Positions 1 to 64,000 of a stretch of DNA of 64,000 bases are shown piece by piece. Source of the stretch: Dipteris shenzhenensis (Eukaryota). Position numbers and translations under genes: made by a program. The stretch lies in NCBI GenBank assembly GCA_047967505.1, contig CM106538.1, one strand, 5' to 3'. The first letter of the stretch is position 1, and each line of letters begins with the position of its first letter. The notes under the pieces were generated by a model. That model worked only from the letters and a program-made list of their open reading frames with translations. It had not been told where the DNA came from and ran no database searches.

Positions 1-47
1 GGACAACCCTTTCTTACCAATCTCTACTTCTGTTGTGGAGTTAACCC

Positions 48-535
48 TCAAGGAAATATGCCTTCTTCCACATATTGCTGAACATCTTGCAGTTCTGGCC
101 ATCCAGTGTCTACCAAAGAAACCACCCCCTGGTCTTGGATTACAATGGCTTGAGTAGCTAACTCATGTGCCCTTTGATTTTCTTTTCTATTTATATGAAC
201 AAACTTGCAAAAATCAAGTTGACTACATAGTGCCATAGCCTTTTGATTAAGCTCCTTCAAATGAGGACTTCTGGTCTTGTAATGCCCTTGCATTTACTTT
301 ATAATAAGCTGAGAATCTCCTCTTACTTCCAATTCTTTAACTTGACTTTGAAGACAACCCTCCAGACCAAGAATCAAAGCATTATACTCAGCTGCATTGT
401 TAGTTGTGATACTTGGAAGCTCTTGTCCTCTTGCCCATACTTCTTGACCTTAAGAATTCATCAAGACCATCCCTCCGGCTCCTTGTTGGCGTGAAGGACT
501 AAAAGCCCCATCAAAATACAAAACAAAAGCTGTTG
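48..535 (-). pseudogene. Archaeal-type RNase H (aRH) domain of Gypsy pol, with internal stops
   Basis: Manual translation: FVLYFDGAF...TTNNAAEYNALILGL...LEVRGDSQLII*MQGHY...HINRKENQRAHELA, i.e. RNase HI DG, N.AEY, GDS and N..A..LA motifs. Confidence 0.9.
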
Positions 536-559
536 GTGGTATATCTCTTTGATCTTTAA

Positions 560-2265
560 TGTTTCCTTACATTTCTTTTCTTCTCCTAGATCCTCTCGTC
601 CCGTGAGCAAATCTACCATAGTGGACCTAGTGGTATTTTCAGTGACAAAAGAGAAAGAAGAGAACTCTTGAAGCTTTGACAACCATTTTGCAAATCTCCC
701 CCCAGGATTAGGCTTGCGAACTAGATATGCTAATACAGATTGAGAGGTAAGGAAGAAAAATGGTCGAGGTAATAAATAGGAGCAAAACGTTTTGACTGAA
801 AACACTAAAGAGAGAGATTGCTGCTCCATTTCTTCATACCTTGTTTCCACATCTGTAAGCTATCGGCTGGCATAATACATGGGTTGCATTCTACTTGCCT
901 CTCCTTTTTGTAGCAATACAGCACCAACTGAATGCAAAGATACACTTGGATTTACATATAAGTCTTGAGCCCAATAAGGGGGCTTCAATATTGGGCCCTT
1001 ACTCATGGCCTCCTTAAGTTGCTGGAAAGACTCTTGTTGCCATTGAAAAGAAACTCCTTTTCTTGTCAACAAGTTCATGGGATGCACTATCTCTGTGAAA
1101 TCATCACAAAAGCATTGATAATACTTGCTCTTTCCTAGAATTTTGCGAACACTAGTCTCTCAGGACTTGGCAATGCCATGATTGCTTGAACCTTATCAGG
1201 ATCTATTTTTAGGCCTTCTTCAGACACAATATGCCCCAATAAGACTACTTTTATTTGATCCAAATGACACTTGCTAGGATTTAGACACCCTTTTGCTTCA
1301 TCAATCCTAGCTAAGGCCATCTTTAACTTCTCCATGTGATCTATGCACTGAGAATAAATGCAAAAATCATCCAAAAACACCCTTATGAACTTTCCTAAGT
1401 AAGGCTCCAGGACTTGACTCATGAACCTTTGAAATGTAGGTGGTGCATTGGTCAACCCAAAAGGCATCACTCTGTAAGCCAAAAATCCCCAAGGTGTGAC
1501 AAATGATGTTTTCTTTTGATCTTGCTCTTGAATACGAATTTGAAAGTACCTAGAATACCCATCACATACAGAATACATCTCATGCCCTACTACTTGGTCT
1601 AGTATTTCATCTTGGAATGGCAAAGGAAAATGATCCCTCTTAGTGCATGCATTCAAAGGATGAAAGTCCACAAAAACCCACCACTTATTTCCTTTCTTTG
1701 GTGTGACAACTACAGGAGATATCCATTCTGAATCATCAATAGGAAAGATGAATCCCGCCTCAAGTAGTTGTGTTACCTCTTTCTTTAGTGCCTCAGCTCG
1801 GATCACCCCCAATTGCCTTAAGTGTTGCACAACTCGCTTGCTTTCTGGCTTCAACTCAATCTTGTGCTCCACAAGAGAGACTGGCCGAACCTGTGAATAG
1901 CTTGTTGTAAAGAGACATGGAAAATCATCTAACATATCCAAGTACTGGAGCTTCTCACTACTTGATAGAGAATCACCAAGAAGCTCTTCATTGCATTGGC
2001 ATCGTTTAGTGTGCTCCACATCCTCCACATGAAGTGTCTCTACAGGATGTTCTTGCACCACCACCTTGTTCCTTCCTGACTCATCCTGATCAGCACCAAG
2101 ACAAAGACCAAAGGCCACTCCTTCCACCTCACCCTCTGACTTGGACTCCTCGGAGCTACACCCTGTCTCTTCTTCTTCTTCAGTTAAGTCAGAGCTTGAA
2201 CTCTCTGATGTTGAAGACTCCTCCTTAACAACTTCCTTTTTGCAGCTTCTGATGTTGTAGGACAC
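560..2265 (-). pseudogene. Gypsy reverse transcriptase and native RNase H/tether, frameshifted
   Basis: ORFs 1135-2265 (WISPVVVTPKK, DHFPLP, MPFGLTNAP, FLDDF), 860-1087 (VGAVLLQ...YYASR) and 461-850 (GRFAKWLSKLQEF). Confidence 0.93.
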
Positions 2266-2280
2266 CTTCTTATCATTTCC

Positions 2281-2527
2281 TCACAAAATCAATTCTCCAG
2301 TATCCCACTTTTGAACAGCCTTCACCTTGCGTAGCCAAGGCCTTCCCAAAATCAATGGATAGGCACATGCATCTGGCTTGGTAGGGATCACCTGAAAAGT
2401 AGTTGGCACAGAAATTCCACATACATCCACTTCTAGATTCTTCACAACTCCCAAGGTCTTAACCCTAGTGTTGTCAGCCAATTTGATGTGATAAGGAGAG
2501 GTAGTACTAGAGTATTTTAAATCAGCA
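2281..2527 (-). pseudogene. Gypsy aspartic protease, C-terminal half
   Basis: KLADNTRVKTLGVV...YPLILGRPWL. Continues the N-terminal half that lies beyond the Copia insertion (7947-8230). Confidence 0.85.
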
Positions 2528-2714
2528 TGTTGAGAGTGCTCTCAACGGAAGCAAGAACGGAAGAGGGAGAGAGAGCCAGAGAGAGAGACAGAGAGCCACA
2601 CAAGTTTTGGTGGGTGCAGAACCACCCTAATCTTCTTTTTCATTCATTTATATATGTGTTTGAGTATGGTACATAACCGGGGTTAATAAGGCACAGTGAC
2701 CTTTAACCCCCACA
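2528..2714 (-). repeat. Copia-1 3' LTR (187 bp, TG...CA)
   Basis: Direct repeat of 7833-7946. Preceded on the minus strand by PPT AAGTGGGAGG. Confidence 0.9.
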
Positions 2715-2767
2715 ACCTCCCACTTAAAGGACAATGTGCCTTTAGGGGAGAACAACCAGAGAGCATA

Positions 2768-5700
2768 CTATCCAATGCCCATCAATACATGACAATACTC
2801 AAACCGCTGTTGACTAGGTAGACTCTTCGTCAGCATATCTGCAGGGTTATCATCTGTATGAACCTTGACAAGCTCTATGCGCTTGTCCTCAAGTACCTCC
2901 CTGATGAAATGGTACCAAATGCAATGTCTGGTCTAGTAGCTATCATAGCATACATAAGACTGCCAACTACTGATGCATAAGGAACCTTGGCCATCATGGC
3001 CCTTTCCTCATCTGATTTGGGACTATCTGTATGACTCAGTTTCACATATGGAGGCAATGGAGTACTCACTGCCTTCCCCCCCTCCATATTGAAACGCTGC
3101 AATACTTTTGTAACATACTCTTTTTGTGAAAGCCAAAGGAGTTTCCTACTCCGATCACGCGTGATGCGCATACCAAGAATATGACCTGCAAATCCCAAAT
3201 CCTTCATATCAAAGGCCTCATGCAACTTGGCCTTTAATGCATCTAGCTCATAAGTATTCTTGCTAGCCAATAGCATATCATCCACATATAGTGCCAGGAT
3301 TATCAGGCTACTATCCTTAGCCCTTTTAGTGTAGAGGCAGTGATCAATTTCACTCCTTCTAAAACCCTGGGACCGAATGAAAGCATCAAACTTTTGATAC
3401 CATTCTCTAGGTGCTTGCTTAAGACCATAGAGACTCTTTTTCAGCTTGCAAACTAAATGCTCTTTGCCCTTTTCTTCAAAGCCTTCCGGCTGCACCATGT
3501 AGATGTCCTCATGCAAATCCCCATGCAAGAAAGCTGTCTTGACATCCATTTGCATAAGCTCCATATCCTCTACTGCCACTAGTCCAAGCATGCATCTAAG
3601 TGTGGCAATCTTCACAACCGGAGAGAATATCTCATCAAAGTCCACACCCTTCTCTTGCTTGAACCCTTTAGCAACCAATCGGGCCTTGTACCTAGGCACA
3701 TCATCACCTGTGACCTTCATTTTGTAGACCCATTTACATGGCAATGCTTTCTTTCCATGTGGCAAAGAAACCAAGTCCCAAGTCTTATTCTTCATAAGTG
3801 AACTCATCTCTGATTGCATAGCATACTCCCACTTGCGTTGATCCTCACGCATCATAGCCTCTTTGTAGCAAGAAGGCTCCCTGCAATCAGTAAGCATTAC
3901 ATAGTCTACCCCTGGAACAAACCTATCAGGCAATCTAGACACTCTAGATGATCTTCTCAAGGGCATTTCAGCTTGCTATCCCACTTGCATATCAGCCACA
4001 TTTGGCTCATCATTTCCACCAATAGATGATCCATCATCTACCCTTGATTGTATACCTGTGGGAGTACTTGGTTGTACCATTTCTTGCACATTTGGTGCAT
4101 GGACAGCTTGCTGTCTATCAACATATGTAGGTGGATTCACATCCTGAAAAGTGATTCTTCTCATTTCCACATCCCTCATGGGTGCCTTATGCATCTTCTT
4201 CTCATTGAAGACCACATCATGGCTGCGTATGATCTTCTTTGCTTCTGGATCCCAGAGACGATAGCCCATCTCTCCACTTTCACCATAACCCAGAATGATG
4301 CATTTCCTAGACTTAGGATCTAGCTTCTTTCGAAGCTCTTTTGGCACATGTGCATATGCCTCACACCCAAATATACGCAAATGAGAGTAAGAGGGCTTCT
4401 TGCCACTCCACGCCTCTTCAGGAATACCACCATCCAAACTCTTACTAGGTGATCTATTGATCACATGCACTGCAGTCTTCATTGCCTCAGCCCAAAAACC
4501 ACAAGAAAGACTTGCATTGGAAAGCATGCATTGCAACCTTTCTTGAATGGTACGGTTCATCTTTTCTGCAACTGGATTTTGCTCTGGAGTACGAGGGGAT
4601 GTAAGCTCCCTCTTAATCCCACGAGTATCACAGAAATGCTGAAAGTCATGAGAGAGATACTCTCCACCATTGTCAGTCCGTAGGCATTTAAGCATTCTAC
4701 CTGACTGATTCTCAACCAAGGCCAGCCATTTCTGAAATACCTGGAACACATCACTCTTCCGAGCTATAGCATAAGCCCACACTTTCCTAGTTGTATCATC
4801 AATGAATGTCACATAGTATTCAGCCCCGCCTAATGACCGTGTAGGCATGGGACCACATACGTCTGAATGCACCAAATCAAGCTTTTCAAACTCTTTCTTT
4901 CCCCTTCTTTTATGGGCTGATTGAGTCTGCTTCCCATAGAGACAATGCTCACAAAATTCAAAATCAGAGAAACTCAAATGCGGTACATAACCCAAACGGC
5001 ATAAGAGTTTCATTCCATTCTGGCTCATGTGCCCCAACCTGCAATGCCACAAAGAAGTGCTTGGCTGCTCAGTTATTGCAACAACATGATCAAATACCCC
5101 TGATACATGTAAGGGATACAAAGTCCCACACTTGGCACCCCTGGCCAAAAGCATAGAGCCCTTCTGAATTTTCCAACTCTGAAAGCCAAAAGTGGTGTGA
5201 AAACCAGCATCATCTAGCTGACCCACTGAAAGAAGACTCTTGGTCAGCTTAGGCACATGTCTCACATGTTTCAAAACAAATGCAGACCCATTTGCAAAAG
5301 AAAACTTTATGTCACCTGCTCCCACTATGTCACATGCATAGTCATTTCCAAGATGCACACAACCTGTCTTTCCACTGTCATAAGTGGAGAACCATTCCCT
5401 ATGGGGAGTAACATGGAATGAAGCACCAGAATCCAAAATCCAATCCTGGGAATATGCATCATCTGAAGTGGCAAGCAACTCTGCAGATAAAGTAGACATG
5501 AAGAGAACATCATTGTCACTATCATGTGTGACTGCATTGATCTCCTCGATCTTCACTTTTCCTTTGTCCTCCCTTGGACTCTCTTCCTTTTGATTTGCAC
5601 CCCAATTTGCATTCTTTTTCTTATCCTTTTGCTCTCTTTTCAGCTTGTAGCAATCCTTTTTCATATGGCCCTTCTTGCCACAGTGGTAACACTCAATGTT

Positions 5701-6393
5701 TCGTGCCCTGGATTTGCTACGAGACTTCCCTCTTTCTTGGGACTTCCCCCTGAACTGTGATCTGCCCCTTTGCACATTTAAGGCTGCATCCTGCTTGTTG
5801 CCATCCATAGACTTCCGTCTAATCTCCTCGGCCAACAAGCTACCCACAACATCATCAAATTTCAGTACTCCACCAGGTGCAGAGTTACTGACAGCTGTAC
5901 GGAAGGTATCCCATGAGGATGGCAATGAACATAAGAGAAATATTGCCTTAGTCTCCGCATCAAAATTCATTTTCTGAGCCTGAAGCTAGCTGAAAATAAT
6001 ATTGAATTCATTCAAGTGAGAAGCAATGGAGACCCCTTCCTTCATCTGTAGCTCAAACAACCTCTTCATGAGGTAAACTTTATTAGAGGCAGTTTCCTTC
6101 TCATAAGTGGCACACAGTTTCTTCCACAAATCTTCCGTAGTCTGCTCATTTACTACTGTGAAATAAACTGACTCTGCAAGATGAAGTCTAATAGTAGACT
6201 TTGCTAATGCATCCAACTCATTCCAATCATCCTCAGACATATTTGCAGGCTTAGCTTCAATCCCTGCCAAGGGTTTAATCTGCTTCTTTTGAATAAGCAC
6301 ATCCCTTATCTGTTCTTTCCACAAAGAAAAGTTTGTCCCATCAAACTTTTTAATGCTGAAAAACTCCTTTTCAGACGTGGAAGAGGATGCCAT
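2768..6393 (-). pseudogene. Copia-1 gag-pol (gag, zinc knuckle, protease, GAG-pre-integrase, integrase, RT, RNase H remnant)
   Basis: Motifs CYHCGKKGHMKKDC, WILDSGAS, LRTDNGGEY, YKARLVAKG, MDVKTAFLHG, LYVDDML. In-frame TAG stops at 5986 and 3976; deletion near 2918. Confidence 0.95.
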
Positions 6394-7820
6394 GATGCAA
6401 ATAAAGCAAAATCCCAAATGCTAGTACCTGCAAGAGAGAATCACACCAAATACTAGGTGCACCAAATGTGTATGCCACAATAGACTGAAATATCACCAAA
6501 GCTCAAAGCTCAAAGCATCAAAAGATGCATCTGACTCATGTGCATATACTATGCATCCATATGAGCAAATCTGGCCCAAAAGAAAATGCCAATAAGTGCC
6601 AAATGACTCAAGCATAAACACTGTCCACTGGCATATGCATCAATAATGTCTCATCCAAGAGAGCATAGCACTATCAGTGCATCACCTGCAATGTGTCAAA
6701 GCTGTCCCTCAGCATAAAATAGCATCCATGTGCAAGGCGTCCATAAAAAATAGCATCCCACAAGGCAATTTGGGCCTATCAGCGCATCCAACAAGGACCG
6801 CAATGCATCCAAATGGCCTATAAATCATCCACTGCAACCCAATGCACACCACGAATGAGCGCACAACACTGCTCAAACTGCAACCAGAGTGATCTGCATA
6901 AGGTATGCTCAAGAAATCATAGTCCCACGGTAATGAGCGCTACTGAAAATAGGACCTGAGATGCTTCAAAACATGGGCGCCATCACATAATTGGACTCAG
7001 CAAGAAAATCTGCAAATATCTCTCTTCTACCAGAACTCCAAAATCCCAACCGATGAGTGAGAAATGGGAGTCAATACTTATCCACTGCCATGTGGCATAA
7101 ATCTAAGGTTTCAAAACCTTAGTATGAAAAATGCATAACAGAGAGACGAAATCGAATACACAGAGATTTATAACTCTGAAAATCCTCCACCGAATCACGC
7201 AAGAACTGATAGGTAGGGGTTTTTGGGCGTCCGGAACGCAATGGGACAGACGGTTTTGGAAACCGTGGCCTCAATCACTGGGTCCAACACACGGACTAAA
7301 AAAGGTTTTTGGAAACAGAGCTATCTGTAAACTCCACCGGAGTGCGAATGATGAGCAACATAGAAGTTTTAGGACCTCCTGAGTCCACCGGAACTGACAG
7401 ATCTGCAAATGGTTGCTCCAAACTTGAGTTCCAACACCCGGGCAAAAAACGCAGGAACTGACACAGTGAGTCAGAAATCCAATGAAATGATCCCAGATTC
7501 AAGAATGAAGGTGTTTCCAAGCTCCTGAAGTAATGTGGACACCAAAAGCAAGCAATAGTTGCCTCTACAAGTCAATATGGAGTCTCTGTCATCGAACGGA
7601 ACAGGGAAAAGCTCAAAAAACGACTTTTTCTTTGAAAGCTCTTAACAGGCTCTCAAAACCACTTCGTAAAGCCAAAGTGACTTTTCCAAAGGTTCCTCCA
7701 AGGTCTCTGCACACTTGGATGCAAGTAAAGTCACCCACAAAGCTTCCCACAGAGCTTCTCCTTCCTCCCACAGAGCTGCTGAGCTTCAAGCATTCACGCA
7801 CGCTCAGCTAGATCACCCGG

Positions 7821-7832
7821 GCTCTGATACCA
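7821..7832 (-). promoter_or_regulatory. Primer-binding site (tRNA-iMet type)
   Basis: rc = TGGTATCAGAGC, directly abutting the 5' LTR. Confidence 0.9.
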
Positions 7833-7946
7833 GTTGAGAGTGCTCTCAACGGAAGCAAGAACGGAAGAGGGAGAGAGAGCGAGAGAGAGAGACAGAGAGC
7901 CACACAAGTTTTGGTGGGTGCAGAACCACCTCCTTTAACCCCCACA
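7833..7946 (-). repeat. Copia-1 5' LTR (114 bp, internally deleted)
   Basis: Matches 2529-2627 and 2700-2714 but lacks the ~72 bp between them. Confidence 0.9.
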
Positions 7947-8788
7947 CATCTATCATGGTCTTCTCACTCATGACATTAATCGATGCACCTCCATCAATGT
8001 ACACATTAGAAATCACTTGACCATCAATGATCACATCAACCACAAGTACATCATCACCAACATCTATATCTACCTTTTGAACAGCAGGGATGGAACTTTT
8101 TTTCTTTTTCTTCTTTGACACTCTTGTGCTTGCTAGCTTTCCCCATTCCTTCCATAGTTTTGGAGACAAAGCAAGTAATTGACCAAAGGTGATATGAGCT
8201 TCCTTTTGTTTAAGGTCGGACAACAAGTCATAGCTTCCAATTCCTTGTCCTAAGGGAAAGTCTGACTGGCTAATTCTCCTTCTAGATGCCTTCTTTTTCT
8301 TACTATGGTGTTCCTCTTCCTAATGTTCCTCATCTACTTCTTCCTTGCTTTTTTCTTCTTCTTTTGCTTTACGATGCCCCTGTTTAGCCATCATTACCTC
8401 TCTTTTCTCATCCCTTGAAGAAGCTTCTAACAAGGATACTTGTTTTTCTTCTTTCTTTCTCAGTATAGGACACTCGGTGCGATAGTGACCTTTTTCATTA
8501 CATTCATAGCAAGTGACCCCACTCTTATCTCGAGGCCTATCTTCACTCTTTGGTGGTTGTCGTGCATTAACCAAATGCAATTTCAAATCAGCAAACTTTG
8601 CCATCAATTGGGAGATATTATGATCTAACTCAGAGGACTTTGGTACCTGAGGAGTGCCCATTACCTCCACCTTAGAAGTTGAAGCTGTTGAAGACACAAA
8701 AGAGGAATCGATCTTTAGAGAAGCTTCTTTCTTGGTCGCAATGCGAAGTGCCTCCATGTATGTTATTGGATCTTTACTCATTACTTTT
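7947..8788 (-). pseudogene. Gypsy gag C-terminus (zinc knuckle) and protease N-terminus
   Basis: CYECNEKGHYRTEC; ITFGQLLALSP; VYIDGGASINVM (catalytic DGG). Confidence 0.9.
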
Positions 8789-9130
8789 TTCTGAGATATC
8801 GAGCTCCACTCGTGATATGCCAGGGTGACCATTGTGCATTTATGTCACTGACTTGTTAGCTACATATGCGGTTGGTACACCGCCCATGAATAATAGCTGG
8901 ATGACAGCTATCCTTATGTACTCTAGTTCGTGTATGCCGCCTTAGTTAGATGAGTTTGGTTTGAGACCCACATATAGGGTTCTCCTATTTCTTTGTACTA
9001 GAGTTCTTTTGGCTTTCACAACTAAGAGAAGGAAAACTGTTTTCAGCCTCCACCTTTGTGTGTATTCCCCCATTGTGTATGTGAGAAAGCCGCAAGTGAG
9101 ACTCCTTCCTTCTCTCCCACTATCTTCACA
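8789..9130 (+). repeat. Copia-2 5' LTR
   Basis: Homologous to 13921-14273, 18848-19218, 57487-57842 and 62966-63318. The 5' TG has decayed to TT. Confidence 0.93.
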
Positions 9131-9648
9131 TGGTATCAAAGCCTCATTCATGGTAAGGAGCCCAAGAAAGCAAACCAAGTTTGCGGTGTCCTAGTAAGAG
9201 GACTAGTGTTGCTTTCCTTTTTTGAGTTTGGGAGCAAATCTCTACAGGTAGCACAGCCGGAAAGTGCAATGAGTGTACTGTCTCAGATTGAGATACCCTT
9301 CGTGGTGTGGTGAGAGGGCAATATATGCTGCGGGTGTAGGTGAAGCCCTCGGTGACTTTATTTTTTTGATTCGAGGCCATTTTGGAGGCAGAAGTTCTCC
9401 GCATGCACTGAGAAAAAGGCCATGTTTTCGCTATGTGACCACTGCTCTATAGGTTGGTGAAAAGTTCCCACAGAAATTGCATCGTATGCTTGTGCACAGA
9501 GATACTGGGAGTTATAGAAGTTGAGGCAAAATCGTCACTAGGAAGTGACTGTGTGGTCAAATACCACTTTCGTCAGTTTTGTAGATTTGCCTGCGTGAGG
9601 TAGAAGCTCTGTTTTTTGCAGTGATAGAATATTTTGCAGTGTTTTGTA

Positions 9649-12600
9649 ATGGCGTCTGATTCTCTTTCACAGATTGTCACTGAAAAGCTTGACAAGAACA
9701 ACTTCCAAGCATGGAAGTTTAGAATGACGAATTTTCTTATGGGAAAAGGCTATTGGGAGTTCATTACAGGAAATGAAGAAGAACCAATTCTTCCTAATGT
9801 TCCCAATCAACAAGAAATGTAGGCATTTAAAGAATGGCATGAGAGAGCTAGAAAAGTTATGTACTGGCTGTCTATCAGTATTTCGGATTCTATGATTGTG
9901 CATATTTAGGATGCAAGTACGCCAAAGGAGGCATGGGATACTTTGGCAAAAATGTACCAGCACAAATACATAAGCCAAGAAAATGCAGCTCAAGCAGGAG
10001 TTGCACAATGTGCAGAGAGAAAATATGAGCATCAATGACTACCACATGAAGGTGAAGAAAATTGCAAATGCACTTTCTTCCATTGGGTCGCCAGTGAAAG
10101 ATGATGATCTAGTTTCTGTGACCTTGAATGGTCTAGGAAAGGATTATGCACAATTCTGGACATCCATTGCCATCCGTGAAAAATTTCCTGATTTTGAGGA
10201 GTTCTTTGCTCTTCTAATTTCTAAAGAGCAGAGAAATGGTGGTGCATCTTCATCAGGAGGAACTTCAAAAGAAACTATCTTCTACTCAAATGCTGGAAGA
10301 GGTAGAGGCAGAGGTAGAGGAGGCCGATCTGGAGGCCATGGTAGAAATCAAAATATGCAGCAAACTCAAGAAAACCAGTCCTTTGGAGGAGGATGTGGTA
10401 ACTCTAGAGGCAAGGGGAGCCAAAGAGGTCATGGTGGATGGCAGAGAGGCCAAAATGCAAACAATAATGTTGAATGCTACGACTATGGTAAAATGGGTCA
10501 TATGGCTAAAGATTGCTACAAAAAGTAGGATGACATTATGAATGGAAAATTGCAGCAAGGCAATTATGCATTCTATAGTAAACAGGGTGATGACAAAAAT
10601 GAGCATTTGTTTATGGTGCAGCACATGACCAATTCTATGACAAGTGCAGAAGAAAGCAATGATGTGTGGTATGTTGACTCAGGTGTGTCAAACCACATGA
10701 CAGGTCATGCAGAATGGATGCAGGATGCAAGGAAAATGGAAAGACCTCGATTTGTGGAGACTGGTGATGATACTGCACATCCTATTGTGCAGATTGGTAA
10801 AATTCCTTTGTCTATGCAGGATGGGAAAAAGAAATACTAGTCTGATGTATCTCATGTCCCAAATATCACTAAGAACCTGGTTTCTGTTGCTCAAATGGTT
10901 GAGCAGGGCTTGCAAGTATGCTTTGTTGAGGATATGAAAAATAACAGTCATTTGACAGCAAAAGGAAAGAAGAAGGGCAGGATGTTTACGTTGGATGTGG
11001 ACATGCTTGAATTGAGTGTAGCAATGTTTGCACATGGGACTGGTGTAGTTGCAGATATTGATATCTGGCATAAACGCATTGGTCATGTTAATGTACAACG
11101 ACTTAAATCAATGCAGGCCAAAAATATTGTTGCAGGATTGCCTAGATTCAAGGTTGCAGAAATGCATAAGGTATGTGAAGCCTGTCAATTTGGAAAAAAG
11201 AAAAGGAAACCATTTCCTAGACATGTTCAAGAGAGTAAGAAGCCACTGGAGTTAATACACTCTGATGTGTCGACTACTAAAGCTGCATCTATTGGAGGCT
11301 GTCATTATTTTGTCACTTTTATTGATGACTACAGCAAAAAAGTTCGGGTGTATTTTATGAAAAAGAAAAGTGAAGTGTTTGGGAATTTCAAAGCTTTTAA
11401 AGCTATGCTTGAAAAAGAAACAGGCCTGCAAATAAAATGCCTAAGGTCAGATGGAGGGGGAGAGTACCTCTCAAATGAGTTTGCAAGGTTCCTACAAGAG
11501 CATGGCATAAAGCAGCAATATTCATGCAGTCATACCCCACAGCAAAATGGACTTGTAGAAAGGAAAAACAGGCATATTGGAGAGGTATCTCGGGCCATGC
11601 TAAATGAAAAAGACCTACCAGATTCTTATTGGGCTGAAGCAGTTGCTACAGCAGTTTACATAATGAACAGGACTGCCACTGCAGCAATACATGGCACGAT
11701 GCAAGAGGAGATGTATACTAGTAGGAAACCAGATATTTCTCATTTGAAAATTTTTGGTTGCATTGCCTATGTTCATGTGCCAGATGAGTTGAGGTCCAAG
11801 TTTGATCCAAAAGCTGAGAAGTGCATCTTTATTGGTTATTCTTTGAAGCAGAAAGGGTATAGATGCTATAACCCTTCTACTCATAAGTTTACAGTGAGTA
11901 GAGATGTTGTTTTTGATGAGATGAGCAGCTGGTATAAACCAATAAATGTGATTGATGATATAGATGCACAAAATGGTAATGCTGCACATAATTCACAGCA
12001 GCAATCACAAAATATTAGTGGACCTACAGTGTCCTCTAGCAGTGGTTCACATACTTCGCCATGGACAGGTAGATTGAGATCAGGAGAATCTTCTCAAAGC
12101 AATGTAGATAGTGGTATGCAGGTATCACGAAAAGGAAAAGAGAAGGTAGATCAGCCCATGTTTGATGTGAATGCAGGTCACTCTTATGTGGATGGTGAAT
12201 CCAGTGGCTCTGAACAGAGCATTGATGATGAGTTGGGTATTCCTTCTGTTGTTACACCTGGAGTAAGGAAGACTAGGGATGTTTTGAGAGCAACTAGAAG
12301 TGAGCCTATTTTGTGTAGGTCTACCAGAGCTAGGTATCCTGTGGATAGGCTGAAATATGATGGATTTACAGCCATCCACTATGCCTATATGGTCAAAGTG
12401 ATACAGGAACTGGAACCCACTTCTTTTGAGCAAGCCATGGGAAAAGAAAAATGGGAGAAAGCCATGGATGAAGAAATGGACGCCTTGGAAGAAAATGCTA
12501 CATGGGAATTGGTGCCTTTGCCTAAATACAAGAATGCAATTGGCTGTAAGTGGGTCTATAAGGTAAAGCACAATGTAGATGGTTCTATGGGGGTATGCAC

Positions 12601-13960
12601 AGACATATGGCATTGATTATGAAGAAACATTCAGTCTGGTTGCAAGGATGGCAACTGTAAGAGCAGTCATTGCTATGGCTACATCAAAGGGATGGTCTTT
12701 ACATCAGATGGATGTAAAGAATGCCTTCTTGCATGGTGATTTGCAAGAAGAGGTCTTTATGGAGCAGCCACCAGGTTATGTTCATGTTGTTTTGTTTGCA
12801 AGTTGAAGAAAGCCTTGTATGGCTTGAAGCAAGCACCTAGAGCATGGTCTCACAAGATAGGACAGTATCTTGTCACTAATGGCTTTCAGATTTCCAAGGC
12901 AGATTTCTCACTTTATGTGAGAAAAATAGAGAAAGGTATTATGCTGCTTGTTATTTATGTTGATGATTTGATCATCACAGGTGATAGTGATGAAGATATC
13001 CTTCATGTGAAAATGCTATTGAAGTAGAAGTTTGAGATGAAGGATTTGGGATAGCTGTGTTATTTCTTGGGCATTGAGGCAATTAGATCACCAAGTGGGA
13101 TACGGCTCTTATAGAGGCAGTATGGATTGGACATGCTGTCCACCAAATATGGGATGACAGGCTGTAAGCCTATTTCAGTTCCTTTGGAGCAGAATGTGAA
13201 GCTGAGCATAGATGCAGGTGAGCTTCTGGAAGACCCTACTATGTACAGGTGCATAGTAGGAAGTTTGATTTATATGACTATTTCCAAGCCAGATTTGAGC
13301 TATGCTGTTGGATTGGTAAGTCAGTTTATGCAGGCTCCAAGGAAACCCCTTTTGGATGCGGCTAAATGCATACTCAGGTATGTGAAGTCCACATTGCAGT
13401 ATGGACTATTTTATGAGGTTGGGGTTCAGATACAGTTGCATGGATACACTAATGCTGATTGGGCTGGTAGTATTTCTGGTAGATGATCTACCAGTGGATA
13501 TGTGTTCTCTTTTGGGAGTGCTGCAGTCACTTGGAGCAGCAAGAAACAGCCTACAGTTGCCTTCTCCAGCATAGAGGCTGAGTACACGGGTGCAGCAATG
13601 GCTGCACGTGAGGTAGCTTGGTTGCATAAGCTACTTTATGATATGCATCAGTCTATAGATGGGCCAGTTGTCATTTATTGTGACAACATGAGCATTATAC
13701 ACTTGGCAAATAACCCAGTCTATCATGCTAGAACAAAGCACATTGAGGTGCATTATCACTATGTGTAGGAGAAGGTTTTACTAGGTCTTATTGATCTAGT
13801 TTATGTCAGCACAGAGGATCAGGTAGCTGACATATTTACGAAGGCATTGGGTGCAGAGAAGATGTGCAAGTTCAGAGACCTACTTGGTGTGCAGGAATTG
13901 GGATTGAGCTTGACGGGGAGTGTTGAGATATCGAGCTCCACTCGTGATATGCCAGGGTGA
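9649..13960 (+). pseudogene. Copia-2 gag-pol with many stops, frameshifts and small deletions
   Basis: Motifs [56 protein letters not shown]. Confidence 0.95.
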
Positions 13961-14273
13961 CCATTGTGCATTTATGTCATCGGCTTGTTAGCTGTAGATG
14001 CGATTGGTACACCACCCATGAATAATAGCTGGATGACAGCTATCCTTATGTACTCTAGTTTGTGGCTCAGTTAGTATGCCACCTTAGTTAGCTGAGTTTG
14101 GTTTGAGACCCACATATAGGGTTCTCCTATTTCTTTGTACTAGAGTTCTTTTGGCTTTCACAACTAAGAAGAGGAAAACTGTTTTCAGCCTCCAACCTTT
14201 GTGTGTATTCCCCCATTGTGTATGTGAGAAAGCCGCAAGTGAGACTCCTTCCTTCTCTCCCACTATCTTCACA
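13921..14273 (+). repeat. Copia-2 3' LTR
   Basis: TGTTGAG...TTCACA, direct repeat of 8789-9130. Confidence 0.95.
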
Positions 14274-14278
14274 CTTTT

Positions 14279-14734
14279 GAGTGAAGACGAGAATCCAAAG
14301 CCATAATAAATTTGCTCATGTTTAAGTGCTCCATCCCTGAGAGACTTTGAGAGGCTGATGATGCAGATGCCATAGCTCGCAATGCTACCCTTTCATACTT
14401 TGTCCATAAAACTTGTTTCATATTGGATTGCCAACGCAGAGACCAACTCACCCTCTCCTTGATAGAACCGGTCCAACTACAATATCAAAGCATTTGGTGA
14501 CTCCACAGTCCCAAATCTCTGCTTCATTGCTACCACCACTTGGTCCCAGTCCTCCTTGGTAGACTTTAGCAAGTCCTCATGCCAACTCAAGGCTACACCT
14601 TCAAGAAAATCAGGCAAAATCTCCATCCCATCCTTCATGGACCATCCAAAAATCCGGCATCCTCGAATAAAATCCCAAAGATAAGACTCCGGGTCTTCCC
14701 CTTGGGTCCCTCGAAACACTGGAATCTTCACCAT
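14279..14734 (-). pseudogene. Gypsy gag N-terminus (capsid)
   Basis: MVKIPVFRGTQGEDPESYL...FLEGVALSWH. ...LDSRLHSK joins VMSKDPITY at 8783 once Copia-2 is removed. Confidence 0.88.
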
Positions 14735-14809
14735 GATGAAACACAAAAAGGAAACACCAAGATCCAAATAATATTCCAAACAAGATCCAAATACAATCCC
14801 ACAGAGCCT

Positions 14810-15786
14810 TAGTATACCAAGACCATCTTATTATGCATGACCACTTGTTGAAAACCCTCCACAATGTGATCCTCAACAAAATCTTCAAAAATAAGTGACC
14901 AACCAGCACCATGAAAACATTTGTATACATGCATTCCAGAATCACCCTTCTCACAATAGGAAGTGCACATAAAAGCTTTAAGATATTGTACTCTTTGTCA
15001 TTTCCATAGCAAAAGAAGTTGAAAGCATTAAGAATCACCACTCCACTGTTATATACGAAAACTACCCAAAGACTCAACTCTTCTTCACACCAAGCTGCCA
15101 GTGCATGAAACGATCTCCAATCTATCATTGTGCCTGCTGACAGTGTTGTCGATTCACCAACATATTCAACAGTGCAAACATAAAGGATATGATCATGGTG
15201 ACTCACGTGCGAATATCTTGAGCATCACCTTCACAATCTTCAAGTTCTCTTAAATGGGCTACAATCTCTTCTAATGGAATTCTTCGAGGCATTTTCTTTA
15301 TCTCATCAGAAACACATGCCTATACTAGGCATAACATCCAATCAAGTACACCTGAGACTGTTTAATAAGGTGGGATGAATACAATACCAAACGTACCCGG
15401 TGTCTCCACCAAAAGATGTGACATGAAGTTGGGGGTAATAAACTTCACACACCTCTTCACTTCCTGCTGCTTTCGAACCGATTAACAAAGATATTTATTA
15501 TTGAGAATGGGACATTACAAAGACGCTTTTATGCCAAGATACCACACCATACTTTCCTCCCTCAGATGAGAATGAAGATGGTAACATCCCAAGTGATGTT
15601 GTACTCAAGCATAGGGAGAAGGAAAGGATCAACAGAGGCCATAATCTCAGCGAGCCAGTCTGTGCCAAAGAGAAGAGCGATACATTGTTGAAAGAAGATC
15701 TTGCGGCTCAACATGACATGAACTGATACATATTGAGGAGTTTGAAGGGGCTGATTGGGTCAGATGGGTAGATTCCGAGGAAACAT
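14810..15786 (-). pseudogene. Degenerate accessory ORF region upstream of Gypsy gag (unknown proteins)
   Basis: Several short frames are conserved in the sister copy (17920-18845). The first (ATG at 15786) aligns at protein level with the ORF at 50978-51202. Confidence 0.6.
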
Positions 15787-15839
15787 TGCACCTCCTTCAT
15801 AGACACCTTTACACTTAGCTCAAAACACTCTACAAACTA

Positions 15840-16360
15840 TCATTAGACACAGAGGCCTATAACTTTTAGTAGAGACATAATATCAGAGATTCAAACACAC
15901 AAAGAAATGCACCTTGAGATGGCTTCACACTGATATAAGTTTCATTGAAAACAGATAGACGGTTGAAGAGATATGGATAGTTTACTTGAAGGGGGTAAAA
16001 ATTGTCATGAAAACAGACTGTCAAACATAGAGACTCATAACATTTTGCAGTAATATCTAATTCAAGATCTAAGCAATAAAGACATGCATCTTAAAGAGAG
16101 CTTGCCTCACTCTGATATATGTTTCGTAAGAAACAGAGAAGTGGCCAAAAAGTTATGGACAGTTTACTAGACAGTTTACTAGACAGGGGTAAAAAATATC
16201 ATGAAAATAGACTGTTAGACACAGAGACTCATAACTTTTTGCAGCAGTATCTGATTCAAGATCTAATTACATACTAGCATGCTATTTAAAGAGAGCTTTG
16301 CATTGACATAAATTTTATTAAAATCAAACTATCGAGCAGAAAGTTATGAGCAAAACACAT
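15840..16360. repeat. Three diverged tandem ~180-190 bp units in the Gypsy leader
   Basis: A GACACAGAGACTCATAAC-like anchor recurs at ~15846, ~16025 and ~16218. Confidence 0.65.
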
Positions 16361-16502
16361 GAAAACTGCCTTCCACCATGCTAATTTTGCCTAAGTAGGA
16401 TGCTCCATCCAGACTCCACCTTCATCAACGATCCACCCCTCATAGATTTTGCCTAGAAGAGCGGAAGAAGTTTGCATGGTGGCTCAGGAAACAGATGGAC
16501 CA

Positions 16503-17477
16503 TGTGTGCACAATGAGCAGCCGAATAGAACGAACTTTTCAAGCTTTGAAAGAAAGAAAAGGGAAGAGACACTCGAGAGAGAGAACCTAAAGTGACCTTC
16601 ATTACCAATAGAGTGAGAATCCACTCCAACACTACAAACACAAGGGAGAAGAAGAGGTTTCATACATACAAGAGGGAGCGAAAGCTCCAAAACTACTCAT
16701 AGAGAGAGAATAAGCTAGAGAGAGATGGACTCAAGAGTCTACATAAGAGAATATCTACAAGAGGGAGAGAAGGCTCATGGAAGAGGCTTGAGGAGACTAG
16801 AGCTACAGCAACATGAGGCCTAATGGTGGAAGAGATTGATGAATAAGGGAGAGGAGGTCTCCTTTTATAGAGATTTTATCACCCTCCTTCATCCATTTAC
16901 AATTGCTGCCTATAGATTCCTTTCCCCATCAATCACATAAGCACGTATGTCACCATCCATGTCCTTTTTGGCTACTCTTGCCATGTGTCCCATCACAAGA
17001 TTCTCAAGACTCTTAAAATATTGAGAAAGTCAAGAGTCTCCCCACATGGAGCCCATAGGGACCCTCTCTTTTCCACATGTCCACATCCTCCTTATTCCAC
17101 ATAGGAATTCTAGAAGGATTCCTCTTGACTTCACACTCCTCCACATGCCTTCCACAGGCTTGGCATGTGGCCTCTCTTATATCATTGGAACACATGGACA
17201 TGAGCCCACCTCTTTATATGACTTACTCTTCCTATTTTCTATTAACTCCATAATATCCAGTACACAAATAACTCTCACCCCATACCAAGGTATTTATAAT
17301 TCATACCTATGGTATTTACAATGAGCCATTTCACTCATCCTCTCAATCCCATACAATATCATAGAAAATAGAAATAAGTGAGAGCCACTAGGCTATCACT
17401 TGATACTCAAACTCTTATCAAACATAGAGAAAAACAATACCAATGCCAAATTAAAAATATCAATTTTTGGCATCACA
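16503..17477 (-). repeat. Putative 5' LTR of the Gypsy element
   Basis: Minus strand starts TGTGATGCC at 17477, where homology to the sister copy's gag ends. TATA-like CTATAAAAGG at rc 16861-16870, followed by a CT-rich tract. The inner boundary (CA then TGGTCC near 16503) is tentative, and the partner LTR is outside the window. Confidence 0.5.
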
Positions 17478-17485
17478 GTGCTCTA

Positions 17486-18847
17486 GGTTGTCTTGCATTA
17501 ACCAAATGCAATTTCAAATCAGCAAACTCTGCCATCAATTGGGAGATATTATGATCTAACTCAGAGGACTTTGGTACCTGAGGAGTACTGCAACATTAAA
17601 GCATTTGGCGACTCCACTACTTCAAATCTCTGCTTCATTGTAGCCACAACTTGGTCCCAGTCCTCCTTGGTAGAGTTCGACAAGGCCTCACACCAACTCA
17701 ATGCTACACCTTCAAGAAAATCAGGCAAAATTTTTGCTTGATCCTTCATGGACCATCCAGAAATCCGGCATCCTCGAACAAAATTCCGAAGATAAGACTT
17801 CGGGTCTTCCCCTTGGGTCCCTCAAAACACTGGAAACTTTACCATGATGAAACACAAAAAGGAAACTCCAAAATCCAAACAATATCCCAAGTAAAATCCA
17901 AACAAGATCCCACAGAGCCTTAGTATATCAAGACCAGCTTGTTATGCATAACCACTTGCTGACAACCCTCCACAGCATGATCCTCGACCAAATCTTCAAA
18001 AATAAGTGACCAACTAGCACCGTGGAAATATTGTGTATACATGCATTCAATAATCACCCTTCTCACAATTGGAAGTGCACATAATAGCTTCAAGATATAG
18101 TACTCTTCATCATTTGCATAGCAAAAGAAGTTGAAAGCATTGAGAATCACCACTCCATTGTTATAGTAAAAAACCACCCAAAGACTCAACTCTTCTTCAC
18201 ACTAAGCTTCTAGTGCATGCCAACCTATCATTGTCCTTGCTGACGGCATTGTCGATTCACTAACATATTCAAGAGTGCACACATAAAGGATATGATCATG
18301 ATGATAATGCGAATAGCTTGAGCATCACCTTCACAATCTTCTAGTTCTCTTAATCTCTTCTAATGGAGTTCTTCCAGGAATCCTCTTTATCACATCAAAA
18401 AACACATGCCTATACTAGGCACAACATGCAATCCATTACACCTGAGACCGTTTCGTATGGTGGGATGAATCCAATACCAAACGTACCCAGCGGCTCTATC
18501 AAAAGATGTGACATGAAGTTGGGGGTAATAAACTTCACACAACTCTTCACTTCCTACTGCTTTCGAACTGAGTGATAGAGATATTTATCACTGGGAAAGG
18601 GACATTAAAAAGAAGCTTTTATACCAAGAGACCACACCATACTTTTCTCCCTTAGATGAGAATGAAGATGGTAACACACCAAGTGATGTTGTACTCAAGC
18701 GCATAGGGAGAAGGAAAGGCTCAGCGGAGGCCATAATCTCAGCAAGCCGGTCTGCACCAAAGAGAAGAGCGATATATTGTTTAAAGAAGATCTTGCGGCT
18801 CAACATGACATGAACTGACATATATCTAGGAGTTTGAAGGGTCTTAT
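17486..18847 (-). mobile_element. Second, internally deleted fragment of the same Gypsy family (accessory ORFs plus gag)
   Basis: 17486-17586 matches ~8555-8656; 17587-18847 matches ~14476-15755. Confidence 0.9.
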
Positions 18848-19352
18848 TATTGAGATATCGAGCTCCACTCATGATATGCGAGGGTGACCGTTGTGCATTT
18901 ATGCCACTGACTTGTTAGCTGCAGATGTAGTTGGTACACTGCCCATGAATACTGCCCATGAATAATAGCTGGATGATAGCTATCTTTATGTACTCTAGTT
19001 AGTGGCTCAGTTAGTATGCCACCTAGGCTAGCAGAGTTTGGTTTGAGACCCACATATAGGGCTCACCTATTCCTTTTGTACTTAGAGAGAGTTCTTTTGG
19101 CTTTCACAATTAAGAAGAGGAAAACTGTTTTCAGCCTCCACCTTTGTGTGTATTCCCCCATTGTGTATGTGAGAAAGCTGCAAGTGAGACTCCTTACTTC
19201 TCTCCCACTCTCTTCACATGGTCTACGAGCTTGGTTCATGGTAAGGATCTCAAGAAAGCAAACCAAGTTCGCGGTGTCTTGGTAAGAGTATCAGTGTTGC
19301 TTTCCTTTTTTGAGTTTGGGAGCAAATCTCTGCAGGTAGCATAGCTGGAAAG
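18848..19352 (+). mobile_element. Truncated Copia (Copia-2/4 family): 5' LTR, decayed PBS and start of leader
   Basis: LTR 18848-19218, then TGGTCTACGAGC. Leader homology to 9131-9270 ends near 19350. Confidence 0.9.
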
Positions 19353-19599
19353 TACAAGAGTGATGGGGTATCTCAAGGTGTATGCCTCAGGCACACCTTG
19401 GCTTCTATGTGTGAGTGCTAGAGGCACAGTTAGGTGCCCACAAGCACAGTTAGGTGGTGGAGAGCCACATAGGATGATTGAGAGAATCTAGGAACAAATT
19501 GAGGAGATGATTATGGAGCTCTGAAGTCATGAGTGATGTCAATGAGCATGTATGAGGTGCCTACTTAAGGACCTCACTCTTCTTCATTCCATAATGCAA

Positions 19600-21491
19600 G
19601 CATTTAAGCTCTCTTGAGACTATGCTAAAAACTTGATCGATATCCTCATGTGTATGCCCAACATACAAAAATCCACATTTGACCTCATTGAAGATTCGAT
19701 GAGCAACTAGCATGGAGCAAAATGCAAACATGAGTACATTCTTATTTTCTCACCCGCAATTATCAGCTTGTATTCTCAAATTCAATGATAGGAGACCTTT
19801 TTCTGCATGTACATTGCGAATTGCCTTCATAATAGATGTTACAACTTGATTGCTATCATGTAGATGCAAGGAATCAATCCATATATTTGCAAAGAACTTA
19901 ATTCCATGCACTAACACTCCACATAGATGTGTCTTTAGAAAGTGCTTTCCTTGTAATTTAGGTGGAGTGGCAACAAAACGAGGCAATGTTGTTGTATTCT
20001 GATCCATGCCATCTACAATAAGGCACATGTAGTCATCGGGATGCGAAATAGCTTGCTCCTTCCAAAATGCATATTTTTGATGAGATTTTCGGGTTTTTTT
20101 GTATAATTCCCTTTGATTTGGACATGTTGCACTCTCAATCGCTCGCTTTAAATCATCACAGACATTGCACTTTGACATTTTTTGCCTCCTTGGGATTTTA
20201 ACATATCCAAAGTTCTTCTTCCAAAGAGTATACAAAGTATGAGAAGAAGCTACGGCATTCCCTCTTTGCCTTTGCTTTTTTGCAATAGAGTCAAATACTT
20301 TGAGCTTTGTCAAGCCCATTGGAAGGTGCATTTCAGTGATCGCGTCACCATTAGGGAGTTTGGTAGATATATGGGGTTGAGGTAAAGCATTTTCATGTAT
20401 GAAGTCTTGCAAAATTACTGCTACCCTGACAGTTGAGATTCTTGATTTGAACCTTCCTCTATTACCATGAATGCTAAATTTGTTGCCACCCTTTGCCTTG
20501 GTGACTAAATCCCATTATGTACCATGGGATAATCCAGTAATATTGCGATATGCCTTATTGCAAATCTTTTTTCCATTTATGAGAGGTTTTACCTTTTGTC
20601 TTGAACTTAGCCTTTTATTGTCATTCTGAAGAAATCAAGAGAGACTTGTGAGAAGGTATTCATTTCTTTCGCTTCCTCTTCTTTGCCACACGTGTCCTCT
20701 ACATTCCCTGATGTCTGCAAGATCAATGAAGTGCATACATCTTCACTTGCAACATAGATATCCCAATGCATTTAACATGTTCTCCTCCTTCATTACTCTC
20801 TTCCTCTTTGGTTGCTTTTGTGGATCTGCCTGGATTGTCGCTTTCTCTTCATGCATATGTATGACCGTTTTCATTCCTCGTGCACGTTGTTATCTGTATT
20901 TATGCACTTCTTCTCCTCACATTTGTTTGTAACCATGCATCCATGATTGGTCGTTGCATCCTTGGCCATATCACAATAAAAGTTAAATATTGAATAATCC
21001 TCTGTTGATCTCATTCTCGTTTTTAACATACTCTTAGGACCATTCAATGAATTCAATATTCTACGAGAGTATTGAGAACCTTGAAACTCTTCCACTCCTG
21101 AGAGGACATCGCTCATTGGGACATCTTGCATGGATTTCACAAATCCACAAGCTTGATTGACACCAGGTTTGTTAATATACATGAACTCATCCACACTTGA
21201 CAAGACATCACTATTGAAACCTTTGCCCTTCTCACTGTGCAAGAATTCATCCACCCCAGATAAGGCTTTGCTTCTAAAATCATTTTGTTTTTTGGAACCA
21301 ATGAACTCATCCACTCCAGATAAGATGTCACTTCTATAATTGAGTACATTGAAATCATCCACATTTGAAGTGATAGAGCCTCGCACATGGGCACACTTTT
21401 TAGGTCCTTTGATATTGTAGTATACCTTGTCTTTATCATTGAAAACCACGTGTCTCTTCCTCATGTTTAAAAATTGCATGCTCCATCTCAT
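19600..21491 (-). pseudogene. Sola-like (DDD) DNA transposase, degenerate and 3'-truncated
   Basis: Motifs across frames: INGKKICNKAY...HGN, KCNVCD, LIVDGMDQ, IQADNCG*ENKN, FLYVGHTHEDIDQVFS. Confidence 0.7.
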
Positions 21492-21649
21492 ATTCTTGCC
21501 TACCTCATAGTAGGGATCACATAAGGATCTTTGTGAGAGTCCTTTGCAAGCAAGCTACAGTAGCAACAATTACATAAATATTAGTCTCTTTTTAATAATC
21601 TACTCATTTATTATAATTTTTAATTAGTACTTAATTTATTGGTGGGAGA

Positions 21650-24600
21650 AGTTATCCGATCAATTACTCATCAGATGGACATGCCACTTTGCATGCAACT
21701 CAATAACACCTATGTTGAGGTGCGTGAAAAGTATTGTGCCCATCGTCCATGCTTTATATGGTATATCATGCATTAAACACCATTTGTGCCTCAGTGTCAT
21801 ACACAACCATAAAAAACACGGTCCTAGGTGTGTTATTCAAAAAAGTACTTATTAGATGGGGGCTCCATTTTGCACACAAGTCAGATATGCTTTGCATGGT
21901 CGATCATGCATTATACACCATTTTCCCCCTAATGATATGCACATCCGTAAAAAAAACAAACCCTTAGGTGTGTTATCTGACCAAGTACTTATCGGATGGG
22001 TGTGCCTCTTTCAAAACAAGTCAATACCACTGAGATTGAGGCATAGGAAAAGTATTGTGCCCATCAGATATGCTTTGCATGGTCAATTGAGCATTAAATC
22101 CCACTTTTGCCTTAGTGTCATGCACATCCATAAAAAAACACACTGTTAGTTATGTTATTTGATCAAGTACTTTTGGGATGGGCATGCCACTTTGCATGTA
22201 AGTCAATTCCACCTAGTTTAAGTTGTTTGCAAAGTATTGTGGCATAGGAAAAGTATTGTGCCCATTGGATATCCTTTGTATGGTCGATCGAGCATTAAAT
22301 ACTATTTTTGCTCTAGTGTCATGCACATCCGTAAAAAAACACGATGCTAGGTATGTTATCTGATCAAGTACTTATGGGATGGCGTGCCACTTTGCATGTA
22401 AGTCAATTCCACCTAGTTGAAGGTGTGTGCAAAGTATTGTGCCCATCGGATGTGCTTTGCATTGTCGATCAAGCATAAAACACCGTTTTTGCTTTAGTGT
22501 CATGCACAACCATAAAAAAACACGTCCTAGGTGTGTTATTCAAACAAGTACTTATGGGATGGGGGCTCCACTTTGCACGCAAGTCGGTTTCAACTAGGTT
22601 GATGTTTGTTCAAAGTATTGTGACCATCCAATATGCTTTGCATGGCCGATCACACACTATACACCTTTTTTCCCTAGTGATATGCACATCCGCAAAAAAA
22701 TACGCCCTTAGGTGTGTTATCTGACCAAGTACTTATCAAATGGGTGTGCCTGTTTGAAAACATGTCAATGCCACCTAGGTTGAGGTGTAGGAAAAGTATT
22801 GTGCCCATCGGATGTGCTTTGCATGGTTGACCGAGCATTAAATACCATTTTTACCTTGGTGTCATGCACATCCGTAAAAAAACACGTTGCTAGGTATGTT
22901 ATCCGATCAAGTACTTATGGGATGGGCATGCCACTTTGCATGTAAGTCAATTCCACCTAGTTTAAGGTGTGTGCAAAGTATTATGCCCATTGGATATACT
23001 TTGCATTGTCGATGAAGCATAAAACACCATTTTTGCTCTAGTGTAAAGCACAACCATAAAAAAACACGATCCTAGGTGTGTTATTCAAACAAACTTGTAC
23101 TTATCGGATGGGGGCTACACTTTGCACGCAAGTATCTTTCAACTAGGTTGAGGTGCGTGCAAAGTATTGTAACCATTGGATATGCTTTGCATGGTCGATA
23201 ACGCATTGTACACCATTTTTCCCCTAGTGATATGCACATCCGCAAAAAAACACGCCCTTAGGTGTGTTATTTGACCATGTACTTATCGGATGGGTGTGCC
23301 TATTTGAAAAGATGTCAATACCACCTAGGTTGAGGGGTAGAAAAAGTATTGTGCCCATTGGATATGCTTTCCATGGTCGATCGAGCATTAAATACCATTT
23401 TTGCCTTGGTGTCATGCACATCCGAAAAAACACGCTGCTAGGTATGTTATCCGATCAAGTACCTGTGGGATGGGCATGCCACTTTGCATGTAAGTCAATT
23501 TAACCTAGTTGAAGGTGTGTGCAAAGTATTGTGCCCATCGGATATGCTTTGCATTGTCGATCAAGCATAAAACACCATTTTTGCCTTAGTGTCATGCACA
23601 ACCATAAAAAAACACGGTCCTAGGTGTGTTATTCAAACAAGTACTTCTCAGATGGGGGCTCCACTTTTCATGCAAGTAAATTTCAACTAGTTTGAGGTGC
23701 GTGCAAAGTATTGTGACCATTGGATATGCTTTTCATGGTCGATCACGCATTATACACCGTTTTTCCCCTAGTGATATGCACATCCGTAAAAAACATGCCC
23801 TTAGGTGTGTTATCCAACCAGGTACTTATCTGATCGGTGTGCCTCTTTGAGAACATGTTAAGACCGCCTAGGTTCAGGCATAGGAAAAGTATTGTGCCCA
23901 TCGGATATCCTTTGCATTGTCGATCGAGCATTAGATACCATTTTTGCTCTAGTGTCATGCACATCCGTAAAAAAACACGCTGCTAGGTATGTTATCCGAT
24001 CAAGTACTTATGGGATGGATGTGTCACTTTGCATGTAAGTTAATTACACCTATTGGAAGGTGTGTGCAAAGTATTGTGCCCATTGGATATGCTTTGCATT
24101 GTCGATCAAGCATAAAACACCGTTTTTGCCTTAGTGTCATGCACAACCATAAAGAAACACGGTCCTAGGTGTGTTATTCAAACAAGTACTTCTCAGATAG
24201 GGGCTCTACTTTGCAAGCAAGTCTGTTTCAACTAGGTTGAGGTGCGTGCAAAGTATTGTGACCATCGGATATGCTTTGCATGGTCAATCACACATTATCC
24301 TCCGTTTTTCCCGTAGTGATATGCACATCCACAAAAAAACACACCCTTAGGTATGTTATTTGACCAAGTATTTATCGGATGGGTGTGCCTCTTTGAGAAC
24401 ATTTCAATACCACCTAGGTTGATGCATAGGAAAATTTTTGTGCCCATCGGATATCCTTTGCATGGTCGATCAAGCATTAAATACTATTTTTGCTCGTGTC
24501 TTGCACATCCGTAAAAAAACACGCTGCTAGGTATGTTATCCGATCAAGCAATTATCAAAAGGGCATGCCACTTTGCATGTAAGACAATTCCACCTACTTA

Positions 24601-27600
24601 AAGGTGTTTGCAAATTATTGTGCCCATCGGATATGCTTTGCATTGTCGATCAAGCATAAAACACCGTTTTTGCCTTAGTGTCATGCACAACCATAAAAAA
24701 ACACGGTCCTAGGTGTGTTATTCAAACAAGTACTTATTGGATGGGGGCTCCACTTTGCACGCAAGTCTGTTTCAACTAGGTTGAGGTGTGTGCAAAGTAT
24801 TGTCACCATCGAATATGCTTTGCATGGTCGATCACGCATTATACAACGTTTTTCCGGTAGTGATATGCACATCCATAAAAAAACACGCCCTTAGGTATGT
24901 TATCTGACCAAGTACTTATCGGATGGGTGTTCCTCTTTGGGAACATTTCAATACCACCTAGGTTAAGGCTTAGGAAAAGTATCGTGCCCATCGGATATTC
25001 TTTGCATGGTCGATGGAGCATTAAATACCATTTTTGCCTTAGTGTCATGCACATCTGTAAAAAAACACGCTGCTAGGTGTGTTATCTGATCAACTACTTA
25101 TGCGATGGGAATGCCACTTTGCATGTAAGTCAATTCCACCTAGTTGAAGGTGTGTGCAAAGTATTGTGCCCATCGAATATGCTTGCATTGTCGATCAAGC
25201 ATAAAACACCGTTTTTGCTTTAGTGTCATGCACAACCATAAAAAAACATGGACCTAGGTGTGTTATTCAAACAAGTACTTATCGGATGGGGGCTCCACTT
25301 TGTATGTAAGTCCTTTTCAACTAGGTTGAGGTGCGTGCAAAGTATTTTCACCATCGGATATGCTTTGCATGGTCGATTATGCATTATACAATGTTTTTCC
25401 TGTAGTGATATGCACATCTGCAAAAAACACACCCTTAGTTATGTTATCTGACCAAGTACTTATCGGATGGGTGTGCCCCTTTGATAACATTTCAATACCA
25501 CCTAGGTGAATGCATAGGAAAAGCATTGTTCCCATCTGATATCCTTTGCATGGTCGATTGAGCATTAAATACCATTTTTGCCTTAGTGTCATGCACATCC
25601 ATAAAAAAACACGCTGCTAGGTGTGTTATCCGATCAAGTACTTATGCGATGGGAATGCAACTTTGCATGTAAGTTAATTCCACCTAGTTGAAGGTGTGTG
25701 CAAAGTATTGTGCCCATAGTATATGCTTTGCATTGTGGATCAAGCATAAAACAACGTTTTTGCCTTAGTGTCATGCACAACCATAAAAAAACACGGTCCT
25801 AGGTGTGTTAATCAAATAAGTACTTATCGGATGGGGGCTCCACTTTGCATGCGAGTCTGTTTCAACTAGCTTGAGATTCCTGCAAAGTATTGTCACCATC
25901 GGATATGCTCGGCATGGTCGATTACGCATTATACAATGTTTTTCAGTAGTGATATGCACATCTGCAAAAAAACACGCCCTTAGGTATGTTATCTGACCAA
26001 GTACTTATCGGATGGGTGTGCCTCTTTGAGAACATATCAATACCACCTAGGTTAAGGCATAGGAAAAGTATTGTGCCCATCAGATTTGCTTCGCATGGTC
26101 GATCGAGCATTAAATACCATTTTTTCCTTAGTGTCATGCACATCCGTAAAAAAACACGCTACTAGGTGTGTTATCTGATCAAGTACTTATGCAATGGGAA
26201 TGCCACTTTGCATAAGTCAATTCCACCTAGTTGAAGGTGTGTTCAAAGTATTGTGCCCATCGGATATGCTTTGCATTGTCGATCAAGCATAAAATACCAT
26301 TTTTGCCTTAGTGTAATGCACAACCAAAAAAAAGCACGGTCCTAGGTGTGTTATTCAAACAAGTACTTATCGGATGGGGGCTCCACTTTGTATGCAAGTC
26401 CTTTTCAACTAGGTTGAGGTGCGTGCAAAGTATTGTCACCATCGAATATGCTTTGCATGGTCGATCACGCATTATACAACGTTTTTCCGGTAGTGATATG
26501 CACATTCGCAAAAAAACCTCGGGGGGGTCACTATGTATAAACCCTCTATATCACGTGCGTTCAAGGACTATTTCTAAAATCCCTTATTTGTAAAATTTTC
26601 ATTAATAAAATGTACCCTTTTTCTAAACAAATCTGTAAAATTTTCCCAAAATTGTTTTAAATACTCCCTTATGTAGATTAACTTTTGTAAAATTTAGATA
26701 TTAAAAATGTCCTTCTGTTGAACTCACGTGATAGGGTTACATATGATGAGTGACCCCCCCGAGAAAAAAACATGCCCTTAGGTATGTTATCTGACCAAGT
26801 ACTTATCGGATGGGTGTGCCTCTTTGAGAACATTTCAATACCACCTAGGTTAAGGTGTGGAAAAAGTATTGTGCCCATCGGATATGCTTTGCATGGTCGA
26901 TCGAGCATTAAATATTTGCGTTAGTGTCATGCACATCCGTAAAAAGACACGCTGCTAGGTGTGTTATCCGATCAAGTACTTATGCGATGGGAATTCCACT
27001 TTTCATGTAAGTCAATTCCACCTAGTTTAAGGTGTGTGTAAAGTATTGTGCCCTTCGGATATGCTTTGCATTGTCGATCAAGCATAAAACACCATTTTTG
27101 CCTTAGTGTCATGCACAACCATAAAAAAACACGGTCCTAGGCGTGTTATTCAAACAAGTACTTATCGGATGGGGGCTCCACTTTGCACGCAAGTCCCTTT
27201 CAACTAGTTTGAGGTGCATGGAAAGTATTGTCACCATCGGATATGCTTTGCATGGTCGATCACACATTATACAATGTTTTTCCCGTAGTGACATGCACAT
27301 CTGCAGAAAAACATGCCCTTAGGTATGTTATCTGACGAAGTACTTATCGGATGGGTGTGCCTCTTTGAGAACATTTCAATACCACCTAGGTTAAGGCATA
27401 GGAAAAGTATTGTGCCCATCGGATATGCTTTGCATGGTCGATCGAGCATGAAATACCATTTTTGCCTTAGTGTCATGCACATCCGTAAAAAAACATGCTG
27501 CTAGGTGTGTTATCCAATCAAGTACTTATGCGATGGGAATGCCACTTTGCATGTAATTCAATTCCACCTAGTTGAAGGTGTGTGCAAAGTATTGTGCCCA

Positions 27601-29790
27601 TAGCATATGCTTTGCATTGTGGATCAAGCATAAAACACCGTTTTTGCCTTAGTGTAATGCACAACCATAAAAAAACACGGTCCTAGGTGTGTTATTCAAA
27701 CAAGTACTTATCAGATGGGGGCTCCACTTTGCATGCAAGTATCTTTCAACTAGCTTGAGGTGCGTGCAAAGTATTGTGACCATTGGATATGCTTTGCATG
27801 GTCGATCACGCATTATATACCATTTTTCCCCTAGTGATATGCACATCCACAAAAAAACACGCCCTTAGGTGTGTTATCTGACCATGTACTTATCGGATGG
27901 GTGTGCCTGTTTGAAAACATATCAATACCACGTAGGTTGAGGGGTAGGAAGGGTATTGTACCCATTAGATATGCTTTGCATGGTCGATCGAGCATTAAAT
28001 ACCATTTTTGCCTTGGTGTCATGCACATCCGTAAAAAAACACGCTGCTAGGTATGTCATCCGATTAGGTACTTATGGGATGGGCATGCCACTTTGCATGT
28101 AAGTCAATTCCACCTAGTTTAAGGTGTGTGCAAAGTATTATGCCCATCGGATATGCTTTGCATTGTCGATGAAGCTTAAAACACCATTTTTGCTCGTGTT
28201 ATGCACAACCATTAAAAAACACGATCCTAGGTGTGTTTTTCGATCAAGTACTTATCGGATGGGGGCTCCACTTTGCATGCAAGTCCGTTTCAACTATTTT
28301 GAGGTGCGTGCAAAGTATTGTAACCATTGGATATGCTTTCCATGGTCGATCACGCATTGTACACTGTTTTTCCCCTAGTGATATGCACATCCGTGAAAAA
28401 ACACGCCCTTAGGTGTGTTATCCAACCAAGTACTTATCTGATGGGTGGGCCTTTTTTCAAACAAGTCAATACCACCTAGGTTGTTGATGTGCAAGTAAAG
28501 TATTGTGCCGATTGGATATGCATTGCATGGTTGGTTGAGCATTAAATATCGTTTTTGCCTTAGTGTCAAGCACATTTGTAAAAAAACACGGTCCTAGGTG
28601 TGTTATCGGATCAAGTACTTATCTAGCCGACACGCCAGTTTTCATGCAACTCAATAACAGCTAGGTTGAGGTGGGTGCAAAGTATTGTGCCCATCGGATG
28701 TACTTTGCATGGTATATCACGTATTAAACTCCGTTTGTGCCTCAATGTCATGCACAACCATAAAAAAACACGCTTTTAGGTGTGTTATCCGACCAACTGC
28801 TTATCAAATGGGTGTACCACTTTGCATGCAATGCAATTCCACGATTTTTGAGACTCATGCAAAGTATTGTGCCCATTGAATATGCTTTCATTGTCGAACA
28901 AGCATTAAACACCGTTTTGGCCTTCGTGTCATGTACAACCGTAAAAAAATGCGGTCCTAGATGTGTTATTCGACTAAATACTTATGGGATGGGCACGCCA
29001 CTTTGCATGTAAGTCAATAATACCTAGTTTGAGATGTGTGCAAAGTATTGTGACAATCAGATATGCGTTACATTGTCGATCAAGCATAAAATAGCATTTT
29101 TGCCTTAGTGTCATGGACAACAACCAATAAAAAACATGGTCCTAGGTGTGATATTCTAAAAAGTACTTGTCGGATGGGGGAGCCACTTTGCAAGAAAGTC
29201 AATTTCAACTAGGTTGATGTGCGTGCACAGTATTGTGTCTATCGGTTATGCTTTGCATGGGGGATCACACATTATACGCCGTTTTCCCCCTAGTGTTATG
29301 CACATTCGTCAAAGAACACACTCTTAAGTGTATTATCAAACCAAGTACTTATTGAATGGGCGTTCCACTTTGCATGGAACACCATACCACCGCTTTTGAG
29401 GCATGTGCAATGTATTGTTCCCATTGGATATGCTTTGCATGGTAGATTGAGTATTAAATACCGTTTTTGCCTTGGTGTCATGTAGAACCGTCAAAAAACA
29501 CGATTCTAGGTGTATTTTTCAAACAAGTACTTATCGGATGGGGATGCCACTTTGCACACAAGTCAATAATACCTAGGTTGAGGAACGTGCAAAGTCTTGT
29601 GTCCATTGGATATGCTTTGCATAGTCGATCGCACATTATACACCATTTTGTTCCTACTATTATGCACAATCGTCATAAAATACGTTTGCAGGTGTGTTAT
29701 CCGAACAAAAACTTATGGGATGGGTGCATCACTTTGTATGCAAGTCAATACAACCTAGGTTGAGGGGTATACAAAGTTTTGTGCCCATCG
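21650..29790. repeat. Tandem satellite array, ~182-bp monomer, ~545-bp 3-mer higher-order repeat, about 43 monomers
   Basis: The ATGGGGGCTCCACTTT variant recurs at ~22559, 23108, 23653, 24198, 24742, 25287, 25832, 26374, 27170 (after the MITE), 27716 and 28260. GCAAAGTATTGTG-like anchors recur three times per period. Confidence 0.97.
26518..26763 (+). mobile_element. MITE copy 1 (246 bp)
   Basis: TIR CTCGGGGGGGTCACT; 8-bp TSD AAAAAAAC (26510-26517 / 26764-26771). Confidence 0.95.
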
Positions 29791-30209
29791 GAGAAATGTA
29801 GATGCGATAATATTAGCAAATTCTCGGTATGTATATATGTGTGTGTGTGTGGCAAACAATTTTGATACAACAAAGTAAACACCTAGTGCACAAATTATGC
29901 ACTTCATACCTTTAGTATTGTGTCAAAATAAATGCTGAAATAAGCTTGTTGATGAGGATAAATACGCCCTTGAATAAAAGCACAGTTGTTGTATGACCAC
30001 AATAGGATCACTTTGACACCTGTGATTTTGCCCACATGTAAGTTTGCAAATAGTATAAAAAATCATATAATAATATATTAATAGTTTGCAAATGTGTATA
30101 GCAAGTGAGTAATGGGAAGTGGAAGTGGGAGTGAGGAGGGAGGAGTGGAATGGGAGAGGGGAAGTAATAGGGGTGTATGATAATAAGTATAAAAAATAGT
30201 ATAATAATA

Positions 30210-30466
30210 TATTGAGAGAAAGAGAGAGCGGGAGAAAGACAAGAGATTGAGAGAGAGAAGAGGGGCTCCTTAAATGAGAGAGAAGAGTAGGGAGGGAAAG
30301 AAAGAGAGAGCGGAGAAAGGGAGAGAGAGATTAAGAGAGAGAAGAGGGTCTCCTAGCAGTCGTGGCTGCTACAGGGAGGGAGAGAGTAGGGAGGGAGAGG
30401 GGGAGAGAGAGAGAGAAGAGAGGAGGGAGACTTAGGGAGAGAGAAAGAGAGAGAGGGAGAGAAAGG

Positions 30467-30503
<37 letters not shown>

Positions 30504-30538
30504 GGAATGAAACTTCTGGCAGCCGTGGCTGCCAGAGG

Positions 30539-30582
<44 letters not shown>

Positions 30583-30735
30583 AGAGAAGAGAGAAGGGAG
30601 ACTTAGGGAGAGAGAGAGAAAGAGAGAGAGGGAGAGAGAGAATGAAACTTCTAGCGGCCGTGGCCACCAAGAGAGGGAGGTAGAGAGAGAGAGAGAGAGA
30701 ATGAGACTTCTCGCGACCGTGGCTGCCAAGGGAGG
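30210..30735. repeat. GA-rich microsatellite tract with an interspersed ~30-bp repeated unit
   Basis: (GA)n runs separated by GAATGAAACTTCT.GC.GCCGTGGC-like units at ~30505, ~30640 and ~30698. Confidence 0.9.
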
Positions 30736-30737
30736 GA

Positions 30738-33700
30738 GCGCGTGTTTACATGCTCGATGCTCTCCTTTCTTCTATTCTTAGCTCTCCTCAAAAAACTATA
30801 GAAGATGTTTGTACCTGGTTAAGCCCTTTGAATTTAGATGGGGTGCGAGTCATCTTTATGCCTTATCATGAGGACTAAGTATCAACTCCAACCTTATTTT
30901 TACTATTTCTTTGGCAAGTATGTGTAAAACAATAATCATTTTTAATCTAGTCGTGTAGCTCACATTGGAGTTTGCTGATCGCTTGGGACCTTGAAGTCAA
31001 CCGTTTATGGTTTATGAATTCAGTGGAAGGCTATCATGCCAACTCCCCAAGGTAATTATTCTCTTAATATTTTTGTTACTTTCTTATTTTGTATCTTATG
31101 ATCATGACATATTAATATATTTAATATGTCATGATGGACAGTGCTGCACATCGGCTAGTATCTACTGTCAGAACAACCATGGAGCAACAAGACCAAGTAG
31201 AATTCAAACGACATCTACCAATGGAGCAAAAAGATGGGCACAGCTGTGGGTGGAGAGTTGCCTACAACTGCATGTTGTTTCTTAGAGAGATTTTTGATTT
31301 GGAGTTACCAGTCAAAATGGAATCATATACAGAAGCCGATCTACTAGTGTTTTGGGCTGAGAGTATTCAGCATCTAATTGCTACCATTGGGAAACAACCT
31401 GAAAATATGACTACATTGCAGCACGTATAAAACCTTATCTTTATACTTATATGCTTGTTCAAGCCTTTAATTGGGATGTGTAAATCTCATAACTTTTTTA
31501 TATTTTCCTCCAAGAGAAGAGACTGAGTCTAATGAAAGCATGCTATCTTTATACTTCTATGATTATTTAAACCTTTATTTTTATTTGGGATGTGTAAATC
31601 TCATAAATTTTTAAATTTTTCCTCTAAGAGGAGGAGAGACTCACTCTAATGAAAGCATGTATGAAACCTTACTTTTTAAATTTTTGCTCCAAGAGGAGGA
31701 GAGACTGTATGAAACATTATCTATATACTTCTATAAAGTCTAATGAAAAAACCATTATTAATGTTGGGGAACAACCTAAAAATATGACTACATTGCAGCA
31801 TGTATGAAATCTTATCTTTATATTTCTATGCTTGTTTAAGCCTTTCTTTGGGATGTGTACATCTCATAACTTTTTTATATTTTTATAGCAGAAGGAGGAT
31901 GTAGAAGACATAGAAGTGAAGAAGGATATGATGTAGACTACTCTGTCAATAAGATGAGTCATGAAAATATGACTCTATTGCAACAGATTCGAAGTTCATT
32001 CACCGCTATGTTGTTAATTCGACAACAACCTCATTTTTTTGAATTTGGTGAAGAAGAGATTTTAATCCTCTTGAATCCTAAGAAAGAGGTTAATGTCAAA
32101 GTCATTACAACCATCCTCAGGTTTGATGCAGCCTTTTCCTTGGCTTTATACTTTGCTTATTTTGATTAAACCCAAGCAGCTAATACTTTTTTTAATGTTA
32201 TAGCAAATTTTCCTCAAAATATACAAAGAGTTTCATATATGCTCGATCCTCTTATTTCGGAAGTGCTTAGCAACAAACAAGAAACCATAGAGGATGTTTG
32301 CAAGTGGTTGAAGCACGTTCCTATGAATGAGGCACGAGTTATCTTTACAACATATTATGAGAAGTAAGCATCAAACCCTACTTGTTTTTTCTATTGCATT
32401 GCTAGAATTGTCTCAAACGCAGTAATTATTCTTTATTGATAATGTAGCTCACATTGGAGTTTGGTGGTCATGGACATCTTTGCTAAGAAGTGCTTCTTTG
32501 CTAACTCAATGACATCCGTCCATGGCACTGTGTTAGAGTAAGTATAGACTACACTTGTTGTCACTTCTTGACATGTATCTAGATTGATATGCAATGCACA
32601 TATTCACTGTTGTTATATGTTTTGATGTGCAGATCGGCTTGAAAGTTAGTAGGTGCTATCGACACAGTAATGCGGCAATGTGACTTGGCACAACAAATAG
32701 AGTATATAACATGTCAGGTATCACATCAAGAGGATAGCCACATCTATAATTGTGGATGGAGGGTGGGCTACACTTGCTTTTTGGTACTTGGTCAAATTTT
32801 TGAGATACAATATGACACCACACTGTCAACATATACGGACTTGCATCTCTATGCATTTATAACATGTACCATTCGAGCAATCATTAAGGGCAACATTATG
32901 GACCCTCCCACAAGTCAAATAGATAATGGATCAGAGGAGTGCGAAATGAATGCCATCAAAGAGTCAAAGGGGATAGAAGACCTCAACTCTACAAACATGG
33001 CTTCATTGGAAGAATTGGGAAGCTCTTTTAATGTTAGGGTTATGATTCAACATAGACCTTAGTATCTTGAATTTGAAGGAGAGGAGATTTCAATCGTCTC
33101 TAGAGCTCTCGGGGGGGTCACTCATCATATGTAACCCTATCACGTGAGTTCAACAGAAGGATTTTTTTTATTTCTAAAATTTATAGAAATAAATATACAT
33201 AAGGGACTATTTAAAATGGTTTTGAAAAAAAATTACAGATTTGTATAGAAAAGGGGTACATTTTATTAATGAAATTTTTTACAGATAAGGGACTTTAAAT
33301 ATAGGCCTTGAATGCACGTGATATAGAGGGTTTATATATAGTGACGCCCCCGAGCTAGAGCTTCAAATTGATGATGGCCATTCTCAGGTTTGATACAAAA
33401 TTTTTCTTTGCTTGATAATTCAATATTTTGATTAAATCTAATAAGCTAATATTCATTTATTTGTTGGTGTAGTATAGTTATCTCACGATTTTGTAGAGCC
33501 GTACAAAACCGTGTGTATATGTTGGATTCCCTCCTTTCTCCTATACTTAGCGATAGTAGAAAGATGATAGCTGATGTTTGTAAATGGTTACAGCCTTTAT
33601 ATTTACATGGCGTGCGAGTCCTATTTATCGCATATCACGAGATGTAAGTATCATGGCAACCTTTATTTTCATCTTATACTGGCAACATTGTGTTAAATAA

Positions 33701-34489
33701 TAATGGTTCTTAATTATTCATGTAGGGAACATTGGAGTCTGGTGGTTTGGCACCTTGAAGACAACTATTGTTGGCTTGTGAACTTGATTGTAGGCTTTCA
33801 TGGCTCAGTGCAAACGTAAGTATTCTATTAATCTGTTGTTACTTCTATATTATATACCTTATGTAATAGACACACTAAGTTTTTTTAATATGTCATGATG
33901 AGTAGGTTGATTGAGAAGTTGGTATCTGCTATCAGAGAAACAGGACAGTACAAAGACTCGCTAGCCTTCCAAAAGCATTTAGTAGTAGAGCAGGAAGATG
34001 AACATAGTTGTGGGTGGAGAGTTGCCTATAACTGCATGTTGATTTTCAAAGAAATTTTTTCACTTAAGCCACAGGTCTCATCGGAAGAATCTTTGGAGCT
34101 CAAATATTCAGAGGAGGATATACAATTGTTTAGGGCTAAAATCATTCGAGACCTAATTGCTGCGATTAGAATACAACATGCAACTGAAGCAATATCAGAG
34201 CTTGCATTCAAGGAAGAGGAGACTGAGTCTACTGTGAAAGCACTGCACACTACAGAAGAAGGAGAGACTCAGTGTACACCTACAACACCACAGCCTCCAC
34301 TGGAAGCATCAGAAGAGTTGCCATAGCCTCCGCTTGCATTTAAGGAAGAGGATACTGAGTCAACTCTGAAAGCACTACATACTATAGAAGAAGTAGAGAC
34401 CAGGAGTGTACATCTAGAGCACCACAGCCTCCATTGGAAGCATCAGAAGAGTTGCCACAGTCTCCACTAGAAGCATCAGAAGAGTTGTA
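30738..34489 (+). pseudogene. Intron-containing gene with three tandem Ulp1/SENP-like (peptidase C48, clan CE) domains; 5'-truncated and MITE-disrupted
   Basis: Each repeat has YMLD...DVC.WL...RV.F, HWSL, N(S/L), and Q.D.H(S)CGWRV (QKDGHSCGW, QEDSHIYNCGW, QEDEHSCGW). GT-AG introns lie at equivalent positions (e.g. 32364-32447 and 33644-33725). Confidence 0.75.
33108..33354 (-). mobile_element. MITE copy 2 (247 bp, opposite orientation)
   Basis: Same TIR with one mismatch; 8-bp TSD CTAGAGCT (33100-33107 / 33355-33362). Confidence 0.95.
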
Positions 34490-34783
34490 ATGCATGTATG
34501 ATGTTGTGTTTGTATATATGCATGAGGAGCATATTCTCATGATGTTGTTTATTCCATGAATATTATGGTTGACATTTATTTATTGCAATGTATGAATCAT
34601 GATGTAGTTTTTGTTGATTATACACCAATTTGTGACTTATTACTTAAGTGGCATTTAGTCATGATATTTATATATTTATTTCATGCACACAATTTTATGA
34701 TATGAATGTGTGATGATGTGATTATTTGGAAATATAACCTTGTGTGATGAGAATTTTGATATGAATATGTGATGATGTAATAT

Positions 34784-35640
34784 TTGTAATATATTTCACT
34801 CCAAAGTATCAATTCCCAATGCTCGACCTACTTAAAGTACATCATTTCCAATGCTCTGCAAAATTTTATTCAGTTGGATAGTCTCCACTCACTTAAAGTA
34901 GAGCATTCTCAATGCTTCTCTCACTTTATTCCAACCCTTATCCTTATCATAGCGAACACATCGTGCCTTAGTGCACTTGTATTCTTCCATCCTAATCCTT
35001 CCACAAACACTCTCTTATTTCTTACATCCTAGTCCTTCTGATTAACTTGTATTTGTCTTTCACTTTACGTCTTACCTCACTTTCTATCCCTTCAAGAAAC
35101 TCTCTTATTTCTTACATCCTAGTCCTTCTGATTAACTTGTATTTGTCTCACTTTACGTCTTTCCTCACTTTCTATCGCTCTCTCTCACTTGTAATATATT
35201 TCACTCCAAAGTATCAATTCCCAATGCTTCACTCACTTAAAGTATAGCATTCCGAATGCTCTGCAAAATTTTATTCAGTTGGACAATCTCCACTCACTTA
35301 AAGTAGAGCATTCCCAATGCTTCTCTCACTTTATTCCAACCCTTATCCTTATCATAGCAAACACATCGTGCCTTAGTGCGCTTGTATTCTTCCATCCTAG
35401 TCCTTCCACAAACACTCTCTTATTTCTTACATCCTAGTCCTCAGTAACTTGTATTCTTCTATCCTAGTCCTTCCACAAACACTCTCTTCTTTCATCCATC
35501 CTAGTAACTTGTATTCTTCTATCCTAGTTCTTCCATAAACACTCTCTTCTTTCATCCATCCTAGTGCTTCTCATTAACTTGTATTCTTCCATCCTAGTCC
35601 TTCCACAAACACTCTCTTCTTTCTTCCATCCTAGTCCATC
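34784..35640. repeat. Local duplications: a ~405-bp spaced duplicate and ~60-bp tandem units
   Basis: TTGTAATATATTTCACTCCAAAGTATCAATTCCCAATGCT at ~34784 and ~35189. CCTAGTCCTTCCACAAACACTCTCTT repeated through 35395-35635. Confidence 0.85.
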
Positions 35641-35666
35641 TCCCTTTCTTTATCATCTCCCCACCC

Positions 35667-36118
35667 ATGGATGTCCTTGGCATTGTCGAAGACGTGGAGT
35701 TCGGAATTAACAGTCTCAAACAATGGATTGCTGACCAAGGAGTACAGAGAGAGGCCAGAATTCGACAAGGTTCTCTTTGACACAGATGGAGAGAGAGGAA
35801 TTTGATGCACAAAGGCATGCAGAGAGGGAGGAGACTCTCAAGATAGCAGAGAGTGAAAGACTTTTAAGACATATTATAAAGGCACGACAAGATCTCTTAG
35901 ACTTCTTAAGTAACCTTTGTTATCGTAGCTCTTGTCATGGGCGATTTGATGCGGATGCTGAGAGAACAATAAGAGCCTCACAGAGAAATTATAAAGAAAT
36001 AATTTGTGACTGCTTAAATTACTTCTTTGCATGTAATTATGTTGAGGATACAGATGTGGAGATAGTGAAAGATTGGGTTATTGAGAAGATAAGAGAGACC
36101 AATGATGAGATCTTCTAG
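35667..36118 (+). pseudogene. Frameshifted ORF of unknown function (~150 aa, charged, helical-looking)
   Basis: MDVLGIVEDVEFG... from 35667 shifts frame near 35776 into ORF 35777-36118. No recognised motif. Confidence 0.35.
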
Positions 36119-36605
36119 ACTTTGGGTGATTAAGAAGATAAGAGAGACCAAGATGAGATCTTCTAGGAGCTAATGTAAGGTGTTTTTTGACACCATATGG
36201 CTTTGAGTTATATGATCTACTTCTTGTACAAATGTGATGTGCTCTCTTTTAAATGTACTCTAGTTTTGAGAGACCAATGATGAGATCTTCTAGACTTTTG
36301 GTTATTGAGAAGATAAGAGAGACCAAGATGAGATCTTCTAGGGCTATGAGCTAATGTAAGGTGTTTTTTGACACCATATGGCTGAGTTATATGATCTACT
36401 TCTTGTACAAATGTGATGTGCTATTTTTAAAATTTACTCTAGTTTTAATAACATGTCACGCCATTTTTTCTAATTTGATTTTTTAAAATCTTACTTTTTG
36501 TCTCTTTTAACAATGTGATGTCCTCTCTTTTTAATGTACTCTAGTTTTAATAACATCTCACGTCATTTTTTCTACTTTGATTTTTTAAAATCTTCCTTTT
36601 TGACT
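36070..36605. repeat. Nested short tandem duplications
   Basis: GAGAGACCAA(T/G)ATGAGATCTTCTAG occurs 4 times; a ~180-bp block is duplicated (36090-36270 / 36270-36450). Confidence 0.8.
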
Positions 36606-37672
36606 CAATGTTTTGTTTTATAAGAGCCTCTTTTTTTGAAAATTTTTATCCGAAATTATCTCACAAAATGAATTTGGACAGTGTACCAGTCCAAAATTAA
36701 TGAAATAGGTGTTCTTCCCTCAAGATGATGATTCTGGCGAATCGAAGAAGAAGGATTGAGCATTACATTCCACTCACATTACATCACACCCCTTTAATGG
36801 GAATGTCCTTCCTCTACATCAAACCAAGAGCTAGTCGGTGTTTCTCAAATAGCTCTTTACTGAGTGGTTTGGTAAAGATGTCTGCAACATTCTCTTTGCT
36901 ATCACAATGCTGCAGTGTGATGTCACCAAGTAACACTCTTTCTCTGATGAAGTGCTCTCTGACATCAATGTGCTTTTTCCTAGAGTGATATACTGGATTC
37001 TTGGCCAATGCTTGAGCCGATTGATTATCACAGTATATTGTTGTTGGCTTTGACTCATCAAAGTAATCTATTTCTAACAATAGTCTTCTGAGCCATATAG
37101 CCTCACATGCACCTGTAGTTAGTGCTCTATATTTTGCTTCAGTTGAAGACAAAGAAACAGTTGGTTGTTTGTTTGACAACCATGATATAGCACCTTGACC
37201 AAGGAAAAATGCATATCCCTGGGTCGATCTCCTAGTCTCATGATCTTCGGCATAGTCACAATCATAGTATTTATGCAACCATGGATGACTTTCTTTATAT
37301 TCTATCCCAAACTGTCTTGTACCTCTTATGTATCTCAAGACTCTTTTGGCTCCATTCCAATGAGACTGTTGCCATAAACTGTGCTAGTGAGCTTACTGCA
37401 TAACAAATATATGGCCGTGTGATTGTCAGATATATAAGAGATCCGATGAGTTGCCTGTAGTATCTGTCATTGACTGTAGGCTTTTTTGAATCTTTAGTAA
37501 GTTTCAAACTTTGCTCCATGGGAGTGGCTGCAATCTTTTTTTTTTTTTTTTGCCAAAAAAATAGTGCTAATTATATTACTTCGAGAACAAGATACAAGAG
37601 GTCAGCTTATAGCTGACGGCTGTGTTCACAAATCGGACGCAGCCCTAAAAGGTAGCAAAATAAACCATCCTC

Positions 37673-40600
37673 TCATGGAGGGATAAGACGAGTATGAGTG
37701 AACAGCCATCGGGGTGGTGAGTAATGCCACCGAAGGCCCTGCGTAGTCTGCGCGAAGAAGAGGCCCTGTGTGTCCCAAGCCCGGAGGAAGCGTCTCCGCT
37801 TCTCCTGACCGGCCCGGGAGTCTCCCTGAATCTGGTCCCACTGGCCTCTGAGAGTATGAATAATCTCACTCCAAATCTCCGCCATGATCTGGGCAGTAGA
37901 TAAGGAGGTGCCACCTAGGATCTGCGCGCAGCGTGAGGTCCAGATGTGCCACCCTGTGATGCTGCTAATAATCTCCCAGAATGGCTGCCTCTCCTGGACT
38001 CCTGTATCAGCCTCTGCTAGGTGCTGTGGGATGCCCTCGAGCGGTCCCCACATCCCCTGTGTAATAAGGAAAGTGGGGTCCTGCTGGCATGCCTCGAATA
38101 AGTGATGAAGACCAGGTGCGGTGCTGCACCAACAGAACGCGCCCCAAGTGATCAATCCTAGCTCTGGTGCTGCGCGAGTAAGAATCCCAAAAGTCCACCT
38201 CCACACTTCCTGGGCGCGCGTGCAGCTCCACAGGCAGTGTTTTGGTGTCTCCTCATCCGCATGGCAAATCTGGCAGCAACCGTCCTGGCCTATCTGCCTC
38301 AACCAGCTCCCCACTGGAAGACCTTTGTGGGCAAGAAGCCACAGGAAGTATGAGATCTTCCGCGGCCGCCAGCTCTCCCACAAGGCCTTCTAGAATGCCT
38401 GCAAAAAGAACCTAGAAATACCCTGTGCGTACCAGCTGGGTCGCTGGGTGGGGGGGCGGCTCTGCATCCTCCTGAGAACTCGCCTGGAGTCGTACTGTAG
38501 GCGAAGAAGGAGGTCGGCCCCTGTCCTGTCACAATCTCTGGCCACCACCACTCTCCTGGGTCCCACTCAAGCTCTGACAAGGCCCGCCCCTCCCAGAGCC
38601 AAAGGCGCCAAAGCTGCACCTGGTCCTGCTCGATGCTAGGGTCGGTACGCCAGACCTTCCCCAAGAGGCCTACGACCCGAACCCTCTGCCACGGGAGTAG
38701 CGGGTCGATGAGCGCACCCTCTCTCCTGAGTCGGCCATCCCCAGAGACCGCGAAGAAGGAGATAGAAGAGTCATCCAAACGTCCTGCGATCACCAGTGGA
38801 ATGCCGCGGGGGGTGAACTGTCCCAGCCAGCGGGTGTCACTAGGCATGAGAATCTGATGCTCAGGTGGAACCAACCAAGCAGCTGGGATCGCACCGTCGA
38901 TCTCCGTACGTCTCGCCTGGGCTCCACGTGCACCTCCAACTGCGTCTGCAAGATCAGTCATCTCCAGATGTCTGTACGTATCCCTCCAAACACAAAGGGA
39001 TCGGGCTGGCCCCCTCATCCAGCCGTCCCACCTGATATGTGATCTCTCCCCCAACTGAAGACCCTCGGCATCTCTGACCTGACCGTTCCAGATAAGCGGC
39101 TGTCGATCGATCTCCTCCTGACAGCTGGGAGGGGACTGAAAGAGACTGAGACGGAGCCGCCTCCAAACCATGAGGAGGCTACGAACGAGTGGGGAGCGGG
39201 GCTGAGTGAGCGGGGCGGAAGTGAAGATCCACCTGAGGGACGGTAGCCACTCTCCACCTCGGCGTGGGACACAAGAGCCGACTCCCTGCTGAAGTAACAT
39301 CTTCCACGTCTGTCCCCCTGGGGTCAAAAACCGCGAATGATAAGCTTGCCTAACAAGGCCTGACTCTGAAGCTCTGGATCAATGACCCCCAGACCACCCT
39401 CAGCCTGCGGAAGAATGACTGTCTGCCAAGCAACCCTGGCTCTGGTATCTCTATGCCCATCCTCCCCAGACCAAAGGAAGTTCCGAACCAACCTCCTGAG
39501 CTGTGCCACGCTGGATCTCGAGAAGCACCAGCAGGAAGCCACATACCAAGCCGTGGCTAGGAGGACCTGGTTAACTACCAAGGCACGACCTGCAAGGGAA
39601 AGCTTAGCAGTGCTCCAGAAAGCCAGCTTCCGTCGGATGGAATCTAGCACCGGGAGAAACTGCTGAGCTGGCGTGATGTCTAGGCCAACCTGGAAGCCAA
39701 GGTATCTAGCTGTCTGTCCACGTGGAATCCATCTGAAACCCAGAAATCGCCCCCACTGAGAACACGCCCCCGGGTCTGTGAGAAAACCAACTGATTTGTT
39801 CCAGTTGATTTTCGCACCAGCGGCCGAGCAGAAAACCTCCAGGGCCATCCGCACCCTCTCTAGCATCCTCTCATCGTCCTGGACATAAAGGCTGTATCAT
39901 CTGCGTACTCCGAGTCTAGAAGCTCCGTGTCCTCCTGGAGTGGAAGGCGAACACCCCTGAGCCCTGTGGACCTCGCCCGAAGGTAGTAAGTCATGGCCTC
40001 GGCGAAGAAGAGAAACAGGTAAGGAGCCAGGGGACAGCCCTGACGTACTGATCTCTCCAAGCTAAAGCGCTCACCCATCCTACCTCCAATGATGACTTTG
40101 CTAGACGCTGTCCTGTACAAAGCTGAGATACCCTGAATCCAACCTGCCGGGAAACCTAGCCGCTCCAGAGTCCCCTCCAAAAAGGACCAGTCCACGCGAT
40201 CGTAGGCCTTCTCGAAGTCGAGAAGTAAAATGGCAAGGTGTGATCCGCTGTACTGAGCCCACTCCGCCGCCTCTGAAAAGGTGAAGACATTATCCAGGAT
40301 ACTGCGATCCTGGACAAAGCCTGTCTGAGTGTCATGGACGAGGTCTGGAAGTAGAGGCCGAACTCTGGCACTGATCATCTTGGCGAGGATTTTGTAGGTA
40401 GTGGTAAGGAGAGTGATCGGACGCCACTGGCGGATCTCCTGTCTATCTCCTCCCTTTGGGATGAGGCAAATCAGTCCTGAGGAAAGGCTCTCTGGCATCT
40501 GACCGCTGCTGAAAATCCCCTGCAGAGCTGCAAGGAGGGGCTGATGGATCTGGTCCCAGAAGGAGGTGAAAAATGCTCGGGATAGCCCATCCTCACCTGG

Positions 40601-42061
40601 GCATTTCTGTCCGTCGATAGCCATCAAGGCCTCCAACATCTCATCTGAGGTGAACGGTGGCAACAACGTCGCCTGCATGCTAGGCTGGACCAGGGATGGA
40701 ATGTGCCTCCACACCTCCTCACGGGCACGACTAGCACGAGGGGCAAGCGGCTCCTGCTAGAAGAGGGTCCTGTAGAAGTCAGTGGCCAACCCCAGGACCT
40801 CCCCCGGATCCGTAACGATGTGACCATCCGCTGTCCTGAGACTCTGAAGCTGATCACCTGCAGCTCTCTGGCCGTGCGTCCTGAAGAACTCCCTGCACAT
40901 CCGGTCACCCTTCCGGGCCCAGAAGGAGAGAGAGGCGTGATAGGAGAACTCGGAGCGACGCTGGAGGGTCTCCTCCAGGAGGGCTCTGGCTCGAAGGGCC
41001 TAGATCCGAAGCTCCTCCGAGCCCGGGGAAGCCTGTTGAAGTCGCTGAATGGAGGCGAGGTCCCTCCGAAGAGCTCTCTCTCTGCCCCACCAATCCTGTC
41101 GAACCTGTAGGGCTGCGAGCTGGCAGATCTGGCTGGACTCCTGCAGAGCCTGCGCGACCGAGTCTACCAGATCCACGCCCTCCCCCCAGTCTCTGTCCCA
41201 AAGACTGCAAATGCTGCTGCGCACGTCCACCCTCGAGAAGATGGAGTCGGGAATCCTGCATGATCGGGGGGGGAGAGTCTGGGCTGCCGAATCTAATGAT
41301 AGGAGCACAGGCGCATGGTCGGAGAGTGTCGTCCCTGGAACTATACCCGCCTGGCCGCCTCTGCTGATGGCCCAATCACTGACATAAAATCTATCAAGCC
41401 TCTCTAGGAGTCTGCCTCCTTCCCTGCGGAAGTCCCAAGAGAAGTCCAGGCTCCCGTGCCAACGCCGGAAGGACGGGTCTCTCCAACTGTCCCTCCCTCC
41501 TGTCGCGAAGATGAAAGAGTCCCAAGCTGACTGCTCTGCCTGAGCCATACCTATGAACTCCGGATCTCTGCCCTGCTGGTTCTCCAAGGTCTCCAGGTTG
41601 TTGAAGTCTCCTCCAACAATCCAGGAATCCATGTCTGGAAGAATCCCTGTAAGTGTCCTCCAGAAGGTGGCTCTGCATCGGAGGTCTGTGGGAGCATAAA
41701 TGTTGAGGATTCCTATTTTGGATCCCTCCAAATTCAGGCCTACCCAAAGGGCTCGGCCTGGGATCAACGTGCCGTGACCGAAAACTTCCTGGGCTAACTG
41801 CTCGCACACGGAGGTACAGACACCCCCACTCCTCCCCTGTGCGCCGATCGAAGGCTCCCAATAAGTGTAGGAGCGTCCAGGGAGAACCTTCCCGCAGCTA
41901 CGGGAATGAGCCGCAGAAAGCTTGTGCTCCTGGAGCAAAAGTACATCCAATCGACCAATCACTGCAGGCTGAAGTTCCTGTCGCAAAATGAGCTTCCTGG
42001 GACCACGGGTGCCCGAAGAGTGAAACCCGTTCACATTCCAGGATACGAGGTGTAGGCTCAT
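37673..42061 (-). pseudogene. LINE ORF2 (APE endonuclease, RT, zf-RVT), broken by stops and frameshifts
   Basis: Motifs SWNVNG, LLQEH, GGDFN, RLDRFY, SDH; WRPITLL, DFEKAYD, VRQGCPLAP, YADD; CQICHADEETPKHCLWSC. Confidence 0.95.
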
Positions 42062-42148
42062 GGAGAGGGATGGGGGGCTGCGAACAGCTGTCTACTCGCG
42101 GTCGAAGTCAAAGAAGAATCAGACATATCGGAATGGAGGTGCTGCCGC

Positions 42149-44063
42149 TTATGAGAAGGTTTGGAGGGGGAGATGGGGTCGTCCTGCCCGTTCTTCAACA
42201 CCTTCAGCAATGGCGAGAGGCCTCTGGTGCCATGAGCAAATGCTTTCTCGAGCCAGCTCGAGATCTATGAAGTGGTCATCCCGTAGAAGGTTCGGAGTTT
42301 CTGTTGGGACCAAGCTCATACATCCTAGGGAAGAGGCCATGACAGGGGGGGTCTGAGGATCACAATCAGTCGGAAACGTTTGGCAGCGCAACGCCACCGC
42401 AAGCGCACATCGCCCTCGGACCACTGAGTCTCGAGGAGCTGCCCACCGGACGGGCCTATCCAAGAGCAAATCTGGGCGTGTGTCTGCTCTCTGAGAGCCT
42501 CCCAAACCGAGTCGTCTGTCCAGGTCTCGGTGCCATCGCTGAGGAACGTGAAAGCGAAGCTAGGGCCATCCCTGGGAGCCAAGGCAGCAATCTTCCCATC
42601 CGCCCCTTTGCGGAGCAGGAAGATACTAATGTCGAGACAAGCCGGGAAGGTCCCAAGGTCGGCCACATCCAGGTAGTCCCAGGGGCCAGATCTGTAAAAG
42701 TCTCGAGGAAGCTCTCTCTCCTGGAGCTGAGACCCAGCTGAGTCTGCCACTGAGGGGCTAGCGGGAAGGGAAGCCTGCTCCACTGGTGGTATAGACTCCG
42801 GGTGTCCTGCCATCGGGGGGGGAGGGGGAGGAGGCTGCGGGATAGGCGACTCGGGCTCCACGGAGGCGACTGGCGGAGAAGGTGGAGGAGGTGGAGCGGG
42901 GGCTGCACTCGGCTGGAAAGCCGACGGTGCAGCTAACTCTGTAGGAGAGGCGAGGGGGACAGGGGGGGGAGGGAGATGGGGATGCATCTGGAACTGGGGC
43001 TGAGGGGGAGGAGGAGGAGACTGAGGAAGAGGAGGCGGGGGCTGAAACTGCGGGTCGGGCGAAGGGGGGGGAAACTGGGGAGAAGGCGGGGGGGTGGGAG
43101 AGAGGAGGATCTGAGGCTGTGGAGGGCGGGCTGCCGTCGAAGAAGAAGCTCTCCCAGGTCCCTGGGGCATCTGCCTGTCAGGTCTCTGGAGTGCTGCTGC
43201 AGGAAGGGTAACCTCTGCCTCCTTGCCTTTATCCGAAATCTTCTTGTTCTTTCCTCTTTTCCTTTGAACCTCGGTCCAACCGCCCACTACCTCTGGACCA
43301 GGCTCCGACTGCCTCGGCTCCTCCTGACGTGGCTGTCTGGGGGGGGGGGTGGCGGGGAGGGTCGAGACGAGCTGGCGAAGCGTGGACAAGCAGCCGCCAA
43401 GTGCCCAAAGCCGTGGCACCGCAGGCACTGACCTAGCTGTCCAGTGACTATCATGCTCTGGGTGATGCTGCCGGCACCTGTCACAATCTCGATCACTGCA
43501 GGGAGAGTCGCAGGATCCGCCACAGCCACACGGACTCGGGGAGCTCCTGCCGTGGTCACCGCGTCGGCAAAGGTGTCGTGCATAACCCAGCCAAAATGGG
43601 AGCCCAAGTCCCTGACAATCGGCCACAGCTCAGTAGCAAGCCCTGGAAAAACTAGTGTCACTGGGTGGCAAGGTATACGGAACCGAACATCGAAATCCGC
43701 TGCGCTGAAACCACGGTACCACGGGACTATCATGATGATCTTCCCATCCACCGATGTGGGGGAACCGGCAATCAGATTGCTCGCAGCTTTCTCACTGGAG
43801 AGTTTGAGCCAGAAGATGCCCCTTCCCATAAGGGCCACCTCCTCAATATGGCCATCCTCTAGCAGGAGAGTGGACTGGAGCCTGTCCCTGATGGTAGACC
43901 TGGAGGGGGAGTGTCCAATGACTCTACCATAAACAGAGGTACGAGCAAAGTCAATGGCTACCTCCTGAACACGAGATGATTGTTGCTCTGTCAGGATAAC
44001 GCGGTAGGCATCTGGAGAGGGAGGGTCCGATTGGGCCTCCGGATCCGGGCAGGGGGCCGCCAT
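42149..44063 (-). pseudogene. LINE ORF1 (RRM/DUF4283-like, zinc knuckle, proline-rich, extra C-terminal region)
   Basis: MAAPCPDP start at 44063; CLRCHGFGHLAAAC; frameshift in the G-run at ~43340. The 3' end is approximate. Confidence 0.8.
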
Positions 44064-44339
44064 ACCGCCAAGACTAACTGCAAGCTTCCGATGAGGAAAA
44101 AACAGGCTGCCACCCAAGAAGGGGATGAAGCGGGAGGTGGAGCCTGGGGGTGAGGCGGGCGAGGCGAAGTGAGGGGACGGGGGGGTCGAAACGGAGGGCG
44201 GGGTGAAGGCTGCGGGGTGCGGGGAGTATGGAAGGGCGCGGGAGGGCGGGGGGGGTGGGGTTGGAATGGCGGGGGTGGAGGGGTGAAGCGGGGGGCGGGG
44301 AGAGCGGAATGAGGCGGGGGCGGGTGAAGCGAGGGGGTG

Positions 44340-44680
44340 AAAGAGCAACGAGGGGGCGGGTTGGAGCGGGGTGGATGGCGAGGGAGCAGCGAGGGGCGGG
44401 TTGGAGCGGAGGCGAGGCGAGGGCGAGGGCGGGTTGGAGCGGAGGGGGCGGGTTGGAGCGGAGGCGAGGGGGTGGGTTGGAGCAGAGGCGAGGCGAGGGC
44501 GAGGCGGGTTGGAGCGGAGGGGGCGGGTTGGAGCGGCGGCGAGGGGCGGGTTGGAGCGGGGGCGAGGGGCGGGTTGGAGTGGAGGCGAGGGGGTGGGTTG
44601 GAGCGAGGGGGCGGGATGGAGCGAAGGCGAGGGGGCGGGTTGGAGCGAGGGGGCGGGTTGGAGCGGAGGTGAGGCGAGGG
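44340..44680 (-). repeat. GC-rich tandem repeat in the LINE 5' UTR
   Basis: About 12 copies of GGG(C/T)GGGTTGGAGCG on the + strand. Confidence 0.9.
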
Positions 44681-45569
44681 GCAACGAGGTGGCCGGCGGG
44701 GGGGGGGGGGGGAGGGGGGACGGGGGTCGAGGGCGGAGGGGGAGGGGTGGAGGTGGTCGCGGCGAGGGGGGAGCTAGGGGGAGGTAGGGCTAACGGCGAG
44801 AGGGGGAGGGGAAGCTCGCAGGAGCTCAAGATGGCTATGAGTGGCTGCAATCTTGCAATCTGCCATATGAAACTTCTTCAAGAGACTGTCAACATACTTG
44901 AGTTGACACATGAATGTGCCATTTGAATCTCTCCAGAACTCAATTCCAAGACAATAGTGCATAAGTCCAAGATCTTTCATGTCGAACTCTATAGATAAGT
45001 CTTGTTTCAATTTTCTGATGAAGCTATCCTTGCTTCCTGTCACAATCAGATCATCTACGTACAAAAGTGCAATAGTAATTTCTTCCCCTTAAACTTTGTA
45101 GTAGAGAGTATGATCTGCATTGGATTTCATGTATCCTAGATCAGCAAAATACTTGTCAATTCTACTGTACCAACTTCTAGGTGCTTGTTTTAAGCTGTAG
45201 AGACTTTTCTTGAGATGGCAAACCTTATTCTCCTTTCCTGGTTCAACATAGCCTACTAGTTGTTGTATGTAGACTTCCTCGTCTAGGTCATCTGGGGCTC
45301 CAAATGGGGCCCCACAGCTCAAGAGTGGGCTACCTCAAGAAATGCTCCGTCTACCCTTAGTGCGGTTAGTCATGGGATGCCTTCCCGCACTTGCATGTAG
45401 CCTAGTTGGCAGTGTGCCAACTCTATTTAAAGCCGTCCAGCCATCAGGCCACACATGGCCCCCATCTGGTGTCCAAACCAAGACCTACCGGATAACCGAG
45501 CTACTCAAATGCCTTCTCCTCATATGGGGGGCTTATAAGTAGAGTTAGCTGGTTCTCGAGTAATGACAT

Positions 45570-46560
45570 GAGAGCAGAGCATTGATATCTAACACATGCA
45601 TCATGCTTGGGTGTATAAAATAATGCCTCAATGGCCTTCGAGGAGTGCAAATGGGACCAAATGGCCATGATACTTTACACAACCCTTAAAATCACCTAAT
45701 TTAAGGCCTATCCAAATTATTATTCCCATTGTGTACCATTTTCATGGCCAATATGCCATATTTGTATGTTTGTGCCCATGCATCATGCATGGGCATACAA
45801 AGAAATGCCTCAACAATGCAAAGTCTTAAAATCACATAACTTAAAAATTGGGAGCCATGGCCATGATACTTTACACCAAACTTAAAATCAACTACTTTGA
45901 GGCTGGTGCAAAGCATCATGCCATCGGTTACCATTTGCATGGTCAAGTAGCCATACTTTCATGTTTTGGACCATGCATCATGCATGGATATACAGAAACA
46001 TGACTTGGTATTCTTATAAGAATGCAAAAGGGTCTTGATGGCCATGATAATTTTCATGGGAATTAAAAGGACATAATTTAAGACCCATGCAAAGTATCAT
46101 GCCCATCAGGTACCATTTGCATGGTCAAGAGTCCATATTGCCATGCTTTTGCCCATGCATCATGTATGGGCATCCAAAATAATGCCTCGGTGTCCTTCTA
46201 GGAATGCCAAAGGGACCCAATGTCTATGCTAAGTTTCATGGGACTTAAAATCACCTACTTTAAGGCTCATGAAAAGTATCATGACCATCGGATACCATTT
46301 GCATGGTCAAGAAGCAATATTTCCATGTTTTTTCCCATGCATCATACATGGATGTACAAAGAAATTCCTCGATGGTCTTGTAAGCATGCAAATTGGAACC
46401 AAAGGCCATGATAATTTGTAAAAGTCTTAAATAACTTAAGGCTTGTACAAATTATCATCTCCATCGCGAGTACCATTTGCATGGTTAAGAAGCCATATGT
46501 TTTGGCCCATGCATCACATGGGAGTGCAAAAAAATGCCTTGGTGGTCATAATGATATGTC
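45570..46560 (+). repeat. Diverged ~180-bp tandem repeat related to the main satellite (same orientation)
   Basis: GCAAAGTATCATG(C)CCATC.G.TACCATTTGCATGGTCAAG at ~45908, 46089, 46270 and 46446. Confidence 0.75.
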
Positions 46561-46930
46561 ATAATTGTATGCTATACAAATCAAACTCTATGAGAACATG
46601 GTACCCCCATGAGAGTTTCATGGTGTAACTTAACATTCTTTGGATCACAAAATTGACTATACAACGTCCTATCCATGAAACATTTCATCGACACTTTTAT
46701 GGACAAAAATATTGACTCTAGTAGAATTCCAGAGAGATTTTGAATAAAAATATAGATGGAATATAGAATTTTCAACAATAATAAAAAATAATATCTAGTT
46801 GTTCCATGTTTTGTTGTCATGTATGGATTATGCAATAACCTAGCTGTTGCTGTAAATATGAAGTGTAACCTTTGTAGATCTCTTCAAGCTCATCGAAATC
46901 CAAAGAAGAGAGTACTAAGAGAAAATATTT

Positions 46931-47466
46931 ATCAATGAGCCTTGTGTGATTGTGCACAATGAAAAGCACAAATAAGGAGACTAGACACCATATCAATATC
47001 ACACATATAGAGACATGAACACTTCCAAGCTTTACCTGAGATAGAGCTGAACGAAGAGGTAGAAAACTTGTTTTGCCTTGTTTTTTAGTGAATAATTTGT
47101 CTTTTCATGTGACTTTGTTGAGTCAATTAACTTAATTATTTTCATGCAGGGAGATGAAATTGTTTCAGAAAGTGTGAGAGCACATGCATTGCAATCATTA
47201 TCAATGAGCCTTGTGTGATTGTGCACTATGCAAAGGACAAATAAGGAGACTAGACACCATATCAATATCACACATATAGAGACATGAACACTTCCAAGCT
47301 TTACCTGAGATAGAGATGAACGAAGAGGTAGAAAACTTGTTTTTCCTTGTGTTTTAGTGAATAATTTCTCTTTTCATGTGACTTTGTTGAGTCAATTAAC
47401 TTAATTATTTTCATGTAGGGAGATGAAATTGTTTCGGAAAGTGTGAGAGCACATACATTGCAATCA
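46931..47466. repeat. ~269-bp tandem duplication
   Basis: ATCAATGAGCCTTGTGTGATTGTGCAC at 46931 and 47200, with near-identical downstream sequence. Confidence 0.9.
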
Positions 47467-47584
47467 TCCTCATGAGTCGATGTTGACCCAAGGATACCAA
47501 ACACTCTTAAGAAAAGATTGAGAGCTAGAAGATCAACATAATAGCCACATTGAGGAGGAGGACGCACTAAATGAGGATGAAGTA

Positions 47585-48900
47585 ATGCAAGACATGATAA
47601 ACACTTACTTTGATTCCCTCTCACCCCAAAGTGAAAGAGAAGAATATGTGGATGTGAATAGGGAGGATAGCATGAGTCCTAACATGGAGAAATTGCAACA
47701 TGAAGAAAGCACCATGTTGAATGAAGGGGCAAGAAAATCTTGTCTTATAGCCATTTTTCTAATCTTGAATTTACAAGCAACTTACGGATGGTTAGATACT
47801 AGCGTTTCATCCCTCTTTTAGTAAGATTTGTTACGTAGTCTAAAATATAGTTTCATGCATGTACTTCCAATTTGTTGCTTTGAATTCATTGAAAGGATAT
47901 ATGTCTTAGGTCACTACCTCCAAAAGGAAATACAATGCCCAACTCAAGAATGTGGATGCAAAGAAAATGTAGGCATCATTAGGAATGGATTACAAGTCAA
48001 TTCATGCATGTCCCAATGATTGCATTCTTTATGAAGAAGGAACATATGAGAACTCTATAACCTATTGACAATGTGGCACATCTCAATACCAACAAGACAC
48101 ACAAGGACAAAAGATTTTGGTAAAGGTAATATGACACATGATGATCTTAATGAGCATCGTGCACTTGTTTTATTGTGGATCATTATCTAGACTTATGGAT
48201 CAGCATTCTTGCAACTGCTCAATGAATGCAATATTAAGGATCCTATGGATGGAAAACCTTGGAGACATGTAGAGAAGAAATAGCCAGAGTTTGGGGCTTG
48301 AGCCTCATCATTTGTGTCTTGGGATGGCTATTGATGGTGTTGATCCTTTTGGACATCAGTCCACATCATGATCCACGTGGCCAATAATAGTGACACTATA
48401 CAATATTCCTCCTTAGATGACCATAAAGAAGGGGAATTCGACTTTGGAACTCATTGTACTGAGCAAGCACAAAGTGAGAAAAATGGATACATATCTTGCC
48501 CCTTCCGTGGATGAGCTATAATGGTTGTGTATCGAGCCCCTTTCATGGATGAGCTATAAAATTCCTAGAATGACATGTAGGTTTATGACATTTCAAAGCT
48601 TTTGGGTCAATGCCATTTTTGAGTAGAAGGCATTCTGTTGTGGACCATGCATGATTATCCTAGATTGCATGATTGCTCACGTACAAAATTTCTATTCCTT
48701 CTGATTCTCTTGTGCCACTGTGTTCTTGTTTCCCTTGTACATGATGTATATTGTGTCCTTGCATTTTAAAAGGTCTCCAAGTGTCTTGATTGTATGTCCA
48801 AATTGTGAATATAGTTTGTACACTCGATAATTAAAAGATATTTCAAAGATGGTATATGAGCAGCACATGTGGTTTCTTCCTATGGACTATCCATATTATG
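47585..48900 (+). pseudogene. CACTA/En-Spm Tnp2 (TnpD-like) transposase relic
   Basis: Across frames: IHACPNDCILY, DGKPW, LGMAIDGVDPFG, STWPII..LYNIPP, MDTYLAP.VDEL, LWTMHDYP. Confidence 0.85.
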
Positions 48901-49869
48901 TGGATCCCTATTTTGGCGAGCCATATTTAGATCCTATTCCTCTAGTCGTGAAATCCAAAGATTATGATCCTAAAGTCCAAACACCTCCAGTTGGCATGCA
49001 ATGTATCTTTAATAGGAATACAATTACAAAGTTACAGTCATACTTGTGATTATAGTTGCATTCACATAGTCTCTATATTTGCAAATGTGAGTATAATTAT
49101 AAGCAATGAGTGGTTATCTCTTGCATTGTTGGTTTGCTTAAGTGCCATGAATTTTTTATGTATGCATTAAATAAACGTTTGTAATGTTTCAAGTTCATGA
49201 ATGGTGCCCAATAATTGCTTGTTGTTTTCCACCATAGTAATGGACCACCCAAATGCCCAATAGTTTGAACCTCGCCCCTCTCCCCCATGTGGCCACCATA
49301 TCGCATGTGCACTACTACCATCAGATCTTATTTTGATGCTTTTCTTTGACACTTATTACTTATCTTTTTAGTGGAGAAGCCTTCTATCGATATTAGAGAT
49401 AAAAATATATAGCATTCGTATTCCTAAAATATTAGCACCAATATTAGCATCAATAATAGCAATTTCTATTGAGAATAGAGTTGATATTAGCATTAATATT
49501 TATATTAAAATGTCTCTAGAATAAAACACAACGTTTAAAACCTGTTGAAAAAAGCGTTGATATTCTAACAAGCTAGAATCTAGAATGTGTGGTGTTCCAC
49601 CCTTTGTGAATCACGTAGAAATTAAATCCAATTCAAAGTTTTTTACAACTAAAGTCAATGTTGTTCTGTGTAAAGAGAATACGATTGTTGGTTTATCAAT
49701 TAACATTTAAAGCAATGACAAACATTTTCAAAACTATTAAATTGTAATTGAGGCATCGTGACTAGAATATTCATCGTGGGATCTGTCATTCCCTCAATCA
49801 TCTGTGGCCAAGTCTCGCACATGTTCAGCATGTAGATTGAGGTCTCCAAAGTCAATATCTAAGAGCCCC

Positions 49870-50706
49870 TATGAGATGTGTGAAAATTATCATACCCATC
49901 ATACAAAGACACGTGCGATAGGACCACACAGATGCATATTTTTTTATCTCAAGGTATGAGACTTAGTTTCAAACAAGAAAATATGCATGCTTGACAATGT
50001 GAATGATATCAGATGGTCATCATACTTTAAGAGGCATGTGCAAAGTATTGTACACATCTGACAAAGGCACATGCATTAGGAACATGCCAATGCAAATTCT
50101 TTGATACTCACATATGAGACATGGTGAAAAATAAGAAATTATGCATACCCAATGATATAAATGGTATTCAATGGACATGATATTAAGCACGAGTCTTAAA
50201 AAAAATAAGATTAAGGTGTGTGCAAAGTATCGTACCCATTGGACAAAGCCACACACGATGAGAGCAAGAAAATGCATATTTTTGGATACTCAGGTGTGAG
50301 ACACGGTGGAAAATAAGAAAATATGCGTGCCCAACAATGCAAAAAGTGTTTGATGGGCATGATGCTTTGCATAAGACTTACACTCAATAAGAGTAAGGCT
50401 TGTACATGCTATCCTACCCATTTGACAAAGGCACATGTGATAGGAGCACACCAATGCATATTTTTTGATACTCATGTATGACATGTGGAAAACACAAAAA
50501 TATGCATGTCCAACCATGCAAATGATATCATATGGGCATGGTAATTTGAATAAGGTTAAGGTGTGTGCATGGTATTTCACACATGGACAAAGGAACTTGC
50601 AATAAGACTGCACCCATGGGTATTTCTTGATACACACATATGAGATGCAGTGAAAAATAAGAAAACATGCATACCTAATGATGAGGATGGTGTCGTATGG
50701 ACATGG
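49870..50706 (-). repeat. Diverged ~180-bp tandem repeat (reverse orientation relative to the main satellite)
   Basis: Recurring GTGCAAAGTAT..TACCCAT, CAAAGGCACATG and AAATATGCATGC motifs at ~180-bp spacing. Confidence 0.75.
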
Positions 50707-50978
50707 AAGCCTTTGCTTCGCACCTTCCACCTTCCACTAACTTGTTCACACACTAGTTGAGAATCTCCTTGCACCTCCAATTGCTTGGCATGATGTTCTT
50801 GTGCCTTTTGTAGCCCAAAAATGAGCGCCGAGTACTCAGCTTGATTGCAAGTACTTGCGGGCGAAGACTTGCTGTAACAAAACTCCTCACCACCCGGTGA
50901 AGTGAGCTTCACACCCACGCCAGCCGCCTTGGTCAAAGGTTTGTAAGCTCCATCAAATTGAAGAATCCAAGATGTCAT
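50707..50978 (-). pseudogene. Stand-alone archaeal-type RNase H ORF (ORF C), 3'-truncated
   Basis: MTSWILQFDGA...TCNQAEYSALIFGL...LEVQGDSQLVCEQVSGRWKV, then runs into repeat DNA. Confidence 0.85.
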
Positions 50979-51202
50979 CACACCAAGACTAGAATTCGGA
51001 CATCCCAAGTTTCTCGGTAGTCCAAGATAGGTAGGAGGAGAGGGTGGGGAGAATTCAACACTTGAGCCAAACGTTCAGCACCAAATAAACTTGCAATTCT
51101 TTGTTGATAGTTTATCTTAAGCCCAAAAAGAATTACAATTTGAAGCTCGAAATGAGGCACAAAAGGCTGATTAGGTACAAATGGATTCCTTGGTCGAAAC
51201 AT
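50978..51202 (-). CDS. Unknown 74-aa protein (ORF B)
   Basis: MFRPRNPFVPNQP...QQRIASLFGAERLA...TWDVRILVLV. Homologs at 15560-15786 and 18655-18845. ATG overlaps the upstream stop. Confidence 0.65.
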   Translation of the reverse strand: MFRPRNPFVPNQPFVPHFELQIVILFGLKINYQQRIASLFGAERLAQVLNSPHPLLLPILDYRETWDVRILVLV

Positions 51203-51612
51203 TACCAACCATAGCCAAGGCCTAGAAACCTTTGTAATGAGATTGTGAAATAACCATTCAGGACGAGCTTTTCCACAGGAATCAACAAGCAGATGCGCCA
51301 AATCTCCCCCCAAGCTTGGGGAACATCCCACCCTTCGAAGAAGGAAACTGTTTTGATTACCTCTGAAGCAGCAAGTAGTTCGATCACCGCACAATGAGTA
51401 GAAGTAAAGTCAAAATCCTCCCAGCGTATCAGTAGTTCGTCACCCTGAATCATCCACGGTGTGTCATTCCACCCGTCATCACCATCAATAATGCACTGGA
51501 CAATCAGCCGTTGAAGGTCGACATGAAGATCAAGGAATACATCTCGTGCATTGGTAGCCGTAAGGTGCGGAGGAACAGGCACCAATTCCTTAAACGCGTC
51601 GAGAAGTGACAT
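51202..51612 (-). CDS. Unknown 136-aa protein (ORF A)
   Basis: Intact ATG-to-TAA frame of ordinary complexity whose stop overlaps the ORF B start. Confidence 0.55.
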   Translation of the reverse strand: MSLLDAFKELVPVPPHLTATNARDVFLDLHVDLQRLIVQCIIDGDDGWNDTPWMIQGDELLIRWEDFDFTSTHCAVIELLAASEVIKTVSFFEGWDVPQAWGEIWRICLLIPVEKLVLNGYFTISLQRFLGLGYGW

Positions 51613-53239
51613 AAATGTCCACCCTTCTCGTGAGGCGTGCGTCCGTGAAGTGGGCTTGGAGAAGTTCTGAATTGGCGATCTAGCAAGAGAAGTGGATAGA
51701 GAACATAAAATGAAATATTTTTGCTTTTTACAACAAGAGCAAACTCCTTATGGTTAGAGAGTTACAGCTCCCGCAATTTCAATATATGAACAAAAATCAT
51801 GACATTTTTACCACTTCCAACTTGTTGGCCCAATGATAAGACTTTCTTTTGTGAAGGGGAGGTCTTGGGTTCCAATCCTACTCTTTAATAAAAAGAGAGG
51901 AGAGGAGAGGAGAAGGAGAAGAGAAAGAGAAGAAGAAGAAGAGAAGAGATAGGGGGGCGCGGGATCTGCTGTTACTCTTTTGCAGGGGCTTAGGAAATAG
52001 TCCGCGACCAGAGCAGTCGAGAGAACTGTCGCATAGAAAACTGACCACAACTAGAAGTCGCGGCAGTCCAGAGAACTGTCCGCAACCAGAAATCGCAGCA
52101 GTCCAGAGAACTGAAGCGCAGGAACGAAGCGAATGCACGTGCAGTAGCTTAGAAAGAGCACAGATGGTATAGTTTTGTTGATGTAACCCGTACGAATAGA
52201 AGATTCACCACCAGCCATGGAGATTCGTATCCCAGCAGCCACACCAAAACTTTTAGCCGGAAAAGAAACCGAGACCAAAGGCTAGAGACTAAGTATGGCG
52301 ACGCTCAAAGGCCATAGAGAAAAGGAGATTACGAGGGCGAAGGGATGTCATAGGGGTGAATAAGGAATTAGAAGTGGAGGGAAGGAAAAGGGAGACTATG
52401 ACACAAGGGGAAAGGGAGAGTGGGAAGAGAAGCAAGTACATGATAGGAAGAGGAATGTTGAGATGTAGACATCAAGGGAAGTGAACCATACTTTATTGGA
52501 AAGGAGGGATGAGAGGGAAATATCAAAATACTAGCTAGGTGGCTTTACAAGAATGAGCGTGTCCCATCAAGGAATTGCCCCTTCCTTTTATAGCCAAAAG
52601 AGGGGGTCTCTCCACATTAATGTATCCTCCCACATGCATGGCATGTGTGGAAAAGTCTCCCATGTGGGCTAGGTGGGTACGCACTCTCAATTGTATGCAA
52701 CAACCCTTTGCCTCAATTTTCCACATAAATCAAGCCCCATATCTCAAGTCTTTGATACTCCCTTGGTCTCTTTCCAATTTTATAATAGGTTCAAACCTCT
52801 AGGAGGACAAGTGGAGGGTTGGCACAAGGAATCTTGCCACCTCATCCTACTTTCCCCATTATTTAACTAGCTCTCTTTGTCCTTCTATACCTCCCCCACA
52901 TGGGCCTATCCCATATGGAGGGAATAACTCAATATAATAGCCATCTCCACCCATTTTATATTGCTTCTCACATGGACTTTGAGCCATATCTCAATTATTG
53001 CATCCTAGGTGGAGGGGTGGCACATGGAGGAGCCATGCCACCTTGCATTTTATAATATTACTATTATGGATTATGTACAACACACCTTATAGGTCCTCTT
53101 ACATGGAAGGGTGGCACATGGTCATGCCTTGCCACCTCAACCTTGGGACCTATGCACACCATATTTGATTATACTATTGCCACACATACAAACACACATA
53201 CATATTAATGCCTTTTTCCTTAGACAATTTTATCCATAA

Positions 53240-56120
53240 CAATACCCAGGTATGAGCCGTGGTGGAAAAATTAAAAATATGTATGTCAAACAATGCGAAT
53301 GGTATAGAATGGGCATGATACTTTTCATGGGATTTAAAGTGAATAATATTAAATTGTTTGCAAAGTATCATATCCATCAAACAAAGGCACATGCAATGGG
53401 AGCTAGAAATGTGTATTTTTTGATACTCAGGTATGAGATGCAGTGGAAAGCAAAACAATAAGCATGCCAAGGATGCAAATGGTGGCCGATGGATATGATA
53501 CTTTGCACAAGAATTAAATCAGATAATATTAAGGCATTTGAAAAGTATCATACCCATACAACAAAGACAACAAAGAAAATAAAGAAAGACATACAACAAA
53601 GACAACAAGAGCATGATGATGCATATTTTTGATACTCTTGTACAAGCGACATAGTGGAAAAAAAGAAAATATGCATGCGCAATTATGTAAATGGTAACCT
53701 ATGGGTACAATACTTTGCATGAGTATTATAGTAAATAACTTTAAGTCATGATGCTAAGTATTGTACCCATACAACAAAGCTACATGCGATAGGACCACAC
53801 CGGTGGGTATTTTTGGATAGTCATGTATGAGACGTGGTGGAAAACAACAAAATATGCATGCCCAATGTTGGAAGTGGTTTTTGATGGACATGAAAATTTT
53901 CACCGTACTTAAATTGAATATTATTAAGGCATGTGCAAAGTATTATATGATGGGGCAAGCAAATGCATATTTTTTGATTACTCAAGTATGAGATGAGATG
54001 GAAAATAAGAAAATAAGCATGCACCAATGATGCAAAGGGTGTTTCATGGTTTATCACTTTACACATGACTTAAATTTAATAAGATTAAGATGTGTGCAAA
54101 GAATTTTATGCATCTGACAAAGTAGCGTGCAACAGGAGCACACCGATGCATATTTTCCTCATACTTAGATCTGAGACGAGGTGGAAAATAAGAAAATATG
54201 CATGCCCAACAATGTGAATGGTGTATCATAGACATAGACATGGTAATGCAAATGACCCTTAAAGTAAATAGAATTAAGGCATATGAAAGTAGGTGTGTAT
54301 TTTCTGATACTCAAGTATGAGATGTGGCATAAAATAGGAAAATATGCATGCCCAACGATGCAAATGGTTCCCTATGGGTATGATACTTTGCAAAATAACT
54401 CAAGTGACTGATATTAAGGCATGTGCAAATTTTTTTACCCATCCAAAAAATGCACATATGATAGGATCATGCCGATGTATATTTTTTCAATACTCATGAT
54501 GCAAATGGTGCCCTATGGGTATGATACTTTGCAAAATAACTCAAGTAATCGATATTAAGGCATGTGCAAATTTTTTTACCCATCCAAAACATGCACATAT
54601 GATAGGATCATGCCGATTTATTTTTTTTGATACTCATATATGAGGTGTGGTGAAAAACAAGAAGTGTGCAAAGTGTCATACCCATCATACAATGGCACAT
54701 GTGATACAAGCATGACGATGCACATTTTTTGCTACTCATGAAGGAAACATGGTGGAAACTAAGAAGATATTCATTCCCAATGATGCAAACCATATATTAT
54801 GGAAATTATAGTCTTCATGGGCATTAAATTGGATAATATTAAGTCATGTGCAAAGTACCATACCTATTCGACAAAGGCACATGCAATAGGATCATGATGA
54901 TGTGTATTTTGTCACACTCATGTATAAGACACAATGGAAAATAAGAAAATATGCATGCCCAACATGCAAATGGTATATGATGGGTATGATAGTTTGAACA
55001 AGAATTAAATAATATAGAGTAAGATGTGTGCAAAGTATTGTACCCATTCGCCAAAGGCACAAGCAATAGGACCATGATGGGTGTATTTTTTGATACTCAA
55101 GAATGAGACATGGTGGAAAACATGAAAATATGCATGCCCAGTTATGGAAATGATGTCCAACAAACATGATACACTGCACCGGATTCGAAGTGAATAAGAT
55201 TACTTCATGGTCAAAGTATTATACCCAGCCGTGACAAAGGCACATGCAATGGGAGTAAGCGGATGCATATTTTTTATACTACACTTCAGGCATGAGAGAC
55301 ACAGTGAAAAACAAGAACATAAGCATGTGCGATGATGAAAATGGTGTCTAATGAGCATGATACTTTGCATGGGCCTTAAAGTGAATAAGGTTAAGTAATG
55401 TGAAAAAATATCATACCCATCCAAAAAAGGCACATGCAATAGGAGCATGCCGATGCATATTTTTTTATACATAGGTATGAGACACAGTAGGAAACATGAA
55501 AATATGCATGTCCAATGGTGCAAACGGTATGATACTTTGCATGGGACTTAAAATTAATAATATTAAGGTGTTTATAAAGACTTGTACCCATTCAAATACT
55601 GCAAATGTGATAAGACTACACCGATTGATATTTTATGATACTTAGGTATGAGATGTAGTGGTGGAAAATAATAAAATATGCACGTTCAACTATGCGAATG
55701 ACATAAGATGGGCATGACACTTTGCATAGGCCTTAAAGTGATAAATATTAAGTGGTGTGCAAATTATTGTCTACATCTACAAGAGAAACATGCAATAGCT
55801 AAATGCCAATTTTTGATACTAACGAATGAAACGCGGTGGGGAAAAAGAAAATATGTATGTCCAACAATGAAAATGATATAGGATGGGCATGAAACTTTGT
55901 ACAATCATCAAAGTGAATAATATTAAGGAGTGTAGGAATTATAGTACCCATCGGAAAAACACACATATAATGGGAGTAAGAAATTGCGTATATTTGATAC
56001 TCAAGTATGAAATAGAAAATGTGTATAGTTTGATACTCAAGAATGAGATATGGTGGAAAAAATAGAAAATAAGCATGCCCAACAATGCATACAATGTTTG
56101 ATGGGTATAATACATCGCAC
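53240..56120 (-). repeat. Diverged ~180-bp tandem array, continuation of 49870-50706
   Basis: ATGGG.ATGATACTTTGCA ... TGCAAAGTA...TACCCAT units at ~180-bp spacing (e.g. 54848 and 55028). Confidence 0.8.
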
Positions 56121-57486
56121 AAGCACTACAAGGCATAGGCCCTTTTTCGATAAAAATACCGATGCTTTTTACATTAAATTTTTTTTTTTAAATGGGCGCA
56201 AACATCGTTATTAAAGTCGTTAAAAGCGTCAAAAAAGAAGCGTCGCTATATAGCGACGCTGATAAATGTCGCTATATAGCGACACTGGTAAACGTCGCTA
56301 TTTAGCGACGATTAACAGAACTTAAAAAAAAGTATTAGTGGGGCTAAACAGGACCATAGCAAGCCCTCTTTTGCTAATTTTTTTTTTTAAATGGGCGCAA
56401 ACATCGTTATTAAAGTCGTTAAAAGCATCAAAAAAGAAGCGTCGCTATATAGCGACGCTGATAAACATCGCTATATAGTGACACTAGTAAACGTCGCTAT
56501 TTAGCGACGATTAATAGAACTTAAAAAAAAGTATTAGTGGGGCTAAACAGGGCCATAGCAAGCCCTATTTTGCCCCACTAATGCTTTTTTTTAAATATAA
56601 TTACAAAAAAAAGTTTTTTATTACAAAATCTCCCTTGCGAAAAGGGTGATACAAAATGACTCAAATGAAATGATCGAGCAACAAAAGCATATACATGTCA
56701 AACATATACAACATTGTTTGTTACAAAATTACCCTTTCAAAAAGGGTGATACAAAATCGCTCAAACGAGCGGACATACAAAATGACATACATGGTGAAGT
56801 ATATGCAAACTGTTACTACTACTACTACTCATTCGAATCGTCCACGTCGTCCTTGTCCTTGTCCTCATCTTGTTGACCTTGGTCCTTGTGAGCTGTGCCT
56901 TCTCCCTATTCCTTGTCACGTGCGTCTGATCCTTGGCCCTGGTGATTGCTCGCCTCCGGTGATGGGACACTTGAGCTTGCACCTTAAGAGTGAACCATAT
57001 AAATTGAAAATTATATTGGAACTTAAAGAATAAAACAATTTAAAAAGTGAGATTACAAGTAGGAGTAGACTTATACCATCTGAATAGCCACCTCAACCCA
57101 ATCAACCGTTGCTCCCATTGCCTCTTGCTCAATAAACCACGGCTTTGTTCCTATGCAAAACGCACGTCACATCTCTGCATCTGTAGGAAGATGACCCATC
57201 ACAGCTTGCTGTGGATCCAATTTACGAGAGTTAGAGTTAGATAAAGTGCATGTAAGATAGTGCATGTAAGATGTAGTAAAACAAATAGAACGATACATTA
57301 AATGAGAAGAAGTAGACTTACCATGGTTGCCTCGAATGCCAGCCGTATGCCTGCACTAAAGTGCGAAGTACCTACATTGTCCAGCCATCTCTTCGCAGCC
57401 CTCTTCTGACCCTTGAACATATTGGGATGGTCCCTATTCTGCTTCTTGAAGAACTTCCAATCAGCTTTGTCTACCTAGCTAGGTTT

Positions 57487-57842
57487 TGTTGAGATATCGA
57501 GCTCCACTCAAGATATGCCAGGGTGACCGTTGGTGGATACTTATGTCACCGACTTGTTAGCTAGAGATGCGGTTGGTACACCGCCCATGAATAATAGCTG
57601 GATGACAGCTATCCTTATCTACACTAGTTCGTGGCTCAGTTAGTATGCCACCTTAGTTAGTTGAGTTTGGTTTGAGACCCACATATAGGGTTCTTCTATT
57701 TCTTTGTACTTGAGTTCTTTTGGCTTTCACAACTAAGAAGAGGAAAACTGTTTTCAGCCTCCACCTTTGTGTGTATTCCCCCATTTGTGATTGTGAGAAA
57801 GCCGCAAGTGAGACTCCTTCCCTCTCTCCCACTATCTTCACA
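57487..57842 (+). repeat. Copia-4 5' LTR
   Basis: Direct repeat of 62966-63318. Confidence 0.97.
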
Positions 57843-58386
57843 TGGTATCAGAGCCTTGTTTGTGGTAAGGAGCTCAAGAAAGCAAGCCAAGTTCGTGGTG
57901 TCCTGGTAAGAGGACCAGTGTTGCTTTCCTATTTCGAGTTTGGGAGCAAATCTCTGCAGGTAGCACAGCCAGAAGTGCAGGAGTGCACTGTTTCAGATTG
58001 AGACGCCCTTCGCGGTGTGGCGAGAGTGCAGTATATGCTACGGGAGAGGGCAAAACCCTTAGTGACTTTATTTTTCTGATTTGAGGCCGTTTCGGGGCCC
58101 GTTTTGAAGGCGGAAGTTCTTCGCAGGCACTCAGAAAAAGGCCCTGTTTTTTGCTGTGCGACCACTGCGCGGCTAGTCGGTGGAAAGGTGCCGCAGAAAT
58201 TGCATCGTATGCCTGTGTGCAGAGATATTGGGAGTTGCAGATTCATGCCTATTGCCTGTTGATGCAAAATCGTCACTAGGAAGTGACTGTGTGGTGAAAT
58301 ACCACTCTCGTCGGTTTTGCAGATCTGCCCGTGTGAGGCAAAAGCTGTGTTTTTTGCAGTGACATAATATTTTGCAGTGTTCTGTA

Positions 58387-61300
58387 ATGGCATCTGATTC
58401 TCTTTCACAGATTGTCACTGAAAAGCTTGACAAGAACAACTTCCAGGCATGGAAGTTTAGAATGACGAATTTCTTGATGGGAAAAGGCTATTGGGAATTC
58501 ATTACAGGAAATGAAGAAGAACCTGTTCTTCCTAATGTTCCCAGTCAACAGGAAATGCAAGCATTCAAAGGATGGCATGAGAGAGCCAGGAAAGTTATGT
58601 ACTGGCTGTCTATCAGTATTTCGGACTCCATGATTGTGCATATTCAGGATGCAAATACGCCAAAGGAATCATGGGATACTTTGGCAAAAATGTATAGCAC
58701 AAATACGCAAGCCAGGAAAATGCAACTCAAACAAGAGTTGCACAATGTGCAGAGAGAAAATTTGAGCATAAATGACTACCACATGAAAGTGAAGAAAATT
58801 GCAGATGCACTTGCTTCCATTGGGTCGCCAGTGGATGATGATGATTTGGTTTCTGTGACCTTGAATGGTCTAGGAAAGGATTATGCACAGTTCCGGACAT
58901 CCATTGCCGTCCGTGAAAACTTTCCTGATTTTGAGGAGTTGATTGCTCTTCTAATTTCTAAAGAGCAGAGAAATGGGGGTGCATCTTCTTCAGCAGGAAC
59001 TTCAAAAGAAACTGTCTTCTACTCAAATGCTGGCAGAGGTAGAGGCAGAGGTAGAGGAGGCCGATCTGCAGGCCGTGGTGGAAATCAGAATATGCAGCAA
59101 AGGCAAGAAAACCAGTCCTATGCAGGAGGACGTGGGAACTCTAGAGGCAGGGGGAGCCAAAGAGGCCGTGGTGGATGGCAGAGAGGCCAAAATGCAAACA
59201 GCAATATTGAATGCTACTATTGTGGCAAAATGGGTCATATGGCTAAGGACTGCTATAAAAAGCAGAATGACATTATGAATGGAAAATTGCAGCAAGGCAA
59301 TTATGCATCCTCTAGTAGACAGGGTGATGACAGAAATGAGCATTTGTTTATGGTGCAGCATAGGACAAATTCTGTAACAAGTTCAGAAGAAAGCAATGAT
59401 GTGTGGTATGTTGACTCGGGTTCGTCAAACCACATGACAGGTCACGCTGAATAGATGCAGGATGCAAGAAAAATGGAAAAACCAGGATTTGTGGAGACTG
59501 GTGATGATACTGCACATCCTATTGTGCAGATTGGCAAAATTCCTTTGTCTATGCAGGATGGGAAAAAGAAATACTTGTCTGATGTATTTCATGTCCCGAA
59601 CATCACCAAGAACCTGGTTTCTGTTGGTCAGATGGTTGAGCAGGGCTTGCAGGTCAGATTTAATCCTCATGGATGCTTTGTTGAGGATATGAAAAATAAT
59701 GGTCGCTTGATAGCAAAAGGAAAGAAGAAGGGCAAGATGTTTACATTGGATGCAGACATGCCTGAATTGAGTGCAGCAATGTTTGCACATGGGACCGGTG
59801 TAGTTGCAAATATTGATATCTGGCACAAACGCATTGGTCATGTTAATATACAGCGACTTAAATCAATGCAAGCCCAAAATATTGTTGCAGGATTGCCAAA
59901 ATTCAAGGTTGCAGAAATGCACAAGATTTGTGAAGCCTGTCAATTTGGGAAACAGACAAGGAAACCTTTTCCTAGGCATGTTCAAGAGAGTAAAAAGCCA
60001 TTGGAAGTAATCCACTCTGATGTGTGGACTACAAAAGCTGCATCTATTGGAGGCTGTCACTATTTTGTCACATTTATTGATGACTTCAGCAGAAAACTGT
60101 GGGTGTATTTTATGAAAAAGAAAAGTGAAGTGTTTGGGCACTTCAAAGCTTTCAAAGCTATGGTTGAAAAAGAAACAGGCCTGCAAATAAAATGCCTAAG
60201 GTCAGATGGAGGGGGAGAGTACCTCTCAAATGAGTTTGCAAGGTTCTTGTAGGAGCATGGTATAAAGCAGCAATATTCATGCAGTCATACCCCACAGCAA
60301 AATGGAATTGCAGAAAGAAAAAACAGGCATATTGGAGAGGTATCTCGGGCTATGCTAAATGAAAAAGATCTACCAGATTATTATTGGGCTGAAGCAGTTG
60401 CTACAGCAGTCTATATAATGAACAGGACTCCCACTGCAGCAATACATGGCATGACGCCAGAGGAGATGTATACTGGTAGGAAACCAGATATTTCTCATTT
60501 GAAGATTTTTGGTTGCATTGCTTATGTCCATGTGCCAGGGAGTTGAGGTCCAAGTTGGATCCAAAAGCTGAGAAGTGCATCTTTATTGGTTATTCTCTAT
60601 AGCAGAAAGGGTATAGATGCTATAACCCTTCTACACGTAAGTTCACAGTGAGCAGAGATGTTGTTTTTGATGAGATGAGCAGCTGGTATAAAGCAGTAAA
60701 TGTGATGATTGATGTAGATGCACAAAATGGTAATGCTGCACAGAATGCACAGCAGCAATCACAAAATATCAGTGGACCTGGAGTGTCCTCTACCAGTGGT
60801 TCACATACTTCCCCATGGACAGGCAGATTGAGATCAGGAGAATCCCCTCAAAGCAATGCAGATAGTGGTACGCAGGTATCACGAAAAGGAAAAGAGAAGG
60901 TAGATCAACCCATGTTTGATGTGAATGCAAGTCACTCTTATGTGGATGGTGAGTCCAGTGGCTTAGAACAGAGCATTGATGATGAGTTGGGTATTCCTTC
61001 TGTTGTTACACCTGGAACTCGGGGGGGTCACTATGTATAAACCCTCTATATCACGTGCGTTCAAGGCCTATATTTAAAGTCCCTTATATGTAAAAATTTT
61101 CATTAATAAAATGTACCCCTTTTCTATACAAATCTGTAAATTTTTTCCAAACCTATTTTAAATAGTCCCTTATGTATATTTATTTCTGTAAATTTTAGAA
61201 ATAAAAAAAATCCTTCTGTTGAACTCACGTGATAGGGTTACATATGATGAGTGACCCCCCCGAGACCTGGAATAAGGAAGACTAGGGATGTTTTGAGAGC

Positions 61301-63005
61301 ACCTGGAAGTGAGCCTATTTTGCGCAGGTCTACCAGGGTTAGGTATCATGTGGATAGGCTGAAATATGATGGATTTACAGCCATTCACTATGCCTATATG
61401 GTCAAAGTGATACACGAACCAGAACTCACTTCTTTTGAGCAAGCCATGGGAAATGAAAAATGGGAGAAAGCCATGGATGAAGAAATGGATGCCTTGGATG
61501 CTAATGCTACATGGGAATTGGTGCCTTTGCCTAAAGGCAAGAATGCAATTGGTTGTAAGTGGGTTTATAAGATCAAGCACAATGCAGATGGTTCTGTGAA
61601 TAGATACAAGGCAAGATTAGTTGTCAAGGGGTATGCACAGACATATGGCATTGATTATGAAGAAACTTTCAGCCCGGTTGCAAGGATGGCAACCGTAAGA
61701 GCAGCCATTGCTATGGCTGCATCAAAGGGATGGTCTTTACATCAGATGGATGTAAAGAATGCCTTCTTGCATGGTGATTTGCAAGAAGAGGTCTTTATGG
61801 AGCAGCCAGCAGGTTATGTTCATGCTACTCATCCTGAGTTTGTTTGCAGGTTGAAGAAAGCCTTGTATGGCTTGAAGCAAGCACCCAGAGCATGGTCTGA
61901 CAAGATAGGACAGTATCTTGTCACTATTGGCTTTCAGATTTCCAAGGAAGATTTCTCACTCTATGTGAGAAAAACAGAGAAAGGGATTATGCTGCTGGTC
62001 ATTTATGTTGATGATTTGATCATCACAGGTGATAGTGATGAAGATATCCTTCATGTGAAAATGCTATTGAGGCAGAAGTTTGAGATGAAGGATTTGGGAG
62101 AGCTGCGTTATTTCTTGGGCATTGAGGTGATTAGATCACCAAGTGGGATACAGCTCTTATAGAGGCAGTATGGATTGGACATGCTGTCCAAATATGGGAT
62201 GATAGGCTGTAAGCCTATTTCAGTTCCTTTGGAGCAGAATGTGAAGCTGAGCACAGATGCAGGTGAGCTTCTGGAAGACCCTACTATGTACAGACGCATA
62301 GTAGGAAGTTTGATTTACATGACTATTAGCAGGCTAGATTTGAGCTATGCTGTTGGGCTAGTAAGTCAGTTTATGCAGGCTCCAAGGAAACCACATTTGG
62401 ATCCGGCTAGATGCATACTCAGGTATGTGAAGTCCACATTGCAGTATGGACTATTTTATGAGGCTGGGGTTCAGATACAGTTGCATGGATACACTGATGC
62501 TGATTGGGCTGGTAGTATTTCTGATAGACGATCTACCAGTGGATATGTGTTCTCTTTTGGGAGTGCTGCAGTCACTTGGAGCAGCAAGAAACAGCCTACA
62601 GTTGCCTTGTCGAGCACAGAGGCTGAGTACAGGGGTGCAGCAATGGCTGCATGTGAGGTAGCTTGGTTGCATAAGCTACTCTATGATATGCATCAGTCTA
62701 TAGATGGGCCGGTTGTCATTTATTGTGACAACATGAGCAGTATACACTTGGCAAAGAACCTAGTCTTTCATGCTAGAACAAAGCACATTGAGGTGCATTA
62801 TCACTATGTGCGGGAGAAGGTTTTACTAGGTCTTATTGATCTAGTTTATGTCAGCACAGAGGATCAGGTAGCTGACATATTCATGAAAGCATTGGGCACA
62901 GAGAAGCTGCGCAAGTTCAGAGACCTGCTTGGTGTGCAGGATTTGGGATTGAGCTCGAGGGGGAGTGTTGAGATATCGAGCTCCACTCGAGATATACCAG
63001 GGTGA
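58387..63005 (+). pseudogene. Copia-4 gag-pol (a few stops, one frameshift, MITE insertion)
   Basis: Motifs CYYCGKMGHMAKDC, WYVDSG, LRSDGGGEY, YKARLVVKG, IYVDDL, TDADWAG. Stops at 59452, 60250 and 62160. Confidence 0.96.
61018..61264 (+). mobile_element. MITE copy 3 (247 bp)
   Basis: Perfect TIR; 8-bp TSD ACCTGGAA (61010-61017 / 61265-61272). The empty site is visible in paralogous Copia-2 near 12255. Confidence 0.97.
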
Positions 63006-63318
63006 CCATTGGGTACTTATGTCACCGACTTGTTAGCTGGAGATGCGGTTGGTACACTGCCCATGAATAATAGCTGGATGACAGCTATCCTTATCTACAC
63101 TAGTTCGTGGCTCAGTTAGTATGCCACCTTAGTTAGTTGAGTTTGGTTTGAGAACCACATATAGGGTTCTTCTATTTCTTTGTACTTGAGTTCTTTTGGC
63201 TTTCACAACTAAGAAGAGGAAAACTGTTTTCAGCCTCCACCTTTGTGTGTATTCCCCCATTTGTGATTGTGAGAAAGCCGCAAGTGAGACTCCTTCCCTC
63301 TCTCCGACTATCTTCACA
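62966..63318 (+). repeat. Copia-4 3' LTR
   Basis: Direct repeat of 57487-57842. Confidence 0.97.
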
Positions 63319-64000
63319 GGTTTAGCCATCCCCTTTGTGATGGAAGTACGCAAGGTTGATCTACGATGCTTCAAGACCAAACCCATGTGCTCTCGCATAT
63401 AATCCTCATTAAACTCCCAATTTGGCGGGTTAGGGTATTTTTGTTTTAATTCATCGATGACCGCCTGCTTCTTTTGGTCATCTTGATACCACCAATCGAT
63501 AGCAATGCCGCTCTTGAAGTGATGGCTCATCAACCTCCTCATGGTGGCCATCACTGCTTTGCTCTTTCTATCTTCTATTATCTCTCCGACAACCGTGATT
63601 TATTAGGAGAGGTCCTCGTCTGGGTAAGAAGGGCTTATGGTAGCGACAGAGTCAGAGCGAGTGAAAGCTGTGCGAGCGCTTCCAGAGTGAGGAGTAGCAG
63701 TGGGAGTAGGAGAGGGCAAGGGACCTGACTGATATTGTGTCTTTAGACCAAGTGGAGACCTGTAGGGATGTGAGTGTGCTAACTCGTCTACATCTCCTGA
63801 GTCAGCACAACATAAGCGGCCCCTCCCACTCTTCCTTTCCTTATGAGAGGCACGCGCAGGTGATGACCCCTTAGTCGAAGGGGCACGAGAGGACGGATGG
63901 ACAGTAGGTCCTCCCGTCGGTGTAGGGGAGGGAATTGCTGAGGTCCTTTGAGATAGCAGAGAGAAGAATCTCGCTGCCTCCTCATCGGTCATCTGTGCTA

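Follow-up and report, generated by a model that had tools for sequence, protein, structure and literature searches.

A unique 2.5-kb segment (positions 50709-53241) of the Dipteris shenzhenensis DNA analyzed here, a stretch of 64,000 nucleotides that we call the window, is probably the 5' part of a dead LTR retrotransposon, one copy among many, that carries a cassette of three ORFs. The order of the element would be 5' LTR, primer-binding site, long leader, and three-ORF cassette. The element seems to have inserted into a 182-bp satellite, and a later deletion would have removed everything past codon 90 of the third ORF. In intact members of the family the cassette is expected to encode three products: a 136-residue protein A, a protein B of about 74 residues, and a free-standing RNase HI of 154 residues, C. 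The copy in the window is itself only a dead fragment.

The ORF list of the window places the three ORFs in series on the minus strand as A (51612-51202, 136 aa), B (51202-50978, 74 aa), and C (50978-50577, 133 aa as an open frame). At the A/B junction, TAATG (51204-51200), the final base of the TAA that ends A doubles as the A of the B ATG. At the B/C junction, TGATG (50980-50976), the TGA that ends B and the ATG that opens C have an A in common in the same way, such that B shares one base with each of its neighbors. Three minus-strand ORFs chained by two one-base stop/start overlaps had been predicted originally, and both the coordinates and the sequence confirm this. The statement that the C start codon lies five codons before the FDG catalytic motif required correction, as seven residues (MTSWILQ) precede FDG. 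Both downstream ATGs are the first in their frames: 69 open codons lie upstream of the B ATG and 32 upstream of the C ATG, and neither stretch contains an ATG. As a chance control, pairs of ORFs of at least 70 aa that overlap by 1 or 4 nt were counted in the window and in 200 block shuffles of it. The real window gave three overlapping pairs and one chain of three, which is A-B-C, whereas the shuffles gave a mean of 0.145 pairs and a chain of three in none of the 200.

Searches among 1.84 billion representative sequences returned six homologues of ORF A at E<=0.001. The best of these, P0016, is also 136 residues long and aligns residues 1-136 to residues 1-136 without gaps, with 79 of 136 positions identical (58%), 109 of 136 similar, and the start and stop at matching positions. 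In the P0016 cluster 9 of the 11 members listed are 136 aa in length and have the A stop at the identical residue. More distant members of 135 and 147 aa (31-39% identity) stop close to the A stop. By these alignments ORF A is a conserved small-protein family and one that, on the same grounds, evolves rapidly while its reading frame and both of its ends are retained. Moreover, the listed contig pieces of other copies that cross an ORF junction are free of gaps in four of four cases, and none of the seven listed indel places falls inside 50707-51612. The overlaps are not private lesions of the window copy, given the stop retained in 136-aa relatives that are only 58% identical and the gap-free pieces that span the junctions.

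The third ORF is likewise a family. Only the part at 50709..50978 (minus strand) is genuine and encodes residues 1-90 of an RNase HI-type protein that stands alone at 154 aa, whereas the read-on of the frame through 50577..50708 (minus strand) consists of 43 codons within satellite up to the first stop and is not gene. Pfam assigns ORF C to RVT_3 (E 5.8e-15, 55.7 bits against a cut-off of 21.6) and to RNase_H (E 9e-06, 26.4 bits against a cut-off of 25.8). The RVT_3 match covers profile positions 2-86 of 123, and RNase H ends at residue 90 of ORF C. ORF C is 88-91% identical to the 154-aa proteins P0043, P0044, and P0080, which begin at the same Met, and the P0043 and P0044 clusters have 25 and 8 members, respectively. 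Among the 23 members of the C family listed, 14 are 154 aa long and all 23 begin with M[TS]SWILQF; several members end at codon 93-94. Comparison of ORF C with longer proteins gave only matches of 42% identity or less, and a search of the JGI metagenomes with P0043 gave a single unrelated locus (L001) of 33% identity. Hence at the level of the family the predicted free-standing RNase H holds, being a 154-aa protein from the same Met in 14 of the 23 listed members. Contigs of 1403, 8128, and 1283 nt recur in the member lists of both the A and C families and, because these sizes coincide, the members of the two families are very probably located on the same contigs.

These comparisons bear on the possibility that A, B, and C were once a single ORF and that the overlaps are one-base frameshift lesions. 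Such lesions would be in keeping with P0049, a relative that reads B and C in one frame, and with the frequent damage of family copies, as seen in the members that end at codon 93-94 and in the truncated window copy. However, P0049 itself carries an internal deletion and changes frame toward its end, the A stop is kept in the 58% identical lineage and lies close by in the members of 31-39% identity, and most of the listed C proteins are full length from a Met that is a natural start of RNase H (Pfam profile position 2). We regard a single ancestral ORF as highly improbable, and consider the separate frames and ORF boundaries to be, with fair probability, a feature of the family rather than damage in the window copy.

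The RNase H of the window copy is another matter. The catalytic quartet of acidic residues of RNase HI is DEDD. The full-length C relatives have all four residues whereas the window ORF has D9, E48, and D72 and lacks the C-terminal third with D122, the fourth catalytic residue. The window copy, from which ORF C was originally proposed to be expressed as a free RNase H, cannot give an active enzyme, as only 90 of the 154 residues precede the satellite. The label "Tat-type" is likewise not established. The copy contains neither reverse transcriptase (RT) nor gag and, in a tree of 19 rows that included no moss Tat rows, ORF C joined the RNase H of an L1 LINE present in the window (91/89), with long branches, and fell outside the clade of four pol-embedded Tat domains (100/99).

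The cassette lies behind an LTR, as had been predicted. The 5' LTR (52249..53241, minus strand, ~993 bp) starts with TG at 53241-53240 and contains three repeats of the GGTGGCA...TGCCACC type plus a TATA-like box. Its 3' end is not the canonical CA and is placed to within about 3 nt. Contigs of four runs, all of them DNA contigs, cover 52249-53241 at 80-99% identity, and in other copies (runs X1 and X2) a G-rich purine run, in the place of the polypurine tract that precedes a 3' LTR, is found directly before the position of 53241 and is followed by the initial TG. In X2, the match of one contig (record 14) spans 52249-52444, beyond which the contig continues into an unrelated microsatellite. 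Note that contig depth cannot rank the parts of an element and the depths of LTR and interior were left out of the comparison. The putative TATA-like box, CTATAAAAGG (52584..52593, minus strand), was read from the sequence and lies ~970 nt upstream of the A ATG; there are 11 ATGs between it and ORF A. A 25-mer resembling a primer-binding site (52222..52246, minus strand) begins with TGG 3 nt after the LTR end. The complement of this site ends in CCA and can be parsed as T-loop, T-stem, acceptor strand, discriminator, and CCA. The primer may be tRNA-His; a literature search on LTR elements primed by tRNA-His was uninformative. Scanning of the region with ARAGORN and Rfam detected no tRNA gene, nor did any Rfam family reach its gathering threshold, and the tRNA-Met primer-site consensus, TGGTATCAGAGC, has no match in 50709-53241. 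In the leader (51613..52221, minus strand) a 35-nt unit is repeated in tandem at 52035-52114, with a number of units that differs among the other copies of the element, and a CT-rich tract occupies 51893-51949.

The unique segment is bounded by arrays of the 182-bp satellite (strand not applicable) at 49874..50708, which flanks the break in ORF C, and at 53242..56132, which flanks the LTR. The same satellite forms inverted arrays at 45595-46547 and 53242-56132. Satellite homology reaches 50705-50708 on one side of the segment and stops at 53242 on the other. Because the repeat phase at the two borders is offset by about 59 nt, the borders are not the halves of one clean insertion site. Other copies in runs X1 and X2 (80-99% alike) depart from the window at 50707 and 53241 with common continuations, and past 50707 they carry on the RNase H frame as judged by comparison with P0043. 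Because these copies continue past both borders without satellite, the satellite is the context of the insertion and not part of the element. Self-BLAST detected no second copy of 50709-53241 within the window, and the window copy has no gag, pol, second LTR, or target-site duplication; the nearest RT is 5.5 kb away in an L1 LINE that has endonuclease and zf-RVT domains. As the window copy is truncated, the missing gag-pol and second LTR say nothing about the family.

The lack of these parts from the window could also be read as an origin other than an LTR retrotransposon, either a host gene fragment captured in another transposon or in satellite, or a part of an endogenous pararetrovirus. The inverted satellite arrays could then be the subterminal repeats of a DNA transposon, and chained overlapping ORFs are typical of caulimovirids according to excerpts of PMC5902531. 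We give such origins very little credence, given the TG start preceded by a purine run in other copies, the TGG primer site after the end of the repeat, and the continuation of other copies past both borders into a shared sequence of their own rather than into satellite. The segment is thus better read as the remnant of an LTR retrotransposon.

The nature of protein A was sought by several approaches. No longer relatives were found among 286 candidate longer proteins, and searches with the ORF A profile gave 44 pattern matches in IMG/VR and 103 matches in the JGI metagenomes, none of which was a relative. No Pfam family matched ORF A, with nothing below E 0.15 obtained upon scanning 13 members. 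An AlphaFold model of ORF A had a mean pLDDT of 77.6 and a pTM of 0.72. Comparison of this model with the PDB by Foldseek gave a best E of only 0.54, VIA-align against 48,161 chains gave a best Z of 4.8, which is within the noise range, and a sequence profile search of the PDB gave a best E of 0.2. A weak lead came from a language-model Atlas in which F-box clusters ranked third (score 0.90, with 105 of 256 features shared) and sixth; no F-box profile match at E<=5 was obtained for any of the 13 scanned members.

ORF B has a single known relative, the P0049 protein noted above (50 of 70 residues identical, 71%), which is damaged in that B is fused to C in addition to the internal deletion and the frame change near the end. 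This level of identity is compatible with neutral drift of the B sequence. No Pfam match or fold lead was found for ORF B, nor did the Atlas provide one (recognition 1866, best score 0.84). The three listed substitutions in ORF B among the copies are all synonymous in the B frame and, with those of ORF C included, six of six are synonymous, these six being a sample selected by read support outside of which there are 152 further differences. If the C frame is extended upstream of its ATG, one of the six would be an amino acid change there.

How ribosomes might reach B and C is the most tentative part of our reading. We infer from the arrangement of the codons that ribosomes would terminate and restart at TAATG and TGATG, since at both junctions the stop and restart codons are within a few nucleotides of one another. 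Such coupled translation is a possibility that we hold at somewhat less than even. A known signal of such restarts is the TURBS motif, a UGGGA-type sequence upstream of the restart site. UGGGA occurs three times, once 22 nt ahead of TGATG (51007) and twice within ORF A (51330 and 51423), but it is not conserved: two of the three sites, one in B and one in A, lie in Trp-Asp codons that are replaced by Trp-Asn in P0049 and P0016, respectively. Moreover, the folding of four stretches of 146 nt at the junctions is no more stable than that of shuffled sequences (z -0.44, +0.49, -0.07, and -1.29). Hence the termination-reinitiation of the original prediction is left as an interpretation, with neither a conserved UGGGA nor an unusual RNA structure at the junctions. 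Leaky scanning to B and C was considered and is implausible, as ORF A holds 10 internal ATGs.

These same results would fit ORFs that are real but uncoupled, with B and C translated from spliced or internally started subgenomic RNAs, or with B being only an open spacer between genes A and C. Excerpts of PMC10275272 state that restart after an ORF as long as 136 codons normally requires such signals, and a spacer would account for a B that has no family, fold, or Atlas lead and only one relative, of 71% identity. Uncoupled ORFs fit less well with two exact one-base overlaps in series, each with a downstream ATG that is the first in its frame, with the synonymous nature of all three listed B substitutions, and with the lack of gaps across the junctions in the listed pieces of other copies. 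We consider uncoupled expression to be doubtful, although it deserves weight. Two programmed -1 frameshifts of the retroviral gag-pol kind, which would fuse A, B, and C into one protein, are much less probable. Frameshifting of the -1 type is common in retroelements, both junctions are -1 shifts, and the 69 and 32 open codons upstream of the B and C ATGs would allow it. However, there are no in-frame X XXY YYZ heptamers in ORF A or B (two were found, both out of frame), no stable structure lies downstream of either junction, and the gene calls of the relatives start C at the same Met.

If the three-ORF cassette belongs to an LTR retrotransposon as we propose, complete copies would be expected to continue into gag-pol, and the free RNase H may act in trans during reverse transcription. 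A more elaborate picture, which we consider unlikely, is that of an accessory operon ahead of gag in which two serial stop-restarts proceed without TURBS, an F-box-like A protein acts against a silencing factor via host ubiquitin ligases, and the RNase H acts in trans on the replication intermediate. Serial stop-restart without TURBS, were it true, would have no described counterpart in the translation of plant LTR elements, and if restarting ribosomes use both junctions the cassette would provide a simple natural plant system for the study of reinitiation after long ORFs. Identity has fallen to 58% in protein A but is still 88% in the RNase H, a contrast that is the pattern expected of a protein interacting with host defense. 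Excerpts of PMC10508981 ask how an RNase H located outside of pol could work from a separate ORF. The present family is a concrete case, in that an intact 154-aa RNase H of defined start and stop is joined base for base to two conserved ORFs.

Several known systems share parts of this arrangement. In influenza B M1/BM2, calicivirus VP1/VP2, hypovirus CHV1, and SART1 the stop of a long ORF shares a base with the next out-of-frame AUG, as here (excerpts of PMC10275272 and PMC2699510). The UAAUG/AUGA reinitiation cases described there have one junction and depend on a TURBS motif or nearby RNA structure, whereas the present cassette places two junctions one after the other and shows no conserved motif or unusual structure at either. 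The Caulimoviridae, which translate a polycistronic pregenomic RNA by transactivator-dependent reinitiation (excerpts of PMC10275272 and PMC5902531), resemble the element in being plant reverse-transcribing agents with a long, AUG-rich leader and closely abutting ORFs. In contrast to the present element, caulimovirids lack an LTR; moreover, no transactivator-like protein was recognized here and the primer site is not of the tRNA-Met type. The RNase H of the plant L1 LINE (window copy at 51-566, minus strand) is the nearest tree neighbor of ORF C and both are of the RVT_3 type, but the identity is only about 40% over 88 columns and the LINE domain is the C-terminal domain of ORF2, whereas C stands alone as a protein of 154 aa encoded downstream of an LTR.

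Closer parallels are found among the Tat elements. The extra ORFs of Tat/Ogre elements (PMD, PMD-CC, and Tr28; Ustyantsev et al. 2015, PMC4408406, in excerpt) are also sense-strand accessory ORFs in the 5' region upstream of gag, but A and B match neither PMD nor Transposase_28, are much shorter, and are chained by stop/start overlaps. A separate additional RNase H ORF upstream of gag has been published as the Tat "structure #4" or "pre-capsid" arrangement (excerpts of Biryukov & Ustyantsev 2023, PMC10508981, and Prokopeva et al. 2026, PMC13468544), the hosts given in the excerpts of PMC10508981 being four mosses and the clubmoss Selaginella tamariscina. The claim that the arrangement is novel is thus only partly sustained: a separate RNase H ahead of gag is already in print, whereas chained A and B ORFs in front of it are not mentioned in the excerpted accounts. 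What the family shares with structure #4 is an extra RNase H (RVT_3/RNase HI) that is encoded by a separate ORF toward the 5' end of an LTR element. The published ORF precedes gag whereas the window copy ends inside the RNase H ORF before any gag-pol is seen, ORF C does not group with the pol-embedded Tat domains, and here A and B precede the RNase H in an overlapping chain. With these differences, Tat structure #4, with two further ORFs in front, is the best-fitting known model for the family.

Three minus-strand ORFs, ORF A (51612-51202, 136 aa), ORF B (51202-50978, 74 aa) and ORF C (50978-50577, 133 aa), are joined by one-base overlaps, as the original prediction described. The stop of ORF A shares a base with the start of ORF B (TAATG), the stop of ORF B shares a base with the start of ORF C (TGATG), and both junctions are -1 shifts. 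When ORFs of at least 70 aa were counted, the window contained one chain of three overlapping ORFs; 200 block shuffles gave a mean of 0.145 overlapping pairs and no chain (0/200). The frames of ORFs B and C are open for 69 and 32 codons, respectively, upstream of their start codons with no ATG therein, each ATG being the first in its frame. In Pfam searches ORF C matched RVT_3 over profile positions 2-86 of 123 (E 5.8e-15) and also RNase_H (E 9e-06); ORFs A and B gave no match. Seven residues precede the FDG motif of ORF C, rather than the five codons first counted.

The cassette lies within a 2.5-kb unique segment between two arrays of a 182-bp satellite, located by self-comparison at 49874-50708 and 53242-56132. 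Because the phase of the satellite repeat differs by ~59 nt at the two borders of the segment, the borders do not represent the flanks of a single clean insertion. Alignment of contigs from four DNA runs of two studies to 50400-53400 at 80% likeness or more showed that 50709-53241 is a multi-copy repeat. From one run, X1, 164 contigs aligned, with 16, 62, 62 and 24 in the identity bands of at least 99%, 95-99%, 90-95% and below 90%, respectively. Contigs of X1 and of a second run, X2, cease matching exactly at 50707 and 53241 and then carry a shared sequence of their own. Past 53241 it consists of a G-rich purine run, and the segment opens with TG, so that the junction resembles a polypurine tract bordering a 3' LTR. 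The opposite end of the LTR repeat is marked at 52249, since one X2 contig that matches 52249-52444 there leaves into an unrelated microsatellite. Three bases past the LTR end is a 25-nt stretch opening with TGG, the complement of which ends in CCA and is arranged like the 3' end of a tRNA; this primer-site-like stretch may be tRNA-His-like. The LTR carries a CTATAAAAGG box read from the sequence (52593-52584, minus strand) and three repeats of the GGTGGCA...TGCCACC type. Between that box and ORF A lies a 988-nt leader with 11 ATGs, a 35-nt tandem repeat and a CT-rich tract. We interpret the segment as running from a 5' LTR through a primer site and a leader to the cassette.

The window element is a truncated, dead copy of this LTR retrotransposon. 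Beyond 50707 the X1 and X2 copies keep the RNase H frame, as judged by comparison with P0043 (a database relative of ORF C), and the window enters satellite. The assignment of ORF C as an RNase H thus stands for its first 90 codons, and the final 43 codons are satellite DNA in frame; D9, E48 and D72 are present and the last third with D122 is absent. The X1/X2 continuation has a stop at codon 94, which is an arginine in full-length members, and five listed proteins (P0045, P0048, P0072, P0074 and P0076) end at that stop, so many copies are dead.

The layout of the three ORFs is nevertheless a family trait. Near-length searches with ORF C gave two clusters of 25 and 8 members, 88-90% identical. 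The length is 154 aa in 14 of the 23 listed members, all 23 start with M[TS]SWILQFDG, and the full-length members have all four acidic residues. Members of the ORF A cluster and of the second ORF C cluster lie on equally sized contigs in three cases (1403, 8128 and 1283 nt), so matching A and C members very probably reside on the same contigs; that of 1283 nt has room enough for A, B and C. For ORF B a single relative was found, the N-terminal 70 residues of P0049 (50/70 identical), in which B and C are in one frame. Because P0049 carries an internal deletion as well, and its frame changes close to the end, we regard the fusion as damage. Four of the 30 listed contig pieces (there are 183 further pieces) span a junction (B/C in records 1 and 9, A/B in records 2 and 11), and all four are gapless; none of the seven listed indel places falls between 50707 and 51612. 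The outcomes that would have spoken against the original prediction, a continuous A-B-C ORF or overlaps missing from other copies, were not borne out. The listed substitutions in B (three) and C (three) are all synonymous. They form a small set selected by read support, with 152 further differences beyond it, yet they point to purifying selection on both of these reading frames. The substitution at 50992 would be nonsynonymous in the C frame as extended upstream of its ATG.

A search of 1.84 billion representatives returned six ORF A homologues at E<=0.001. The best, P0016, is also 136 aa long and aligns over residues 1-136 with 79/136 identical and 109/136 similar residues, no gaps and the same GYGW C-terminus; its 90% cluster has 11 listed members, nine of them 136 aa long. 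Relatives of 31-39% identity are 135 and 147 aa with ends close to that of ORF A. Since relatives down to 31-39% identity end at or close to this point, the ORF A stop is old and not a lesion. Compared with P0016 and P0080, which probably represent a single relative lineage, ORF A is 58% identical (P0016) and the first 90 residues of ORF C are 88% identical (P0080). ORF A thus changes much faster than the RNase H while retaining its frame, its length and many conservative replacements, and by sequence comparison the gap would reflect either rapid ORF A evolution or exchange of the A module between subfamilies. An AlphaFold model from a 13-row alignment (mean pLDDT 77.6, pTM 0.72) has three N-terminal helices followed by a small alpha/beta part. 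Foldseek gave no significant match (best E 0.54), and the best VIA-align Z score among 48,161 chains, 4.8, is within the stated noise range. None of the 13 family members matched Pfam and the PDB profile search gave no match, which rules out the published Tat extra-ORF types PMD and Tr28 (PMC4408406). In an Atlas feature search with ORF A, F-box clusters came third (score 0.90, 105/256 shared features) and sixth; the same search gave no lead for ORF B. Distant ORF A members contain an 'LELPxDLQ' stretch, presumably F-box-like, and F-box likeness of ORF A is a lead only.

How ORFs B and C would be translated was considered from the junctions. The 10 internal ATGs of ORF A make leaky scanning unlikely. 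Frameshifting by -1 is also unlikely: neither ORF A nor ORF B has an in-frame slippery heptamer, and no stable structure lies past the junctions, the four junction stretches folding no better than shuffles. With both unlikely, either ribosomes would terminate and then restart at the shared bases, or separate RNAs would be used. Given the two exact overlaps, we tentatively favor coupled restart at the shared stop/start bases, by which ORFs B and C would be reached, as the likeliest single mechanism. Known restart systems that follow long ORFs require a TURBS (termination-reinitiation) motif or local structure, according to the available text of PMC10275272. A UGGGA lies 22 nt before TGATG; relatives have Trp-Asn for Trp-Asp there, which destroys the motif, and the shuffle-like folding of the junction stretches gives no local structure either.

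Elsewhere the window is packed with other, nested transposons, three copia elements among them. The copia element at 57534-63309 (plus strand) is probably a young insertion; its 300-bp repeat ends are 98% identical, an exact TGGTATCAGAGC primer site is at 57843-57854, and its gag, integrase and RVT_2 ORFs are split by frame breaks. A near-complete plant L1-type LINE (36814-44926, minus strand) has Pfam matches to endonuclease, RT and zf-RVT, several frame breaks and, in its 5' part, a GC-rich tandem repeat of 23-65 bp (44343-44773). A second LINE fragment (RVT_1, 51-2280, minus strand) ends in an RNase H domain (51-566) with two in-frame stops. The ~182-bp satellite makes up ~4.7 kb in three arrays (45595-46547, 49874-50708 and 53242-56132), the first inverted relative to the others with arms 72-87% complementary; this could be a satellite block that has been rearranged, or subterminal repeats belonging to a large DNA transposon. 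Between arrays, a 269-bp unit is tandemly duplicated at 96% identity (46929-47467). At 56177-56596, two tandem units of 198-221 bp, 93-96% alike, are organized around the palindrome AGCGTCGCTATATAGCGACGCT. A second pair of ORFs of ~100 aa each, overlapping at ATGA (53161-53765, minus strand), most probably arose by chance from the tandem repeat, since it lies in satellite and crosses the satellite/LTR border.

The RNase H had been called Tat-type, which these data do not show: the segment has no RT and the nearest neighbor in the tree is an L1 LINE RNase H. The tree comprised 19 rows: 17 from a set of 23 available RNase H sequences, after six partial domains (P0015, P0052, P0054, P0061, P0062 and P0064) were dropped, and two from the window. 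With support of 91/89, the ORF C family groups with the L1 LINE RNase H of the window (51-566), and it falls outside the clade of four pol-embedded domains (100/99), in a tree that has long branches and lacks moss Tat sequences. A solo RNase H behind a 5' LTR, which the original prediction did not know from a plant LTR element, has already been published (PMC10508981; PMC13468544). In ferns and early-branching angiosperms only the pol-embedded structure #1 is reported in the accessible part of PMC10508981. Tat structure #4 has a free-standing RNase H before the main genes, as the ORF C family would, and this is a known arrangement. The accessible literature on Tat elements, supplements aside, makes no mention of ORFs ahead of the solo RNase H or of stop/start overlaps. 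What appears new is the chaining of two conserved ORFs to the RNase H by one-base overlaps, together with a fast-changing ORF A.
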